A DNA stretch of 59,325 nt, counting the filler, from Circinaria calcarea (taxonomy: Eukaryota): assembly GCA_051942165.1 (NCBI GenBank). It is 3 parts of 3 records of this genome, joined end to end, with 100 filler letters (N's around TTAATTAATTAA, not from the genome) between each part and the next. Parts side by side here need not be neighbours in the genome. Positions count along the whole stretch, not along the records: positions 19,850 to 39,576 come from JAVECS010000195.1; 2 more parts are not named here. One strand, written 5' to 3'. Of the stretch, positions 1 to 59,325 are shown piece by piece. The notes beneath the pieces were generated by a model, which was not told where the DNA came from, did no database searches, and saw nothing but the letters and a program-made list of their open reading frames with translations. A program made the translations under genes and the position numbers. The stretch's first letter is position 1; each line of letters opens with the position of its first letter.

Positions 1-4
1 CTTC

Positions 5-130
5 TTTCCTTTTTCCTTTTTCCTTTTTCCTTTTTCCTTTTTCCTTTTTCCTTTTTCCTTTTTCCTTTTTCCTTTTTCCTTTTTCCTTTTTCCTTTTTCC
101 TTTTTCCTTTTTCCTTTTTCCTTTTTCCTT
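5..130. repeat. (CCTTTTT)n heptamer tandem repeat, ~18 copies, pure pyrimidine strand
   Basis: Directly visible: ccttttt repeated perfectly from the window start to ~130. Confidence 0.97.
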
Positions 131-145
131 CAGGACTTGAATTAT

Positions 146-401
146 CTCACCTCTCACCTCTCACCTCTCACTCTCACTCTCACTCTCACTTCTCACGAGG
201 TTTGCGCGGGACCTTTTTTTTCCCCCTTTCTTTCCCCCTTGGTTGTTATCCTTATGAGCTTTTTCTCCGGAACCCCCAACCCCAACCTTAACCCAACCCA
301 ACCCAACTCCACTTTACTTCACTTCATTCCGCTTCGCTTCGCTTAGGGGGCGTTTCTGGCTCCCCCCGGGAGCTTCATCTGAAAGCTAAGCTAAGCTAAG
401 C
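146..401. repeat. Cluster of short 5-7-mer microsatellites: (CTCACCT)/(CTCACT)n, (CCCAA)n, (ACTTC/GCTTC)n, (AAGCT)4
   Basis: ctcacct/ctcact run at 146-190; cccaa run ~275-306; acttc/gcttc ~316-344; aagct x4 at ~383-402. Confidence 0.85.
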
Positions 402-645
402 TCAGGGGTTTTCTTTTCTGGATAAATGAGGTACGTGTGTCCAGTCACGACGAAACATGGGGGATCTTCCCAAAACCCGCTTGGGCGCCCCCCCCCCTTT
501 ATTACAGGACTCTCGCGCTCGAAGAGAGAGGAAGGAATTTTAGAGCCAGGAGCTGGGACATGACGTAGTGATATAAAAGTTTTCAAGTATTCGAATTAAA
601 AAGTTTGTATACCCATTCTCCCTTTTCACCACCTCCCTACGTGAT

Positions 646-2170
646 TCATGCATTCCCCGGTTTCTCCTTGGTATCGATATGCCAGACTACATAATTTGGC
701 AGCCCCACCACCTTGTACCCCGCCCTCTTTGCCATTTTCGCGAAGCCCTCCGTCTCGGCTTGGTTCTCAAAGGCATAGCAGGGGAAGTTAATGCCTAGAA
801 CATGCGGCTTTTGTCAGCACCTGAATACAGGAGGGAAAAGTGCAAGGGGAAATGATAACGGACCTGATCTGTGGACGTCTGCCTTTACAAGGATGTTGAC
901 CCCGCCTATACCATCAAGTTCCATCTCCTCATCTTTGTTATCGCGCCAGTTGCCCAATCGAGCCATGTGCTTGCGGCCGGTGACGTACTCTTTGTAACCT
1001 GCCCAAGAGCTTAGTTATATTGAAAAGCAGGCGTGTGCTCCAGCAATGATTACCAACCTTCTGCCAGTATAACGTCCTTATCCAGCGTGGCCGCAAGTGC
1101 GCGTCCTTTATCAGTCTCTTGCCAAGAATTGTAGTCGACTGTCGAAGAGATAAGCAGGGGGTTTGAGAAGCAGAGGACCTTTCAAGGACTTACATCTGCC
1201 CTCTATGTCTCTATCATTTTCGTATCGATGAAACCAGACATCTGACGTAAGGGTTAGCAAAGTCTCCCTTGTTTTCGGACCACTGTACCCACTTGGTACT
1301 ATTATATCCCGGTCATGCGCCATAAAATCCTGAAGTATCGGCTTCGGACTATCCGTTATATCAACATCTCGCCAATACACCCACGAGTGTTCCGGCTTCA
1401 ATGCCGAATAAAGTAGATAGTTCCTCGCTCTTCCTATAGCTCTCCGCCGAGGACCTTGAGCTTGGAAGCCATGTCGGTCTTCCACGTCTTGGCCATGCTG
1501 CACACCGAAGCTCTTCTCGACAATCGTTGCGCTTCGAAAAGGGATACTGTCTGTTCGTTTTTGTACTCGGTCGAGCTCCGCCGCTAAAACTGCGAGAGTA
1601 TCATCGGTACTGTCACCGACAAGGAAGGCAAGGTCGATGAGATGGTGAGGGTATGTAAGTCCAGAGAGGAGATCAAAGTATTTATTTATGTATGCAGATG
1701 CGTCTCGTAGGGGTGTTAGGATAAGGACTCGCTCTTCATTGGCCACGGCCTTCTTGGTGGATTTTATAGGATTGAGATCCACATGTTGTATTGTGGTGGA
1801 ATTGACTTCGAGAGGGGCGTGATGGTTGAATATTACTGGCGTTTGTAGGTGAGAATGCCACTCTGACTGCTCATTCGCTGTCATTTGCATTGGTGACTTC
1901 GACGGACCCCAGCAGTAGAATCTAAACAAAGTTTGCCATATCAGCTTTGGACCTGACCGAGCTCCAGGAGACCCGTGCTATTCCAGCTGGTGAATACCTT
2001 TGCATATCTGCCGCCGACCCGCTGAGAGCTTGCCATAACAGCAGGATTACGCCGGCAATCCCCACATACAGCAGAAATCGCGTCCGGACCAGGAAATTTA
2101 GAATCGCTCGTGAAGGAGGGAGGCGGGCCTTTGTCGATTTCCAGGTCAATCCGCCTTTGGGTAGCAGCAT
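646..2170 (-). CDS. ANP1: Golgi mannan polymerase subunit, Anp1/Van1/Mnn9 (GT62) family; multi-exon
   Basis: ATG 2170 MLLPKGGLTWKSTKARLPP..., one N-terminal TM helix; ERVLILTPLRDA, WVYWRDVD (DxD), GRFDYNSWQE after splicing; ends ENQAETEGFAKMAKRAGYKVVGLPNYVVWHIDTKEKPGNA* (stop 646-648). Anp1 versus Van1 paralogue not fully resolved. Confidence 0.9.
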
Positions 2171-2774
2171 GATGTGTGTGAGAAATGAAGCTAGCGGCCT
2201 CACGACCGTTCTTCTACCGTTCTGCCAATCGCGACAACGTAGAGAGTTAGGGATAGACCGCTGGCAAAGGATATCAACCAAGATAACGAGTGTCGGCACG
2301 TGAAAAGGTGGTACAGATACGAAAAGAATGTAAACGCCGTTGGGGTTGAGGAATCTCACGGCATACGAGAGTATCGCCCGGATTGGCTCAAGGGACCATC
2401 TCGGACCGCTCGGGGCTAACGCTAGCCCACCGGCTTACCCTCGACGCCACCAGATATAAAATTGGAACAAATGTATTCTCCAAATTTGACGGCTGCAACA
2501 TTGTTATACTAGATCCCAAGAAGATAACTCAGAGCAGCGAGACCATACTTCAAAATTACCAAAAGGCCGGATATGTATCGGACGACCTATTCAAAAGCCT
2601 ACCTTTTTGCTAACTAGGTTTTTATATGGTTGTTGTCGAGTATACAGGAGGTATCGAAATCCGTACTAACAACTGTTTCCCATGCAACTGCAGTACAACT
2701 AAGAAAAACGCTAATCATTCTTTCAAGACTCCTTCACTTCGGAATCAGGACGATACAAGGCCAAGCATCTTTGT

Positions 2775-3986
2775 TTAATATACTCTGTCACTCTTTGTAG
2801 TGCCCGCCAGAGCATCCTTTACCGCACGCTCACTTAATTCCCACAGCTTTCTCTGCTCCTCCTGATCCTTTGCCAAAGTCGTCAACTCCTCCTGTTCACA
2901 GCGTAGGAACCTGATCGTCCATGACCACTTCGGGACCCAGTATTGCCCATGGATGTTTTTCTCGCGGATTTCTTTGCTAGCCGCAAGATAGACTTGGGTT
3001 TTGGCGGAATCCGCATTGGTATTTGCGACTCTAGTTATGATTGCTTTGGCAGAGACTTCGACCCATCTACCTACAGCGCCAGGTATGGCGCCTGTCCCTA
3101 ATCCTGTACCACCAGCAGAGCCTATGCATGCAACTTAGCTTTGTTCGGGAAGCAAAAAGCAAACTTGGGACTCGAAATGTTACCTGGGTGACAACTGTTA
3201 CAGTAAACGTTGGTAATCCCTCGGGCCTGTAGCCTCCTATCAAGCTCGTTTGTAAAGTATATGTTTGCGAGCTTCGAAGTTAGGTACCTACGAAAACTGC
3301 TGAATATGTGCCACCAGTGGGAGCCATCAGTAGGAACCGGAGTGGTTAGAGCCTTGTAGTCGAGCTTCGTGGCACCTTTATAGCCCGCTGAAGACGTGAC
3401 TACAATACGAGCTTCTCCATGGCTCGTAGCTGTATCCTCAACGATATCTGATAACCACATCAGCTACCGGGAACCTTGCGGCAGGAGTCCTGTAATGAAC
3501 GAACCGAGAAGACTCGTAACGAAAACAAAATGTCCCAAGTGGTTCGTCGCAAATACCCGTTCATAGCCATCCTGTGATAACTCTTTTAACGGGAGAAGAC
3601 TAACGGCAGCGTTTGCAATGATAAGATCAATGCGCCGTGGCTCTGTTCTCCTAAACTCTTCGGCTGACCGCCGTGCGCTGTCGATGGATGCCAAGTCGAG
3701 TAAGTGGAACTTGATGGGTCCGCCATGACCATCGAGCCTTCTCTCTGCCTCAGCAATGCCCTTTAGGCTCTTTTCCTTGTTTCTGGAAGCGACATAGACT
3801 GTGCATCCTTTTCTCGCCAAATAGATGGTTGTCTCCAGGCCGATACCCGCTGCTCCTCTGCCAGATTCGTTAGACTATCACATATATATTTGTCGGGGTA
3901 TTAATTGCGGTATTGTCAGACCCTGTCACAATGGCAACCTTGCCGGTCAGGTCTTCGAGAAGGTTGTAGAACTGCGTCTCCTCCAT
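2775..3986 (-). CDS. Short-chain dehydrogenase/reductase (retinol-dehydrogenase/WWOX-like)
   Basis: DLTGKVAIVTG|GAAGIG (TGxxxGIG rebuilt across an intron), LIIANAA, FATNHLGHF, YLTSK (YxxxK), NSCHPG, C-terminal QRKLWELSERAV..RVY*. Confidence 0.88.
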
Positions 3987-4601
3987 GAATTTTTTGATAT
4001 CTTTGATTGATGAATGAAAGCTGTGATCAGCACTAGACACTTTTTTCAGCTTCAGGTGCATTCCAGAGCGGACCCTGGGTAATGACGTAAATTAATAAAT
4101 AGGAAACCCAAAATAATGATTGGATTTAAAACAAAGCAACAAATCAAATCCATCTGATTTGGAATCGAACCCAAAATGAGCACAGAATTTATACGTATCC
4201 GAAGATACTTTACTTATATCGTGACACCTTACGTTAATGTATGGGTAACTGGCATTCACTATTTGCAACCGCTCCACTGCCTAGTAGTGGTAATGGTTTT
4301 CCTATTGTAAAGATATATACAGCAAAACATAAAAGTAAAACTATCCGGCCAAAAGATTACTTTGATATTTAAATAAACTTCGATATATAAAAACTCACGA
4401 AACAAACAAATGTATACCGTTGGTAACGAAACTGGCATAATAATCCCCCCCTTTTCCTACCTTCCCTTCATTTCCTTACTTCCTAGACATCGACTGGAAG
4501 TCTTGAATTCAAGGGTACCCTTTTGGCAACGCGGGCGGATGGATTCCTACATGTTTGTGGGACGTTTTTCAGTCCTACTCCTCCAGCTATGCCGGTAAAA
4601 G

Positions 4602-5023
4602 CTAAAAGGGGTTGACCATCGGTCGACGTATAGGTACTACTGTCATATTGGATAGATCCTCAACAATTCCCAAAGATTGCAACTCCACGGCTATGCCGTA
4701 ACTGTGAGCCAAAGCCCGATGCGTACCAACCAAATCGAAATCAGGAGGAGGAGAGCTGCAAGTTAGGCGGACAAACGCCCAGCTGGGACACCCCGAACGA
4801 GTTCCGAGCACCGGACATCGTTTCGGAGATTGGTTCCGTAGAATACACCGAGGTCGTCGTGGTTATGGAATGCTGAAGAGGTATTCGCAGCAAATGTTTG
4901 GATTAGAACGATCAGACCATCTTCAATAACGCGGTATCCGAGGAGTAAAAAGCAAGGGCACGGGTTGTTGTGGAGGTTGACAAGTTGTAGGAAGCCTTCA
5001 CTAATGGGAAATTCGTTGGCCAT
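4602..5023 (-). CDS. Hypothetical ~125-aa two-exon protein
   Basis: ORFs 4763..5023 and 4602..4811 can be joined in frame by an intron ending ...cctaac-ttgcag (branch + acceptor). The donor (gtgctc) is weak and no motif is recognisable. Confidence 0.25.
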
Positions 5024-5523
5024 CGACTACAACAAAGCTGATAGGAAACATTATATCAACAAGAGACATGGGTTGAAGGTTGATAGTTGGTAGATAAGCG
5101 AGTTTTCAAAGGCTTGTTTATTATTATTATACTTGTCCAAGGTACTAAGGGTAAGTTGGTTGATTGGTGCATTAAGGTACAGGAGGAACAAAATATGAAC
5201 ATGAAGTCGTCTCAGCATGTGGACGAGCATTGTAGAACCATTACTGTCTGTGCTCATATGAACTTGCCGCAAAATGGGAAAGCCAACTAGCTGGACAGCA
5301 AAAGCATGTTTTTGATACCGAGGCCTTCTCCGTTTGTCTGCTCTTTTGACTCTGCCTTTTCCATCACCTCCGCTACCACCTAACACAAAACAAGTCCAAG
5401 GCAAGCCATGCGTATCGAAACGACAGTAGCGACTCGCTGTAGGGACTATTAAGTATGCCGATTACCAAACAAGAAATGCTGATGTACCTAATTAAGCGTA
5501 AAGCCAACGCCAGATGACCCCAA

Positions 5524-6911
5524 CTACAACAGCATCTGCAATAGTCCAACAGCTAAGAGCGTACCAGCCGTGACCATAGGTACATTCACGTCGAAGTGTC
5601 CGGCGGCACTCTGGCCAGTGGGAGAAGCACTGGAACCTGAGCCGGTTGGTGTTGTACCTGCACCTCCTGGGGCGCTTTGTTGACCGGCACAAGTCAATGC
5701 ACCCTTCACTGTTTGGTTATCCCTGAACTCTTGAATTGGGGTGCAATCAAAAGTGGCAGATGTCTGCACATTCATAGCACCGTTGACGTTCTTGAGTCCG
5801 GGAAGCATAACACTGGAAGGATCTGGATTAGTGTCCACTGCATGCAAACAGGAGCTATTGAGCACTCACCTGGTGAAGTTACCACTAAAGTCAAGGTCTC
5901 CGTTAACATTTGACAAATTTTCAAAGCCGTCGATGGATCTCAACAGAGTGTTGTTTGCAATCTGATAGGTACCGTTCCTGCCGTTAATGGTGGTCAATAA
6001 AGGCATGGAGATACTAGTCAGATCGGCATTGCCGACAAAGACAATGCCGCCAGCAGATGTTAGGTTCGGAGCTGAGAGACTTTCAATGTTATTGCCGTAG
6101 AATCCAAGGTTTTGGGTTACGTTGGACAGGGCTGGTATCTCAATGGAGCTTGTATTCCGGATCGTTATTTCCCCAGCGGTTATCAGGTTGGGAAAAGAGA
6201 CCGAGAGACCTTCTCCTTGAACGTCATTGGCTCCAATGTTGAGAGAACCCCTGATGCTTGCTACGGATAGCGCAATCTCGTCCAGGAAAGGGTTGTTATT
6301 CACATCGAATGATTGAACCTGTCTCAAACCATCAATACCCCTGAGAGAATTAAGCTGAGTGTTGGTAATCAACACCGACGCTGCTCTCGTGATGCCCGAA
6401 GTAAAATCGAGTGATTGTAGCGAGGAGAGGCCGGAGAAGTTGAGCGCGGCAACCTGGCCCAAGGCAGTGAGTGATAATTGCGACAGTTGCGACAAGGCGC
6501 CCAGTGACAAATCGCCGGTGGTTGTGAGTTGGCTCGCCCGGAAAGTGAGAACAGAGTCGTCGTCTTGATAGCTCAATCCACCGGTGATTGCCTGTATGCC
6601 GTCGATGTTGACCGTTCCTGCATTGGCTACACCAGTTGCAAGAAGTACATTGCCACTAAAGGTGGTGCAGGTAGCCAAAGCGGTTGCTCCTGCTGGGTCG
6701 GAGATCGTGGTGGTGGATGAAGACGGGATACTGCAAACAGCTGCTAGAAATTAGCTACATTTAAGAGATGTATGCAATGGACGATGGACTGGCAGAGCTC
6801 CGTCGAAAAATGATTGGGGAAGCTAGGAGTTGTGAGACCCTTTGATGGGGACTTACCAGAAGCAGTGGAGACGATGGCCAAAGCCGACAGAAGAATCTTG
6901 GTGATAGCCAT
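5524..6911 (-). CDS. ECM33: GPI-anchored cell-wall organisation protein Ecm33 (receptor L-domain)
   Basis: Signal peptide MAITKILLSALAIVSTAS (ATG 6911), CTTFSGNV, LRR/L-domain repeats (FPNL..AG, IANNTLL, GDLDFSGNF), Ser/Thr/Gly stretch and hydrophobic GPI tail ..AVGLLQMLL*; two GT-AG introns. Confidence 0.93.
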
Positions 6912-8607
6912 TGCTCTTGGACTGAAGTGCAGGTAAATACTATAAGCAGTCAGTTTTGACATGCATAGACAAGCCGCTGACACTGAATGGTTGTGTATGG
7001 CAATTGGACTGACGCGTATCAAGTCGAAAGGTGGGGAGTTGAGCCGAGAGGATAGAGGATGGAGGATCTTGTGCAGACTGACCTTGGTGGTATATGTTGC
7101 AGTCTGGGTGTGGGAAGATGTGGCTGATGAAGTATTACGTGTGGAAGTGGTCCAACGGGTGAATGGAATGGAGGAGTCAACGAGTGTGAAAAGAAACGGG
7201 TTGCCAATTAATAGATTGTTATGATCGTCTCGGCAACGCAAGGAGAAGTACGGTTCTCGCGGATGGCGTTTCCTTGATGATCGTTCTCCACGACGACAAG
7301 AAAGAACGGACGTTGGTGAAGAAGAAGAGGAGGAGGAGGACGACAGACGGGATGAAGGTGTTGATGGGACTGTTGTGGAAGAGGCAGGTGAGTGAAGGAA
7401 AGGAGCTTCCTGCCCAATTTTTGTTTTCCGGCCCCTTGTCTGAAACCCAGCTTGGCGGAAGGCGCTAATGCCCGTTTCGCTCTGGTTGGGTGCTCTGGGC
7501 CGGCAGGAATTCGGAGAGCTTGACTCCACACTTTGTCACTTTCTATGATTACGCTACAACAAGCTCATGTTCCGAGGTCGACAGTGGCAATGTCAATCCA
7601 TAATATCCCCGAGTCTCTCTTGCTTTGTTGGCATCCTACACGTTGCCGTCGATAGCGTTGATGCGCACAATCGTCTGAAGGTGATACGAAGTGCAGCTTC
7701 CCTGCAGCATCCATTTTCTCGACATTTCTCGACAAGCGACCGGTAACTATTGCATGATCCCTGCAGACCTATCTTTTCGCCGCTTCTGCCCTCTTTTCGG
7801 CGTTCGATGATTGGACCCACCCTATCTACCTTATGTCACATGTGTGCGCGTACAATTCGATTGTGCGGCACCCAACTTCCAGTAGCAGCGTCTATAACTC
7901 CTCATCTTTGGGAATACTGATAGATAACGGACCGTGATAGTGCTACCCAATACAGAGTCGGGACTATTGGGAAAGGGAGACGGTGGGTACCTAATCTTAC
8001 CTTCTGAGGGCATGGCAATCCCCTCTCCTTTTTCAAACACCGTCTCCACAAACAGCTGGCTAGGACGTAGATCTTCCCGGATGCCGTTTTGTCTTGTTCT
8101 CCACCTCTTGATGGACTAGTGGCTAGTGGTTAGTGGCTAGAGTGCCAAGCGATGTTGCTCTTTAGGATTAGTTTCAAGGCGATTAGTCACGTGCTAAAAG
8201 CATGACATCCCATAAGACTGCCTCCGTACTATTACTCTCGGAGCACAGCACTTACCAACTGTACCTACCAGGATCGCTTGATTAAAGACTCTATAGCCCG
8301 TTCCTGTAGAGATACTTGAATGGTACGCGGTGGTCCACCGTGTGAAGCCTATCTCTCGGCAGAGGTCGTGACCATTGGGCCTGAATATCAGCATAGGGCA
8401 AGGACTGGATCAGTCGAGCGCTCCCAGTAAACACTCGCCGACGGCTACCGGTACTTTAGTCGAACACCGTCCCACGAGCTGCTTCTTTGCAACACAGCCG
8501 GTGTATGTTTTAAAAGGTTCCGGTCAGTTCGATTAGCAATCCCGCAATCCGAGTCACAGACCTCCACGCTGGCTGCAAGGAGCCTTACAGGAACTGGTCC
8601 TTTTCTG

Positions 8608-9888
8608 ATGTCATTGAAACGGATGACAAGGAGTAGCACTCAGGCGGCCGCTAAAGCTCCAGCCTCAAGTACAGCTGTAGAAGTAACAAAACGCACGAAA
8701 CCTGTCAAAGCCAGATCAAAGAAACTGAAGACTGAAGATGTCGGACACACGATTCGCGGTTCCCTCACCGCACCTGCCGATGCTGCCCCATCGACCCCCC
8801 CTGCCAAAAGAATCAAACGGACTGTAGACCTGGCACCTCCAATGACACCTACCCCTGCTCTTGTCTCGTTAATGGCAACGTCCTATAGCACTGGCGATAT
8901 TGACGATCCGACGCCGCCGTCCCCTTTGCTATCTCATCGGCTAGCAGAACCTCATATGACGAATGCTCCTCTAACGACTCCAGGAGGATCTCGGCTTGTG
9001 ACATACTCGGAGGATGTTGTTAACTCCTCTCCATCCAAGACGGGGCTCCCTCGACCTACAACGACAACGGGGCAGCTGCTGGACGAAGCATGCGCCCATT
9101 TGATCAAAGTAGAGCCAAAACTGACGACTGTCATTGAGAAGTATCAATGCCGACTTTTCTCCCCCGAAGGCCTAGCGGAGGAGATCGATCCGTTCAGAAG
9201 TCTTTCAAGTGGCATCATCAGCCAGCAAGTTTCTGGGGCAGCCGCTACATCGATAAAGAATAAATTCATAGCACTCTTCCATCATCCACCTGCTGAGGGC
9301 AAGGAGACACCGGCACTGCAATTTCCGAGACCAGCGCAGGTGGCAGCTTGCAATGTTCCGTTCCTTCGTCAAGCTGGGTTATCAGGCAGGAAAGCCGAGT
9401 ATATCAAAGGATTGGCTGAGAAGTTTGCAAACGGAGAATTGAGCGCGAAAATGCTGATCGAAGCAAGTTATGAAGAGGTCGTGGAGAAATTGACCGCTGT
9501 CAGGGGTTTAGGGAGATGGTCCGTCGAGATGTTCGCCTGCTTTGGGTTGAAGAGAATGGACGTCTTTTCCACGGGTGACTTGGGTATTCAGTAGGTGAAA
9601 CCGTTCCAAGCTACTCATCTACTCGAAAGCGACTGACATCACTTGAGACGTGGCATGGCTGCGCTTGCGGGCAAAGATGTCAAGAAGCTGAAAGCCAAAG
9701 GCGGGGGTAAGTGGAAATACATGTCGGAAAAGGAGATGCTGGAGCAATCTGCCAAGTTTGCCCCTTATCGGTTAGTGGTATCTTTTAACGGACCGTCATG
9801 CCATGAAGGTCTAACAGAATGCAGAAGCTTATTCATGTGGTATATGTGGAGGATCTCCGATGAACCAGAATCTGCACCTCCAATATAG
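8608..9888 (+). CDS. MAG1: DNA-3-methyladenine glycosylase (AlkA/Mag1, HhH-GPD)
   Basis: GIISQQVSGAAA, LRQAGLSGRKAEYI, HhH LTAVRGLGRWSVEM, DVFSTGDLGIQR, PYRSLFMWYMW; introns 9591-9647 and ~9771-9824. Confidence 0.92.
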
Positions 9889-10401
9889 CCATCCATGAGT
9901 TTGTAGTGTAGCCAACCCGATTTAACCGGCGGAGCAAGTCCTTTCTTTGATCTTAGCGCGGAGTGCGTTGGGTAAGTAAATGTACCTATCTGCAAGCGCC
10001 GCAGCCTTCAAATCTCATGGGCAATCGAAATTATGGCCTTGAATCTAATATCTTTTCTTAATATGTGGACTATTAAGGGTAGCGTTAAGATAGTCTGGTT
10101 TATATATTTAAAACAATAAGCACTGAGTGCATGCTCATCTATAGGGACCCAAGGTGGTTTACTTATGTATTCTTAAGGACAACAAAGACTTAGCTGATTC
10201 GGCAGTAAAGATGCAATTGGACTAATCAAATAAGCAGATATCAGAAGGAAAACCAAATTCGTTGAAAAAGTGTGTCATTGCATATGTCATCCGTGACCTT
10301 TGCGAATGCGTGTTGAATAATTTTGACAATGCAGTAGAGTACATTCTAGTGCGTACCAAGTACAACGAGAGGAAACATCTTCTACATCGTTTCAGTGCAC
10401 C

Positions 10402-11009
10402 CTATGCTCGTGCTTTCCTCTTCTTTACCACCATAGCCTCCAAATCATCGCGCTCCTGATTCTCTGCCTCAATCTCTTTGATAATTGGCGTTAAATATAG
10501 GTAGTCCTTCAATTGATTTCAGTCAGCTATGTACTGGTCCAGCATATATATGCAGCATTACGTACTTCTTCGGGCTTGATTTGTTGATCCTTTGGAAGCA
10601 GCTGATGGGCAAGTGAACACTGCAAAAGCGTCAGCATCTCACCTCCCACATCACCAGTAGTCCGCCATAAGTGAACGCACCTGGAGAGCCCGCCGTAAGC
10701 GGAATACTCGATCGTATGCTTCCTTCGGTGGGAGTCTCTTTAATGCTAGGAGTACCGTTTCGGATTCTTCGGGGATCAGGTCGTCGGCTCTGCCGAATCA
10801 ATGTAATTAGCACTCGATATACCTTCTTGCACCTTGTGCTAGGTAGTCAAAGACGGGATGGTCCAGTCGTGCAAGAGTACAATGAGTCCGTACTTCAGAC
10901 CAAGCTTCCTATATCCCGCCGCCTCCTTATACCACTGCGCCATTGGCTTTATCCAGCGCATCAGCCATGGACGCTTGACAATGAAACCGGCCAAGGATGG
11001 AGTCGACAT
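10402..11009 (-). CDS. QCR7: Cytochrome bc1 complex subunit 7
   Basis: MSTPSLAGFIVKRPWLMRWIKPMAQWYKEAAGYRKLGL|ADDLIPEESE...YDRVFRLRRA|CSLAHQLLPKDQQIKPEE|DYLYLTPIIKEIEAENQERDDLEAM; four exons. Confidence 0.95.
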
Positions 11010-11445
11010 AATTGATGGCAAGGTGGAGCCAGCAGTTGGGAAATCTGTTACTCGACGTCCCTTGACCTGATGGCACTTTGACCCTTGAAGAGCTGTTTTA
11101 TTACACTAGCGCCATTACCATAAGGCTCAAAGCTCATGCTATCCGATCACGCCGATATCAGAACTCTAACAGTGTTGCTTTGTTCACATCTCAAATTCTG
11201 GCGCAATACGGCACCTGCATTCTTCTCGACTTGGCATCCAACACTATTATTGTCTTCAACTCGCACTGCTCATGGGGTTAATCAATCGCTAGTAGGGTAC
11301 TCTGAAGAGTGTTGCGTGGGCGGGCAGACCCCGCACACTGACATTCGGCAGCGTGAACGCACACGACCTTTCAACAAGCTCTCTTGAGCGGGATTTTGCC
11401 AATGCTTCGTTATTGAAGGCGCAAAGCCATACGCTGGAGCTAAGA

Positions 11446-12670
11446 ATGGTATTCGACCGAAAGTCAGTCAGCTCAATTACTGAACCAAACGATGCCGCTA
11501 CAATGGAGAGAAGTCGTCTGGCAGGATACGCACCAGGGCCAGATCTACCCATCACCAAACTCGAGGCATTATCTCTACGGGTTCCTGAGCGCTACGTAAT
11601 ACCCATATGTGGCGGCTTGGCTGGTGCTGCGTCCGGAATCGTCAGCTGCCCACTTGACGTGATCAAGACAAAGTTGCAGGCCCAAGGCGGCTTCAGAATA
11701 GCAAAGGAAGGGATCTCAGTTGTCGCTTATCGTGGAGTCTATGGGACGGCGGCAACAATATGGCGTGAAGATGGCATTCGAGGCATGTACCGGGGACTTG
11801 GACCCATGCTGCTTGGTTATATACCAACGTGGGCAGTCTACCTTACGGTCTATAACAAAGCCCAAAGCTTCTTCAACACCAAGACCGGTAAGTGCCTATT
11901 TTCTTTTAGTTGAACTGGAATCTAATACAATAGTGCCAGATAATAAATTCCTCGCAAACGTCTATGCGTCCATAGCTGGTGGCGCATGCTCAACTATGGC
12001 CACGAATCCAATATGGGTCATCAAGACGAGACTGATGTCGCAGTCAAATTCAAGAACTGGATTGGACCATCATCGACCGCCCTGGCATTACCATAATACG
12101 CTGGACGCTGCAAGAAAAATGTATCGCAGCGAAGGAATTTTAGCGTTTTACTCTGGGCTTACACCTGCGCTGCTAGGCCTTACACACGTGGCGATACAGT
12201 TTCCTTTATATGAGATCTTCAAAGCAAAGTTCACGGGCATCGGCGTTGGTGTGAAGGAAACAGACGAGGATAGAAGTTCCCACTTCTATGGGATTTCACT
12301 GGCTGTATTCATGAGCAAAGTCATCGCCAGCACCGCAACATATCCCCATGAGGTCGTCCGAACACGCTTGCAGACCCAGCAGAGATCATCTTCGAGCGCC
12401 TCGTCTGGAGAAGGACGGGCCAATAATAGCTCACCGTTCGGTCAACCGGCTAGTACGTTACGCTACCGGGGCACAATAGAGACTTGCAAAGCCATCCTTA
12501 TAGAGGAGGGCTGGCGAGGTTTCTACGCTGGACTGGGTACTAATCTTATCAGAGCCGTGCCATCAGCCATGACTACAATTCTGACTTTTGAATTTCTTAA
12601 AAAAGGCGTCTATCAGCATCAACAGGACGGCAAGACCAAGATGGGAATGTTCGAAGGAAATAGGTTATGA
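11446..12670 (+). CDS. Mitochondrial carrier, NAD+ transporter (Ndt1/Yia6) or Flx1-type subfamily
   Basis: Three PX[DE]XX[KR]X[RK] signatures: PLDVIKTK, PIWVIKTR (the W is typical of NAD/FAD/folate carriers), PHEVVRTR; intron ~11888-11939. The 5' start is uncertain (upstream ATG at 11136). Confidence 0.9.
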
Positions 12671-13284
12671 TTGTTTGGAGTCCATTAGCACTGCTAGAAT
12701 TAAGCAGGGTCAGGATCGCAGCGTTTTAGGTTCTCGCCGTCACGTTCTCTCACCTACGGCTTGGTTTTTGCAACTTGAGCTCCAGGAGCTTTACAGAGTT
12801 GGTGCACTTTAGGAAGATTTCGACGCTGGGGTTTGGGTGTTCACGTTCACCAAATCGGGTCATGAAAAACACCAAGGCGCTCTGGTGTCTCATTTTCTGT
12901 TTGCGAACAGCATTTGAATTAAGCTTGTATCGGATATGCTGATTCGGTGCATATCCCTTATTGCATCTGGGAGGATTGCGCTAGACCATGGCCACATTTG
13001 TACATAGATTCGCAAGTCGCACATGCGCAATATCTGTTACTCCCAGCTGTATGGTATTTTCTTGGCGATATTGCAAAGTAGATGCCCCACATCCACCTCC
13101 TTTCGCCGCTTCTGTAGGCCAGTCTTTTCAACCTTGTCCTCAGATTACTTAGGTTGCACTCAAGCTGGCGGCGAAACCATAGATGATAACGTCGTTCGAA
13201 CGCCGGTGATCCTGCCCTAGATAGCTTGTATCCTTTTGAAGATCTTGCTCAAGGAGCCGTACCCGGGAGCATCTTGATTTTGCC

Positions 13285-13627
13285 CTAAGCCCCCCCTTCT
13301 TTCCTCCTGCTTTTTCTCGCCCGAATCTCTTCCTCCCCCAGTCCCGCCTTCGCCTGATCTTCCACCTTCTCCATCTGCCCATGCCTCCTCAAACTCTCAT
13401 TCCGCCAGTTGATTTGCCCGCCATCGGCTTCCCGATGCTTTTGCGCGTTGCGCTTAGCAGACTTGATGGAGGTGCGGGTGTAGACGAAGAGGAGGGAGGC
13501 CATGGTGAAAGCAGCGACGGGGGCGACGATGGTCTGGTTGTGATCGGCAGGCATTAATTACGAGGGGGGGAACGGGGGGAAATTGACCCACCCGCGAGTT
13601 GATATTGACATTTTTAAGAGTAGGCAT
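13285..13627 (-). CDS. Small conserved fungal single-TM protein of unknown function (~95 aa)
   Basis: MPTLKNVNINSR|gtgggt..caaccag|TIVAPVAAFTMASLLFVYTRTSIKSAKRNAQKHREADGGQINWRNESLRRHG...; in-frame splice, strong codon bias, pattern I recognise from Pezizomycotina hypotheticals. Confidence 0.75.
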
Positions 13628-13945
13628 GGCAGATAGACTCATGTGATTTCAGTGACCTCCATATTACCTATCTGTAGGGCACAAATGGACCTAACGTGGA
13701 TTGGAATATACACATCGGGGACTTGGTGATGGAAACGGCCTTATAAGGGAAGTTGAGCCACATTATGCAGGGATTCTACGGGATGACATTGGGCAAAGAT
13801 CGCCATGGATTGGGCATTTCCACTTTTATGGAGATATTTTAGAGATTGACCAGGGTGTGCAACTGGTATCTGTCTCTTTGCTTGACTGTCAACATGAAAA
13901 ATACTCTTAATATGATAAGGCTGGCAGGATAATCCGCTGTAAGCC

Positions 13946-15782
13946 ATGAAACCGTTCAGATCGACTGGACTTTTCGCCTCCACTACATCATGGACCTGCC
14001 GAAGATGTCTACAGAAACCGCGCAAAACTCCCCTAGACGCCTGGAGGTCCACATCAAGTACCGCAAAGGGAAGCGGCAACAGAAGACGAAAGAAAGGCCC
14101 TGTTGTCCTGTCTGCTGCTACTGGAACCTTGGCTGCTGGGACGTTGCTGTTTACGGACAATGTAAAGCACGGGTATGCTGCAGTTGAGAGAACAGCAAGG
14201 GTAGTGAGTACATTGGCTGTATGTATAAACGAGTGAGTAGGCTTAGCATCAAACAAATTGTAGAAGCTCAGCTAATTGCCTGCCTTGCAGTTACCGAGTC
14301 ACTCTCAAGCACAATAGCGACATGATCGAAGAGAACGCTGCCTTGCTTAACGCATGTCACAAGCGCTGTGCTGAGCGAACGCTCTCTGTCCTCGAAAAAA
14401 ATGGTTCTATATTTATCAAGCTCGGGCAGCATCTCAGTAGCATGAATTATCTCCTGCCACTCGAATGGACGGAAACTTTCATCCCTCTTCAAGACAGATG
14501 TCCTATCTCTTCTTATGAATCGATAGAAGCGATGTTCATCAAAGACACCGGACACCCAATTGCCAACCTCTTTGATGAGTTTGATAAGCAGCCCATTGGA
14601 TCCGCCTCCCTTGCGCAAGTCCACCGCGCGGTGATGAAAGATACTGGACAAAAAGTTGCTGTCAAAGTTCAGCACCCTAAATTAGAAGAATGGGTACCAT
14701 TGGATATGGCCCTTACACGTTTCACCTTTGCAACGCTCAAGCGCTTTTTCCCAGAGTACGATCTGGAATGGCTATCAAACGAAATGGAATTCTCACTCCC
14801 TCAGGAACTCGACTTTGCTCAGGAAGGCCGAAACGCCATAAGAGCAAGGGAATATTTCAAAAACATTCATGATGCACCTTTGGTCATTCCAGGCGTCAAA
14901 TGGGGTTTGAAACGCATCTTAGTAATGGAGTACATATCCGGCCATCGCCCCGACGATCTTAATTACATTGACTCCAACGGCATCGACAGAGACGAAGTTT
15001 CTGCCGCCTTATCCCGTATTTTTAACGAGATGATCTTTGGAGATGGCGCCCCCCTGCACTGTGATCCTCACGGTGGTAATATAGCCATCCGCAAGAACAC
15101 GTCACGGCGAAAGCCAAATTTCGATATCATCCTTTATGATCACGGTCTATACAGAGATATACCCAAGCAACTCCGCCGCGACTATGCCAAACTGTGGCTT
15201 GCTGTAATCGATGCGGATGAGGCAAAGATGAGGAAATATGCTTACGAAGTGGCCGGTGTTACTGATCTACAGTTCCCTCTCTTCGCAAGCGCCATCACCG
15301 GCCGTGACTATCGTGTCGTAACAAAATCGGTTGTCTCGGCGAGGTCAGAGCAAGAGAGAGACGAGATCTCGGGGGCTATGGGTGACGGAATGTTGCAGCA
15401 GCTTGTGCAGCTCCTCGGTCAAGTCCCAAGAATCATGCTCTTGATTCTAAAGACCAACGATCTGAGTACATGGCCCGCTTCTACCTTCACGGACTGCATT
15501 GTACTAACTATTTGTTTCCCAGCCCGCTCCCTCGATGAGAATCTCCACACCCGCCAGGGACCGGTCCACACGTTCATGATCCTCGCGCGCTATTGCAGCC
15601 GTACCGTCTTCCAAGAGCAACTGGAAATCATCCGTCGGCACGGTAGCGTGCTGTGGCCGAGCAATCTTTTCCGCCTTCTCGGTGCTTGGGGATCGTATAT
15701 GAGGGTTGAATTGAAGTTATCGATATATGAGTATTATCTTTCGTTGCGACGAGGCCTCGGGTATGGGGCCGCACCGTTATAG
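13946..15782 (+). CDS. ABC1/UbiB/ADCK atypical kinase (ADCK1/Mcp2-Cqd2-like), mitochondrial
   Basis: Arg/Ser-rich presequence-like N-terminus, FIKLGQ (KxGQ), ASLAQVH, VAVKVQHP, HCDPHGGN, LYDHGL; introns ~14233-14290 and 15466-15522. Confidence 0.93.
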
Positions 15783-16407
15783 ACATGATTAGAAGAGTGG
15801 ACTTTCCGGCTTTAGCGGGCAAGGGAATGGGCGTTTGACAGCACGGAGATACCGCATTGCATGTACAGCTTGGGAAGCACAGGATTACGGATGGTGTATA
15901 TACACTACTATTAATACGGCGTAGAGAGCACTGCTCAAGGCCTTTCGTGTCTAATAGACATCCGGATAGATCACACAAGTACTTTCGATAGAAGGAATAC
16001 GGCTGGTATGGGTGTCGCAAGGCTGTTCTACCTCGCGGCCTATTCGCAGGAGCCAGATGCCCGGTACCATACGTAGGAGAAGGTTCCACTACTCTGGTAG
16101 CCCCGATTTGGCCAACGATGCTGGCCGCACTGTGCTTGAACGCTTCAAGTAATTTGCGGAGTTCCGTACGTCACCGCGCATTTGCAAAGGCCCACGGAAT
16201 CGCTCCGACACTCTCATTGGATGCCAGGTTCCAGTTTTTCTGCAGGTCCCGAGGGCAGGAGGAGAACAAGCGGGGCCTTACGGAGGGAGCTCCTACCTAC
16301 AACGGGATAAGGTGGGTGGCGCCCCGAGTGTTAGCGCATGGCCGGACGGGGATCCGGAGATGGGAGGTGGGAAGATTGCCTGGGAAGAGCTTTATCGTGC
16401 ATCTCGC

Positions 16408-16421
16408 CACGTGCCCACGTG
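16408..16421 (+). promoter_or_regulatory. Tandem CACGTG E-boxes (Pho4/NUC-1/PalcA-type sites) upstream of alkaline phosphatase
   Basis: cacgtg-cc-cacgtg at 16408-16413 and 16416-16421, ~210 bp before ATG 16629; TATATA at 16553-16558. Confidence 0.6.
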
Positions 16422-16628
16422 CGGTTGAAGATGAAGCTGATTGAGCGAGGATGGAAAGCCTCCGCTGTCATTGCTGCGAGCGAGTCTCCCGGGAAGATCT
16501 CATGCATTGCGTCGTCGACGAGCTGGACAGGGCTCCTCTTGGGCAATGGAAGTATATAGCTCTTGGATGCCCTGCACCTGCATGGTTTGGATAGGTATTG
16601 GAAAGCGTCGCGAATCATCTCCTTGACC

Positions 16629-19007
16629 ATGTTTTCCTTAAAGGCAGCTGTTGCAGCTGCTGTGTTCTTTCGTCTGGCTTCGGCGCAGACCTTTCAAAGG
16701 CTGGGAGCATGCCCAACCCTCGGCTGTGTCTTTCCCCCCGATCAGTGAGCAATTTTGGGTTTCATATCTTCTGAGAACGCGTAGCTTTGGGTCCGGTTTC
16801 TGACCACATATGTTGCGCAGAGCAGATTTTCTCGCAGGCCAATACTTTGATATTCGCCTCGAGATCCACGCGCCGGTCAACGGCTCCGAAGCCAATGGCG
16901 GTGTTCCGGATCAGGCTTTCAAGTTCACGATCGCCAAAGACGGAGGCCGTCCGGTAGATGCGGCTACCTACTTTAAAGTCCCTGAACCAGCACTCGAACG
17001 CTGGAATTTTTCGTGGTACGAAGACCTTTTCGCTCAAGACGCAAAGACTCCGTCTGTGGTCAACGTTGCGTCCAAAGCATACAGGCGTGTTGCCTTGTAT
17101 GAGCCGGGTAGCTATATAGCCACGCTGTCATATTATAATGGCTCTACCACCGTTGCCGACTGGCTGGTGAGACCTCTCGCCGAGGTCAAAAGAGCCAAGA
17201 ATGTCATCTTGTTTATCGGGGATGGTATGACCACAAACATGATCACGGCGGCGAGGCTCATTGGTCACAAGAGCGTGAACGGGAGGTATCAGAGCAAGAT
17301 GATGATGGACCAGTTTCCCGTGGTCGGACATCAAATGGTAAGCAGCTAGAAATCTATTGACTCATTTCATGTTCGGCACCCCCTACCCTGGAAAAATAGG
17401 TGCACGACCTCTTCGCTCTTGGCTATTGTCCAGCCAAGCCGTCCAAAGTCGTCTTATCTTGGGGGGACGTAAAGCTGATACTACATCATAGACTCATTCA
17501 CTCGATAGCTTCATCACGGACAGCGCCAATTCTGCTTCGGCGTTGTACACTGGCCACAAATCAACGGTCAATGCTATGGGGGTCTATGCTGATTCCTCCC
17601 CGTCAGCGTTTGATGATCCAAAAGTAGAGACCATTGTTGAGATCTTAACCCGCGTTTGGGGTTCCGCCATCGGCGTCGTAACCACAGCTTTCATGGCTGA
17701 CGCCACTCCAATGGCGCTCACAGGTCATACTCGTGCTCGTTCGACCTATGGCGCATTGATTGACCAGCAACTAAGGGGAGTAACCAATTATACATGGACA
17801 AACTTTACTGGTCCAGACGTTGCCTTTGGTGGAGGAGCGGAGCAGTTCTATCCGGGCCGAACGTCTTACCAGGGCAAGAATTACTACGAGCAGTACGCTA
17901 ATGCGGGATACTCCATATCTCTTAATAAGACTTCTATGCAAGCTGCATCGAACACTACCAAGGCCTTGGGTATCTTCTCCGTGTCCAATCTGCCCGTCTG
18001 GCTAGACCGCAATGTCTACACCAACAATTTGAGGAATCGTTCAAACTCACCCGCTGGTGACAGGAAGGATGCTACGGATCTTCCTGGGCTGAAAGAGATG
18101 ACCTTGAAAGCAATTGATATTCTGCATGCCCGTGGTGGAAAGAAGGGATTCTTTATGATGTCGGAAGCTGCTTCTATTGATAAACAAATGCACGCACTAG
18201 ATTATGATCGTGCTCTGGGAGATCTTTTGGAACTAGACGACACGGTGAAAGCAACGGTTCAGAAGCTCAAGGACATCGGCGAGCTGAAAAACACGCTGAT
18301 TATAGTTACCGCTGACCACGGTCATGGCTTTGGTAAATTTTCAATGTCTTCTGATGTACATCTTTTCTAAACGTGCTATTCAGATGTTTTCGGTTCTGCC
18401 GATACGACATACCTCTCACAAGCCAATACCGACCGCAAGAAGCGTAACGCTATCGGTACCTACGCCAACAGTGGTCTCTCCCAATACACTGTCGCTCAAG
18501 CATCTAATAGCTCTCTCCAAGCGTCAACCGGCTCTCAGCTCATCTTCAATAGTGGGGCCGCCTTCCCTGCCAATTGGGATCCCAGATACACCCTTGCACA
18601 AGGCGTTGCTGCCAATCCAGACCATCGGGAGAATTACCGAGTACATAAGAACGGACCGCGTGTGCCGAGTACTAATCTGACCGGTGGGCTCGGAGGCTCT
18701 GACTTTTATGCGAATCCAAAGGATAACGTGGACGGCTTTTTGGTAACTGGGAATTTGCCAGTGGATGCGGACCAAGGCGTCCATTCATTGACTGACGTTC
18801 CTGTCTTCGCCATGGGGCCATGTCAAGAACTATTTTCCGGTAAGGAAACCATCCCGCAGTGTCTTGCCGGTTGTTTGGAAAGCGCCATGTGAGAAGCCGT
18901 ACTGATTGATAATCCTAGGCGTTTATGGTAATATCGACGTCTTCTTCAACATGGCCCAGTGTCTCGGCCTTGGACGCTCAAACAACGGTACAGGGAGAAT
19001 TAGATAG
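16629..19007 (+). CDS. Secreted alkaline phosphatase with N-terminal extension
   Basis: Signal peptide MFSLKAAVAAAVFFRLASA; KNVILFIGDGM, catalytic TDSANSA, FFMMSEAASIDKQMH, VTADHGH, VHSLTDVPVFAMGP; five exons, stop 19005-19007. Confidence 0.93.
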
Positions 19008-19567
19008 ATTAAAGGGGTTCTTTAATGAAGGTGTACGAGTACAATTCAGCCAATCTTGTCTACCATTGACCTTTTCATCGACGATGCCTCTTATTACTGC
19101 AACTGGTGCGTTCGGTTTGCCCAACATATTTGTACATAGGGTTCATAAACGCCAAAGTAATCAATAACCAAAATCACTGGAAAATTGACTTTTTCAATCG
19201 AGACTGCTACCACTACATTTATAAAAAATAATTCTCAATCTCAGAGATCAGTGTAAGCCGGTCAAAGCGGCGCGGGGTCACTCCTCACTCTCAGCGTTGA
19301 AGTTGTGTCTGCTAAAAAGATAGGCAGTACTCTGTCCCTTTTCATTGCATTGTTCCGCAGCCAATAGTGCTACTAATCGAGACCGAGACCCTGCCCCGCC
19401 CATGATGGATGCACCCCCATTCAGAAAATGTGGGAGTATAAAGACGGTAAAATCTCGACTCTCTGCGCCAAACTTGAGATGGTTTCGAGGGACCACCCTG
19501 CAGAATAAACCTCTGATCTACCATAGCGCCAGTGAAATTTTTTTTCCCAATTCCATTGAGTGACAGA

Positions 19568-19607
19568 ATGGAGGAGCAAGTCGAGCGGTTGGTTGATAAA
19601 GCCTGGG
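19568..19607 (+). CDS. First exon of a probable P-loop phosphoribulokinase/uridine-kinase-like (Yfh7-type) gene, truncated by the assembly gap
   Basis: ATG GAG GAG CAA GTC GAG CGG TTG GTT GAT AAA GCC TGG G|gtactt = MEEQVERLVDKAW, an N-terminus I associate with this fungal family; intron-like sequence then runs into the N gap. Confidence 0.5.
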
Positions 19608-19749
19608 GTACTTACTTACCACTATTGTTTCCACTTGAGCACACACACTTATTGTTTCCAACTTCTTTTTGTTCTTTTTTTCAATAAAAAGGAGGGAAAA
19701 AGAAGAAATCGATTTACTGATTACGACCCTTTGTCCCCCGGGGAGGGGG

Positions 19750-19849
19750 NNNNNNNNNNNNNNNNNNNNNNNNNNNNNNNNNNNNNNNNNNNNTTAATTA
19801 ATTAANNNNNNNNNNNNNNNNNNNNNNNNNNNNNNNNNNNNNNNNNNNN
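19750..19849. other. Assembly gap/contig linker (44 N + TTAATTAATTAA + 44 N)
   Basis: Exactly 100 nt with a six-frame stop linker; identical to the second gap. Confidence 0.97.
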
Positions 19850-20902
19850 TTCCTAGCCCCTGCAAATTCCCCACGCCCCTGATACCAATCCGTCATCACG
19901 CCCGTGCCGGACAGACACCACTAAAATGTTCCCCAAACTCACACCGCAACCGTCAACTCCTTCCCCCCCCCCCCCGGCGGGGTTTCCACGCCTTGACAAG
20001 AAAAGCAAGCACAGAGAAGAAAGAGAGGAAAGAGATTTGGAGTCACAGGTGTACGGCACGGCACAGAGGCGCGGGGGGATTTGCAGTTTCGGGCGAAGCC
20101 GGCATTCGATGCAGTTCCAGCCGGCAACCTAGGGGGCCCGGGGAGTCAAGTGGAAGAGTAGGTAGGGGTTCCCCTTTACGCTGGAAGGAAATTATACAAA
20201 GGGGGGGGGGGGTTGGAGAACCCGGTTCGAGAAAAACAATAAGATAAAGGATGGCAATGAATTAAGTTAAGACCCCCGGGGGGGTGGTAAACCATAATAA
20301 ATAGCGATTGGGGGGTTTTGGTAATGGTGTAAATCGTCACATTATATTTTTTTGGGGGGGGATGTGAGGTTTTCAAGTGAAAAAGCGTTTTGGAGTTTGA
20401 TTACTGTGGGGAGATGGGGAACACACATTTCAGGGGTATACATGGGAGGACAACTATAGTAAGCGAGCGAGTTCCCAAATGGAAAAGAGTTGTAAAACGC
20501 CCCCGCCTACGGAACAGCAATTTGGATCTTATGCTCCTTTCTTTTTTTCTCCCAACAAGAAGATATCCCGCTGTTTGAAATCCCCCCCGCTCGCGAGGGA
20601 AGAACCAAGATGCCGTTTGCTGCGGCTTATGAATCTCGTTGCTTTTTGTCAACTTATCGCATGCTTGAGAAGGCTTAGTTTCATGCCGATTGGAAAGGAA
20701 GTCTACTTCGTTTCTGAGAGTGGGTTGGTAGAATAGCTTGTTGAAAAAAATGCTAGGTCTTAGAGAGTAACACAGCCTCTGTTAGTAACGCTGTGTAGCT
20801 CCACACTGCACTGTATACACCACTACCAGCATTAAAAACTCGTCGCGCTAAACATTGATACCTTGAGCAATTCGAAGCCGCACTCGCCACAGCGAGCCCA
20901 GC

Positions 20903-22630
20903 TCAACCCATTGCCATTCTCCCTCGTACCAAGGCCCTTACCCCCTTCGAATCAAGCCTGGGATGTGCGACTTGATAATCGTGCCGGAACTCCACGTCGG
21001 AGATGTCGGTCTCGAAAAGCTTCATGTCGTAGCGTGCCATGGCCGCAATGACGAGATAGAGCTCTGCATGCGCCAGGTTGATGCCGATGCACTTCCTACC
21101 GCCCTTGCTGAATGCCATTTGATATTTACGCCTCTCCGCACCCTCAAGACCGAGCCACCGGTCGGGGTTGAAGGTCCATGGGTCGGGAAATACCTTCTCG
21201 TCGGTGTGAACACAGAGAGACGTCATGCTCACTGGCGTCCCAGGCGGGATTTTGTAGCTTTTATATTGCAGTGCTTCGTCGGGTGCGACTCGACATGTCC
21301 TGCCTGTTACACCAAATGATAAGCGGTTGCCCTCGGTAATCACAGCGGTGAAGTATGGAAGTTGCTCAAGCTCGGTCCAGGACGCCGCGTCCGGAACTGT
21401 TCGGAGTTCAGCTCGTAGTTTCGCTAATATCTTAGGATTGGCCAACAGATGGAAATGGGTAATCACTATGGACTTGGCTGTTGACTCAGTACCTGCAGTT
21501 TCTATTAGGTACATTGGTGCAAATTATGTGCAGTTGCAAATGAGAATAGATGTTACCAGCCATGATTAATAACACTCCTTCCTGCTCGAGCCGCGTCAAA
21601 CTCTTTTCTGGCGCTGGTAACGTAGGACTGTCACGTAGCTCGTAGAATATCGAGCGCTTTTCACCCTTTTTGACGTTATCTTTGTCGTCTAGGACTTGCT
21701 GGATGTCAGCTCGTATCTTCTGCTAATTTATCAGTAAATAACAGGCAGGGAAGGGCTAGTATTCACCGTTGAGAGTTCCATCATGTTGATCACGCCAGGG
21801 GGTACAAGATTTTGGCTAAGAGATAATGGTAGCTTATCCAATGCATCAATAACCCACGGAAAGTGTGCACTAAACTTCACTCCCAACAATAACTCTGTTA
21901 AGTTGCGACGCAACGTACCACATTCTGCCTCGTCTTTCAGGAGATTGTTGTTATTTCCAAAGCTGTATTGTGAGACGACACTGGATTAGGTCAGCTAAGG
22001 GCGAGGAATATCTAGGGACTTTGCCTACTCCATAGCGAGGCCGAAATAGAGGTCGGATAGATTAGCAGGCGTCTGCTGCTTCATATGTTCTTCGAGGGCC
22101 TGACAGAGTTGTTCTGCCTTCCGACGGATCATGGACTCCAGACCCAGGACGCTCCTCTTGTTAAAGAACAGATTAAGAGCTTCTCGCCGCTGTTTATGAA
22201 TGTCGAAGTTTGTGGTCCCTCCGACTGATAGCTTCAGCGGGAAACTCGCGACCTGAAACCAATCCTTATCTCGTCTACGGAGTGACGGTGCGTAGAGATC
22301 GTCTAGAAAATCAAGGTCTTTGACATGCAGCTCTCTTGGTGTGACTCGTACGATGGGGCCTAGGGATACTCAAGTTAAAACAGAGCGATTGGATTCAATG
22401 CCTTGATAGTTACCATATTCTGCATGCAAATCCCTGATCTTGAAAACATACTGGCCCGGTTGAACCACATCATAGTAGAACTCGTACCATGAGGTCAATG
22501 CAGCAAGCCTTGGGCCCGGAAACTTCGCTAAAGGACTCAGAAGGAGTCTATATAATATGGTGTATATGATCCATCCAAGCTGAAGAACAAGGGCTGTATA
22601 AGTTATCTGGGTCCAAGAGACTACCGTCAT
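20903..22630 (-). CDS. Cytochrome P450 monooxygenase (secondary-metabolism type), apparently intact, five exons
   Basis: N-terminal TM + PLAKFPGPRLAALTSWYEFY, GPIVRVTP, I-helix AG|TEST, ExxR (EGNR), FNPDRW, heme motif FSKGGRKCIG; all exons splice in frame without stops. Confidence 0.93.
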
Positions 22631-23234
22631 CACGGAAAGAAGCCAAGGACCGAGAAGCAGGAGGTTCTCTGCCGCGAAGGCCAAGCAAGAAGCTGAAGGC
22701 AGGCTAGGGAAGCCAACAGGAGCATGCAAAATCAGAGACGCTCGCAGACTCGACCGCGGCGATCCCTTGGGATATCCTGAAACCCTCTGCCTGGGGCGAA
22801 TTCAGAATACCTGGAGATGGATTTGGCAGCAGGAGAGAAAGTCAGAAAAGGCATCTTGCGCCGGAAGGTATCCCTCGACAGGAGCATGCAAAGTCCTGTG
22901 CAGTTCCACTGTTGGAAGGAGGCGCGGGGGAGGTAAGGCGTAGTACGGAGTAGGGGATGGCTGAAAGATTACCCTTAGCGCTGACGGGAGAACTAATGCA
23001 CGATTTGAACGTGCCGCTCCCGGGCCGCAGTCAGGGTGCCGCATGCTTGGCGGTAGATCTTCCCTGATTCCTCCCATACCGTGAACCTGTGAGGTGTAAG
23101 ATATTTGCTTGTGCAATAATGGCCTGGATTTTGCTCACTTCTTCCCTGACATTGAACACCTGACACTGTTTGGTTTAAGAAACATAGGCTTTTATCATGG
23201 TGGAGTCGAAACTGGTGCTATTATGAACTGATAT

Positions 23235-24074
23235 CTATACCATCGCTTCTTCCATCGCAGTGTCCTCATTAATCGATATTGGCGTAGTCGTATCCCGATA
23301 GCACGCAGAGTTCTCTGTAGCCCAATCGCGGAGAGCTGACCAATCCCTACACTTCCGGAGCTGACAGTCACCGGTGATATTAGGGCCCCAGCTACTCAAG
23401 AGGGTTTCCCCAGCAGTGCACATAACGTACTGCCGGAGGCTGTCGAAACAGTGCGTAGAGTGGCCGGCTGGATAAGTCAAAGGTTCGCCTCTGCTTATTT
23501 CATAAAGGTCTTTCGAATTATAGTCTAGAATATCTGTCATCAGTATTAAGTCGCACCAAAGACATCCTGGACATACCAGGCAATGAAGCTAATGATAAGC
23601 ATCAATGACATAAACGCCTTTGCTAGAGTCACTGGGCAAACTCATTGACTCCGGTAATCGTTTCTTAGTAGCCCACTGATGGTCAACGGCAACAATACCA
23701 TGGGCAGGAACAATGGCATTCCAAGCTCGGTCAACCGTTGGTACATCGCTGATCTCTAGGGAGCTATATTGAGACCACCAGTTGTATTAGATTCATCTTT
23801 CTGAAGAAGGACTTATACCTGCTGGAAATCAAATTAGTCGACTATTGCAGGTAATCGACTATAAAAACGTACTATAACTATGAGCCAATGTGCTCGACTC
23901 AAGGTGATGAATAAGAACCATCAGGGAAAGGGCAAAGGTTGATAACCCCAGAACGAACAGTGCTACTTCTTTCCAACACCGCAAAGGACGCCTCAAGAAA
24001 GTCCACAGTATGCCATCTCTTTCGTGCTCGACATCCCGACCCAGAGGCATATACGAAGCTTTTGATATTGCCAT
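23235..24074 (-). pseudogene. DUF3328/UstYa-family oxidase pseudogene
   Basis: N-terminal TM; GVYVIDAYH*LHCL and HSTHCFDSLRQYVMC (two HxxHC motifs), CRDWSALRDWA. In-frame stops TGA 23793-23795, TAA 23787-23789, TAG 23589-23591, and an apparent 1-nt frameshift near 23505 (TIIRKTF/YEISRG). Confidence 0.85.
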
Positions 24075-24904
24075 TTTGCACCTTTAGTCAGTGAACAGAT
24101 GAGAAAGGTGTGAACAAGAACTCAGATTCTATTGGGCATCAAGGGACGATAGTAGAAGAGAGGCGATTATCGCTGAGAAAGCTCTCACCGTCCCACAACC
24201 CCCAATCTCCTCAATGGGCGCCGAGAAGGCGCCGGGAACATCACTAATAGTTCTTAGTATCTCAGGGTAGTCTCGTTTTAATTCTGTACTGTAGGATCAA
24301 AGCTCAGGCACCTCCCGTAGATCTCTACTCCAAGCCCACTGTAAGGCCAACATAAGCTAAAATAGTCAAACTGGCAGACGGCGCAGGCAACGGGTCGAAT
24401 ACTATGCGGGATAGGCAGTCATCATTGGTTTCGATGGACTGATGGTGGTTTACATAGGTCAGCCAAGTCCGACTAGAGTACTCCCGCTTTTACAACTCCG
24501 TAAGGCACAGCATCCCACAGCGGAGAGTACGATAAGGCCCTGCATATGAAGCATACACACTCTACGGACTATGCTCCATATCTGGATCTCATTGCAACAC
24601 GACCGGACGCATAGTACATATGGCCGTTCCATGGTGTTTCAAAATGCGCCAGCCGATCCCAGCGCTTCCACCAGCCAAAAAATACTTGGGTATGGCTGTC
24701 TATCGGGCTTGGCTCCTTGTCCTAATTGCTTAACGCTTGCATTGATTCCAGGATATAGACTGCCATACACACTGTATAGCAGCAGTCTAGGACAATACAT
24801 ATCGAGAGGTTCCCGTTCAGTACCATCATCAAGCCTTCGCTTCTTCCTCGGGTTTCCTATCCCTCCTTTCAAAGTGTTTTCAAGGCACCAAAAATAAAGC
24901 AACA

Positions 24905-26422
24905 ATGTTCATCTTGTCGCCGAAGAGCCTTATTGCAGTTGGCGCCATACTACCTGCCCTTGCTACTATCGCTGTGTCCTTACGTTTCTATATTAGGCTC
25001 TCCAAAGCCTCCTCCGTTGATAAAGATGATTGGTTGATTCTGTTTTCACTTGTACGCCTTTCCCAGGTTCCGAATGCTATATGGCGAATTACGTTGACCT
25101 CAATGATCAGGTTCTCACCCTTGGCCTGGGCATCATGTTGATTGTTGGTAGGTTCCATTTTTCTTTACGCTTTTATGAGAGTTGTCTGACACTATTTCAC
25201 TATTTTATAGGGGCCGCCGTGGGTAGCTTAGCACAACCCACACCATTGGGTGATGGTCCGCTCGTATTCATGTTCGTACTCAATGACGCCTTGGTCATAA
25301 CTGAGAAGGTGAAAGCCTTTTAACCTCTTCAAATGCCTATGCAACAACAGCTTATCCACCGATCTAGATGAAATGGGCTTTCAACCTAATTCAAGTTTGG
25401 TCTTTCGGTGCTATAAAGCTTTCCGTGATTTATTTCTACAGGAAGATTTTCCGAGGCAAGATATTCGATATCTGCTCCAAAGTCTTAATAGGGATTATCA
25501 TATGCTGGACTCTGGCTTTCTTTTTTACCAATTTGTTTCAGTGCGGCACTGATTTCTCGGCGATATACTCGACACTTCATGACTATCTTACTCACTGTAC
25601 CGGTGATTTGTTTTACCAAAAGGCCTTTTTATTCTCGGACGTGTTTACGGATGCCATTATTCTGGCAATGCCAGTGCCTTTGGTATATTCCTCTGTTTTT
25701 TACTTATTCCATTGGTTCTGCTAATCCATTTGAAGATCTGGGAACTGCATCTGTCAACTGCCCGAAAAGCTGCTCTTTGCGGTGTATTCCTGCTGGGCGC
25801 AATGTACGTTTTCTTCCCTTAATCCCTCCCCGTACAGTTTTTTGTCAGGAAAGCTAATAGCAATTTCCAACGCCCAGAGCTGTTTTGGCAGGAATCGCCA
25901 GACTCGTGATTTTCGAATTATATCTCAAAAGTAATCTAATACTTATACTAGGAGAGAAATAGCGTCCTAACTGACCTAAATCGTAGATTCCTTCTCTCAA
26001 TCGCAGGGAATTAGTAAGTGCAAGTACTTTTTGCCTAGATATAGGAGCTAATATTGCCGGTAGTGCTTATCCCAAGATATTTATGCTGGAGCCTAACTGA
26101 AATGGGCATTTCCATCGTTGCCGCCTGCCTACCAACCCTAAGGCCTTTGTTCGGCGAGTTCTCGCTCCAGAGCCTCGTCAGGAGCGTGCGAGGTATTTTC
26201 TCGCTGCCTTCGTCAATCGTCTCAATCTTCTCCTGTGGCCAATCCAGCAAGAATGCGGAAAGCGCATCGAATTCATCTCACGAAAAATTTGCGCAACATG
26301 ATCCCCATTTTGATATGGGAACGGATATCTGCGCGATGAGAGATATTGAGGCTCAGCATAATTTACCCCCGGGAAAAATTATGGTGCATAACAATATTTC
26401 GCACCGGTTTTCCGAGTGTTAA
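24905..26422 (+). CDS. PTH11-like / SAT4-family fungal rhodopsin-domain 7-TM protein (no CFEM domain)
   Basis: AVSLRFYIR, DDWLILFS, IKLSVIYFYRKIF, FQC, DVFTDAIILAMPVPL|IWELHLSTARK, WSLTEMGISIVAACLPTLRPL; about eight exons splice in frame. Confidence 0.9.
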
Positions 26423-26745
26423 CTGATTCAGCATTTAGCACCTAGCTTGAGCGCAGAATTTAAATAATATTTTATATTAATCTCAGAGCTATCCTATGTT
26501 CAGTGTGACGGTTGTAATAATGGCTTAACCTTACACTTACTATTATATATCGCCTCTGCCAGGCGGAGGCGAGCGAACATACACGAAAGAAATTGTATTG
26601 CCGGAGATTTAGTAAGACTCCGCAGCCTCAAAAACTGTCTTTCATTCTGCTTTACTCCATTCGAAAAAAGCAATAGCGATGACACACGCAACCTGTTGGA
26701 AGCCATAGGGCTTACCGAGGCACGTGTTGCATAGGAGCTCCAGGC

Positions 26746-27323
26746 TCAACACTTCTATATACATCATATATCAGCGGTGAAGAGCAGCTGGTGGGGTAGC
26801 ATGATGGTTATACCACGCAGTGCAGCTGGTGGAAGCCGTCCAGAACATAAATGCCTTTGTCCGGAGTACTCGGCATATTTCTCGCAATAGGCAGCTGATG
26901 ATCCGCAGCCCATGTGTGGGGAAGGGCGACGAAACCGTTGACGGCGTACGAATCCCATGCTCGATCTGCCACAGTTTCGTTGTCGGAGCTGAAATCCGAG
27001 TAGAGCTGAAATGCCTGCCATGTTTCCCCCATCGACTCAACACCAGCTGATTTAGAGTCAGCCGAGCAACTACATAGAACGAAAGGTCATTGGGCACTGT
27101 AGCTAATTCTATTCCACCTCTGCTTCAAGGATGCTAGCTGTGATATGGTGTATACGTTCAATCCGCATAGAAAGATAACAAAAAGCGCAACAGAGGAAAT
27201 GTAAAGAGCGCGCTTGGCATTTCTTGGGGGTGAAGAAGAGGCAGGCGGTGGAGACACATGTGCTTCTAAAAGATGGCTTTCATCACCAGCATCATCTAAT
27301 TTGTCAAGCTGGTGGTAGAGCAT
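26746..27323 (-). pseudogene. Second DUF3328/UstYa-family gene, 3'-truncated
   Basis: MLYHQLDK..TM helix; DNETVADRAWDS, KGIYVLDGFHQLHCV (first HxxHC). After the next intron the frame reads KC* and I found no second HxxHC/LRQxxMC exon before the 3' end of the PTH11-like gene. Confidence 0.72.
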
Positions 27324-28131
27324 CGTAAGAGGCCGCACAAAAGTACTGAAAGTACAGTTTGGTAGATTTAGACTGCTTGGGAAATAATACCGCAAAAAAG
27401 GATAATGGATAAAAACTCGAGAACGGCAGTAAAGTTTTCAAAGACGCCGCATTTGCACTGGCGTATGAAAATCCATATCCCATACCAACCCCATCACCAG
27501 CGACGACAGGGGCAGGCCATTGTGCCGTGGGCTCTTTTCCCCCGCTTGGCATGTTCGGTGTTGGTGATATGGTACCACACCTCGGTTGATCCTACACGGT
27601 ATAACCTACAGTAGATACTAGTTCGGAGTGGCGTTGGCTACTGTAGCTGCACCGCAAGTACCGCTTATCCCACCAATTGGCTATTTATTTCGAGGCTTTG
27701 GCCCTTTGCTTAAGGGAGCCCCATGCTTACTGGTAGCCAGGACGCAAGACATGCAGCCACAGACATTGGCGTGAAACGTGTACGGAGAGCCTTGCTCGTG
27801 GAGTTGTATCACGCACTATAGTATACCTAAGTGGAGACAAGCTACTGATCGCTATGGTGACACCCCTAAAGGACAAAGTACGAGAGAAAGTCTCAGGTAG
27901 GTAGGTCATGATGGAGGGGAGGGGGGCGCACCGCATAACATAGTTTAGTACACCTACGGGAAAAGATTTAGGGGTAGTGCAAATCTTCGCGAGGCGTTTA
28001 TTTTGTGTAACAGGTCATCATGATTAAGATGCCAGATGGGTTGATTTTGGTACAAACTACCTACACGGTCGTGTAATCAGGAATACAGCAGTAAGTTCTG
28101 CATTTGCTAGCATCGAGCAAACGCGCTTCGT

Positions 28132-29498
28132 TCATGAATCCCAAGGAACAAGGGCATCCTTCCCGACCTTGGCCTCAATCATCCGCTTCGAGAGGTCCCA
28201 CAGCGCGGCGCCGAGCATGGGATCCGAAGCTTGGTTGGATTCTTTGCCCGGCATGCCCTGTTGAGATATTGTATCAGTACCAGCCGACATGGCGAGACGG
28301 CAAGATCTAAATTAAATGAGACTTACAGGGTCTTGCAAATAGTAGCCGTTCCATCCTTTCTCTTCAACTTCAGGGCTTGTTGCAGCGTAACTGTTGAGAG
28401 CCGAGAATTAGCTCGCCTTCTGATGCGCGAAGACACCGTTCTAGTGAAAAGACTGGTAGTTGATAAAATGGTGGAGACTCACAGAGCGCTGTAGGAACCC
28501 TGTTCGGGGTCACGGCCAATCGCCAACATGGCAGTTGTAACCAGCTTGCCAAACAAGCCTGGATAGGCGTCTTTCCACTGCTTTTGCATCTCCGTGTTAA
28601 CCTAGGTTGCTTGTGTTAGCCAGGAGACCTCACGACCGGGACTCCATCCTTAATTGGAGGATTGTAAAGCTAGAAAACAGTAATTGCGACACATACCGCA
28701 CCGGGATGCACAGAAAGTACATAGATGTTGTCTCCGTTCTTCTTGATAACCCTTTCGTATATGCCATACTTGGCTGCTAGTATCATCGCCAACTTCGCCC
28801 GGCCATACACCTCCAGGTTACCAATCTCCGGATTGTTGATTTCTTCCAGAGAACCAAAGTGAACCACACTGGGCGCCATGCGGTGCTGCTCCGACGACTC
28901 AAAAACAATCCGAGGAGCTGGCGTATCTGGCAAACGTGAAGTCTTCCGGAGAAGTGGGTACAGCTGGTTGCACACGTAGAACTGGCCAAGATAGTTTACC
29001 TGGAAATGGCGATCGTAGCCGTCGGCGGTCTCTCCGTACTGATTTGCATTGATACCGGCGGAGAGAATAAGCTTGAGCAATATTGTCAGTTTTAGTAATT
29101 CGAGACGGATGGTGCCCAGGAAATGGAAAAGGTACCAAATCGAGGCGTTCCTCGCGTTCGCGAATGCCACTGAAGACTTCCTCGATTTGTTTTAGGTTAC
29201 CCATATCGCACGGTAGCCACTCGATCTGCGCGTCTTCACCAGCCTCCTTCTTAATCTTCCCTATAGCTTCTTGACCTTGGTCTTCCTTACGGTTGATCAT
29301 GATGACGCGGGCTTTGTTGAGAACGAAGGCACGGGAGACCTCATACCTGTTAAGATTGACTGTGTAAGGGGCGGCCAATGAAGACATTGAAATAGCCTAC
29401 CCTATACCCATGGCCCCGCCCACCACGATGGCAACTCTACCGGAGAGATCATGAATCTCCTTCTTAGGCCCAATGACTGGTTTGAGAACGGATTGCAT
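28132..29498 (-). CDS. Short-chain dehydrogenase/reductase (retinol-dehydrogenase-like)
   Basis: MQSVLKPVIGPKKEIHDLSGRVAIVVGGAMGIG|YEVSRAF, FQVNYLGQF, YGRAK (YxxxK), VHPGA|VNTEMQ, ASDPMLGAALWDLS..PWDS*; six exons. Confidence 0.9.
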
Positions 29499-30393
29499 AT
29501 TGGAGACGGCCTGATGTTTCAGCGCTTCGAGAATGGAGGCGGGAAAATCAAAGGTGAAAGGTGTATGTTGAGGAAGACGATATGTTTTATCACATAGTTT
29601 CAAGGGGCTCTTTCGATTCAAAGCTGCGGAGACACTGTTTACATCATTGCGTTTGTGTAACTAACGTCATTGATGGCCGCGATGTTTCGGAGATTCCTCC
29701 GACGGATCGAATAGAAGCCCGTCATATCACATCAAAGAGACGTGTGAAAACACATCTCCTATCAGCGGAAAAAGAGACCACCGAGGGTGACTGTGTATCC
29801 TTGAGACACTTCAACGAGCAGAGAATAGAGGCATGGGATATTTAACAGCAGTTCATCTGATCCTACATAGCACAAAGTTATTTAGTAACCGACCAAACAG
29901 CCGACACTACGGTGAATTATATACCCGTGACCCTAAAGATTACTTAAAATGGAAATTGTTACCGAACGCAGAACACCGCACATCTTAAAACGCTCCTCTG
30001 TTTATGTCTCGTCAGCAACTCGGACATCAAAGGCATCTCTCCGTCCTGCAGCCATGCATATGCTGGAAAGTATCCCTATGACGATAGCATATAAAAACCC
30101 CGTGGCCTTATCTGATTGCTGGGACGCCGGGGGTTTCATATGAGCGAGCTCATTTGCGATCGCCAAACGAATGGAGTGCGAATACCAGCCATGTTTGGGG
30201 CTTTTACGCGACTATCCATCCCCACGTTCTGGAGATACCATGTTGTCTATATACCGGGGCACATGCTCCGGACCTGGCCTTGCATTTCGAGAAGGTCAAA
30301 ATTTTGATTCGTGGTACTGAATTGCTACGGAACCGTTGTCGACAGTGAGCTAGGAGCCCTGCCTTCTTGTAAACCACACACCCAAAGCTCATC

Positions 30394-30978
30394 ATGCGCC
30401 CCTTAATCTCCCTCCTCCTCCTCCTCCTATCAATCTCCATAATTGGTGTCTTTCCCCTGCCTCTCGAGACCACGCCCGCCAGCTTCCACCCCAGTCACCC
30501 ATCCCAACTCTTCCCCCGCTACCTCGTGCACTGCCTCGACCCCCAATTATACGACCCCATCCGACTCAACCACTGCTACGAAACTGCCCACCTTCTCTTC
30601 TGCCGTCCCAACGCCGGCCGTCCCACGGTCTTTGCACGCCGGCCCCGCTTCCCAGATACCGGGTTCAAAGTCCCTTTCAGCTGGATCATGGGCACCTGCT
30701 CCATCACCGTCGACATCGCGGATCACGTGGATCCCGCGACGGAGGAGACGTCGAGGGTGAGTGCCATCGGCACGAGAGCACTGGAGATTGTCAGGACGTG
30801 TGTGGACCATGGACCGCAGAAGGGGGGCTGGACGACGGTCGGGACACGTGATAACTTGAAAGTGGTGGTGCGCGGGAGGGTCAATGTGGAAGGGGAGAAA
30901 GATAATGACTGGAAGCATTGTCTGCGGGGGTCAGTTAACCCACTCCCGTCGGATCTGGGGCCGATACATTATGCGTGA
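30394..30978 (+). CDS. Secreted Cys-containing small protein, putative KP4/Ecp2-like effector module
   Basis: Single exon, 194 aa, signal peptide MRPLISLLLLLLSISIIGVFP; pattern C..HC..A..P.SW..GTC.I.VD..I...A..I..TC....GGW. The fold call is pattern-based inference. Confidence 0.75.
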   Translation: MRPLISLLLLLLSISIIGVFPLPLETTPASFHPSHPSQLFPRYLVHCLDPQLYDPIRLNHCYETAHLLFCRPNAGRPTVFARRPRFPDTGFKVPFSWIMGTCSITVDIADHVDPATEETSRVSAIGTRALEIVRTCVDHGPQKGGWTTVGTRDNLKVVVRGRVNVEGEKDNDWKHCLRGSVNPLPSDLGPIHYA

Positions 30979-31592
30979 AGGTCAGAAGGTGGGAGGCAAA
31001 TGCAGTTTTTTTTCTCTCTTTTGCTTGGTTTTGCAACAGAATCTCTGTCACTTTCTCATAATTACTCTGTTGCACGCAACGGATGTCTAGGCAAAATAGG
31101 CGGCAAACTTAACTGCCCGCTTACTGCAAACAAAAATGGCAACCGTTGAAGTAGAAAATGAATATGATATCCAAAAATAAAAGAGTGACTTACGTAGCTA
31201 AGGCGGTTGCTTACCATCCGAAGTACTACCAGGTCTTTATCCTTTGGATCGAGAGTATAGGGAATGAAAGTATCCCAAATTTAGCCCTCAGATATCGAAT
31301 TCCGGCGCAATGCCTCACAACACCAGATCTCGATCAATGCATTCATTCTTCTAACCCATACCCACCAAACGTCCACGAACAAGTTGATCTTACGGCTTGT
31401 TTTGAAGCAGAGTATGGCAAACCACGCGTCATCGAAAGACCAATTCCAGACCTAGCTCCCACCATACTGCCGTTACGTCCTGGAACAAGTGACAGGGGAC
31501 TCAGATAAATCTCTGAAATTGGAGCACCGTTCATTGCCATGTAAGTGTGAAAGCAAACAACTGACATGGCAGCATCCGCAGCTCGAGCCCTC

Positions 31593-33149
31593 TCATATGG
31601 TCTTGCACGCTGACACAGGCTGTCTCTGCCATGCAGCTTGTTCCTCACAGCCAGCATCTTTAGAAACGTCATGGGCAAAAATGGTCAGGTTTACATGTGG
31701 TGGGAGGGCTTTCAGACCGCCCACTCCAGGGTTGGCAGTTCGTTTCGGATGCTTGGTTTTGACAATGTCCTGCATGCTGATCGGGGGATCAGCGTGGAGG
31801 CCATAGTACGCTCTCCCACCTTGGGACGAGTGTATCGGATTTTCGATGCAGGTGCTTAGGAGAGCGGCGAAAGCTACTTTTATTTGGGTCGCGAGTAAGA
31901 CGACCGGCGTGGTGGCGGAAATGGTGACACCGCATGACCCTAGAGAAACGGCCGAATTAGCCTCTGAGGGTGTTGGTTACTTTCATTAAGCTTACTAGAC
32001 AGGTACGACTTGGGAGTCCTGGGCTTAACCGTCACCGTATCTGATGGAAACCCTATCCCTTGCCATTCTAGCTGAGAGCAATCGACTAAAGCAGGGCTCC
32101 CGAGTTTTGCGTCGCATTCGTAGGTCATCTCGTTTTGAGACTGAGACCCCACACGGGAAGACGGTCCAGGATCCCACCAAGCGACAAGGCGACCCCTTGG
32201 GTGACTCATTTCATCAGCTCGGTGCCAGAGCTCATGAGCCACCAACTGATAGTGAGCTTTAGGGTCACTGTTTTTTGTCGTGTCTGCAAGTGAACTAAGA
32301 CCCGCGGAAAGTCTCAGGGGAACAAGTGCACTATAGTCTCCCGGTGGACGCAGGTCCGATTTGGGATTGCCTATGGAAACCGTAATGAACCGCACATCGG
32401 TTGCTACTCGGCATGACTCGTTAGTAGAAATCATGGAAAACGAGATCGTTAGTTAACCCACCGCTGGATTCATATCGTGGCGGGAATCCTTCAACTCGGA
32501 CGTAGTTGTGTAGTGCGGCTAGACCATTTGTGATCCAACCGCCGACGCTTCTCTGCTGGCTACATTGCTGGATGACATAGCCCAACATGCCACGGATATC
32601 GTTAGGGACCAGTTCCATGTGTTCAGGATAGCCCAGGTTCGGGCCAGCCACTTGCACCCTTATTCTGCAAGTGCCTAACGCTGTATGTTAGCTCTGTGAA
32701 GGACGATACGAGCATTGTTATTCTGTAACTAGACTTTACCATGGGTTGCCGTCCACGGAAGACTATAGGGCCCCGGAGAGCCAACTAAGTCGTAGCGGAC
32801 CGGGTTGTTTCCATGGGGTAGTGCATGGTCTCCTGCAGCTTCGCAGTCAGCAGCCAGAACAACATAACCCGGTGGTCCAGTGCATTGATGGAAGTTCGGA
32901 GCAACTGGCGCGCGAGGGATTAGTTCTCGAGAAACTAAGGAGTGAGGAATAGGCATCATGTTAATCTAAGAATTTCGAGAGTATCAATTCCTTGAAATCA
33001 TAGGAATTATAATTGAGAAAGTATAAGAGCTGTGCCACGGTTGTATTGAGCAGCGCCTGTGACGGTTCTGTACGTTCGTGAAGATAACAATGTGCATGTG
33101 CAATCCAGTGAAACCAAATTGCAATCGAGCCAAGGAAGAAAGACCACAT
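31593..33149 (-). CDS. Secreted protein with two Cys-patterned KP4/Ecp2-like modules, about five exons
   Basis: MWSFFLGSIAIWFHWIAHA signal; module 1 HQC..ADCEAA..LPWTATHG|TCRIGV..YVIQQC..GGWIT; module 2 YECDAKLGSPALVDCSQL..|SCGVTI..ALLSTCI..QGGRAY; ends ..SACKTI*. Introns carry ctaac/ctaat branch sites; the first donor (gtggca) is weak. Confidence 0.7.
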
Positions 33150-34143
33150 ATTTATTAGCAGAGCAGATGAGTTGCACCAAAAAACAGGTCTACAACATTT
33201 CATGTTTCGGGTTGTAAAGAGTCCCTCGAGTCGATCTTCGTCGTCTGGCCAAGGCGTACATTGCCCCTTCTCCCTGACCAGCCCAAGTGCATCGACTTCT
33301 GAGCGGAAGAAGGGTTCATAGTCGAAGAGAAGGCCATTGATCGGGGATCCACATCCTTCTCAACCGCAGTCAGCTACTTTGGCACATTGACATTCACCGC
33401 ACCGCCTCAACAAACCTAGCTCTTAGCTTATTCCATTATTCCTTCTGAGCTTTTGCCGTCAACCACAAACAATCTATGACGAATACCTGGTGATCTCTCA
33501 TATGTCTATACACATATTCTGGTTGATAGAGCTCGCGGCTCAGTTGAACAACGCATCCAAAGAGTAGGGTCTGGTTTTCAAGAACATGCAGTAATTCTTG
33601 GCCATTTTGCACGCGGGTGACAAAACAGTTGGCACGTCAAATAATTTGGAGTCCCTGGCAGTAGGCCACGATAACCTCTAACTCTTGATTCGGGGGGTTC
33701 GGTTTTTTTTTGGCTAGAAATTTGTTATGCACGGGAGCACGGCACCGATGGGCTAAGCCCGATGCTGTAAAGCAAGCTGGCAGAAACTGTGCATTCGTAT
33801 CGGCCACACTAGGTCTACTAGCATAACATAGCTCCGTTGTGGATGTACAATAGAGCTATGTAAGGCCAGGCGGGGATGGCCTGGCAGACGAGTATTGATT
33901 GGCTGGGAGCACTGTTATTCCGGGCCTACCTAACATCCTCTGAGTATAACAAAGGAAAACTGAACCCCCCAAATGAAACAAGGCCGGCTACTATACTGGC
34001 ACATGACAGATACCGCTCATCATGTTGTACCACTACGTCTCCTCGCCTTAAAAATCCATCTCATGATTAAAAGACTTTAACAGTAAAGGATAGCCCCCGT
34101 TCTCTCCGCTAGCTGGGCCCGTTTCTGTATTCTCTTTCGCAGC

Positions 34144-34715
34144 ATGCCTTTGAGGCTCCAAATAGTCGTCTTCTATGCCGACTTCGATGAGATTATTAAG
34201 TGCTTTGGCTCTCCTACGAAAGCCCTTTCTCCCTTCCCTGCGTATTGTATACACCACCTATGGGACAGGACCTGATGCTCGTGCCGAATCGATGAAAGAA
34301 GCAAAGGAACGGACCCTGAGTGCTCACAAGGGCCGACCCTGCTAGCCGTTGGATCAAGGTAGTTGACACTGCTACCGGGAAGATAGTTGCTGTAGCACAA
34401 TGGCTCGAATACCAGATAGATCCTTACCCGCAGCCTCCTGCACGTCCAATCCAGGCATACTGGTAGCCAGAGGGAGGGAAGGAACTTCGCCACGAGGGCT
34501 ATCCAACAGCAGAGAGGCATTCGAACACGGAGGGCTGCACGACCCCATTTGCGTAAGTTCTAGAAACCTTTTAGCTTCTGGAATGCGTCACCGAGTTCTC
34601 TTTGAGTGCTGAATATCTGCTTCACTCATCCCGACTATCGACGACTCGGGGCCGGCTATCTCCTTGTAGAATGGGGCACGAAGAGAGCACGAGATGGGCC
34701 TCGAGGCATGGCTTT
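34144..34715 (+). pseudogene. GNAT-family acetyltransferase pseudogene
   Basis: Fragments MPLRLQ..ADFDEIIKC, SRWIKVVDTATGKIVAVAQW, AYW*PEG (TAG 34464-34466), LNICFTHPDYRRLGAGYLLVEWGTKRAREMGLEAW (acetyl-CoA motif A); several frameshifts, C-terminus missing. Confidence 0.8.
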
Positions 34716-35448
34716 GCAATCGATAATTAGGCCTTGAAACCGACTGAAGTAGGGAATGGAAACGGTTAGAGGGAGAACTTTTCACCGTTCACCGGCTTCT
34801 TTGTGTGGAAGCCAAAACAGTCATCCCATGGGAGACGAAGTTTGGAGTATAAGCTGCCACTGGTTCCAGGACAATTGACCAAAGGGGGTATCCGCGGCTG
34901 CGCCAAGTTGTGCTGCTACTATTGAGCGGTCTTTGAGAAGCAGGCTTCTCCTAACGGTTCTGTCAAGTACTTCGTGATGGAGAAGACTATGCGAATGGAG
35001 TACCATATTTTTCCCATAACGCATACGTCAATGCTATTAAAAACATGAAGCTCCTTGATTATGCGGAATTGGAAAAGCAGCACAAAGAACAGAAAAGTCA
35101 CACCCTAGAGAATAGAAGGAGTAGGAATGCGGAGGAGCCTGAGTGAGGATTCGCGGATAGCTCGAAGATACATAATATCTTCGGCTAGGGCATTCATGGA
35201 AGAGGGCTATCCGCAAAATTCCATTAAACAAACGTTTATGATAATGAAACTGTTACCGATCCTTTTGGAATAAGAGATAAGAAGCTTAACAGAAGATGAA
35301 AATATTTCGCTCTATACATTATAAAGCGAGAACGAAGTAGACAAACCCAGCTGCTTACTGGTGATAACCCTCGCGTACAGTTATCAGACATCAGTCATAT
35401 CACCTTCTTCTTACTCCATATCTAATTTTCCTACACATTCCCCATATC

Positions 35449-38222
35449 CTATAATTCATCGTGACCCGCGCTCAAATCTTCCATGGCCATGATATTCACG
35501 ACCAAGCTGGTCCATCCGGTAAAATGCTGGGTCCGCTGCCCCTGGCCGGTCTCGGGATTATACTGCTCCCAAGCAAACCCCGTACGTTCCCATTCTCTAA
35601 ACACATTGTTGACAAGATTCTTTCGGAGAGATGTGTATTGCTTGGCAGCACGAGCGCGATGGGGACCTGGCTGTTTAGCAACCACCTATCCATGTTAGCA
35701 TATATCCAGCAACGGACACATAAACATACGAATAAATTCTTGACGATCAGGTAGTTCATGTTCATCCAGACGGGACTCCTCCAATAATTTTCTTCTGTAC
35801 CATAGAATTCATTCCTTTTACTTAGACTCCTGACCCCAAAGTCGCTCCAAAGTTCCTCAGGATCACTGATCAAATCTAACACCTTGCCGAGTCGAGGACT
35901 ATCCGACGGCAATAAGCCAGTCATGAAAGGGAAGATGGAGATATAGCCTTTGTGACAAACGTGCACACTCTCTTCATAATCGTCAATTGTCGCATCGCAG
36001 TATGTCTGGGCTTTCTCGTCCCAATGCAGGTCATCGATATTACGAATAATGGCGGTCTCGTAACCTTTGAACTCAGCTACATCGTCTTCTTCACCGATTG
36101 TCTCCGCGATACGTCGCATAGAACGGGTCATCATGCCCATCCAGCTGATTAGATCCGTATGGAGCTCTCCAGGATGGGGAGGTTGTGCGCGGGGATAATC
36201 GTCCAATCCTGATGTCAGGATATGCTGTGGCGTTCGACCTCGCCATCTGTACGCCTCTTTGGTGGAGAAAGCGTCACGGTCGTAAGACTTGATATCTCCG
36301 AACTGGGTCTTACGGAACCAGAAGTAGTGACGTTTGAGAAGGGGATAGAGTTCGCGGAGGTAGCTGATTGCAAGGTCAGGGTTTCGAAGGTGGGCGTTAC
36401 GAATGGAATCAAAAGGATCCTGCGGGTCAGGCGTTTCTGCAGATTTCGATTTCATTTTGTCGATGAGAGTTTCCAGAACAAGAAAGAGGGTTGGCGGGTT
36501 GGCATAATGGGGGTATTGGACTTGGAACTCTTGCGGTACTTTACTACGGGCTTCCGGACCAAGGATCTGCTCGCGACCGATCCAGCCATCATCATCCATT
36601 AGCTTGAACCAGCTCTTGACAATGTCTAAGCTATACAACTGTCAGCATTGCCTAACCAAAGAGTGAAGCTGAACGCACGTCAAGTCCATATCCCATTCTG
36701 CAATCGGTAAGAGATGGAAACCCTCATCCCAAAGAAAGCCGCGAGGAAAGAACGGTCTCGAAGGGATGCTAGTGTACAACTCATAAGGACCCTCAAGCTT
36801 GAAGTTTCCACGATTTCGAGCATCAGCTGTTTCTTGCCAAAACCCCTCATTCTCTTCTTCGTATTCTGGTGCATATGACCGATCAACGACCGCATCTCCA
36901 TAGAAGTATCCAATGCCGCCGAGCAAATTGGAGAACATGGATTTAGCGAATCTTGCATACTTGGGCTTGTCAAAAGGACTCTTCGGTGCCAATAGCTTGG
37001 AGAAGCGGTCGGCAAATGATTTAGTTACTGTCTTTATTCCCTCGGTGATATCCTCGGCTGACAAGAATATTAGCGATTATCCCTGATAATTTCAGCCAGG
37101 CTTACGGGTTACGGCCTTGGGCGCAGAGCCTGAAGAGTATATAATGTCAAACTTGCTTTGGATAAGCCTCCCAATCCCTTTGGGGGAATCAGATCAACTA
37201 ACCTCGAAAGCTCCATCGAAGACCTTTTGAAGCAGATGCAGGTTCCCATCTCGAACTTCGTTCCCAATGGTGAAGGTCTGCCATGGTGGAGGGCTGTTCT
37301 TGTCGCCATAGGTAGAGATGTAACCATCGATTTCAGACTTCATATGAGTGAAGAGAAGTGCTTCACTCAAAGGATCAAGTTGTCAGCCAAGTATCCCTCA
37401 CTGCTCCTCATAGGGTGTTTCTTTCACATACGTTTTGTTTGCCATATCGCCTCCTCAGGTACCTGAAAACTTGCAACAATAGTCCTGTCCAGGGGCTTGC
37501 TCCCATACGTCTCGTGCGGAGGAGGAGGATGAGCGTTGGTATCCGGGCCAGTGGTGATATCGATCTTGAAGTCACCCAACTCGTTTGTTTGGCCCTGCAG
37601 TGTCACTGTCCCTTGAAAGCCTAGGTCATCTGGCTCATTTGCAACTTCCAAGGTCCCAAAGCCTTCCATGGAGGCGTAAAAGATCACCGTGGTCATGAGA
37701 TGCTCAGGGGCATCGTCTCGTGGGGTGCCCTTGACTCGAACACCCCAGCTTCCACCATGTTTTCCACCAGGTATCTTGACGAACTCGGTAGTGATGTCGA
37801 CTTTGTTGCCTGCATCGTGAATAGTCTGACGTCCGCCCTGCCTCGCATCGTATTCATCCCACCCATATCCAGCCATGCCCTCATTTTGCTCGCATGTATG
37901 GCGGAAATCTAACATCCAAATCAAGTCAGCTAGGACGGTAACTGAAGTTGGGAACCCAGGGGAGCCTCGATAGAGACGTACTTTGTTGAACAGATTGATA
38001 GTCGTCTACCTTTGCCCATAATAATCCTGTGGAAATGCTTTTTGGTATCCTCGGCTTGACGCCGAAATATAGGTTTGGTCTATAAGGACCCCATAGTAAG
38101 GAATCGTTGGAGAGCTTTGCGGTTTCCGTAAGTACTTCCTGATCCCCTGCACTAACACCTGAAGACAACAGAAACGCAAAGAGAAACACAGCGGGCGTGC
38201 AAAAGACAGATAATCGGAACAT
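35449..38222 (-). CDS. CWH41: Mannosyl-oligosaccharide glucosidase I (GH63), ER
   Basis: Signal peptide, SLLWGPYRPNLYFG, PSRPFFPRGFLWDEGFH, SGLDDYPR, NYWRSPVW, WEQYNPETG..HFTGWTSL, C-terminal HDEL. Confidence 0.96.
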
Positions 38223-38608
38223 AGTTAACAATCGAAACAGAAGACTACTGAAGCTCCAATGGGTGGCATCTAGAGCTCCGAGTGAATTGGACAGAAGACG
38301 GGATGGCTTTCTACATTGTAGACATTCATTGTAGACATTCATTGGACAGACCACGCGCAAAGACGATCGGCGCAGGGATGGGATCCTCCCCCAGTTACCC
38401 CGTTCAGTTCCGTGTCATAGCTTCCTCCTCCTTCTCATAGATCTACACTCTGGACGATCATACTTCACAAGCTATTTATTAACCCCATTTTCCACAATAA
38501 CTCAAAACTCACTTTATTCAATGTCTGTACATCTATAACCGCCTCCTCACCAACCAACCCTTCCGCTCCCCTACCCTTCCCTCCACTCCAGCCGCCTTCA
38601 AACCAGCA

Positions 38609-39535
38609 ATGACATCCTACCTCGCCTCCCTCTCCACCCACTACACCTCCCTCCGCCGCCTTCTTCCCACCTCCCTCTCTGAAGAAACAGACCTGCACAT
38701 CACCAACCCCCACGACTCCCACGTCTCCCGTGTCCTCCGTGCCTACTACACCGAAAAAGGCCGCCCCTTCCCTGACTGGCTCGGCCCAGATCCAAATCAG
38801 TCTTCCAAGTCCTCCGCGCCCGTCCTCTCATCCCGGGTGTCTTCGTCCAGTACGGTCTCCACCAGCAGCGGCAGCCTCCGCACCCAGCGCAATGGCCCCA
38901 CCGGATTGGGAGATCTCTTCGCCGATTCTCCTCCCGCTACATCCAACAGATTAGAAGCTGAGCCCCTTTCCCTCCGCCAACGACGCCCGGGTATCCGCTC
39001 ACCGAGCTTCCAAGGCGGCTCCTCCGACTCGATCCCCTATCCGCAAAGAGTCGCCCAAGCACCATCGCCATCCTCGCAACCCAACGTGCGTCCTCTGCCC
39101 AGCCAACGTGCCGGCAGCTATCAAATGCGCCAAGGTACACCACCTGGCGGGAGCAACCAGCCTACGTATTCGGCCAGTACAAGCAACTTGGCCGCAAGAA
39201 CCGAAGTGAGCGTCCAGGACCGCCTGAAGGCCCGTCTGGGCGGCCGATCCGGGAGCCCCTCGTTCAATTCCAGCAACCGCATTCCCTCCCCTTCTCCCGC
39301 GGCCGGTTTCAACCCCAGCATCAGTACCACCGTTCCCTCCGCTTCTTCCTCAGTCTCGAAACCCTACACCTCGGCCTCCAGCCCCTGGGTCAGTGGCGAA
39401 GACTACAGCAATAATAACAACAATTACGGCAGCGGCGGAGGGGCATATGCGCCTAGGAATACTGACGGAAGCGGGCAGTCTGACAGTCTAAGAAGAGGAA
39501 AGCCAGGGTTACCCAATGGACCCAGACCGAGATGA
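38609..39535 (+). CDS. MSO1: Mso1-like Sec1-binding exocytosis protein
   Basis: N-terminal YTSLRRLL..DSHVSRVLRAYYTEKGRPFPDWL (Mso1 Sec1-binding region), then a Ser/Pro-rich disordered region ending GLPNGPRPR. Confidence 0.82.
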   Translation: MTSYLASLSTHYTSLRRLLPTSLSEETDLHITNPHDSHVSRVLRAYYTEKGRPFPDWLGPDPNQSSKSSAPVLSSRVSSSSTVSTSSGSLRTQRNGPTGLGDLFADSPPATSNRLEAEPLSLRQRRPGIRSPSFQGGSSDSIPYPQRVAQAPSPSSQPNVRPLPSQRAGSYQMRQGTPPGGSNQPTYSASTSNLAARTEVSVQDRLKARLGGRSGSPSFNSSNRIPSPSPAAGFNPSISTTVPSASSSVSKPYTSASSPWVSGEDYSNNNNNYGSGGGAYAPRNTDGSGQSDSLRRGKPGLPNGPRPR

Positions 39536-39576
39536 GGATAGGGTACTTTTTGGGAAAGAAATTCCGGGAGTGGAGT

Positions 39577-39676
39577 NNNNNNNNNNNNNNNNNNNNNNNN
39601 NNNNNNNNNNNNNNNNNNNNTTAATTAATTAANNNNNNNNNNNNNNNNNNNNNNNNNNNNNNNNNNNNNNNNNNNN
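39577..39676. other. Assembly gap/contig linker (44 N + TTAATTAATTAA + 44 N)
   Basis: Same 100-nt structure as the first gap; interrupts the 3' end of UTP21. Confidence 0.97.
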
Positions 39677-42600
39677 CTCCCGCAACGCCTCCCTCAACCC
39701 CTCATCTCCCACCGCCACCACCGCCTCCGCGTGCACACGCAGAAAGACGGCCATCCACGCGTGCACGAGCTCGTAGTCGCGTTTCTGGCGCAGGCGGAAC
39801 GTGAGCGCGGAGACGAAGAGGGTGGGTTCTTGCGCGACGGGGTTCAGCGAGCGGATTTCGATGTCGGCGGCTGAGGGAGAGAGGGTCTGGAGGTGGTCGA
39901 TGAACGGCGTGAAGTCACCGGTGGAGGCGCAGGAGTGGAGGAGGGTTGTGAACGGGGATTTCTGGGCGGAGAGGGCTTGGACGTTGAGTTTGGAGATGCG
40001 GGAGCGGTCCAAAGGGGTGAGGGGTTGGGGCTGAGGATCGGATGGGGTCGTGGTGGAAGCGGAGGGTTGGGACGTTCCTTCGAGGGAAGGCAGGAAAAAG
40101 GGAGCTTTCTCGGGGGCTTTGGGGGGTTCGATGGGTTTGTTGCGCTGGGAGATGGTGTCGAGGTGGAGAAGAGTTTGCCATCGACTGCGGGGAACGAGAC
40201 TGAGTGTCATCATGTCTTGGCTTAATTGATCGGTTGTGGTGGAGAGGCTATCGGAAGGGTTGTCCTCTTCGGGCTCCGACTCGAAAGCCGCGTCCAAGAG
40301 GCCTTGGCCACCTTCGCCCGATGCAGTGGGAAGAATGGCTTGAGTGATTTCGTCTTCGCGAATGTGGCGAGTGGGCACGTGGGTGAAAAGGGTGCGGTTC
40401 GTCCAGATGTTGATACCGACGCTATCTGCATGGGCAGTTGCTAGGAATTCGCCCGTCGTGGAAAACGCAAGCGCTGTGCAGACCGTTTCCATCCGGCTAG
40501 CATCGATCAAATGTCCGGTGGGTAGATCCCATACGCGGATGACGGAGTCCATTGAAGCGGCAATGATCCATCTACCATCGTTCGAGAAACAAAAGTCACT
40601 AATCTGCCCGACACATCCCCAGAGCTCCCTGACAAGCTTTCTCGTCTCAATGTCGACAACGCGAATGGAGAGATCATCACAACTGAGTGCTATCAGGTCG
40701 CTTGGACGGTGATATCGAGATGCTGTGATTGCTGTCATAGGAAACCAATCGATTTCGTGTCGGAGTATGCCAGTTAGAAAGTCCCAGAACTTGATTTTTC
40801 CATCCAAACTACAGCTTATGACTGTTCTATTCAAGCCATCCACCATGATACCTGTCACTCCTTTCGTATGTTTCCCCTCACCCAGGCCATACTTCCGTTG
40901 ACCGTCCGTTACGGAGTGGAGATCATTACCTTCGTTGGCTTGTCTTATTCTAAGCTTCCTCGCCTGAGCAGGTGTCAGAGGTGAGGGAAAACGTTGGCGA
41001 TGTATGCCAGATTGCAAGTTGTACATGTCAATTCCGCCGCCTGCGGAACCAACAAGGGCAAAGGTACCGCAAGGAGTAATCGCAACAGTCTTCTAAGTTG
41101 GTTACCCTAGGTTTCAGACTGCCAAGTGGAAGTATCATACCTTTACTTCGCTTCCATCACTCGTTTCAAAAGCCCATCTTCCAGCTTTTTTCCTGCCCCA
41201 GAACCAAGTCCTAGCATACTTATCACCCCTGTGACCCGTCACAATGCTTTCCCACCCGGTAGGTCCATTATCACTGTTGTTACTGCTCTTCTTGTCGGAT
41301 ACATTGGCCCACACGGCGCCCCCACCTGTAGACGCCCCCATACCTCCATCCCGGTTCAATGAGCAAGCCATGCAGATGATCTCGGGTGCTTTCAAATCTT
41401 CAATGGTCGTGCTATTTTCAGCATTCAGACCTCTACCTAGAATTCCAAATTTTCGAGCTTTCTTCCTCACATTACCCTGACTGAGCTCAGTACTTTGCGC
41501 GTCACGCCGTATGCTCCAACCCCACAAGCTTCGGTCTCTACCGGCGCTTAGAAGCCATTTGCCGATTGAATCCGCTCCATCAGCTTCTGCAGGTAGGAAC
41601 TCTAGGCGCGTGATCGGTGCAGCATGACCACCTCGAGTGTGCAATATACGGGGAATTGGCGAGAACGGGGTCTCATCAAATATCCACGATTTCAAAGCGT
41701 TATCTAGTCCACTGGTAACCAGAACAGGTTGGCCGGGTAGAAACTCAGCTCTACTGATACCACCTACGACTTGTCCACCGCTCGGGGATGGAGGATCATG
41801 AGCATCTCGCAGGACTCCCATTACTCGGCCGCCTTCATTTAGGTCCCATAGTGTCACGTCTCCGTTGTCGGTACCCGCGGTTGCCATAACTCCGGATTTC
41901 CGGCCATCTTCACCAGCACCGAGACCGTCCGTACGGAACGAGATAGATGTGATATTTGCATTGCTTGATGATTTCGAAGACAATTGTATAATCTCTTTGT
42001 CAGCGCGAACATCATGTATGATGATGGATCCATCTCTACGGGCGATTGCGACGAGAGACAAGGCTGGAGAAGGTTGCAAAGCTGTGACGGGCCCGGTATG
42101 TATGAGTGGTGGCGCTATCGTGTATATCAATTTTCTGTTGCGTACAAGGTTAGCGTTGTTAAGAAGAGGTACGACTTGTTCGCAACTTCACCCAGCGCTA
42201 AGATTCCACAGGTCAACACTACCGTCCTGCTTTCCCACTAGTACCTTGTTGAGTAAAGTAGGCATGTTGCACATAACCCCAGACAGTAGATTGCCTCCAT
42301 TACCATTATTTGAGCATATTGGCGCCAGACCCGTGTAGTGCTCGTAAGTTGCTGATTTCCAAACTTCAAGGCGAGTGGAGCAACACCCCACAATCCATGA
42401 CCCGAATATAAGCAATTGCCTGATTGGCTCATTCATCCCTACGGGTATCTCCAACCCCGCAATGCGCTTCCCTCTCTTGAAGACCCATACTCCAATCTGG
42501 GACCCGTTCGATCCGCCGCCCCATGCTGCGAACACTCTGTCTTTCCATGCATGCGTAGATGTGATGTTGGCAGGGGTCTGTGGTCTTGTAATGAAAGTAA

Positions 42601-42903
42601 GATTCAATCCTCTTCGGAGATCGTATGTGTGCAGACTTCTTCCAATAGATGTAGTAATCTGAAAGGTAGTTTTTCCAAGGGCGATGGAGGTGAATGGCAC
42701 GTCTGTCGAGGAAACCAGTCCTAAGGTCTGTCAGGCCCACAGGATTAGCATAATGCTCGATGCAGATTGAACGAATAACAACATACCCTATAAGGTGCAA
42801 AGAGTCTGGATGATCGGGCCTTGTCAGATATTGCATGACTACCGTTTGTGACCTTTTGTCGTTTGGCCACAGGCCCTTCTTGACTGATAATGCTGATTGC
42901 CAT
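39677..42903 (-). CDS. UTP21: U3 snoRNP/SSU processome WD40 protein Utp21 (WDR36), 3' end lost in gap
   Basis: MAISIISQEGPVAKRQK..SRLFAPYR, WD repeats, LSLVPRSRWQTLLHLDTISQRNKPIEPPKAPEKAPFFLP, LSPSAADIEIRSL, RDYELVHAWMAVFLRVH. Confidence 0.95.
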
Positions 42904-43827
42904 GTTACCGTTTCATCCACATTTTGGATTTTTCGTCAAAGGCCTAATTGCGAACGGATTAGCGGCGGGCATTTCGGGAAGACCAGGCTAGAAGTAGCAT
43001 AGAAGGATTATCTAAGGAGTAGCGGGAGGGCCGTTTGTTCCACCGTTAATTCAGCCTTATGGCCTATCAGGAATAAGGTAAGGTGGCGTTAGAGTCTTAA
43101 AATAGTCACATATCCATGCAGGTGCAGAGAAAACACTTTTGTTGCGCTCCAATAGATAAGATCATCATCTTCATCCCACTTCAGAATATCTGAAGTAGCC
43201 CATGCCAGCTTTGGTAATTTACGCGATGCGCCGTTCTTGCTGTGCCCTCTTCTACCCCGTATTCGACTATCCAAGCAATGCCAATGAAGAAACCCCAAAC
43301 ACGGCCAGCCCCCCAGTCTGGAGTATATCTACCCGTTAGTTGCATATATCAATGCACAGATTGGAGGTCTAAGACGGCAAAATTGGAATCATCTGCTATG
43401 CGATGTTTCATGAGTAAGAAGAATCGTTGGCGTGTGCTTCTGGAAGCTGACAGCAACATGCCTATGATCTTCTTGGCTTCCAAGGCCATGCACTATGCAG
43501 GTCATATCACCCGATTGCGAACGTTCACCAGGCCTTCGTCTTTCGTAATGGTTGGATGAATGCCCCTCTCAGCCTGATCGTGTGACTGTTAAGACAAGGC
43601 TCGGCTCTCTCCGAGTATATTCATTTTCTCACTTTCCTCATTCATCGGAGAAGCAATACCGTATTATTACTCACAGTCAATCATCTTTCCAAAAAAACGG
43701 TTCATCTACTTGCATTGTCCCTTTTCCAGTTCTTTGAGTGCTGTGCATTGAGCCTGTTTTGCGCAGAACCATGATCCTCGCGGTTGATCTTGCTTTGGCC
43801 TATTCATTTCCTAAGAGCGTCGCAGCC

Positions 43828-44855
43828 ATGTTCAACATGGTGGTGCTATTATTGGTTGGATTTCTAGCTGCTGTAGGGCAGAGCAGACATCCACATCATA
43901 TCCCGCCCAAGTACGATTTCCAGCAACGCAACTTGGACACTATCCAGAGGATCTACAACGCTGCTATTTTTCCAAACAATCAGGCCTTCATCCGAAAAGG
44001 GGTTTCTGAGATTCCGAAAGGGTTGTTCAATGAGAATGCCAGGGGACGAATCGCACCGGTCGGTAACTTCTCTGGAATAGAGGATACAGCGGAATACTTC
44101 TTCGCTCTAAATCCTGCGCCTGTGTTTCCGCTCTACGCTACATGGACCAATGCCAAAATCGTGTCATTTTCGTCCGGCTGTCCGGAAGTCGCAAGTTCTG
44201 TGGTTTATGGAGCGACAACCGGTGTCAATCCAAATGCATCTACATACGGAAAGACGGTTACAACGATAAAGCAGGTAGGGCCGATTCTTCAAGCTTGGGA
44301 GCAATTGGCTCGTGCAGTGTAACTGCTGGCTCACCCTGTTATGAAGGTTGCTTTCTGGAGATTTGATGACACCGGAGCCGTGATCTATTATGATGCATGG
44401 TTTTCCAACCTCGCCGATTTCGTAAGGCTTTATTCGGGTTTGGCCCCTTCCCCTCAGGTCAATGCCGTACAGATACAACAGTTGTGCAACACCACTCAGC
44501 AGCTATGTACAGGGAGTAACACTCAGTATAATAGCACGGAAAGTTGCATACAATTCCTGTCACAGAAGAGTTTTGGATCCTGGAACGCGGTATGGGGTGA
44601 CAACGTGGTCTGTCGAACATTGCACGTACATCTTACTCGCCTTCGTCCTAACGTAGGTTCCCTGAGCTTCGAGGCCTCAAGGAGCTCGGTATTGAGATTG
44701 CTAACGCCACCAAGGTTCACTGCTCTCACGTCGGTCCTACTGGCGGTGGTAAGTGTGTTGATGTCCTGTACAATGATGTGTACTTCGATGACGAGGAACT
44801 CTTTGGGGCGCCGCCGGGAGAGACATTCATGTGTCGGAATCTGACTGGTGGTTGA
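43828..44855 (+). CDS. Conserved secreted fungal protein of unknown function (Cys-rich C-terminus)
   Basis: Signal peptide MFNMVVLLLVGFLAAVGQS; RNLDTIQRIYN..GRIAPVGNFSGIEDTAEYFFAL, KQ|VAFWRFD, WGDNVVCRTLH..|VHCSHVGPTGGGKCVD; three exons. Confidence 0.85.
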
Positions 44856-45676
44856 TTGCTGTAATTCATTTCAAGCATATCTGTTACTGTTAGACTTTGG
44901 GGGTTTGTTGGAGACCTCGGACTAGATGATTTCATTGGATAGATTATCATCTGAGGGAAATGACTGGATATTGGCCGAAACCAGCACATGTACGATAACA
45001 AGCAGGGGCACCACTGGGACCGAATCGTTCAGTATCTGTTACTATTGTTCATGTCATTAGAGGCTGAAGAGCAAAAGGCAGTTGCCGATAAGATGTAGTT
45101 TGGCTTCGAGAGTATTCTTCTAATCAATGGATTCTCTTTGATAGGGTATGGAATTTTTTGGAACCCTGTAATGATATTCGGTATCTGACATTTGAATGAG
45201 GAGCTATCGAGTTGTTGTACTTGCCTGTTCTAGCAGAGGACTTGCTCTTCCGCCTGCTTGTGGATTGCTTGCCTTGGGTTGAAGATATCATAGGAACTCC
45301 ACATTTAACCCAGATAACCAAGCAGTCAACACACGATTGGATGATTTGTACAGAGAAAGGTTTCTACATAAACGCCATTGGCATGGTATGCATTTATTAT
45401 AGGGAGGAGATTGTGGAAACGACAATGCGCACCCATGTTAGGTAAGATATGGGTGACGTCGGTGCAAATTCTTATCTAAACAAACCGTTGAGAAAGCCGC
45501 CACTAGATCGGAAAAAATTCATTGTTTTGACATGCAAGTGGATCACTTTTTCGTAAAATCTTCTACCCGCACGAACAGGTTGTTAGATCCCGACAGAAGA
45601 TGGGCCATGGTGCTTGTAAAGTTCAATGGTCAGAAGCGCGATGAGAGCGGGTATTTGCTGATTAGATGCGACCAAA

Positions 45677-48600
45677 ATGATTTCTTTGTCTCGCACAGTC
45701 AGTCATGAAAGTAATGGTCTCTCTAAGAAGGACCTTCCAGACGTCCTGAAAAGCCAGAAAGATTCCGGAAATACAATTGTCATTGAACCAAATGATCCTT
45801 CCTCTCCATCTCTACCGTCTAGCAATGGTAAAGAAGTGGGACCCCCACGCCTCAAGTCACGGACAACCTCCCGCTCTCTCCTTCCATCGAATTCGGTATC
45901 AGCAATTGCAAATAGGAAAGGACGATCGGCTGAAGCCGGCCTTATAAATGGCGGGATAGGTCGGGCAAGCATATCGATGCCTCCTCCTACGACTAAACCG
46001 TCAGCTCACAATAAGCCACCGACTCCACGCTGCACATCAGCTGCTCTGGTTGAGGAGCGGCATCCAAGTTCGAAAGCCGTCATGACCGGAAACGAAAGCG
46101 AGGGTGCAGCAGAAGCATCAGCTGTCCTTGATAACACGGAGAAGACCCCGAACGTGGGTGGCACAGAACTGCATCCGGCTTCAAGCCCCTATTCTCCAAT
46201 GGTGCTCCCTGATGCAGCCCTGAGGCCGCCCAAGACAAGAAGCACTAGTATAGAGGGTGACAATAATCGCTTATCGTTCTCCTCGTTGTATTCAATGGGC
46301 TCTGCCATCTACAACGGCGCAGTTGCCGCCAGTGGAAATCGCAGCACACCAAGTTCAAATGCCGGGTCTATGAAAAGTGGAGCAGCGGAGCCACCTAATC
46401 CTCCAGTAGGGCAATTGTCTCCATCCATAGGCTCTACCACAAAGGCAGATTCGATATCTTCGATTACGACAGCCACAGATCCTATCTCAGTCACAACATT
46501 ATCCCATACGCCCAACCTAGGTCTGTTACTTTGGGAACACCACCCTCTCATTTGAACGCCACTCAAAACTTTGCATAGGTTCCATCAGTCCACCGATGCA
46601 ACCGATCAGCTACGGCGCTAATGCCGCTGCGAAGCATCTGGAGTCATGGAGTCCTGGGATACTCCCGAGACCGCCTCCGGCACGTCGATCTCGCAGCAGG
46701 ACGCAGCGACGGCCAAGTGATAGCACTATTGCAAGTAGTGCTAGTCCAAATAACGGCGATCAAAGCTCGCAAGGTAGATACTCTGTGATGCTTTCCTACT
46801 TCGTATGTACGATACTCATAGCAAGCTTAGGCAGACCAACCCCTATTGGAAGGATTGGCGTTTGCGCTCTTGATGTCAAGGCCCGGAGTAAGCCAAGTCG
46901 GAACATATTGACACGGCTCCAGAACAATGGCGAATTCGAGGTTGTAGTATTTGGGGACAAAGTTATTCTAGATGAGGGTGAGCAACGATCTTGCCCTACG
47001 ATATCAAGCTTAACCTAACGTCAATTAGGGGTTGAGAACTGGCCGCTCTGGTAAGTATCCCCGTCCGACATACCGCATGCTAATCCAACGCCACTTTCGT
47101 ACCTCACGGGGATTTGTCCTTCAAATGAGACCATCTTCAAACTGACTTATACTCGTAGTGATTTCCTCATCTCATTTTTCTCAGATGGATTTCCGCTTGA
47201 TAAAGCAATAGCTTACGCACAACTACGCAAACCGTTCTGTGTTAACGACCTTCCAATGCAGAAAGTCCTCTGGGACCGACGCATCTGTCTGAGAATCCTC
47301 GATAGTATGGGAGTGCCCACACCAAGAAGAGTTGAAGTCAATAGAGATGGCGGTCCAACTCTCGAATCCGCCGAATTAGCCCATCACGTCTATCACATGA
47401 GCGGAGTTAGGCTTGACGGACTAGAAAATGGTACAGGCGGTGGAATGAAGATTGCAAACAACGTCACTTTGGTTGATGATGGCGATACTTTACAGGTAGA
47501 TGGTGTATCTCTTAAGAAACCATTCGTGGAGAAGCCTGTATGTGGTGAGGATCACAACATCTGCATTTACTACGCTAAGAACCAGAATGGTGGTGGAGGA
47601 AGGAAGTTGTTTAGAAAGATTGGCAATAAAAGCTCTGAATGGGACAGCAATCTCACCATACCCCGAGCTGTAACGGAAGAAGGAAGCAGTTACGTCTACG
47701 AGCAATTTCTTCACGTGGACAACGCCGAAGATGTCAAAGCGTACACTGTTGGACCAAACTACTGTCATGCAGAAACTCGTAAGTCTCCTGTAGTGGATGG
47801 ACTTGTCAGGAGAAACACACATGGGAAAGAAATCAGATATATCACAAGCCTCACAAAGGAGGAGGCAGTAATGGCCTCAAAAATAACCGAAGGTTTTGGT
47901 CAGCGTATCTGCGGCTTCGACTTGTTACGAGTTGGTACTAAAAGTTATGTGATTGATGTCAACGGCTGGAGTTTTGTGAAAGATAATAACGAATATTACG
48001 ACAAATGCTCGACCATTCTCAAACAAATGTTTCTCAAGGAGAAACGATTACGGGATGGCTACAGTCCGGAACCTGGGTTGGATATGACTGTTTCAGCTCG
48101 AAAAAATACAAGCAATCATCGTCAAGCCTTGAAAAATCTTTTCAAGTCTCCAAGCCTAACGAGATTAGCTGGTGCACACCACGGTAACCGCGTCCCCGGA
48201 ACGCAATCCCCAGACTGGTCGACTTCTACCCCACCGCTGACATCTCCGCCGAGCCTTGAAAAGCGCCAAAGTGTGAACCATCCTTCCATTCCCATCTTAA
48301 AGGACACTGAACTACTATCACCATTGGCACCAGGAACGCGACCGGACCCATCTGAACCTTATACTACACCTTCTGGGGACCACATACCGTCTATAGCAAC
48401 CCCTCTGCCAGCATCGAAGCACTCCTGGAAGCTGAAGGGAATGGTGGCTGTCATAAGGCATGCGGATCGAACTCCTAAGCAAAAATACAAGTTTACTTTT
48501 CATACCCAGCCCTTTGTGGATCTGTTAAAAGGCCACCAGGAAGAGGTCCTTCTCAAAGGTGAGGCTGCTCTGGGTAGTGTGCTCGAAGCTGTCAAGAAAG

Positions 48601-50550
48601 CCACGCAAGAAGGTATTGAAGATCAAGCAAAGCTGGGAATTTTGAGGAGCTCATTAGCTAGAAAAGGTGCTTGGACTGGCACTAAGGTCCAGATAAAACC
48701 GATGTTCCGGAAAAGAGAGTCCAAAAGGAGTTCAAACCCCTACAGTGCAGAAGCTGAGATAAAATCTAAGCGGGATTCCTCCGCAGAGATGGAATCAGGA
48801 AGCGCCGACTTACAGGACCACACTAGATCACCATCCAGAAGCGACTCATTGGCGGGTGTCACTTTTTCACGATTTTCGGCTGTAGAAAATGATTTAGTAT
48901 TGGACAAGCTGCAGTTAATTATTAAGTGGGGAGGGGAGCCTACTCACTCTGCTCGTTATCAATCACAAGACCTTGGTGAGAATATGAGAAACGATCTTCT
49001 CCTGATGAACAGAGAGGCTTTGGAAGACGTGCGTGTCTTTACAAGCTCGGAAAGGAGAGTTAGTACCAGCGGTGAGTTTGCAAAACGCGAAAGTATACAG
49101 CAAGTCTTGAACACTGACGCCCTTTAGCACAAATTTGGGCAGGCTCATTTCTAGCCAAGCAGGATCTCCCTGATGATTTCATCTCCGTGCGCAAGGATCT
49201 CCTGGACGACTCCAATGCGGCGAAGGACGTCATGGACAAGGTGAAAAAGAAGCTCAAGCTATTAATGAGAGAAGGCCACGAAGCTCCACCGCAGTTCGCT
49301 TGGCCCGCCAATACGCCAGAACCATATCTTGTAGTCCAGCGCGTTGCAGAACTCATGAGATTTCACCGGCAAGTGATGCGACATAATTACGTTAAAGTTG
49401 GCGGTGGCGCTGCTGCATCGCTGTCAGCTTTGAATCACCCTGGCGAAGGTACCGTCCCATCTTCTCCTGGAGGCACCCGTGCCCTCGGTCAACCACAAAG
49501 CGTTGCATCGATTCAAGCTAAGTGGTGCTGTGGTGAAGATGCTGAACTGTTCAAAGAAAGGTGGGAAAAGCTATTCAATGAGTTCACCGACTCCGAGAAG
49601 GTAGATCCCAGCAAGATCTCGGAGCTATACGATTCCATGAAATTTGATGCTTTGCACAACCGACAATTCCTTGAGTGGATCTTTACACCAAGTGCAGGTT
49701 TACTTGAAGAGGACGAAGCCGTTGAATCAACAGGAAAGTCCTCCAGTGGTAATCTAGCCCAGCGTATGGGCTTTCGAAGGAAAAACACCATCACCAATGC
49801 TTCATCCTCCATATCAAACGGGCAAGGAGGGGAGGAAAACGAATCTTACTTCAAGTTATACGGTAGCGGCGGCCAGAGCAAGGTAAAACAAGATGTGCGC
49901 TTGGAAAAGTTACGTGAGCTTTACAAGCTGGCCAAAGTACTTTTCGACTTCGTTTGCCCGCAAGAGTACGGCATTGATGACAGCGAGAAACTTGAAATTG
50001 GCCTTCTGACTTCGCTGCCACTCTTAAAAGAGATTGTTAAGGATCTGGAGGAAGTACAGGCGGCGGAGGATGCCAAGTCCTTCATCTATTTCACCAAGGA
50101 GTCACATATCTATACCCTGTTGAACTGTATTCTCGAGGGTGGCATCAAGACGAAAATTACAAGAAATGCGATACCCGAATTGGACTACCTTTCGCAGATA
50201 TGTTTCGAGCTCTACGAATCAGAAGACAAGGAAGCCGATACCTTTGCCTACAGTATCCGCATTACCATCACTCCGGGCTGCCATACGTCGGATCCCTTAG
50301 ATGTCCAGCTAGACTCGAAGCACTCGATTGGGTGTGCACCGAGACGGAGTCTAACTGCTCATGCGGACTGGAAAGAGGTCACTGAAACTTTAAGAGCTAA
50401 GTTTGATACGTAAGTCGGTCGTCTCATGATCATTGGGAGTATACTGAGGACACTAGGGTGAAACTACCGAAAAGCTTCCTTGCGATAAATTTGAGCGAGA
50501 GACATGCTCGGGAGGCGGAGAAGGACGATACCCAGGAGATGGCTAGATGA
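45677..50550 (+). CDS. VIP1: Inositol hexakisphosphate/PP-IP5 kinase (ATP-grasp kinase + histidine acid phosphatase-like domain)
   Basis: IGVCALDVKARSKP, 22-nt microexon VENWPL (47029-47050), FFSDGFPLDKAI, HAETRKSPVVDG, DVNGWSFVK, RHADRTPKQK, YFTKESH, ELDYLSQI. Confidence 0.96.
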
Positions 50551-52406
50551 GAGCGAGGAGCGGCTCGTATCCTTATGCAGGTGCAGCTTAGATGGACATG
50601 CATGGATTGATTCCCGCTGCCGTTACTCGCATCACTGACCTTTGGTCCCAAGAATGTTATTGAGGGGATTCGAGGGATAGACGGTTAGAACCTTATATAG
50701 ACACTGATTGACCTAAAATTAGCCAGAATAACCGAGCATCAATTAGGTATCCAGCAGCCTTGGCCATACCACCCCTTTTCACCCCTAAACGGATATCCAT
50801 CAGTCTCGTTTATATTGACCCATACTGATGGTGGTACTACATAGGAGAAGTTAATAGTTCAAACTTGATCACTGTACAAGTATCTTGCCGTGCCCATGCT
50901 TCCGTTCCATGCTCGATAGGGTTCGTTCTCGACCCGATATCGGCCGTTGTTCCATCTCTTGTCAGGCCGCCTACCCAAGGGTTTCAACCGCTACTCAGCG
51001 GCAGAGGTTCTACTACGACACAGCAAAGGGTAAAGGGGTTGACTCTCTTGTTGCTCTGCAGGGAGAAGTACCCCCGAAAGGCTGACGGTCCCGTGGTGCG
51101 GCTCAGCCCGGACGATCTTCGTTTCCAGATCCTTGTGGCGGCTTTTATGGTGCGGGTCGTGCCCTCCTCGGGATGCAGGCTCGAAGGCCCGGATTCCGGC
51201 CTAAACGGCGCCATCGTGGCCGTTTTGTAAGTCTTAGCTTTGGGGCCCTTGGAAGTCGCGACGCGACGGTTGGCCATGATATCTCTAGCCCACCGAGATA
51301 AAAGAGTCAAGGTACGCTAGAACCTATTTCTTATCAGACATTGGCTCTGGGCAGCAACAGCAACAACGGGGCCTATGTTCCCCTACCAAGCCTGGGATGC
51401 TGGGAGAATCTGGGTGGGAATGATGGATGGACTGTGCGCAGGCGAAACGCATCCCAAGGTTTATCAGTCAGGGGCGACGAGCCGTCACTATGTTTTGACC
51501 CAGTCACCCCAGTCTGTGTGGATCGGTTCTAGACGGGCCACTGCTTGCTTGAATTGCCTTTTAGGAAGGTTTATTTCGTCGAGCAACGATTGGGTAATTT
51601 GTCTGAGGAGGCGGCGTGACATTTTGGTCCCCAAGCCGTGGCCTGCGGATAAATCGCCCTTCCCCCGCATCTCTTCCTGCAGGAACGATCCAAAGCCACG
51701 CTCAACAACAATTACCCGGGCTGCTAAAGGACGATAGGCGGTTTGTGCACTCCATCCGCAAATAGCACGAATATCCCTCTGCCACATCTTCTTCGTGTTG
51801 GTGATGTCTCCCTTAGCTAAACTGAAAGCGGCAACTCCGACGTCAGAGTGAAATAGACGCCGGGAAGTTGCCCCTGACATTTCCTTTGGTAAATAGGAGT
51901 CTCCTATTATTGCCGTGTTCCTGGGATAATTTCCTGCTCCAGAACCCCAATCGGACACACTGACAACTTAGTGGGAAACGCGAGCACACGTGCAAAAAGC
52001 CACGATGACGAAGGAGCCATATCGATAGATCACACCCGATCTGAGCCTTAATATTGCACGGTCGCCCACCCTCCTTGAAAAGTGACCACCTACCTTTCGT
52101 GGTAACAGCCTTCATGCGGGACACAGGAGAAGAACTTGGGGTCCTCGCCACTGGGCAATTTGGTCAATCGTCGAGCGGCTTCTGCTGAAACAACCATGTT
52201 TCCCGTTGCGAAATACCAATGCGGCGCGAGTACTGATAGGTTACCAAGCCACAGAGAGCTTAGGAATGATGGCTTCGGCTTGCATGCCACCAATTTAGAA
52301 TCGTCGGTGACCTCCATTGAACACAATATATACGATACCATATCCCCGACGCAGATGGCTTGTCGCTCGATTTCCCAGACTTACTATCTGGAAGCTGCTG
52401 TGCACC

Positions 52407-55402
52407 ATGCGTGTCCTCCAGAGCATCATCGTGCCCCTGTTGCTGCACGCTGCTGCTGCTAGCAATGTCCACTACACGCCTCCTGAAATTGAGTTGGTGG
52501 TAGCTACTGTACTGAAGGAATTTGCTCACTACCCTGCCTACCACGGCCCTACCGGTACTGCTACCGCTGCTACCACGGCGAAGCCAAGCTGGTCAGCAAT
52601 TCCGACCAACGCCACGACCTCGTACTGGTTTGAAGATATCAAACACCAGGGCGTTGCAGCGTTCAACCCGAATATAGCATCGTACCAGGTCTTCCGCAAT
52701 GTGAGGGACTTCGGTGCTAAAGGGTAGGTTCTCCTCTTGGATACATCTGTTCATTGACAGGCTGACTTAAATGTCAGAGATGGTGTAACTGATGACTCAG
52801 CGGCCATCAACTTGGCTATCAGCAGCGGAAACAGATGCGGTCCTGGCAAATGTGAATCGTCGACTATTACACCAGCTGTCGTTTATTTTCCCGCAGGGAC
52901 CTACTTGATATCAAGCAGTGTTGTCGACTTCTACGAGACGCAACTACTCGGGAATCCAAACAGTCTTCCTGTGCTCAGGGCGACCCCAAACTTCACTGGA
53001 TTTGGTCTCATAGATGGCAGCCAGTACCAAGCTGGTGGCGTGCTCGGATTTGGCGCCACCAACACCTTCCTTAGACAAGTCCGGAACTTCATACTAGACA
53101 TGACCAGCATTCCGTCCACTTCGGCCGCTACGGGTATTCACTGGCCTACGGCTCAGGCCACCAGTTTGCAGAATATCATTATCAAAATGAGCGATGCACC
53201 AGGCACTCAGCACCAAGGAATATTTATTGAGAGTGGTAGGTCATTTCTCTGTTACAATGCTCTAGCACACGGCTCTTAGCACTCGATATTGTGGATATGG
53301 TTTGACGGCCGACGCTTAGGATCTGCCGGTTTCATGAACGATCTCATCTTCTATGGTGGGCTTACCGGTGCTGTGTGAGTATCCGAATTCTCTGTTGACT
53401 AAGATTCATGCTGATATTAGGGTTAGTTTTGGGAACCAACAGTACGAGAACCCAAGTATATAGTCCTAAAGGGTAAAATGTTAATATGTAACCACAGGTA
53501 TACCATGCGAAACCTCTCCTTCTACAACGCTGTTACGGCAATTAATCAGCTCTTCGATTGGGGCTGGACATACAAATCGATAATGATCAATAACTGTACC
53601 GTTGGCTTGGACATGTCTCAAGGCGGCCGCAGTGCCCAGTCAGTAGGCTCCGTCACCTTCTTCGACAGCTCTATTAGCAACGTACAGATCGCTTTCAATA
53701 CATCTCACGATGCAACGTCTTTACCGCCAACCGCTGGGAGTTTGATCATTGAGAATGTAATCATCAACAATGTACCGATCGTAGTAAGAGGCCCCGGGAA
53801 TACTACCGCTCTTGTAGGAACTACTGGAACATCTACCATAGCAGGTTGGGGCCAGGGACATTCGTACACTCCTAACGGGCCCGTGGAATTTGAAGGCCCG
53901 ATTACTGCCTTCCATAGGCCAGCATCGCTTGTACGTGATTCAGGTTTCTACGAGCGCTCAAAGCCTCAATACGCCACAACGCCTGTCTCCCAATTTCTAA
54001 GCACACGGTCTGCTGGCGCTAAAGGAGACGGAGTTACTGATGATACAGCAGCTTTGCAACGTGTCATTTATACCGCAGCATCCACCAACAAGATTGTATT
54101 TTTCGATGCCGGGACTTATAGGATCACCAGCACACTCTTTATACCACGGAATTCCAAATTAGTGGGTGAGAGTTATTCGAGGATTATGTCGAGCGGCGCT
54201 TTCTTCAATAACATGAAAAGACCCCAACCCGTGGTCCAGGTAGGACGAAATGGTGAATCTGGAACTGTTGAATGGTCCGACATGATTGTGAGCACTCAAG
54301 GAGCCCAAGCCGGCGCAACACTCATCGAGTGGAACTTGTCTTCCCCCGGAACGCCATCCGGAATGTGGGATGTACATACTCGAATCGGTGGATTCGCTGG
54401 ATCTCAACAACAACTGGCACAATGTCCTAAGACACCTACAAACTCCACGACAGCTACAAACTCCACGATGTCTACAAACTCCACGATGTCTACAAATTCC
54501 ACGATGTCTACAAACTCCAGTCTTCCAGCAGCCATCAACCCTGCATGCATTGCCGCTTACATGTCCATGCATGTGACTAAACAGGCGTCAAATCTTTATC
54601 TAGAGAATTGCTGGCTGTGGACGGCCGATCATGATCTGGATGATCCCACCAGCACCCAAATCACGATTTACACTGGTCGCGGTCTCTACATCGAAAGTAA
54701 AGAGGGAACTATCTGGCTGTAAGTCACAAGCCTCTCATAATTAATCCCTGAGCTTTCTTGTAAGGTTGCTGACCATCGGTCCATAGCTGGGGAACCGCAG
54801 TTGAGCACCATGCTCTTTACCAGTATCAACTCGACAAAACGCAGAATCTGTTTATGGGACAGGTCCAGACGGAGACTGCGTAAGACTCCTCTCACAATCG
54901 TACCTAATGGACCGCTAACCTCTAAACAGCTACTACCAGCCAAATCCTAATGCCACTATTCCTTTCCCACCCGTAGCCTCTATCAACGACCCAGACTTTG
55001 TCAAATCTTGTGTCGGAGTGGCAGGAAACTGTGCAGATGGTTGGGGTCTCCGCATCCTCGATTCCCAGAACATCCTCGTCTACGGAATCGGCCTTTACAG
55101 TTTCTTCAACAATTATAATACCTGTAAAGTTTCCCCAGTTCCGTTCAATCAACAATCGTTCCACCACCGTTGCCGTCCTTGAACAAGCTCTCAATACTAA
55201 CCTACCGATAGCGTGCATCGCGGGCCTCACTTGCCAAGTCCGCATCTTCGATATCGAGGGCTCTTCAAATAACATCAACGTTTACAACCTCAACACTGTT
55301 GGCACCGCGAGTATGATCGATCGGAACGGGCAAAGTTTAGCCAAGGCGGCAGATAATGTGAATGTTTTTCCGAATAATATAGCGCTTTTCAGGAGTGATT
55401 AG
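52407..55402 (+). CDS. Secreted GH55 exo-beta-1,3-glucanase
   Basis: Signal peptide; two beta-helix starts (FRNVRDFGAKG|DGVTDD, GAKGDGVTDDT), IHWPTAQATSL, WLWTADHD, QTETA|YYQP; includes a 15-nt microexon 53427-53441. Confidence 0.94.
54436..54519 (+). repeat. Coding 18-bp tandem repeat (ctacaaactccacgatgt) x~4.7 within GH55
   Basis: Encodes TNSTTA-TNSTMS-TNSTMS-TNSTMS-TNSS. Confidence 0.93.
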
Positions 55403-56294
55403 AGATGAGATAGGGGCCTTTTGGGGCCGGCTATAGACGTGTTATATTTATGATGATAGGGGGTTCGAAGCTTTTTTAAATAGAATCCTCTTCCTAGATT
55501 ATATTCTGTACATCGTTGTTGATTACTGTCATATTGAATTGGCGTTGTTGACGATATTGACATACTGACTTTATACAGCATATTTTACTGTATACGGCTT
55601 ATATTTTTATAATCTGTACGCCTTTGTCACGGCCAAAAGAAACTTCATTTCCATACTCCCTTTTGTATTATTACGCTTGATATAGGGAGTGGGTTGTGAT
55701 TCGAACCTCAATATACAATCTTGGCGGATGTTTTTACTTTGTTGATCATTCATCAGTTGGGACTAATTCTCTCCTTTTGACGCTTTCAACTACTCGAACC
55801 CTGCCGTCTCCAATTTGAGGGAGGGGAGGGTTACCTCCTTTGGTCTTTGAGCCAATTCCTACACCTCCATTCGTTCAGTCAAGTTCGACTGATTAGCTCC
55901 ATCTTGTCTCTGAATCCCTGTTGAAGTTTCACTCCCTTCCACCAAATTTTCCACATTCCCCGGTTTGGATCTTCACTACCCTTTCATCCCAAGATCCACA
56001 CCCCACGTTTTCTTCGAGCAGGAGCCAAGTAAAGTTAAAGCTCTTGACAGTGTCCCCGTCCCCGAGACTCTTAGAACTAATACAATAGAGAGAGCTTTCT
56101 AGGTTTTTTCCCTCCGTTAAAAAAAGCCCCATAACATACCCAGATCCCATCCCACCAGAAAATCCACCAATGGCGAAAGTAAGACTGGTTTAAACGCTCG
56201 CTGAGTATGACAAGGGGGATGTGCATGTCACACCGGGGAAAATAATATCCAACAGCGATACCACCAGAAAACTATCAAAATCCACGAACGCCTG

Positions 56295-56400
56295 TGTAAG
56301 GGCTCTACCCGAGAACCCCTACGAACCCTACGGGTGAACTATATACCGAGGTCACGAGGTATTAGCTTAGCGAGAAAGGTTTTCCTCGCGAAGCATTACA
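56295..56400. mobile_element. Possible very short solo-LTR relic
   Basis: Begins TGTAAGGG, ends CATTACA (TGTAA..TTACA terminal inverted repeat), internal TATATA. Flanks cctg/ccag are only an imperfect target-site duplication. Confidence 0.3.
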
Positions 56401-56596
56401 CCAGAATTCTTTAGCAATCATTCATACGCTATGCGAACCAATTGAGCACATTATCACACAGTTTTACCGACCCTTATTCGTAAGATCATTATACTATTCG
56501 TAAAGGATCCTTACAGACGCCTTGAGATATATTTTAGATCCGCCAGAGTATACTAAGTCTACGAATACCACCTATCGAATTAATTTCCCACACAAA

Positions 56597-56775
56597 ATGC
56601 CTCGAACAAAACAACACCAAACACAGCAATTTAGGAGGAGGAGACGTACTCTGTTTACAAAAGGCCGACTAGTATACTCATCGATGCGGGGCTAATGTAG
56701 CAGTATTTCTGCACATAAATGGTAGATACTACACATATCGTTCGATAGATAACGAAGTCTGGCGACCTACTATGA
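56597..56775 (+). pseudogene. SRF-type MADS-box domain pseudogene fragment
   Basis: MPRTKQHQTQQFRRRRRTLFTK/AD*YTHRCGANVAVFLHINGRYYTYRSIDNEVWRP; one frameshift (~56662) and TAG 56670-56672. Confidence 0.7.
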
Positions 56776-57029
56776 TGGCGACACAACAGAAGAGCAATTT
56801 AGCCTGGTCTTAGTCCAGAAGGCAACGTAGCCATTACTAGTCAACATGCTACCCTGTGATATACAGCGTGCTCGAAAATCCATAGGGGAAAGCCCAGTGG
56901 ATTCCGAAGATATCGAAGATATAAACTAAGGAGTGTAGAAATATCATAGCGAATATTACTATTCGAACTGTCTCGCAAATTCGTGATTGACAACTGTAGA
57001 TCAGGACGCAAGGTCCAGCACCTGTAAAA

Positions 57030-57230
57030 GCCGTCTTTGCTCTTCTCCTGCATACGCTGCCTGCAACGCTGTCTTCGGGTCCTCTCGATTGTTGAAATAT
57101 AATGGCCTGCTTTTATCCCAGCCTAGTCCATTTTAGATATATCGATACCAGCTTCCAAGAGCAGTCGAATCACATTTTCATTGCCTCCCATCACAGCGTA
57201 ATACAGTGCGGTCCATTCGTCATAAGTTGG
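57030..57230 (-). pseudogene. Ankyrin-repeat pseudogene fragment
   Basis: YDEWTALYYAVMGGNENVIRLLLEAGIDISKMD*AGIKAGHYI (TAG 57123-57125), followed by KTALQAAYAG; an upstream hydrophobic segment (~57390-57510) lies in another frame. Confidence 0.65.
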
Positions 57231-58184
57231 ACTCGAAATCCGTCTATGTACGCCAGGCACAGGTGCATCTGCTTCGCAATGTACTCAGCATTCTGTCTAT
57301 TCTTCTCCATCATCATCGTAGAGGGTTCCACAAGGTAGTTTTCTAAGTTGCCCCGCTTCCCAACGCCCTTGATTTCGATCAGCTGTCAGGTGGGGTACGG
57401 TAGTGAATATGACGAGCAATGCGACAACACTGATGATGAGTACTGTGGAGGCGACCATCGCAATCACAAGAACCGAAGGAAGGATAAGAATAAGGACTGC
57501 ACTCCCTATTGCATAAAGACAAGCTCTTGGCCACTTTCCACCTCGCCCAATGGTGTCAATGACTTTTGAGTGTCCTAGCAGATGAGAAAAAATTTGTCAG
57601 TCAATTCTCGGGAATCAAGGTAATCCAGAGACAAATATAAGGCTACCGACCATACTGCCCTTCAACAAAAGAGGACTAGAACTATATCAAGGGATGCTTT
57701 TCCTCTCAAAATGAAATTAGATGGCGTTATTTGAGGAGCGCAACTTAGCCGACGCGACGTGTCTTCACGGGTTGTCAGGGAGCTCGAAGGAAGGGTCAAG
57801 TCTGCGCCAAGGAAAATCGTGGAAGATTCAAGGCTTAACCAGCCCTCTATCTCGAACAGAGAGTGTTACACCACATGACGACTGGCTATGACTCAGAAAC
57901 GTGCAAAGGAAACAACACATGAATTTTATTTGTGACTTTAGATTTGAGAACCTGAGCGGCTTTTGGTGAGCATGTTGTGCCTCCTCTTACATATGTACAC
58001 AACCATAATTGACTTGCTTCAGGCGTAGGACCTCGGATTCCATACAGTGCTCTGTTCACAACTCGGGCGAAGGTCAATCCTCACAACCGCCTTATCTTAG
58101 AGTTACTGTCTGGGATTTGGCAACGCATGCCTTACTCTTATAACTGTTCTTCGAACGACTCTGGTTGAATAACCGCTTGTAGGC

Positions 58185-59072
58185 ATGGATGGTGATAACT
58201 ATTTCGACGAGAGGGACTGTCCCAGCTTACCTTTAAACGTGGATGACCTCTTGGAAAAGAATCAACGTTTACAGCGGCGGATATGTGCACTCGGAAGGAA
58301 GTATGCTGCGGCTTACAAAGAGCTTGAGGAAGCAAGAGAAGCTCTGGGATATTATGCGAACCCATTACCTTTCCTCCAATTTCCTCGAGAGATTCGGGAC
58401 CAGATATACACATACGCCCTTCAAGCTCCGGTCACAGTTCGTACTCATCCTCTCCCGGCTATATACACAAGCATAAGTGTGTTCAAGCCTCCTACGCCTG
58501 GGATGCTTCTGGTAAATAGCCAGGTGTACCGCGAGGCGAAAGAAATCCTCTACTCAAGGAACACCTTCGCATTCTCTGAAACAAAACATATGCATGATTT
58601 TTTGGAGCAAATCGGCAATGAAAACAAGGACCGCATCCAGTCAATATCCTTCTGGGTTGATTACACTCGTAAACCGCCACATGCTGACCCGAATTATGAG
58701 ACTGGAAATGAGCCTCACAACTGGGCAAACATTTTAGTAAACGGCGACCTTAAAAATATTACGAAGATGCATGTTCAAGGCGAAAACATCAACGGAGCAC
58801 CCTGGATGCTGCTTGTCATGGATCCAGTCATGGAGAATGCCATTAAAAATGTTCTACAGCGTAGTCCAGGCAACGAAGCTCTCCGGAAATTGAAGCTCAC
58901 AGGATATAATTGGAATGCGTGCAAGAAGTTTCCACAGAACTGGGAGATTATAACAAAGCAATGGGAAGAGCCGGACGAGGAGGAGTGGGGCACGGATGGA
59001 TATGCGGAGTGTGACGAAGAGAATCAAGAGTCTGATGTCGATAGTGAATTTCCACGAGCGATATTGCAGTAG
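58185..59072 (+). CDS. Intronless protein with N-terminal coiled coil and F-box-like motif (DUF7730-type fungal family)
   Basis: 295-aa ORF; PFLQFPREIRDQIYTYAL..MLLVNSQVYREAKEILYSRNTFAF; acidic tail. Confidence 0.75.
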   Translation: MDGDNYFDERDCPSLPLNVDDLLEKNQRLQRRICALGRKYAAAYKELEEAREALGYYANPLPFLQFPREIRDQIYTYALQAPVTVRTHPLPAIYTSISVFKPPTPGMLLVNSQVYREAKEILYSRNTFAFSETKHMHDFLEQIGNENKDRIQSISFWVDYTRKPPHADPNYETGNEPHNWANILVNGDLKNITKMHVQGENINGAPWMLLVMDPVMENAIKNVLQRSPGNEALRKLKLTGYNWNACKKFPQNWEIITKQWEEPDEEEWGTDGYAECDEENQESDVDSEFPRAILQ

Positions 59073-59325
59073 CTATGAGGTATTGGGAGGATTACGTAGT
59101 TGAACGTCCAAAGGCTATACTACACAGGTAGCGCCGTATTAAAAGACCTGAGTTACCTATCGAATAAGGACTTCTTTACCTATAAGACGTGGGTAAAGAG
59201 GTGAGGAAGGAGAGGAGTCTGCGTTACTGCTGGCTTGTGAAATTCTGGAAGTACTTGAACGAAAGCTACCCAACTGCAGTAGCTAGTGGACACTCCCATA
59301 TCACGAATACTTGCTTGCTGAATCC

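What the first reader, a model, noticed from the sequence alone, without database searches (positions are those of the whole stretch)
20903..29498. Candidate undescribed DUF3328 (UstYa)-P450-7TM biosynthetic cluster caught in decay
Seen: P450(-), DUF3328(-), PTH11-like(+), DUF3328(-), SDR(-) within 8.6 kb, with no NRPS, PKS, terpene cyclase or repeat precursor in the window. Established: DUF3328 HxxHC oxidases crosslink or halogenate peptides in ustiloxin, phomopsin, asperipin-2a and cyclochlorotine pathways, often as several paralogues, and ustiloxin also uses a P450. Inference: remnant of a dikaritin-like or other peptide-modifying cluster of a composition I do not recognise, including a rhodopsin-domain protein as possible sensor or accessory. 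Intact versions in relatives could encode a new metabolite. SDR membership is uncertain.
Basis: partly seen in the sequence, partly recalled or inferred. Interest (0 to 1): 0.72.

Follow-up and report, generated by a model that had tools for sequence, protein, structure and literature searches.

The report
Decayed fungal cyclic-peptide gene cluster
This fungus carries a broken copy of a small gene cluster that probably makes a ring-shaped peptide; intact copies in the same genome and in other fungi add the short peptide gene missing here and point to an uncharacterised natural product.

Summary
The five genes are real. The P450 (505 aa), the PF20684 7TM protein (367 aa) and the SDR (330 aa) are intact. 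DUF3328-A has 3 stops and 2 frameshifts. DUF3328-B ends after its first HxxHC motif, at a truncated dispersed repeat. The locus lies 1 kb from a contig end; the window is three unrelated contigs joined by linkers.

An intact paralogous cluster in the same genome (G000:C253) and metagenome loci carry the same four genes plus a secreted precursor ending in GT-x(1-2)-[IV]-[AG]-[EQ]-x-W, either as Kex2 repeats or as a single core. P450 and DUF3328-A are also linked in Aspergillus, Xylariales, Paramyrothecium and Helotiales records. The SDR matched none of these loci and is a bystander. No precursor was found on the window's contig.

Verdict: a decayed copy of a five-gene dikaritin-type RiPP cluster with Tyr-free, Trp-terminated cores; product unknown. 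Decay is uneven: P450 and 7TM still look functional. Side finding: 15 of 16 7TM proteins on DUF3328-bearing contigs or loci fall in one clade, against 1 of 35 background ones. I found no paper on this family in a library that lacks key subscription papers.

The parts
20903..22630 (-). Cytochrome P450, intact, 5 exons, 505 aa; relatives are named 'TRI4' or 'trichodiene oxygenase-related' by their sources
   Evidence: 64% identical to the C253 paralogue; tree
23221..24074 (-). DUF3328/UstYa gene A, pseudogene: in-frame stops at 23795-23793, 23789-23787 and 23591-23589 (the last inside the first HxxHC motif); frameshifts near 23505 and near 23265
24905..26422 (+). PF20684 (PTH11-like, no CFEM) 7TM protein, intact, 8 exons, 367 aa
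   Evidence: best paralogue in G000 is the C253 cluster gene, 141 bits against 72 for the next; tree
26694..26768 (+). 5' 75 nt of a dispersed repeat of about 115 nt with TG...CA ends (solo-LTR-like); cut off where it meets intron 2 of DUF3328-B
   Evidence: (40 other matches among 40 of 110 candidates scored)
26769..27323 (-). DUF3328/UstYa gene B, 5' half only: exons 27323-27098 and 27046-26817 (152 aa, first HxxHC intact), then an intron remnant; exon 3 with the second HxxHC is missing
   Evidence: no matching 3' exon on C195 or elsewhere in G000 apart from the C253 paralogue's and more distant DUF3328 genes
28132..29498 (-). Short-chain dehydrogenase, intact, 6 exons, 330 aa; bystander, not a cluster member
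   Evidence: no match in L031-L050, in L083-L089 or by tblastx on C253
19750..19849 (.). Artificial contig linker (44 N + 12-nt all-frame stop + 44 N); left end of contig C195
39577..39676 (.). Second contig linker; right end of C195

Best explanation
The locus is a decayed copy of a conserved five-gene fungal RiPP (dikaritin-type) cluster: precursor, two DUF3328 oxidases (types A and B), one P450 and one PF20684 7TM protein. Shown: composition, linkage, precursor motif and the lesions. Inferred for intact copies: the signal peptide takes the precursor into the secretory pathway; Kex2 frees the cores at KR/RR, or the single core sits at the C-terminus; the copper-dependent DUF3328 pair cross-links the invariant C-terminal Trp to the Ile/Val four residues upstream (a victorin-like aromatic-to-aliphatic ring without Tyr or tyrosinase); the P450 adds a further oxidation. 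The bond itself is a guess (about 0.4). In the window both oxidases are dead and the precursor is lost or unassembled, so the locus cannot make the product alone. A deletion with one end inside the dispersed repeat probably removed DUF3328-B exon 3, and possibly the precursor.
For: Intact paralogue on G000:C253: DUF-B, precursor (signal peptide + 3 Trp-ending cores before RR/KR), P450 64%, DUF-A 63%, 7TM 54%. Of 7 metagenome loci found with DUF-A, L085, L086, L087 and L088 (DUF-B cut at the contig end) carry all four genes plus a precursor; L084 (5.4 kb) carries DUF-A, 7TM and precursor; L083 (2.6 kb) carries DUF-A and P450; L089 carries only two distant DUFs. L084, L085 and L088 are near-identical and count once. 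Only these genes are shared between loci. P450 and DUF-A accessions lie 2 apart in four Aspergillus species and 4 apart in Paramyrothecium and two Hypoxylon records. Three Helotiales gene models hold both in one reading. Multi-core precursor relatives exist. Both HxxHC motifs are needed for activity of the DUF3328 CctR (PMC12435403, passages).
Against: No precursor on C195 by core profile, and none of this type elsewhere in G000 besides C253's (the last two had no positive control). No product, expression or enzyme data. Gene order and orientation vary between loci. The 7TM and precursor were not seen in the Aspergillus, Xylariales or Helotiales records, and the one P450 neighbour I could test (A. 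luchuensis group) is not PF20684. L089 has DUF3328s without the rest.
Confidence: 0.85

Rival explanations
1. Partial decay with salvage (compatible with the best reading): after the oxidases died, the P450 and 7TM stayed under selection, working in trans on the C253 peptide or in a new role.
For: Five lesions in about 755 nt of DUF-A against none in 2,622 nt of P450 + 7TM: p = 5.6e-4 under a uniform lesion rate. The P450 deviates at 7 of 138 conserved columns (22 relatives: median 5, range 1-15) and has a short branch, 0.11 against a median of 0.14.
Against: The test assumes that all genes lost function at the same time. DUF-A shows only modest missense decay: 8 of 72 conserved columns, 3 of them in the frameshifted tail, against a median of 2 and a range of 0-8. 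The window P450 groups with the single-core clusters L085/L086, not with C253, so its substrate may differ.
Confidence: 0.4
2. The lesions are sequencing or assembly errors in a fragmented assembly; the cluster is intact and its precursor lies beyond the contig end 1 kb downstream of the P450, where the C253 precursor sits.
For: G000 has 5,512 contigs. On C253 the precursor starts about 0.9 kb past the P450 stop. DUF-A exon 3 is still 72-77% identical to its five nearest relatives of eight tested.
Against: All five small lesions fall in one gene and none in three flanking genes. DUF-B lacks a whole exon at a junction with a genomic repeat. DUF-A also has missense changes at invariant columns.
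Confidence: 0.07
3. The genes tailor a non-ribosomal or polyketide product (as CctR does for cyclochlorotine) whose core synthase lies beyond the contig break; the small peptides are passengers.
For: DUF3328 proteins also act on NRPS products (PMC12435403, abstract and passages). One DUF-A relative is auto-named 'Cyclochlorotine biosynthesis protein R'. The left flank is unseen.
Against: A precursor with the same core motif sits among the four genes in every locus long enough to show it. No NRPS- or PKS-sized frame lies in the flanks of L085, L086, L087, L088 or C253 (ORF lists read by eye).
Confidence: 0.05

Closest known systems
Ustiloxin cluster (ustA, ustYa/ustYb, tyrosinase ustQ, P450 and others)
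   Same: A pair of DUF3328 genes, a P450 and a secreted Kex2-repeat precursor (PMC6514808 and PMC6941272, passages).
   Different: Cores here lack Tyr and end in Trp. No tyrosinase, methyltransferase, FMO, peptidase, transporter or regulator is among the shared genes. A PF20684 7TM gene is shared. Some members have a single-core precursor.
Victorin (vic) RiPP
   Same: Tyr-free core cyclised between a C-terminal aromatic side chain (Phe) and an internal Leu (PMC9233826, passage); here a C-terminal Trp and an upstream Ile/Val are invariant.
   Different: Different core. Victorin is chlorinated and further modified. The primary paper is not held, so gene content was not compared; that vic has several DUF3328 genes and P450s is recalled.
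Asperipin-2a cluster (aprA, aprY, aprT, aprR)
   Same: Compact cluster, no tyrosinase, DUF3328 as cyclase (PMC6514808, passage).
   Different: One DUF3328, Tyr ether links, a transporter and a reductase; no P450 or 7TM.
PTH11-like class XIV fungal GPCRs (PF20684)
   Same: The 7TM protein matches PF20684; the family is expanded in Pezizomycotina and its ligands are mostly unknown (PMC13308352, passages).
   Different: No CFEM domain. It belongs to a clade whose members lie on DUF3328-bearing contigs. The review has no occurrence of 'RiPP' or 'gene cluster'.
Lichen RiPP clans R1 and R2 (Parmeliaceae)
   Same: UstY-containing clusters in lichen-forming fungi (PMC12048977, passages).
   Different: R1 has tyrosinase and methyltransferase, R2 an acetyltransferase; no precursors were found there; 'rhodopsin' does not occur in the main text.

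Membership tests
Dikaritin RiPP cluster (window locus) | DUF3328 oxidase with two intact HxxHC motifs | tested here: not met
   Gene A has a stop inside motif 1 plus further lesions; gene B lacks motif 2
Dikaritin RiPP cluster (window locus) | Nearby precursor with signal peptide and core(s) | tested here: not met
   None on the 19.7-kb contig; DNA beyond the left end is unseen
Dikaritin RiPP cluster (intact relatives) | DUF3328 oxidases with two HxxHC motifs | tested here: met
   Both genes on C253 and L085; only partly displayed for L086 and L087
Dikaritin RiPP cluster (intact relatives) | Signal-peptide precursor with repeated cores between Kex2 sites | tested here: met
   C253 and L087 are multi-core; L084/85/88 and L086 carry one core before the stop codon, a departure. 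Signal peptides were judged by eye
Ustiloxin/phomopsin type | Tyr in the core and a tyrosinase in the cluster | tested here: not met
   No Tyr in 18 distinct core rows; no further shared gene by tblastx; flanks were not scanned with a tyrosinase profile
Dikaritin RiPP cluster | Side-chain cross-linked cyclic peptide product | not testable with these tools
   needs expression, LC-MS and NMR
NRPS-linked DUF3328 cluster (cyclochlorotine type) | NRPS core gene in the cluster | tested here: not met
   None on C195 or in the flanks of L085-L088 and C253 (ORF lists read by eye)
PTH11-like class XIV GPCR | PF20684 7TM domain | tested here: met
   49.4 bits, cut-off 27
PTH11-like class XIV GPCR | N-terminal CFEM domain (PTH11 proper) | tested here: not met
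   The protein starts at its first hydrophobic segment; exon 1 has no Pfam match
PTH11-like class XIV GPCR | G-protein coupling or ligand binding | not testable with these tools
   no assay possible

The most novel reading that the evidence does not exclude
A dedicated clade of PF20684 7TM proteins is a standing part of fungal DUF3328/RiPP clusters, so this five-gene unit is a peptide-plus-partner cassette. The 7TM either senses the cluster's own Trp-bridged peptide (a new modified-peptide signal, and a ligand class for orphan PTH11-like receptors) or links the lumenal copper oxidases to the cytosol-facing P450. Single-core precursors of about 45-50 aa would mean that repeat-based genome mining misses many such clusters.
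Probability: 0.2. Interest if true: 0.85.

Novelty: new variant of a known kind. Interest (0 to 1): 0.55.

Why it matters
The broken locus itself is ordinary turnover of secondary-metabolite genes. Its value is the family it points to. First, a compact cluster whose P450 + DUF-A pair is linked in Eurotiomycetes, Sordariomycetes, Leotiomycetes and this genome, with a defined Tyr-free, Trp-terminated core and an intact copy at hand: the product and the division of labour among two DUF3328s and a P450 are directly testable. Second, single-core precursors could explain some DUF3328 clusters reported without a precursor. Third, a DUF3328-linked clade of PTH11-like proteins offers a ligand hypothesis for a large family of orphan receptors.

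Tried and rejected
SDR as member: rejected.

Precursor remnant in the window: weak words at 27628-27780 resemble a signal-peptide end and a core, but there is no start codon, tblastn E was 0.49, and the DNA alignment was not above shuffles. Two other intergenic alignments at z 3.1-3.7 among 48 tests were gappy and judged chance. A core profile scored nothing on C194-C196.

7TM co-location as DUF3328-specific: PF20684 lies on 11 of 36 DUF3328 contigs (1.35 expected by length), but also on 16 of 81 other P450 contigs and 4 of 35 PKS contigs. Among contigs numbered up to 2100, DUF against P450 gave Fisher p 0.32. Co-location alone is therefore not specific; the tree is the better evidence. An SDR control was unusable (18 of 171 candidates scored).

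RIP as cause: no signature (TpA/ApT 0.86 in DUF-A, 0.83 in P450). Recent duplication from C253: not favoured, the P450s fall in different subclades, although the two 7TMs are sisters. One clade for all six cluster 7TMs: not recovered (L087 sits apart) and not rejected (p-AU 0.31). No clade-specific metal-binding motif in the one exon aligned.

Sequencing runs: none was listed. No solved structure matched DUF-A. ESM Atlas gave no hit at 0.9 or above for the precursor. No fold or complex prediction was run.
Full report
Setting. The window is not contiguous. Two 100-nt linkers (19750-19849 and 39577-39676) join three contigs. Bases 1-19749 are G000:C194, and the finding lies on C195 (window 19850-39576). 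Contig numbers follow decreasing length, so the neighbours are unrelated. G000 has 31.5 Mb in 5,512 contigs. The nearest named relatives of the P450 are lichen-forming ascomycetes (68% to a Lobaria protein), so the host is probably one too (inference). The P450 stops 1,053 nt from the left contig end, which limits any statement that a core gene is absent.

Observation. Exon models were checked by coordinates. P450: 5 exons, 505 aa, no stop, all four canonical motifs. 7TM: 8 exons, 367 aa, no stop. SDR: 6 exons, 330 aa, no stop. Pfam confirms PF00067, PF11807 twice and PF20684 above cut-off (17 exon pieces scanned, 7 with a match). DUF3328-A has stops at 23795, 23789 and 23591, the last inside the first HxxHC motif, and frameshifts near 23505 and 23265. 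No splice choice avoids the third stop. DUF3328-B is clean for 152 codons through its first HxxHC; its second intron then runs into the first 75 nt of a dispersed repeat of about 115 nt. Its third exon is not on C195 and was not found elsewhere in G000 apart from the C253 paralogue's and more distant DUF3328 genes. [quoted passage not shown]

Intact paralogue. G000 has 71 PF11807 matches on 36 contigs. On C253 the order is DUF-B(-), precursor(-), P450(-), DUF-A(-), 7TM(+), with 55, 64, 63 and 54% identity to the window genes. All read open, with both HxxHC motifs (by eye). The precursor has a signal-peptide exon and three cores ending IGQGW before RR or KR; a fourth is cut by a stop. The C253 genes are the best paralogues of the window's P450 and 7TM in G000.

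Other genomes. A metagenome scan with a DUF-A alignment gave 7 loci. L085 and L088 have, reversed, P450(-), DUF-A(-), 7TM(+), precursor(+), DUF-B(+): the window's order with the precursor added and DUF-B in the other orientation. L084 is a shorter copy of the same locus. L086 and L087 have the same five genes in other orders, L087 with a third DUF3328. L083 is a 2.6-kb contig with DUF-A and P450. L089 has only two distant DUFs. L087 has a multi-core precursor (DGTQI[AG]EGW before KR); L084/85/88 and L086 have one core, DGTSD[IV]AE[LV]W, directly before the stop. No locus matched the SDR, and tblastx found no other shared gene. All five pairs are close: 2 accessions apart in Aspergillus californicus, egyptiacus, granulosus and aculeatinus, 4 apart in Paramyrothecium foliicola. 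Two Hypoxylon pairs are also 4 apart. Cudoniella acicularis, Monilinia laxa and Sclerotinia borealis have DUF-A and this P450 merged in one gene model, DUF first, as in the window; these are probably annotation fusions of adjacent genes. Four of 13 precursor hits carry the same core, one from Stromatinia cepivora; I read 9 of the 13. Against: Halenospora varia has its hits on different contigs, the genes between the paired accessions were not seen, and the membrane protein next to the A. luchuensis P450 is not PF20684.

History. In a tree of the P450 C-terminal part (64 rows; 54 of the 103 hits offered, one row left out as probably the window's own), the window P450 lies in a 15-row clade (96/95) with L085, L086, Lobaria, Monilinia and Cudoniella; C253 lies outside. 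The two clusters are therefore old paralogues, and the window's lost precursor was more likely of the single-core type (inference). None was found on C195 or in G000 (without positive control). It may have gone with the deletion that took DUF-B exon 3, or lie past the contig end. Decay is uneven: 5 lesions in about 755 nt of DUF-A, none in 2,622 nt of P450 and 7TM (p 5.6e-4). The P450 looks normal at conserved columns, DUF-A only mildly degraded. Continued selection on P450 and 7TM is plausible but not shown.

The 7TM gene. PF20684 is large here (138 contigs among 150 listed rows of 165; 150 of 313 candidates scored). It is enriched on DUF3328 contigs (11 of 36) but nearly as much on other P450 contigs (16 of 81), so co-location proves little. 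The tree is more telling. On one exon (104 columns, 57 rows), 15 of the 16 sequences from DUF3328-bearing contigs or loci fall in one clade (97/92), against 1 of 35 background sequences not chosen for similarity to the query. Counting only the other DUF3328 contigs of G000 it is 9 of 10. The exception is a second 7TM on C253, about 5.6 kb from DUF-B. The clade's other six members were fetched because they resemble the window protein; they lie on contigs of 2-9 kb with no DUF3328 detected. One linked fragment (C283) was too short to include. Caveats: one genome plus four metagenome loci, few columns, related rows, and a background taken mostly from the higher-scoring part of the list.

Mechanism. 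Shown: linkage, precursor motif, lesions. From established knowledge: dikaritin precursors are secreted multi-core proteins cut by Kex2 and cyclised by UstY-type enzymes, and victorin is ring-closed between a C-terminal Phe and an internal Leu (PMC9233826 and PMC6514808, passages); DUF3328s are membrane-anchored, lumen-facing, dimeric copper enzymes that need O2 and electrons. Inferred: the invariant terminal Trp is linked to the Ile/Val four residues upstream by the DUF3328 pair, and the P450 oxidises the product further. With no shared transporter or peptidase, the 7TM is either a receptor for the peptide or a membrane partner of the pathway; I cannot tell which. Overall probability of the cluster reading 0.85; of the specific bond about 0.4.

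Literature. Ten searches listed no paper on this gene set or core, and none linking DUF3328/UstYa to PTH11 or PF20684 by title or abstract start; most hits were seen as listings only. In Umemura 2020 (PMC7329392; section 7, passages, and a search of 3 supplementary text files) five core strings were absent, though the files may not list sequences. That survey used Pfam 32, which by my recall predates PF20684. PMC12048977, PMC6941272 and PMC13308352 were read as passages. Nagano 2016 reported 94 ustY-linked clusters in Aspergilli (cited in PMC6514808); it, Ding 2016, Kessler 2020 and the asperigimycin paper were not seen, so an earlier bioinformatic listing of this family is quite possible.

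Verdict. Observation confirmed; interpretation supported, with the SDR removed and the precursor supplied from relatives. New variant of a known kind. Interest 0.55: the window copy is dead, but it exposes a widespread, testable cluster family and a DUF3328-linked 7TM clade.

Noticed in passing
G000:C253 (L041 1140-9692): Intact five-gene paralogue of the window cluster. Its P450 has no introns, whereas the window's has four; the fourth core of its precursor is cut by a stop.
   Followed up: yes
L032 2334-2915 (C1070), L039 907-1206 (C883), L040 5992-6705 (C1349), L043 4765-5151 (C1887), L066 1628-2104 (C3542): Further repeat precursors with dibasic sites beside DUF3328 genes in the same genome, with Tyr-containing repeats of four different types. 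C1887 and C3542 carry near-identical precursors, possibly haplotype copies.
   Followed up: no
G000, 36 contigs: Large DUF3328 expansion (71 PF11807 matches), often as close pairs.
   Followed up: partly
G000, at least 138 contigs: Very large PF20684 (PTH11-like) family, enriched beside P450 and DUF3328 genes; the DUF3328-linked ones form one clade.
   Followed up: partly
G000:C283: A third contig with DUF3328 genes, a P450 and a PF20684 fragment; not of the window's P450 subfamily.
   Followed up: no
window 26694-26768 and at least 40 other places in G000: Dispersed repeat of about 115 nt with TG...CA ends, 84-93% identical copies; parent element not identified.
   Followed up: partly
window 30397-30978 (+): Single-exon 193-aa protein with a hydrophobic N-terminus and several cysteines, no Pfam match; looks like a small secreted protein. 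Another unassigned Cys-containing frame lies at 31596-32452 (-).
   Followed up: no
L087 720-1331 (-): A third, divergent DUF3328 gene next to the five-gene cluster in this metagenome locus.
   Followed up: no
P0185/P0196 (Aspergillus luchuensis group): Here the P450's neighbour is a 437-aa membrane protein with a weak MGAT4 (glycosyltransferase-like) match; in A. flavus AF70 the P450 model is merged with DUF7703. These may be other variants of the cluster.
   Followed up: no
window 54436-54519: 18-nt tandem repeat, 4.7 copies, coding a Ser/Thr-rich stretch inside a frame that looks like an exo-beta-1,3-glucanase (label recalled).
   Followed up: no
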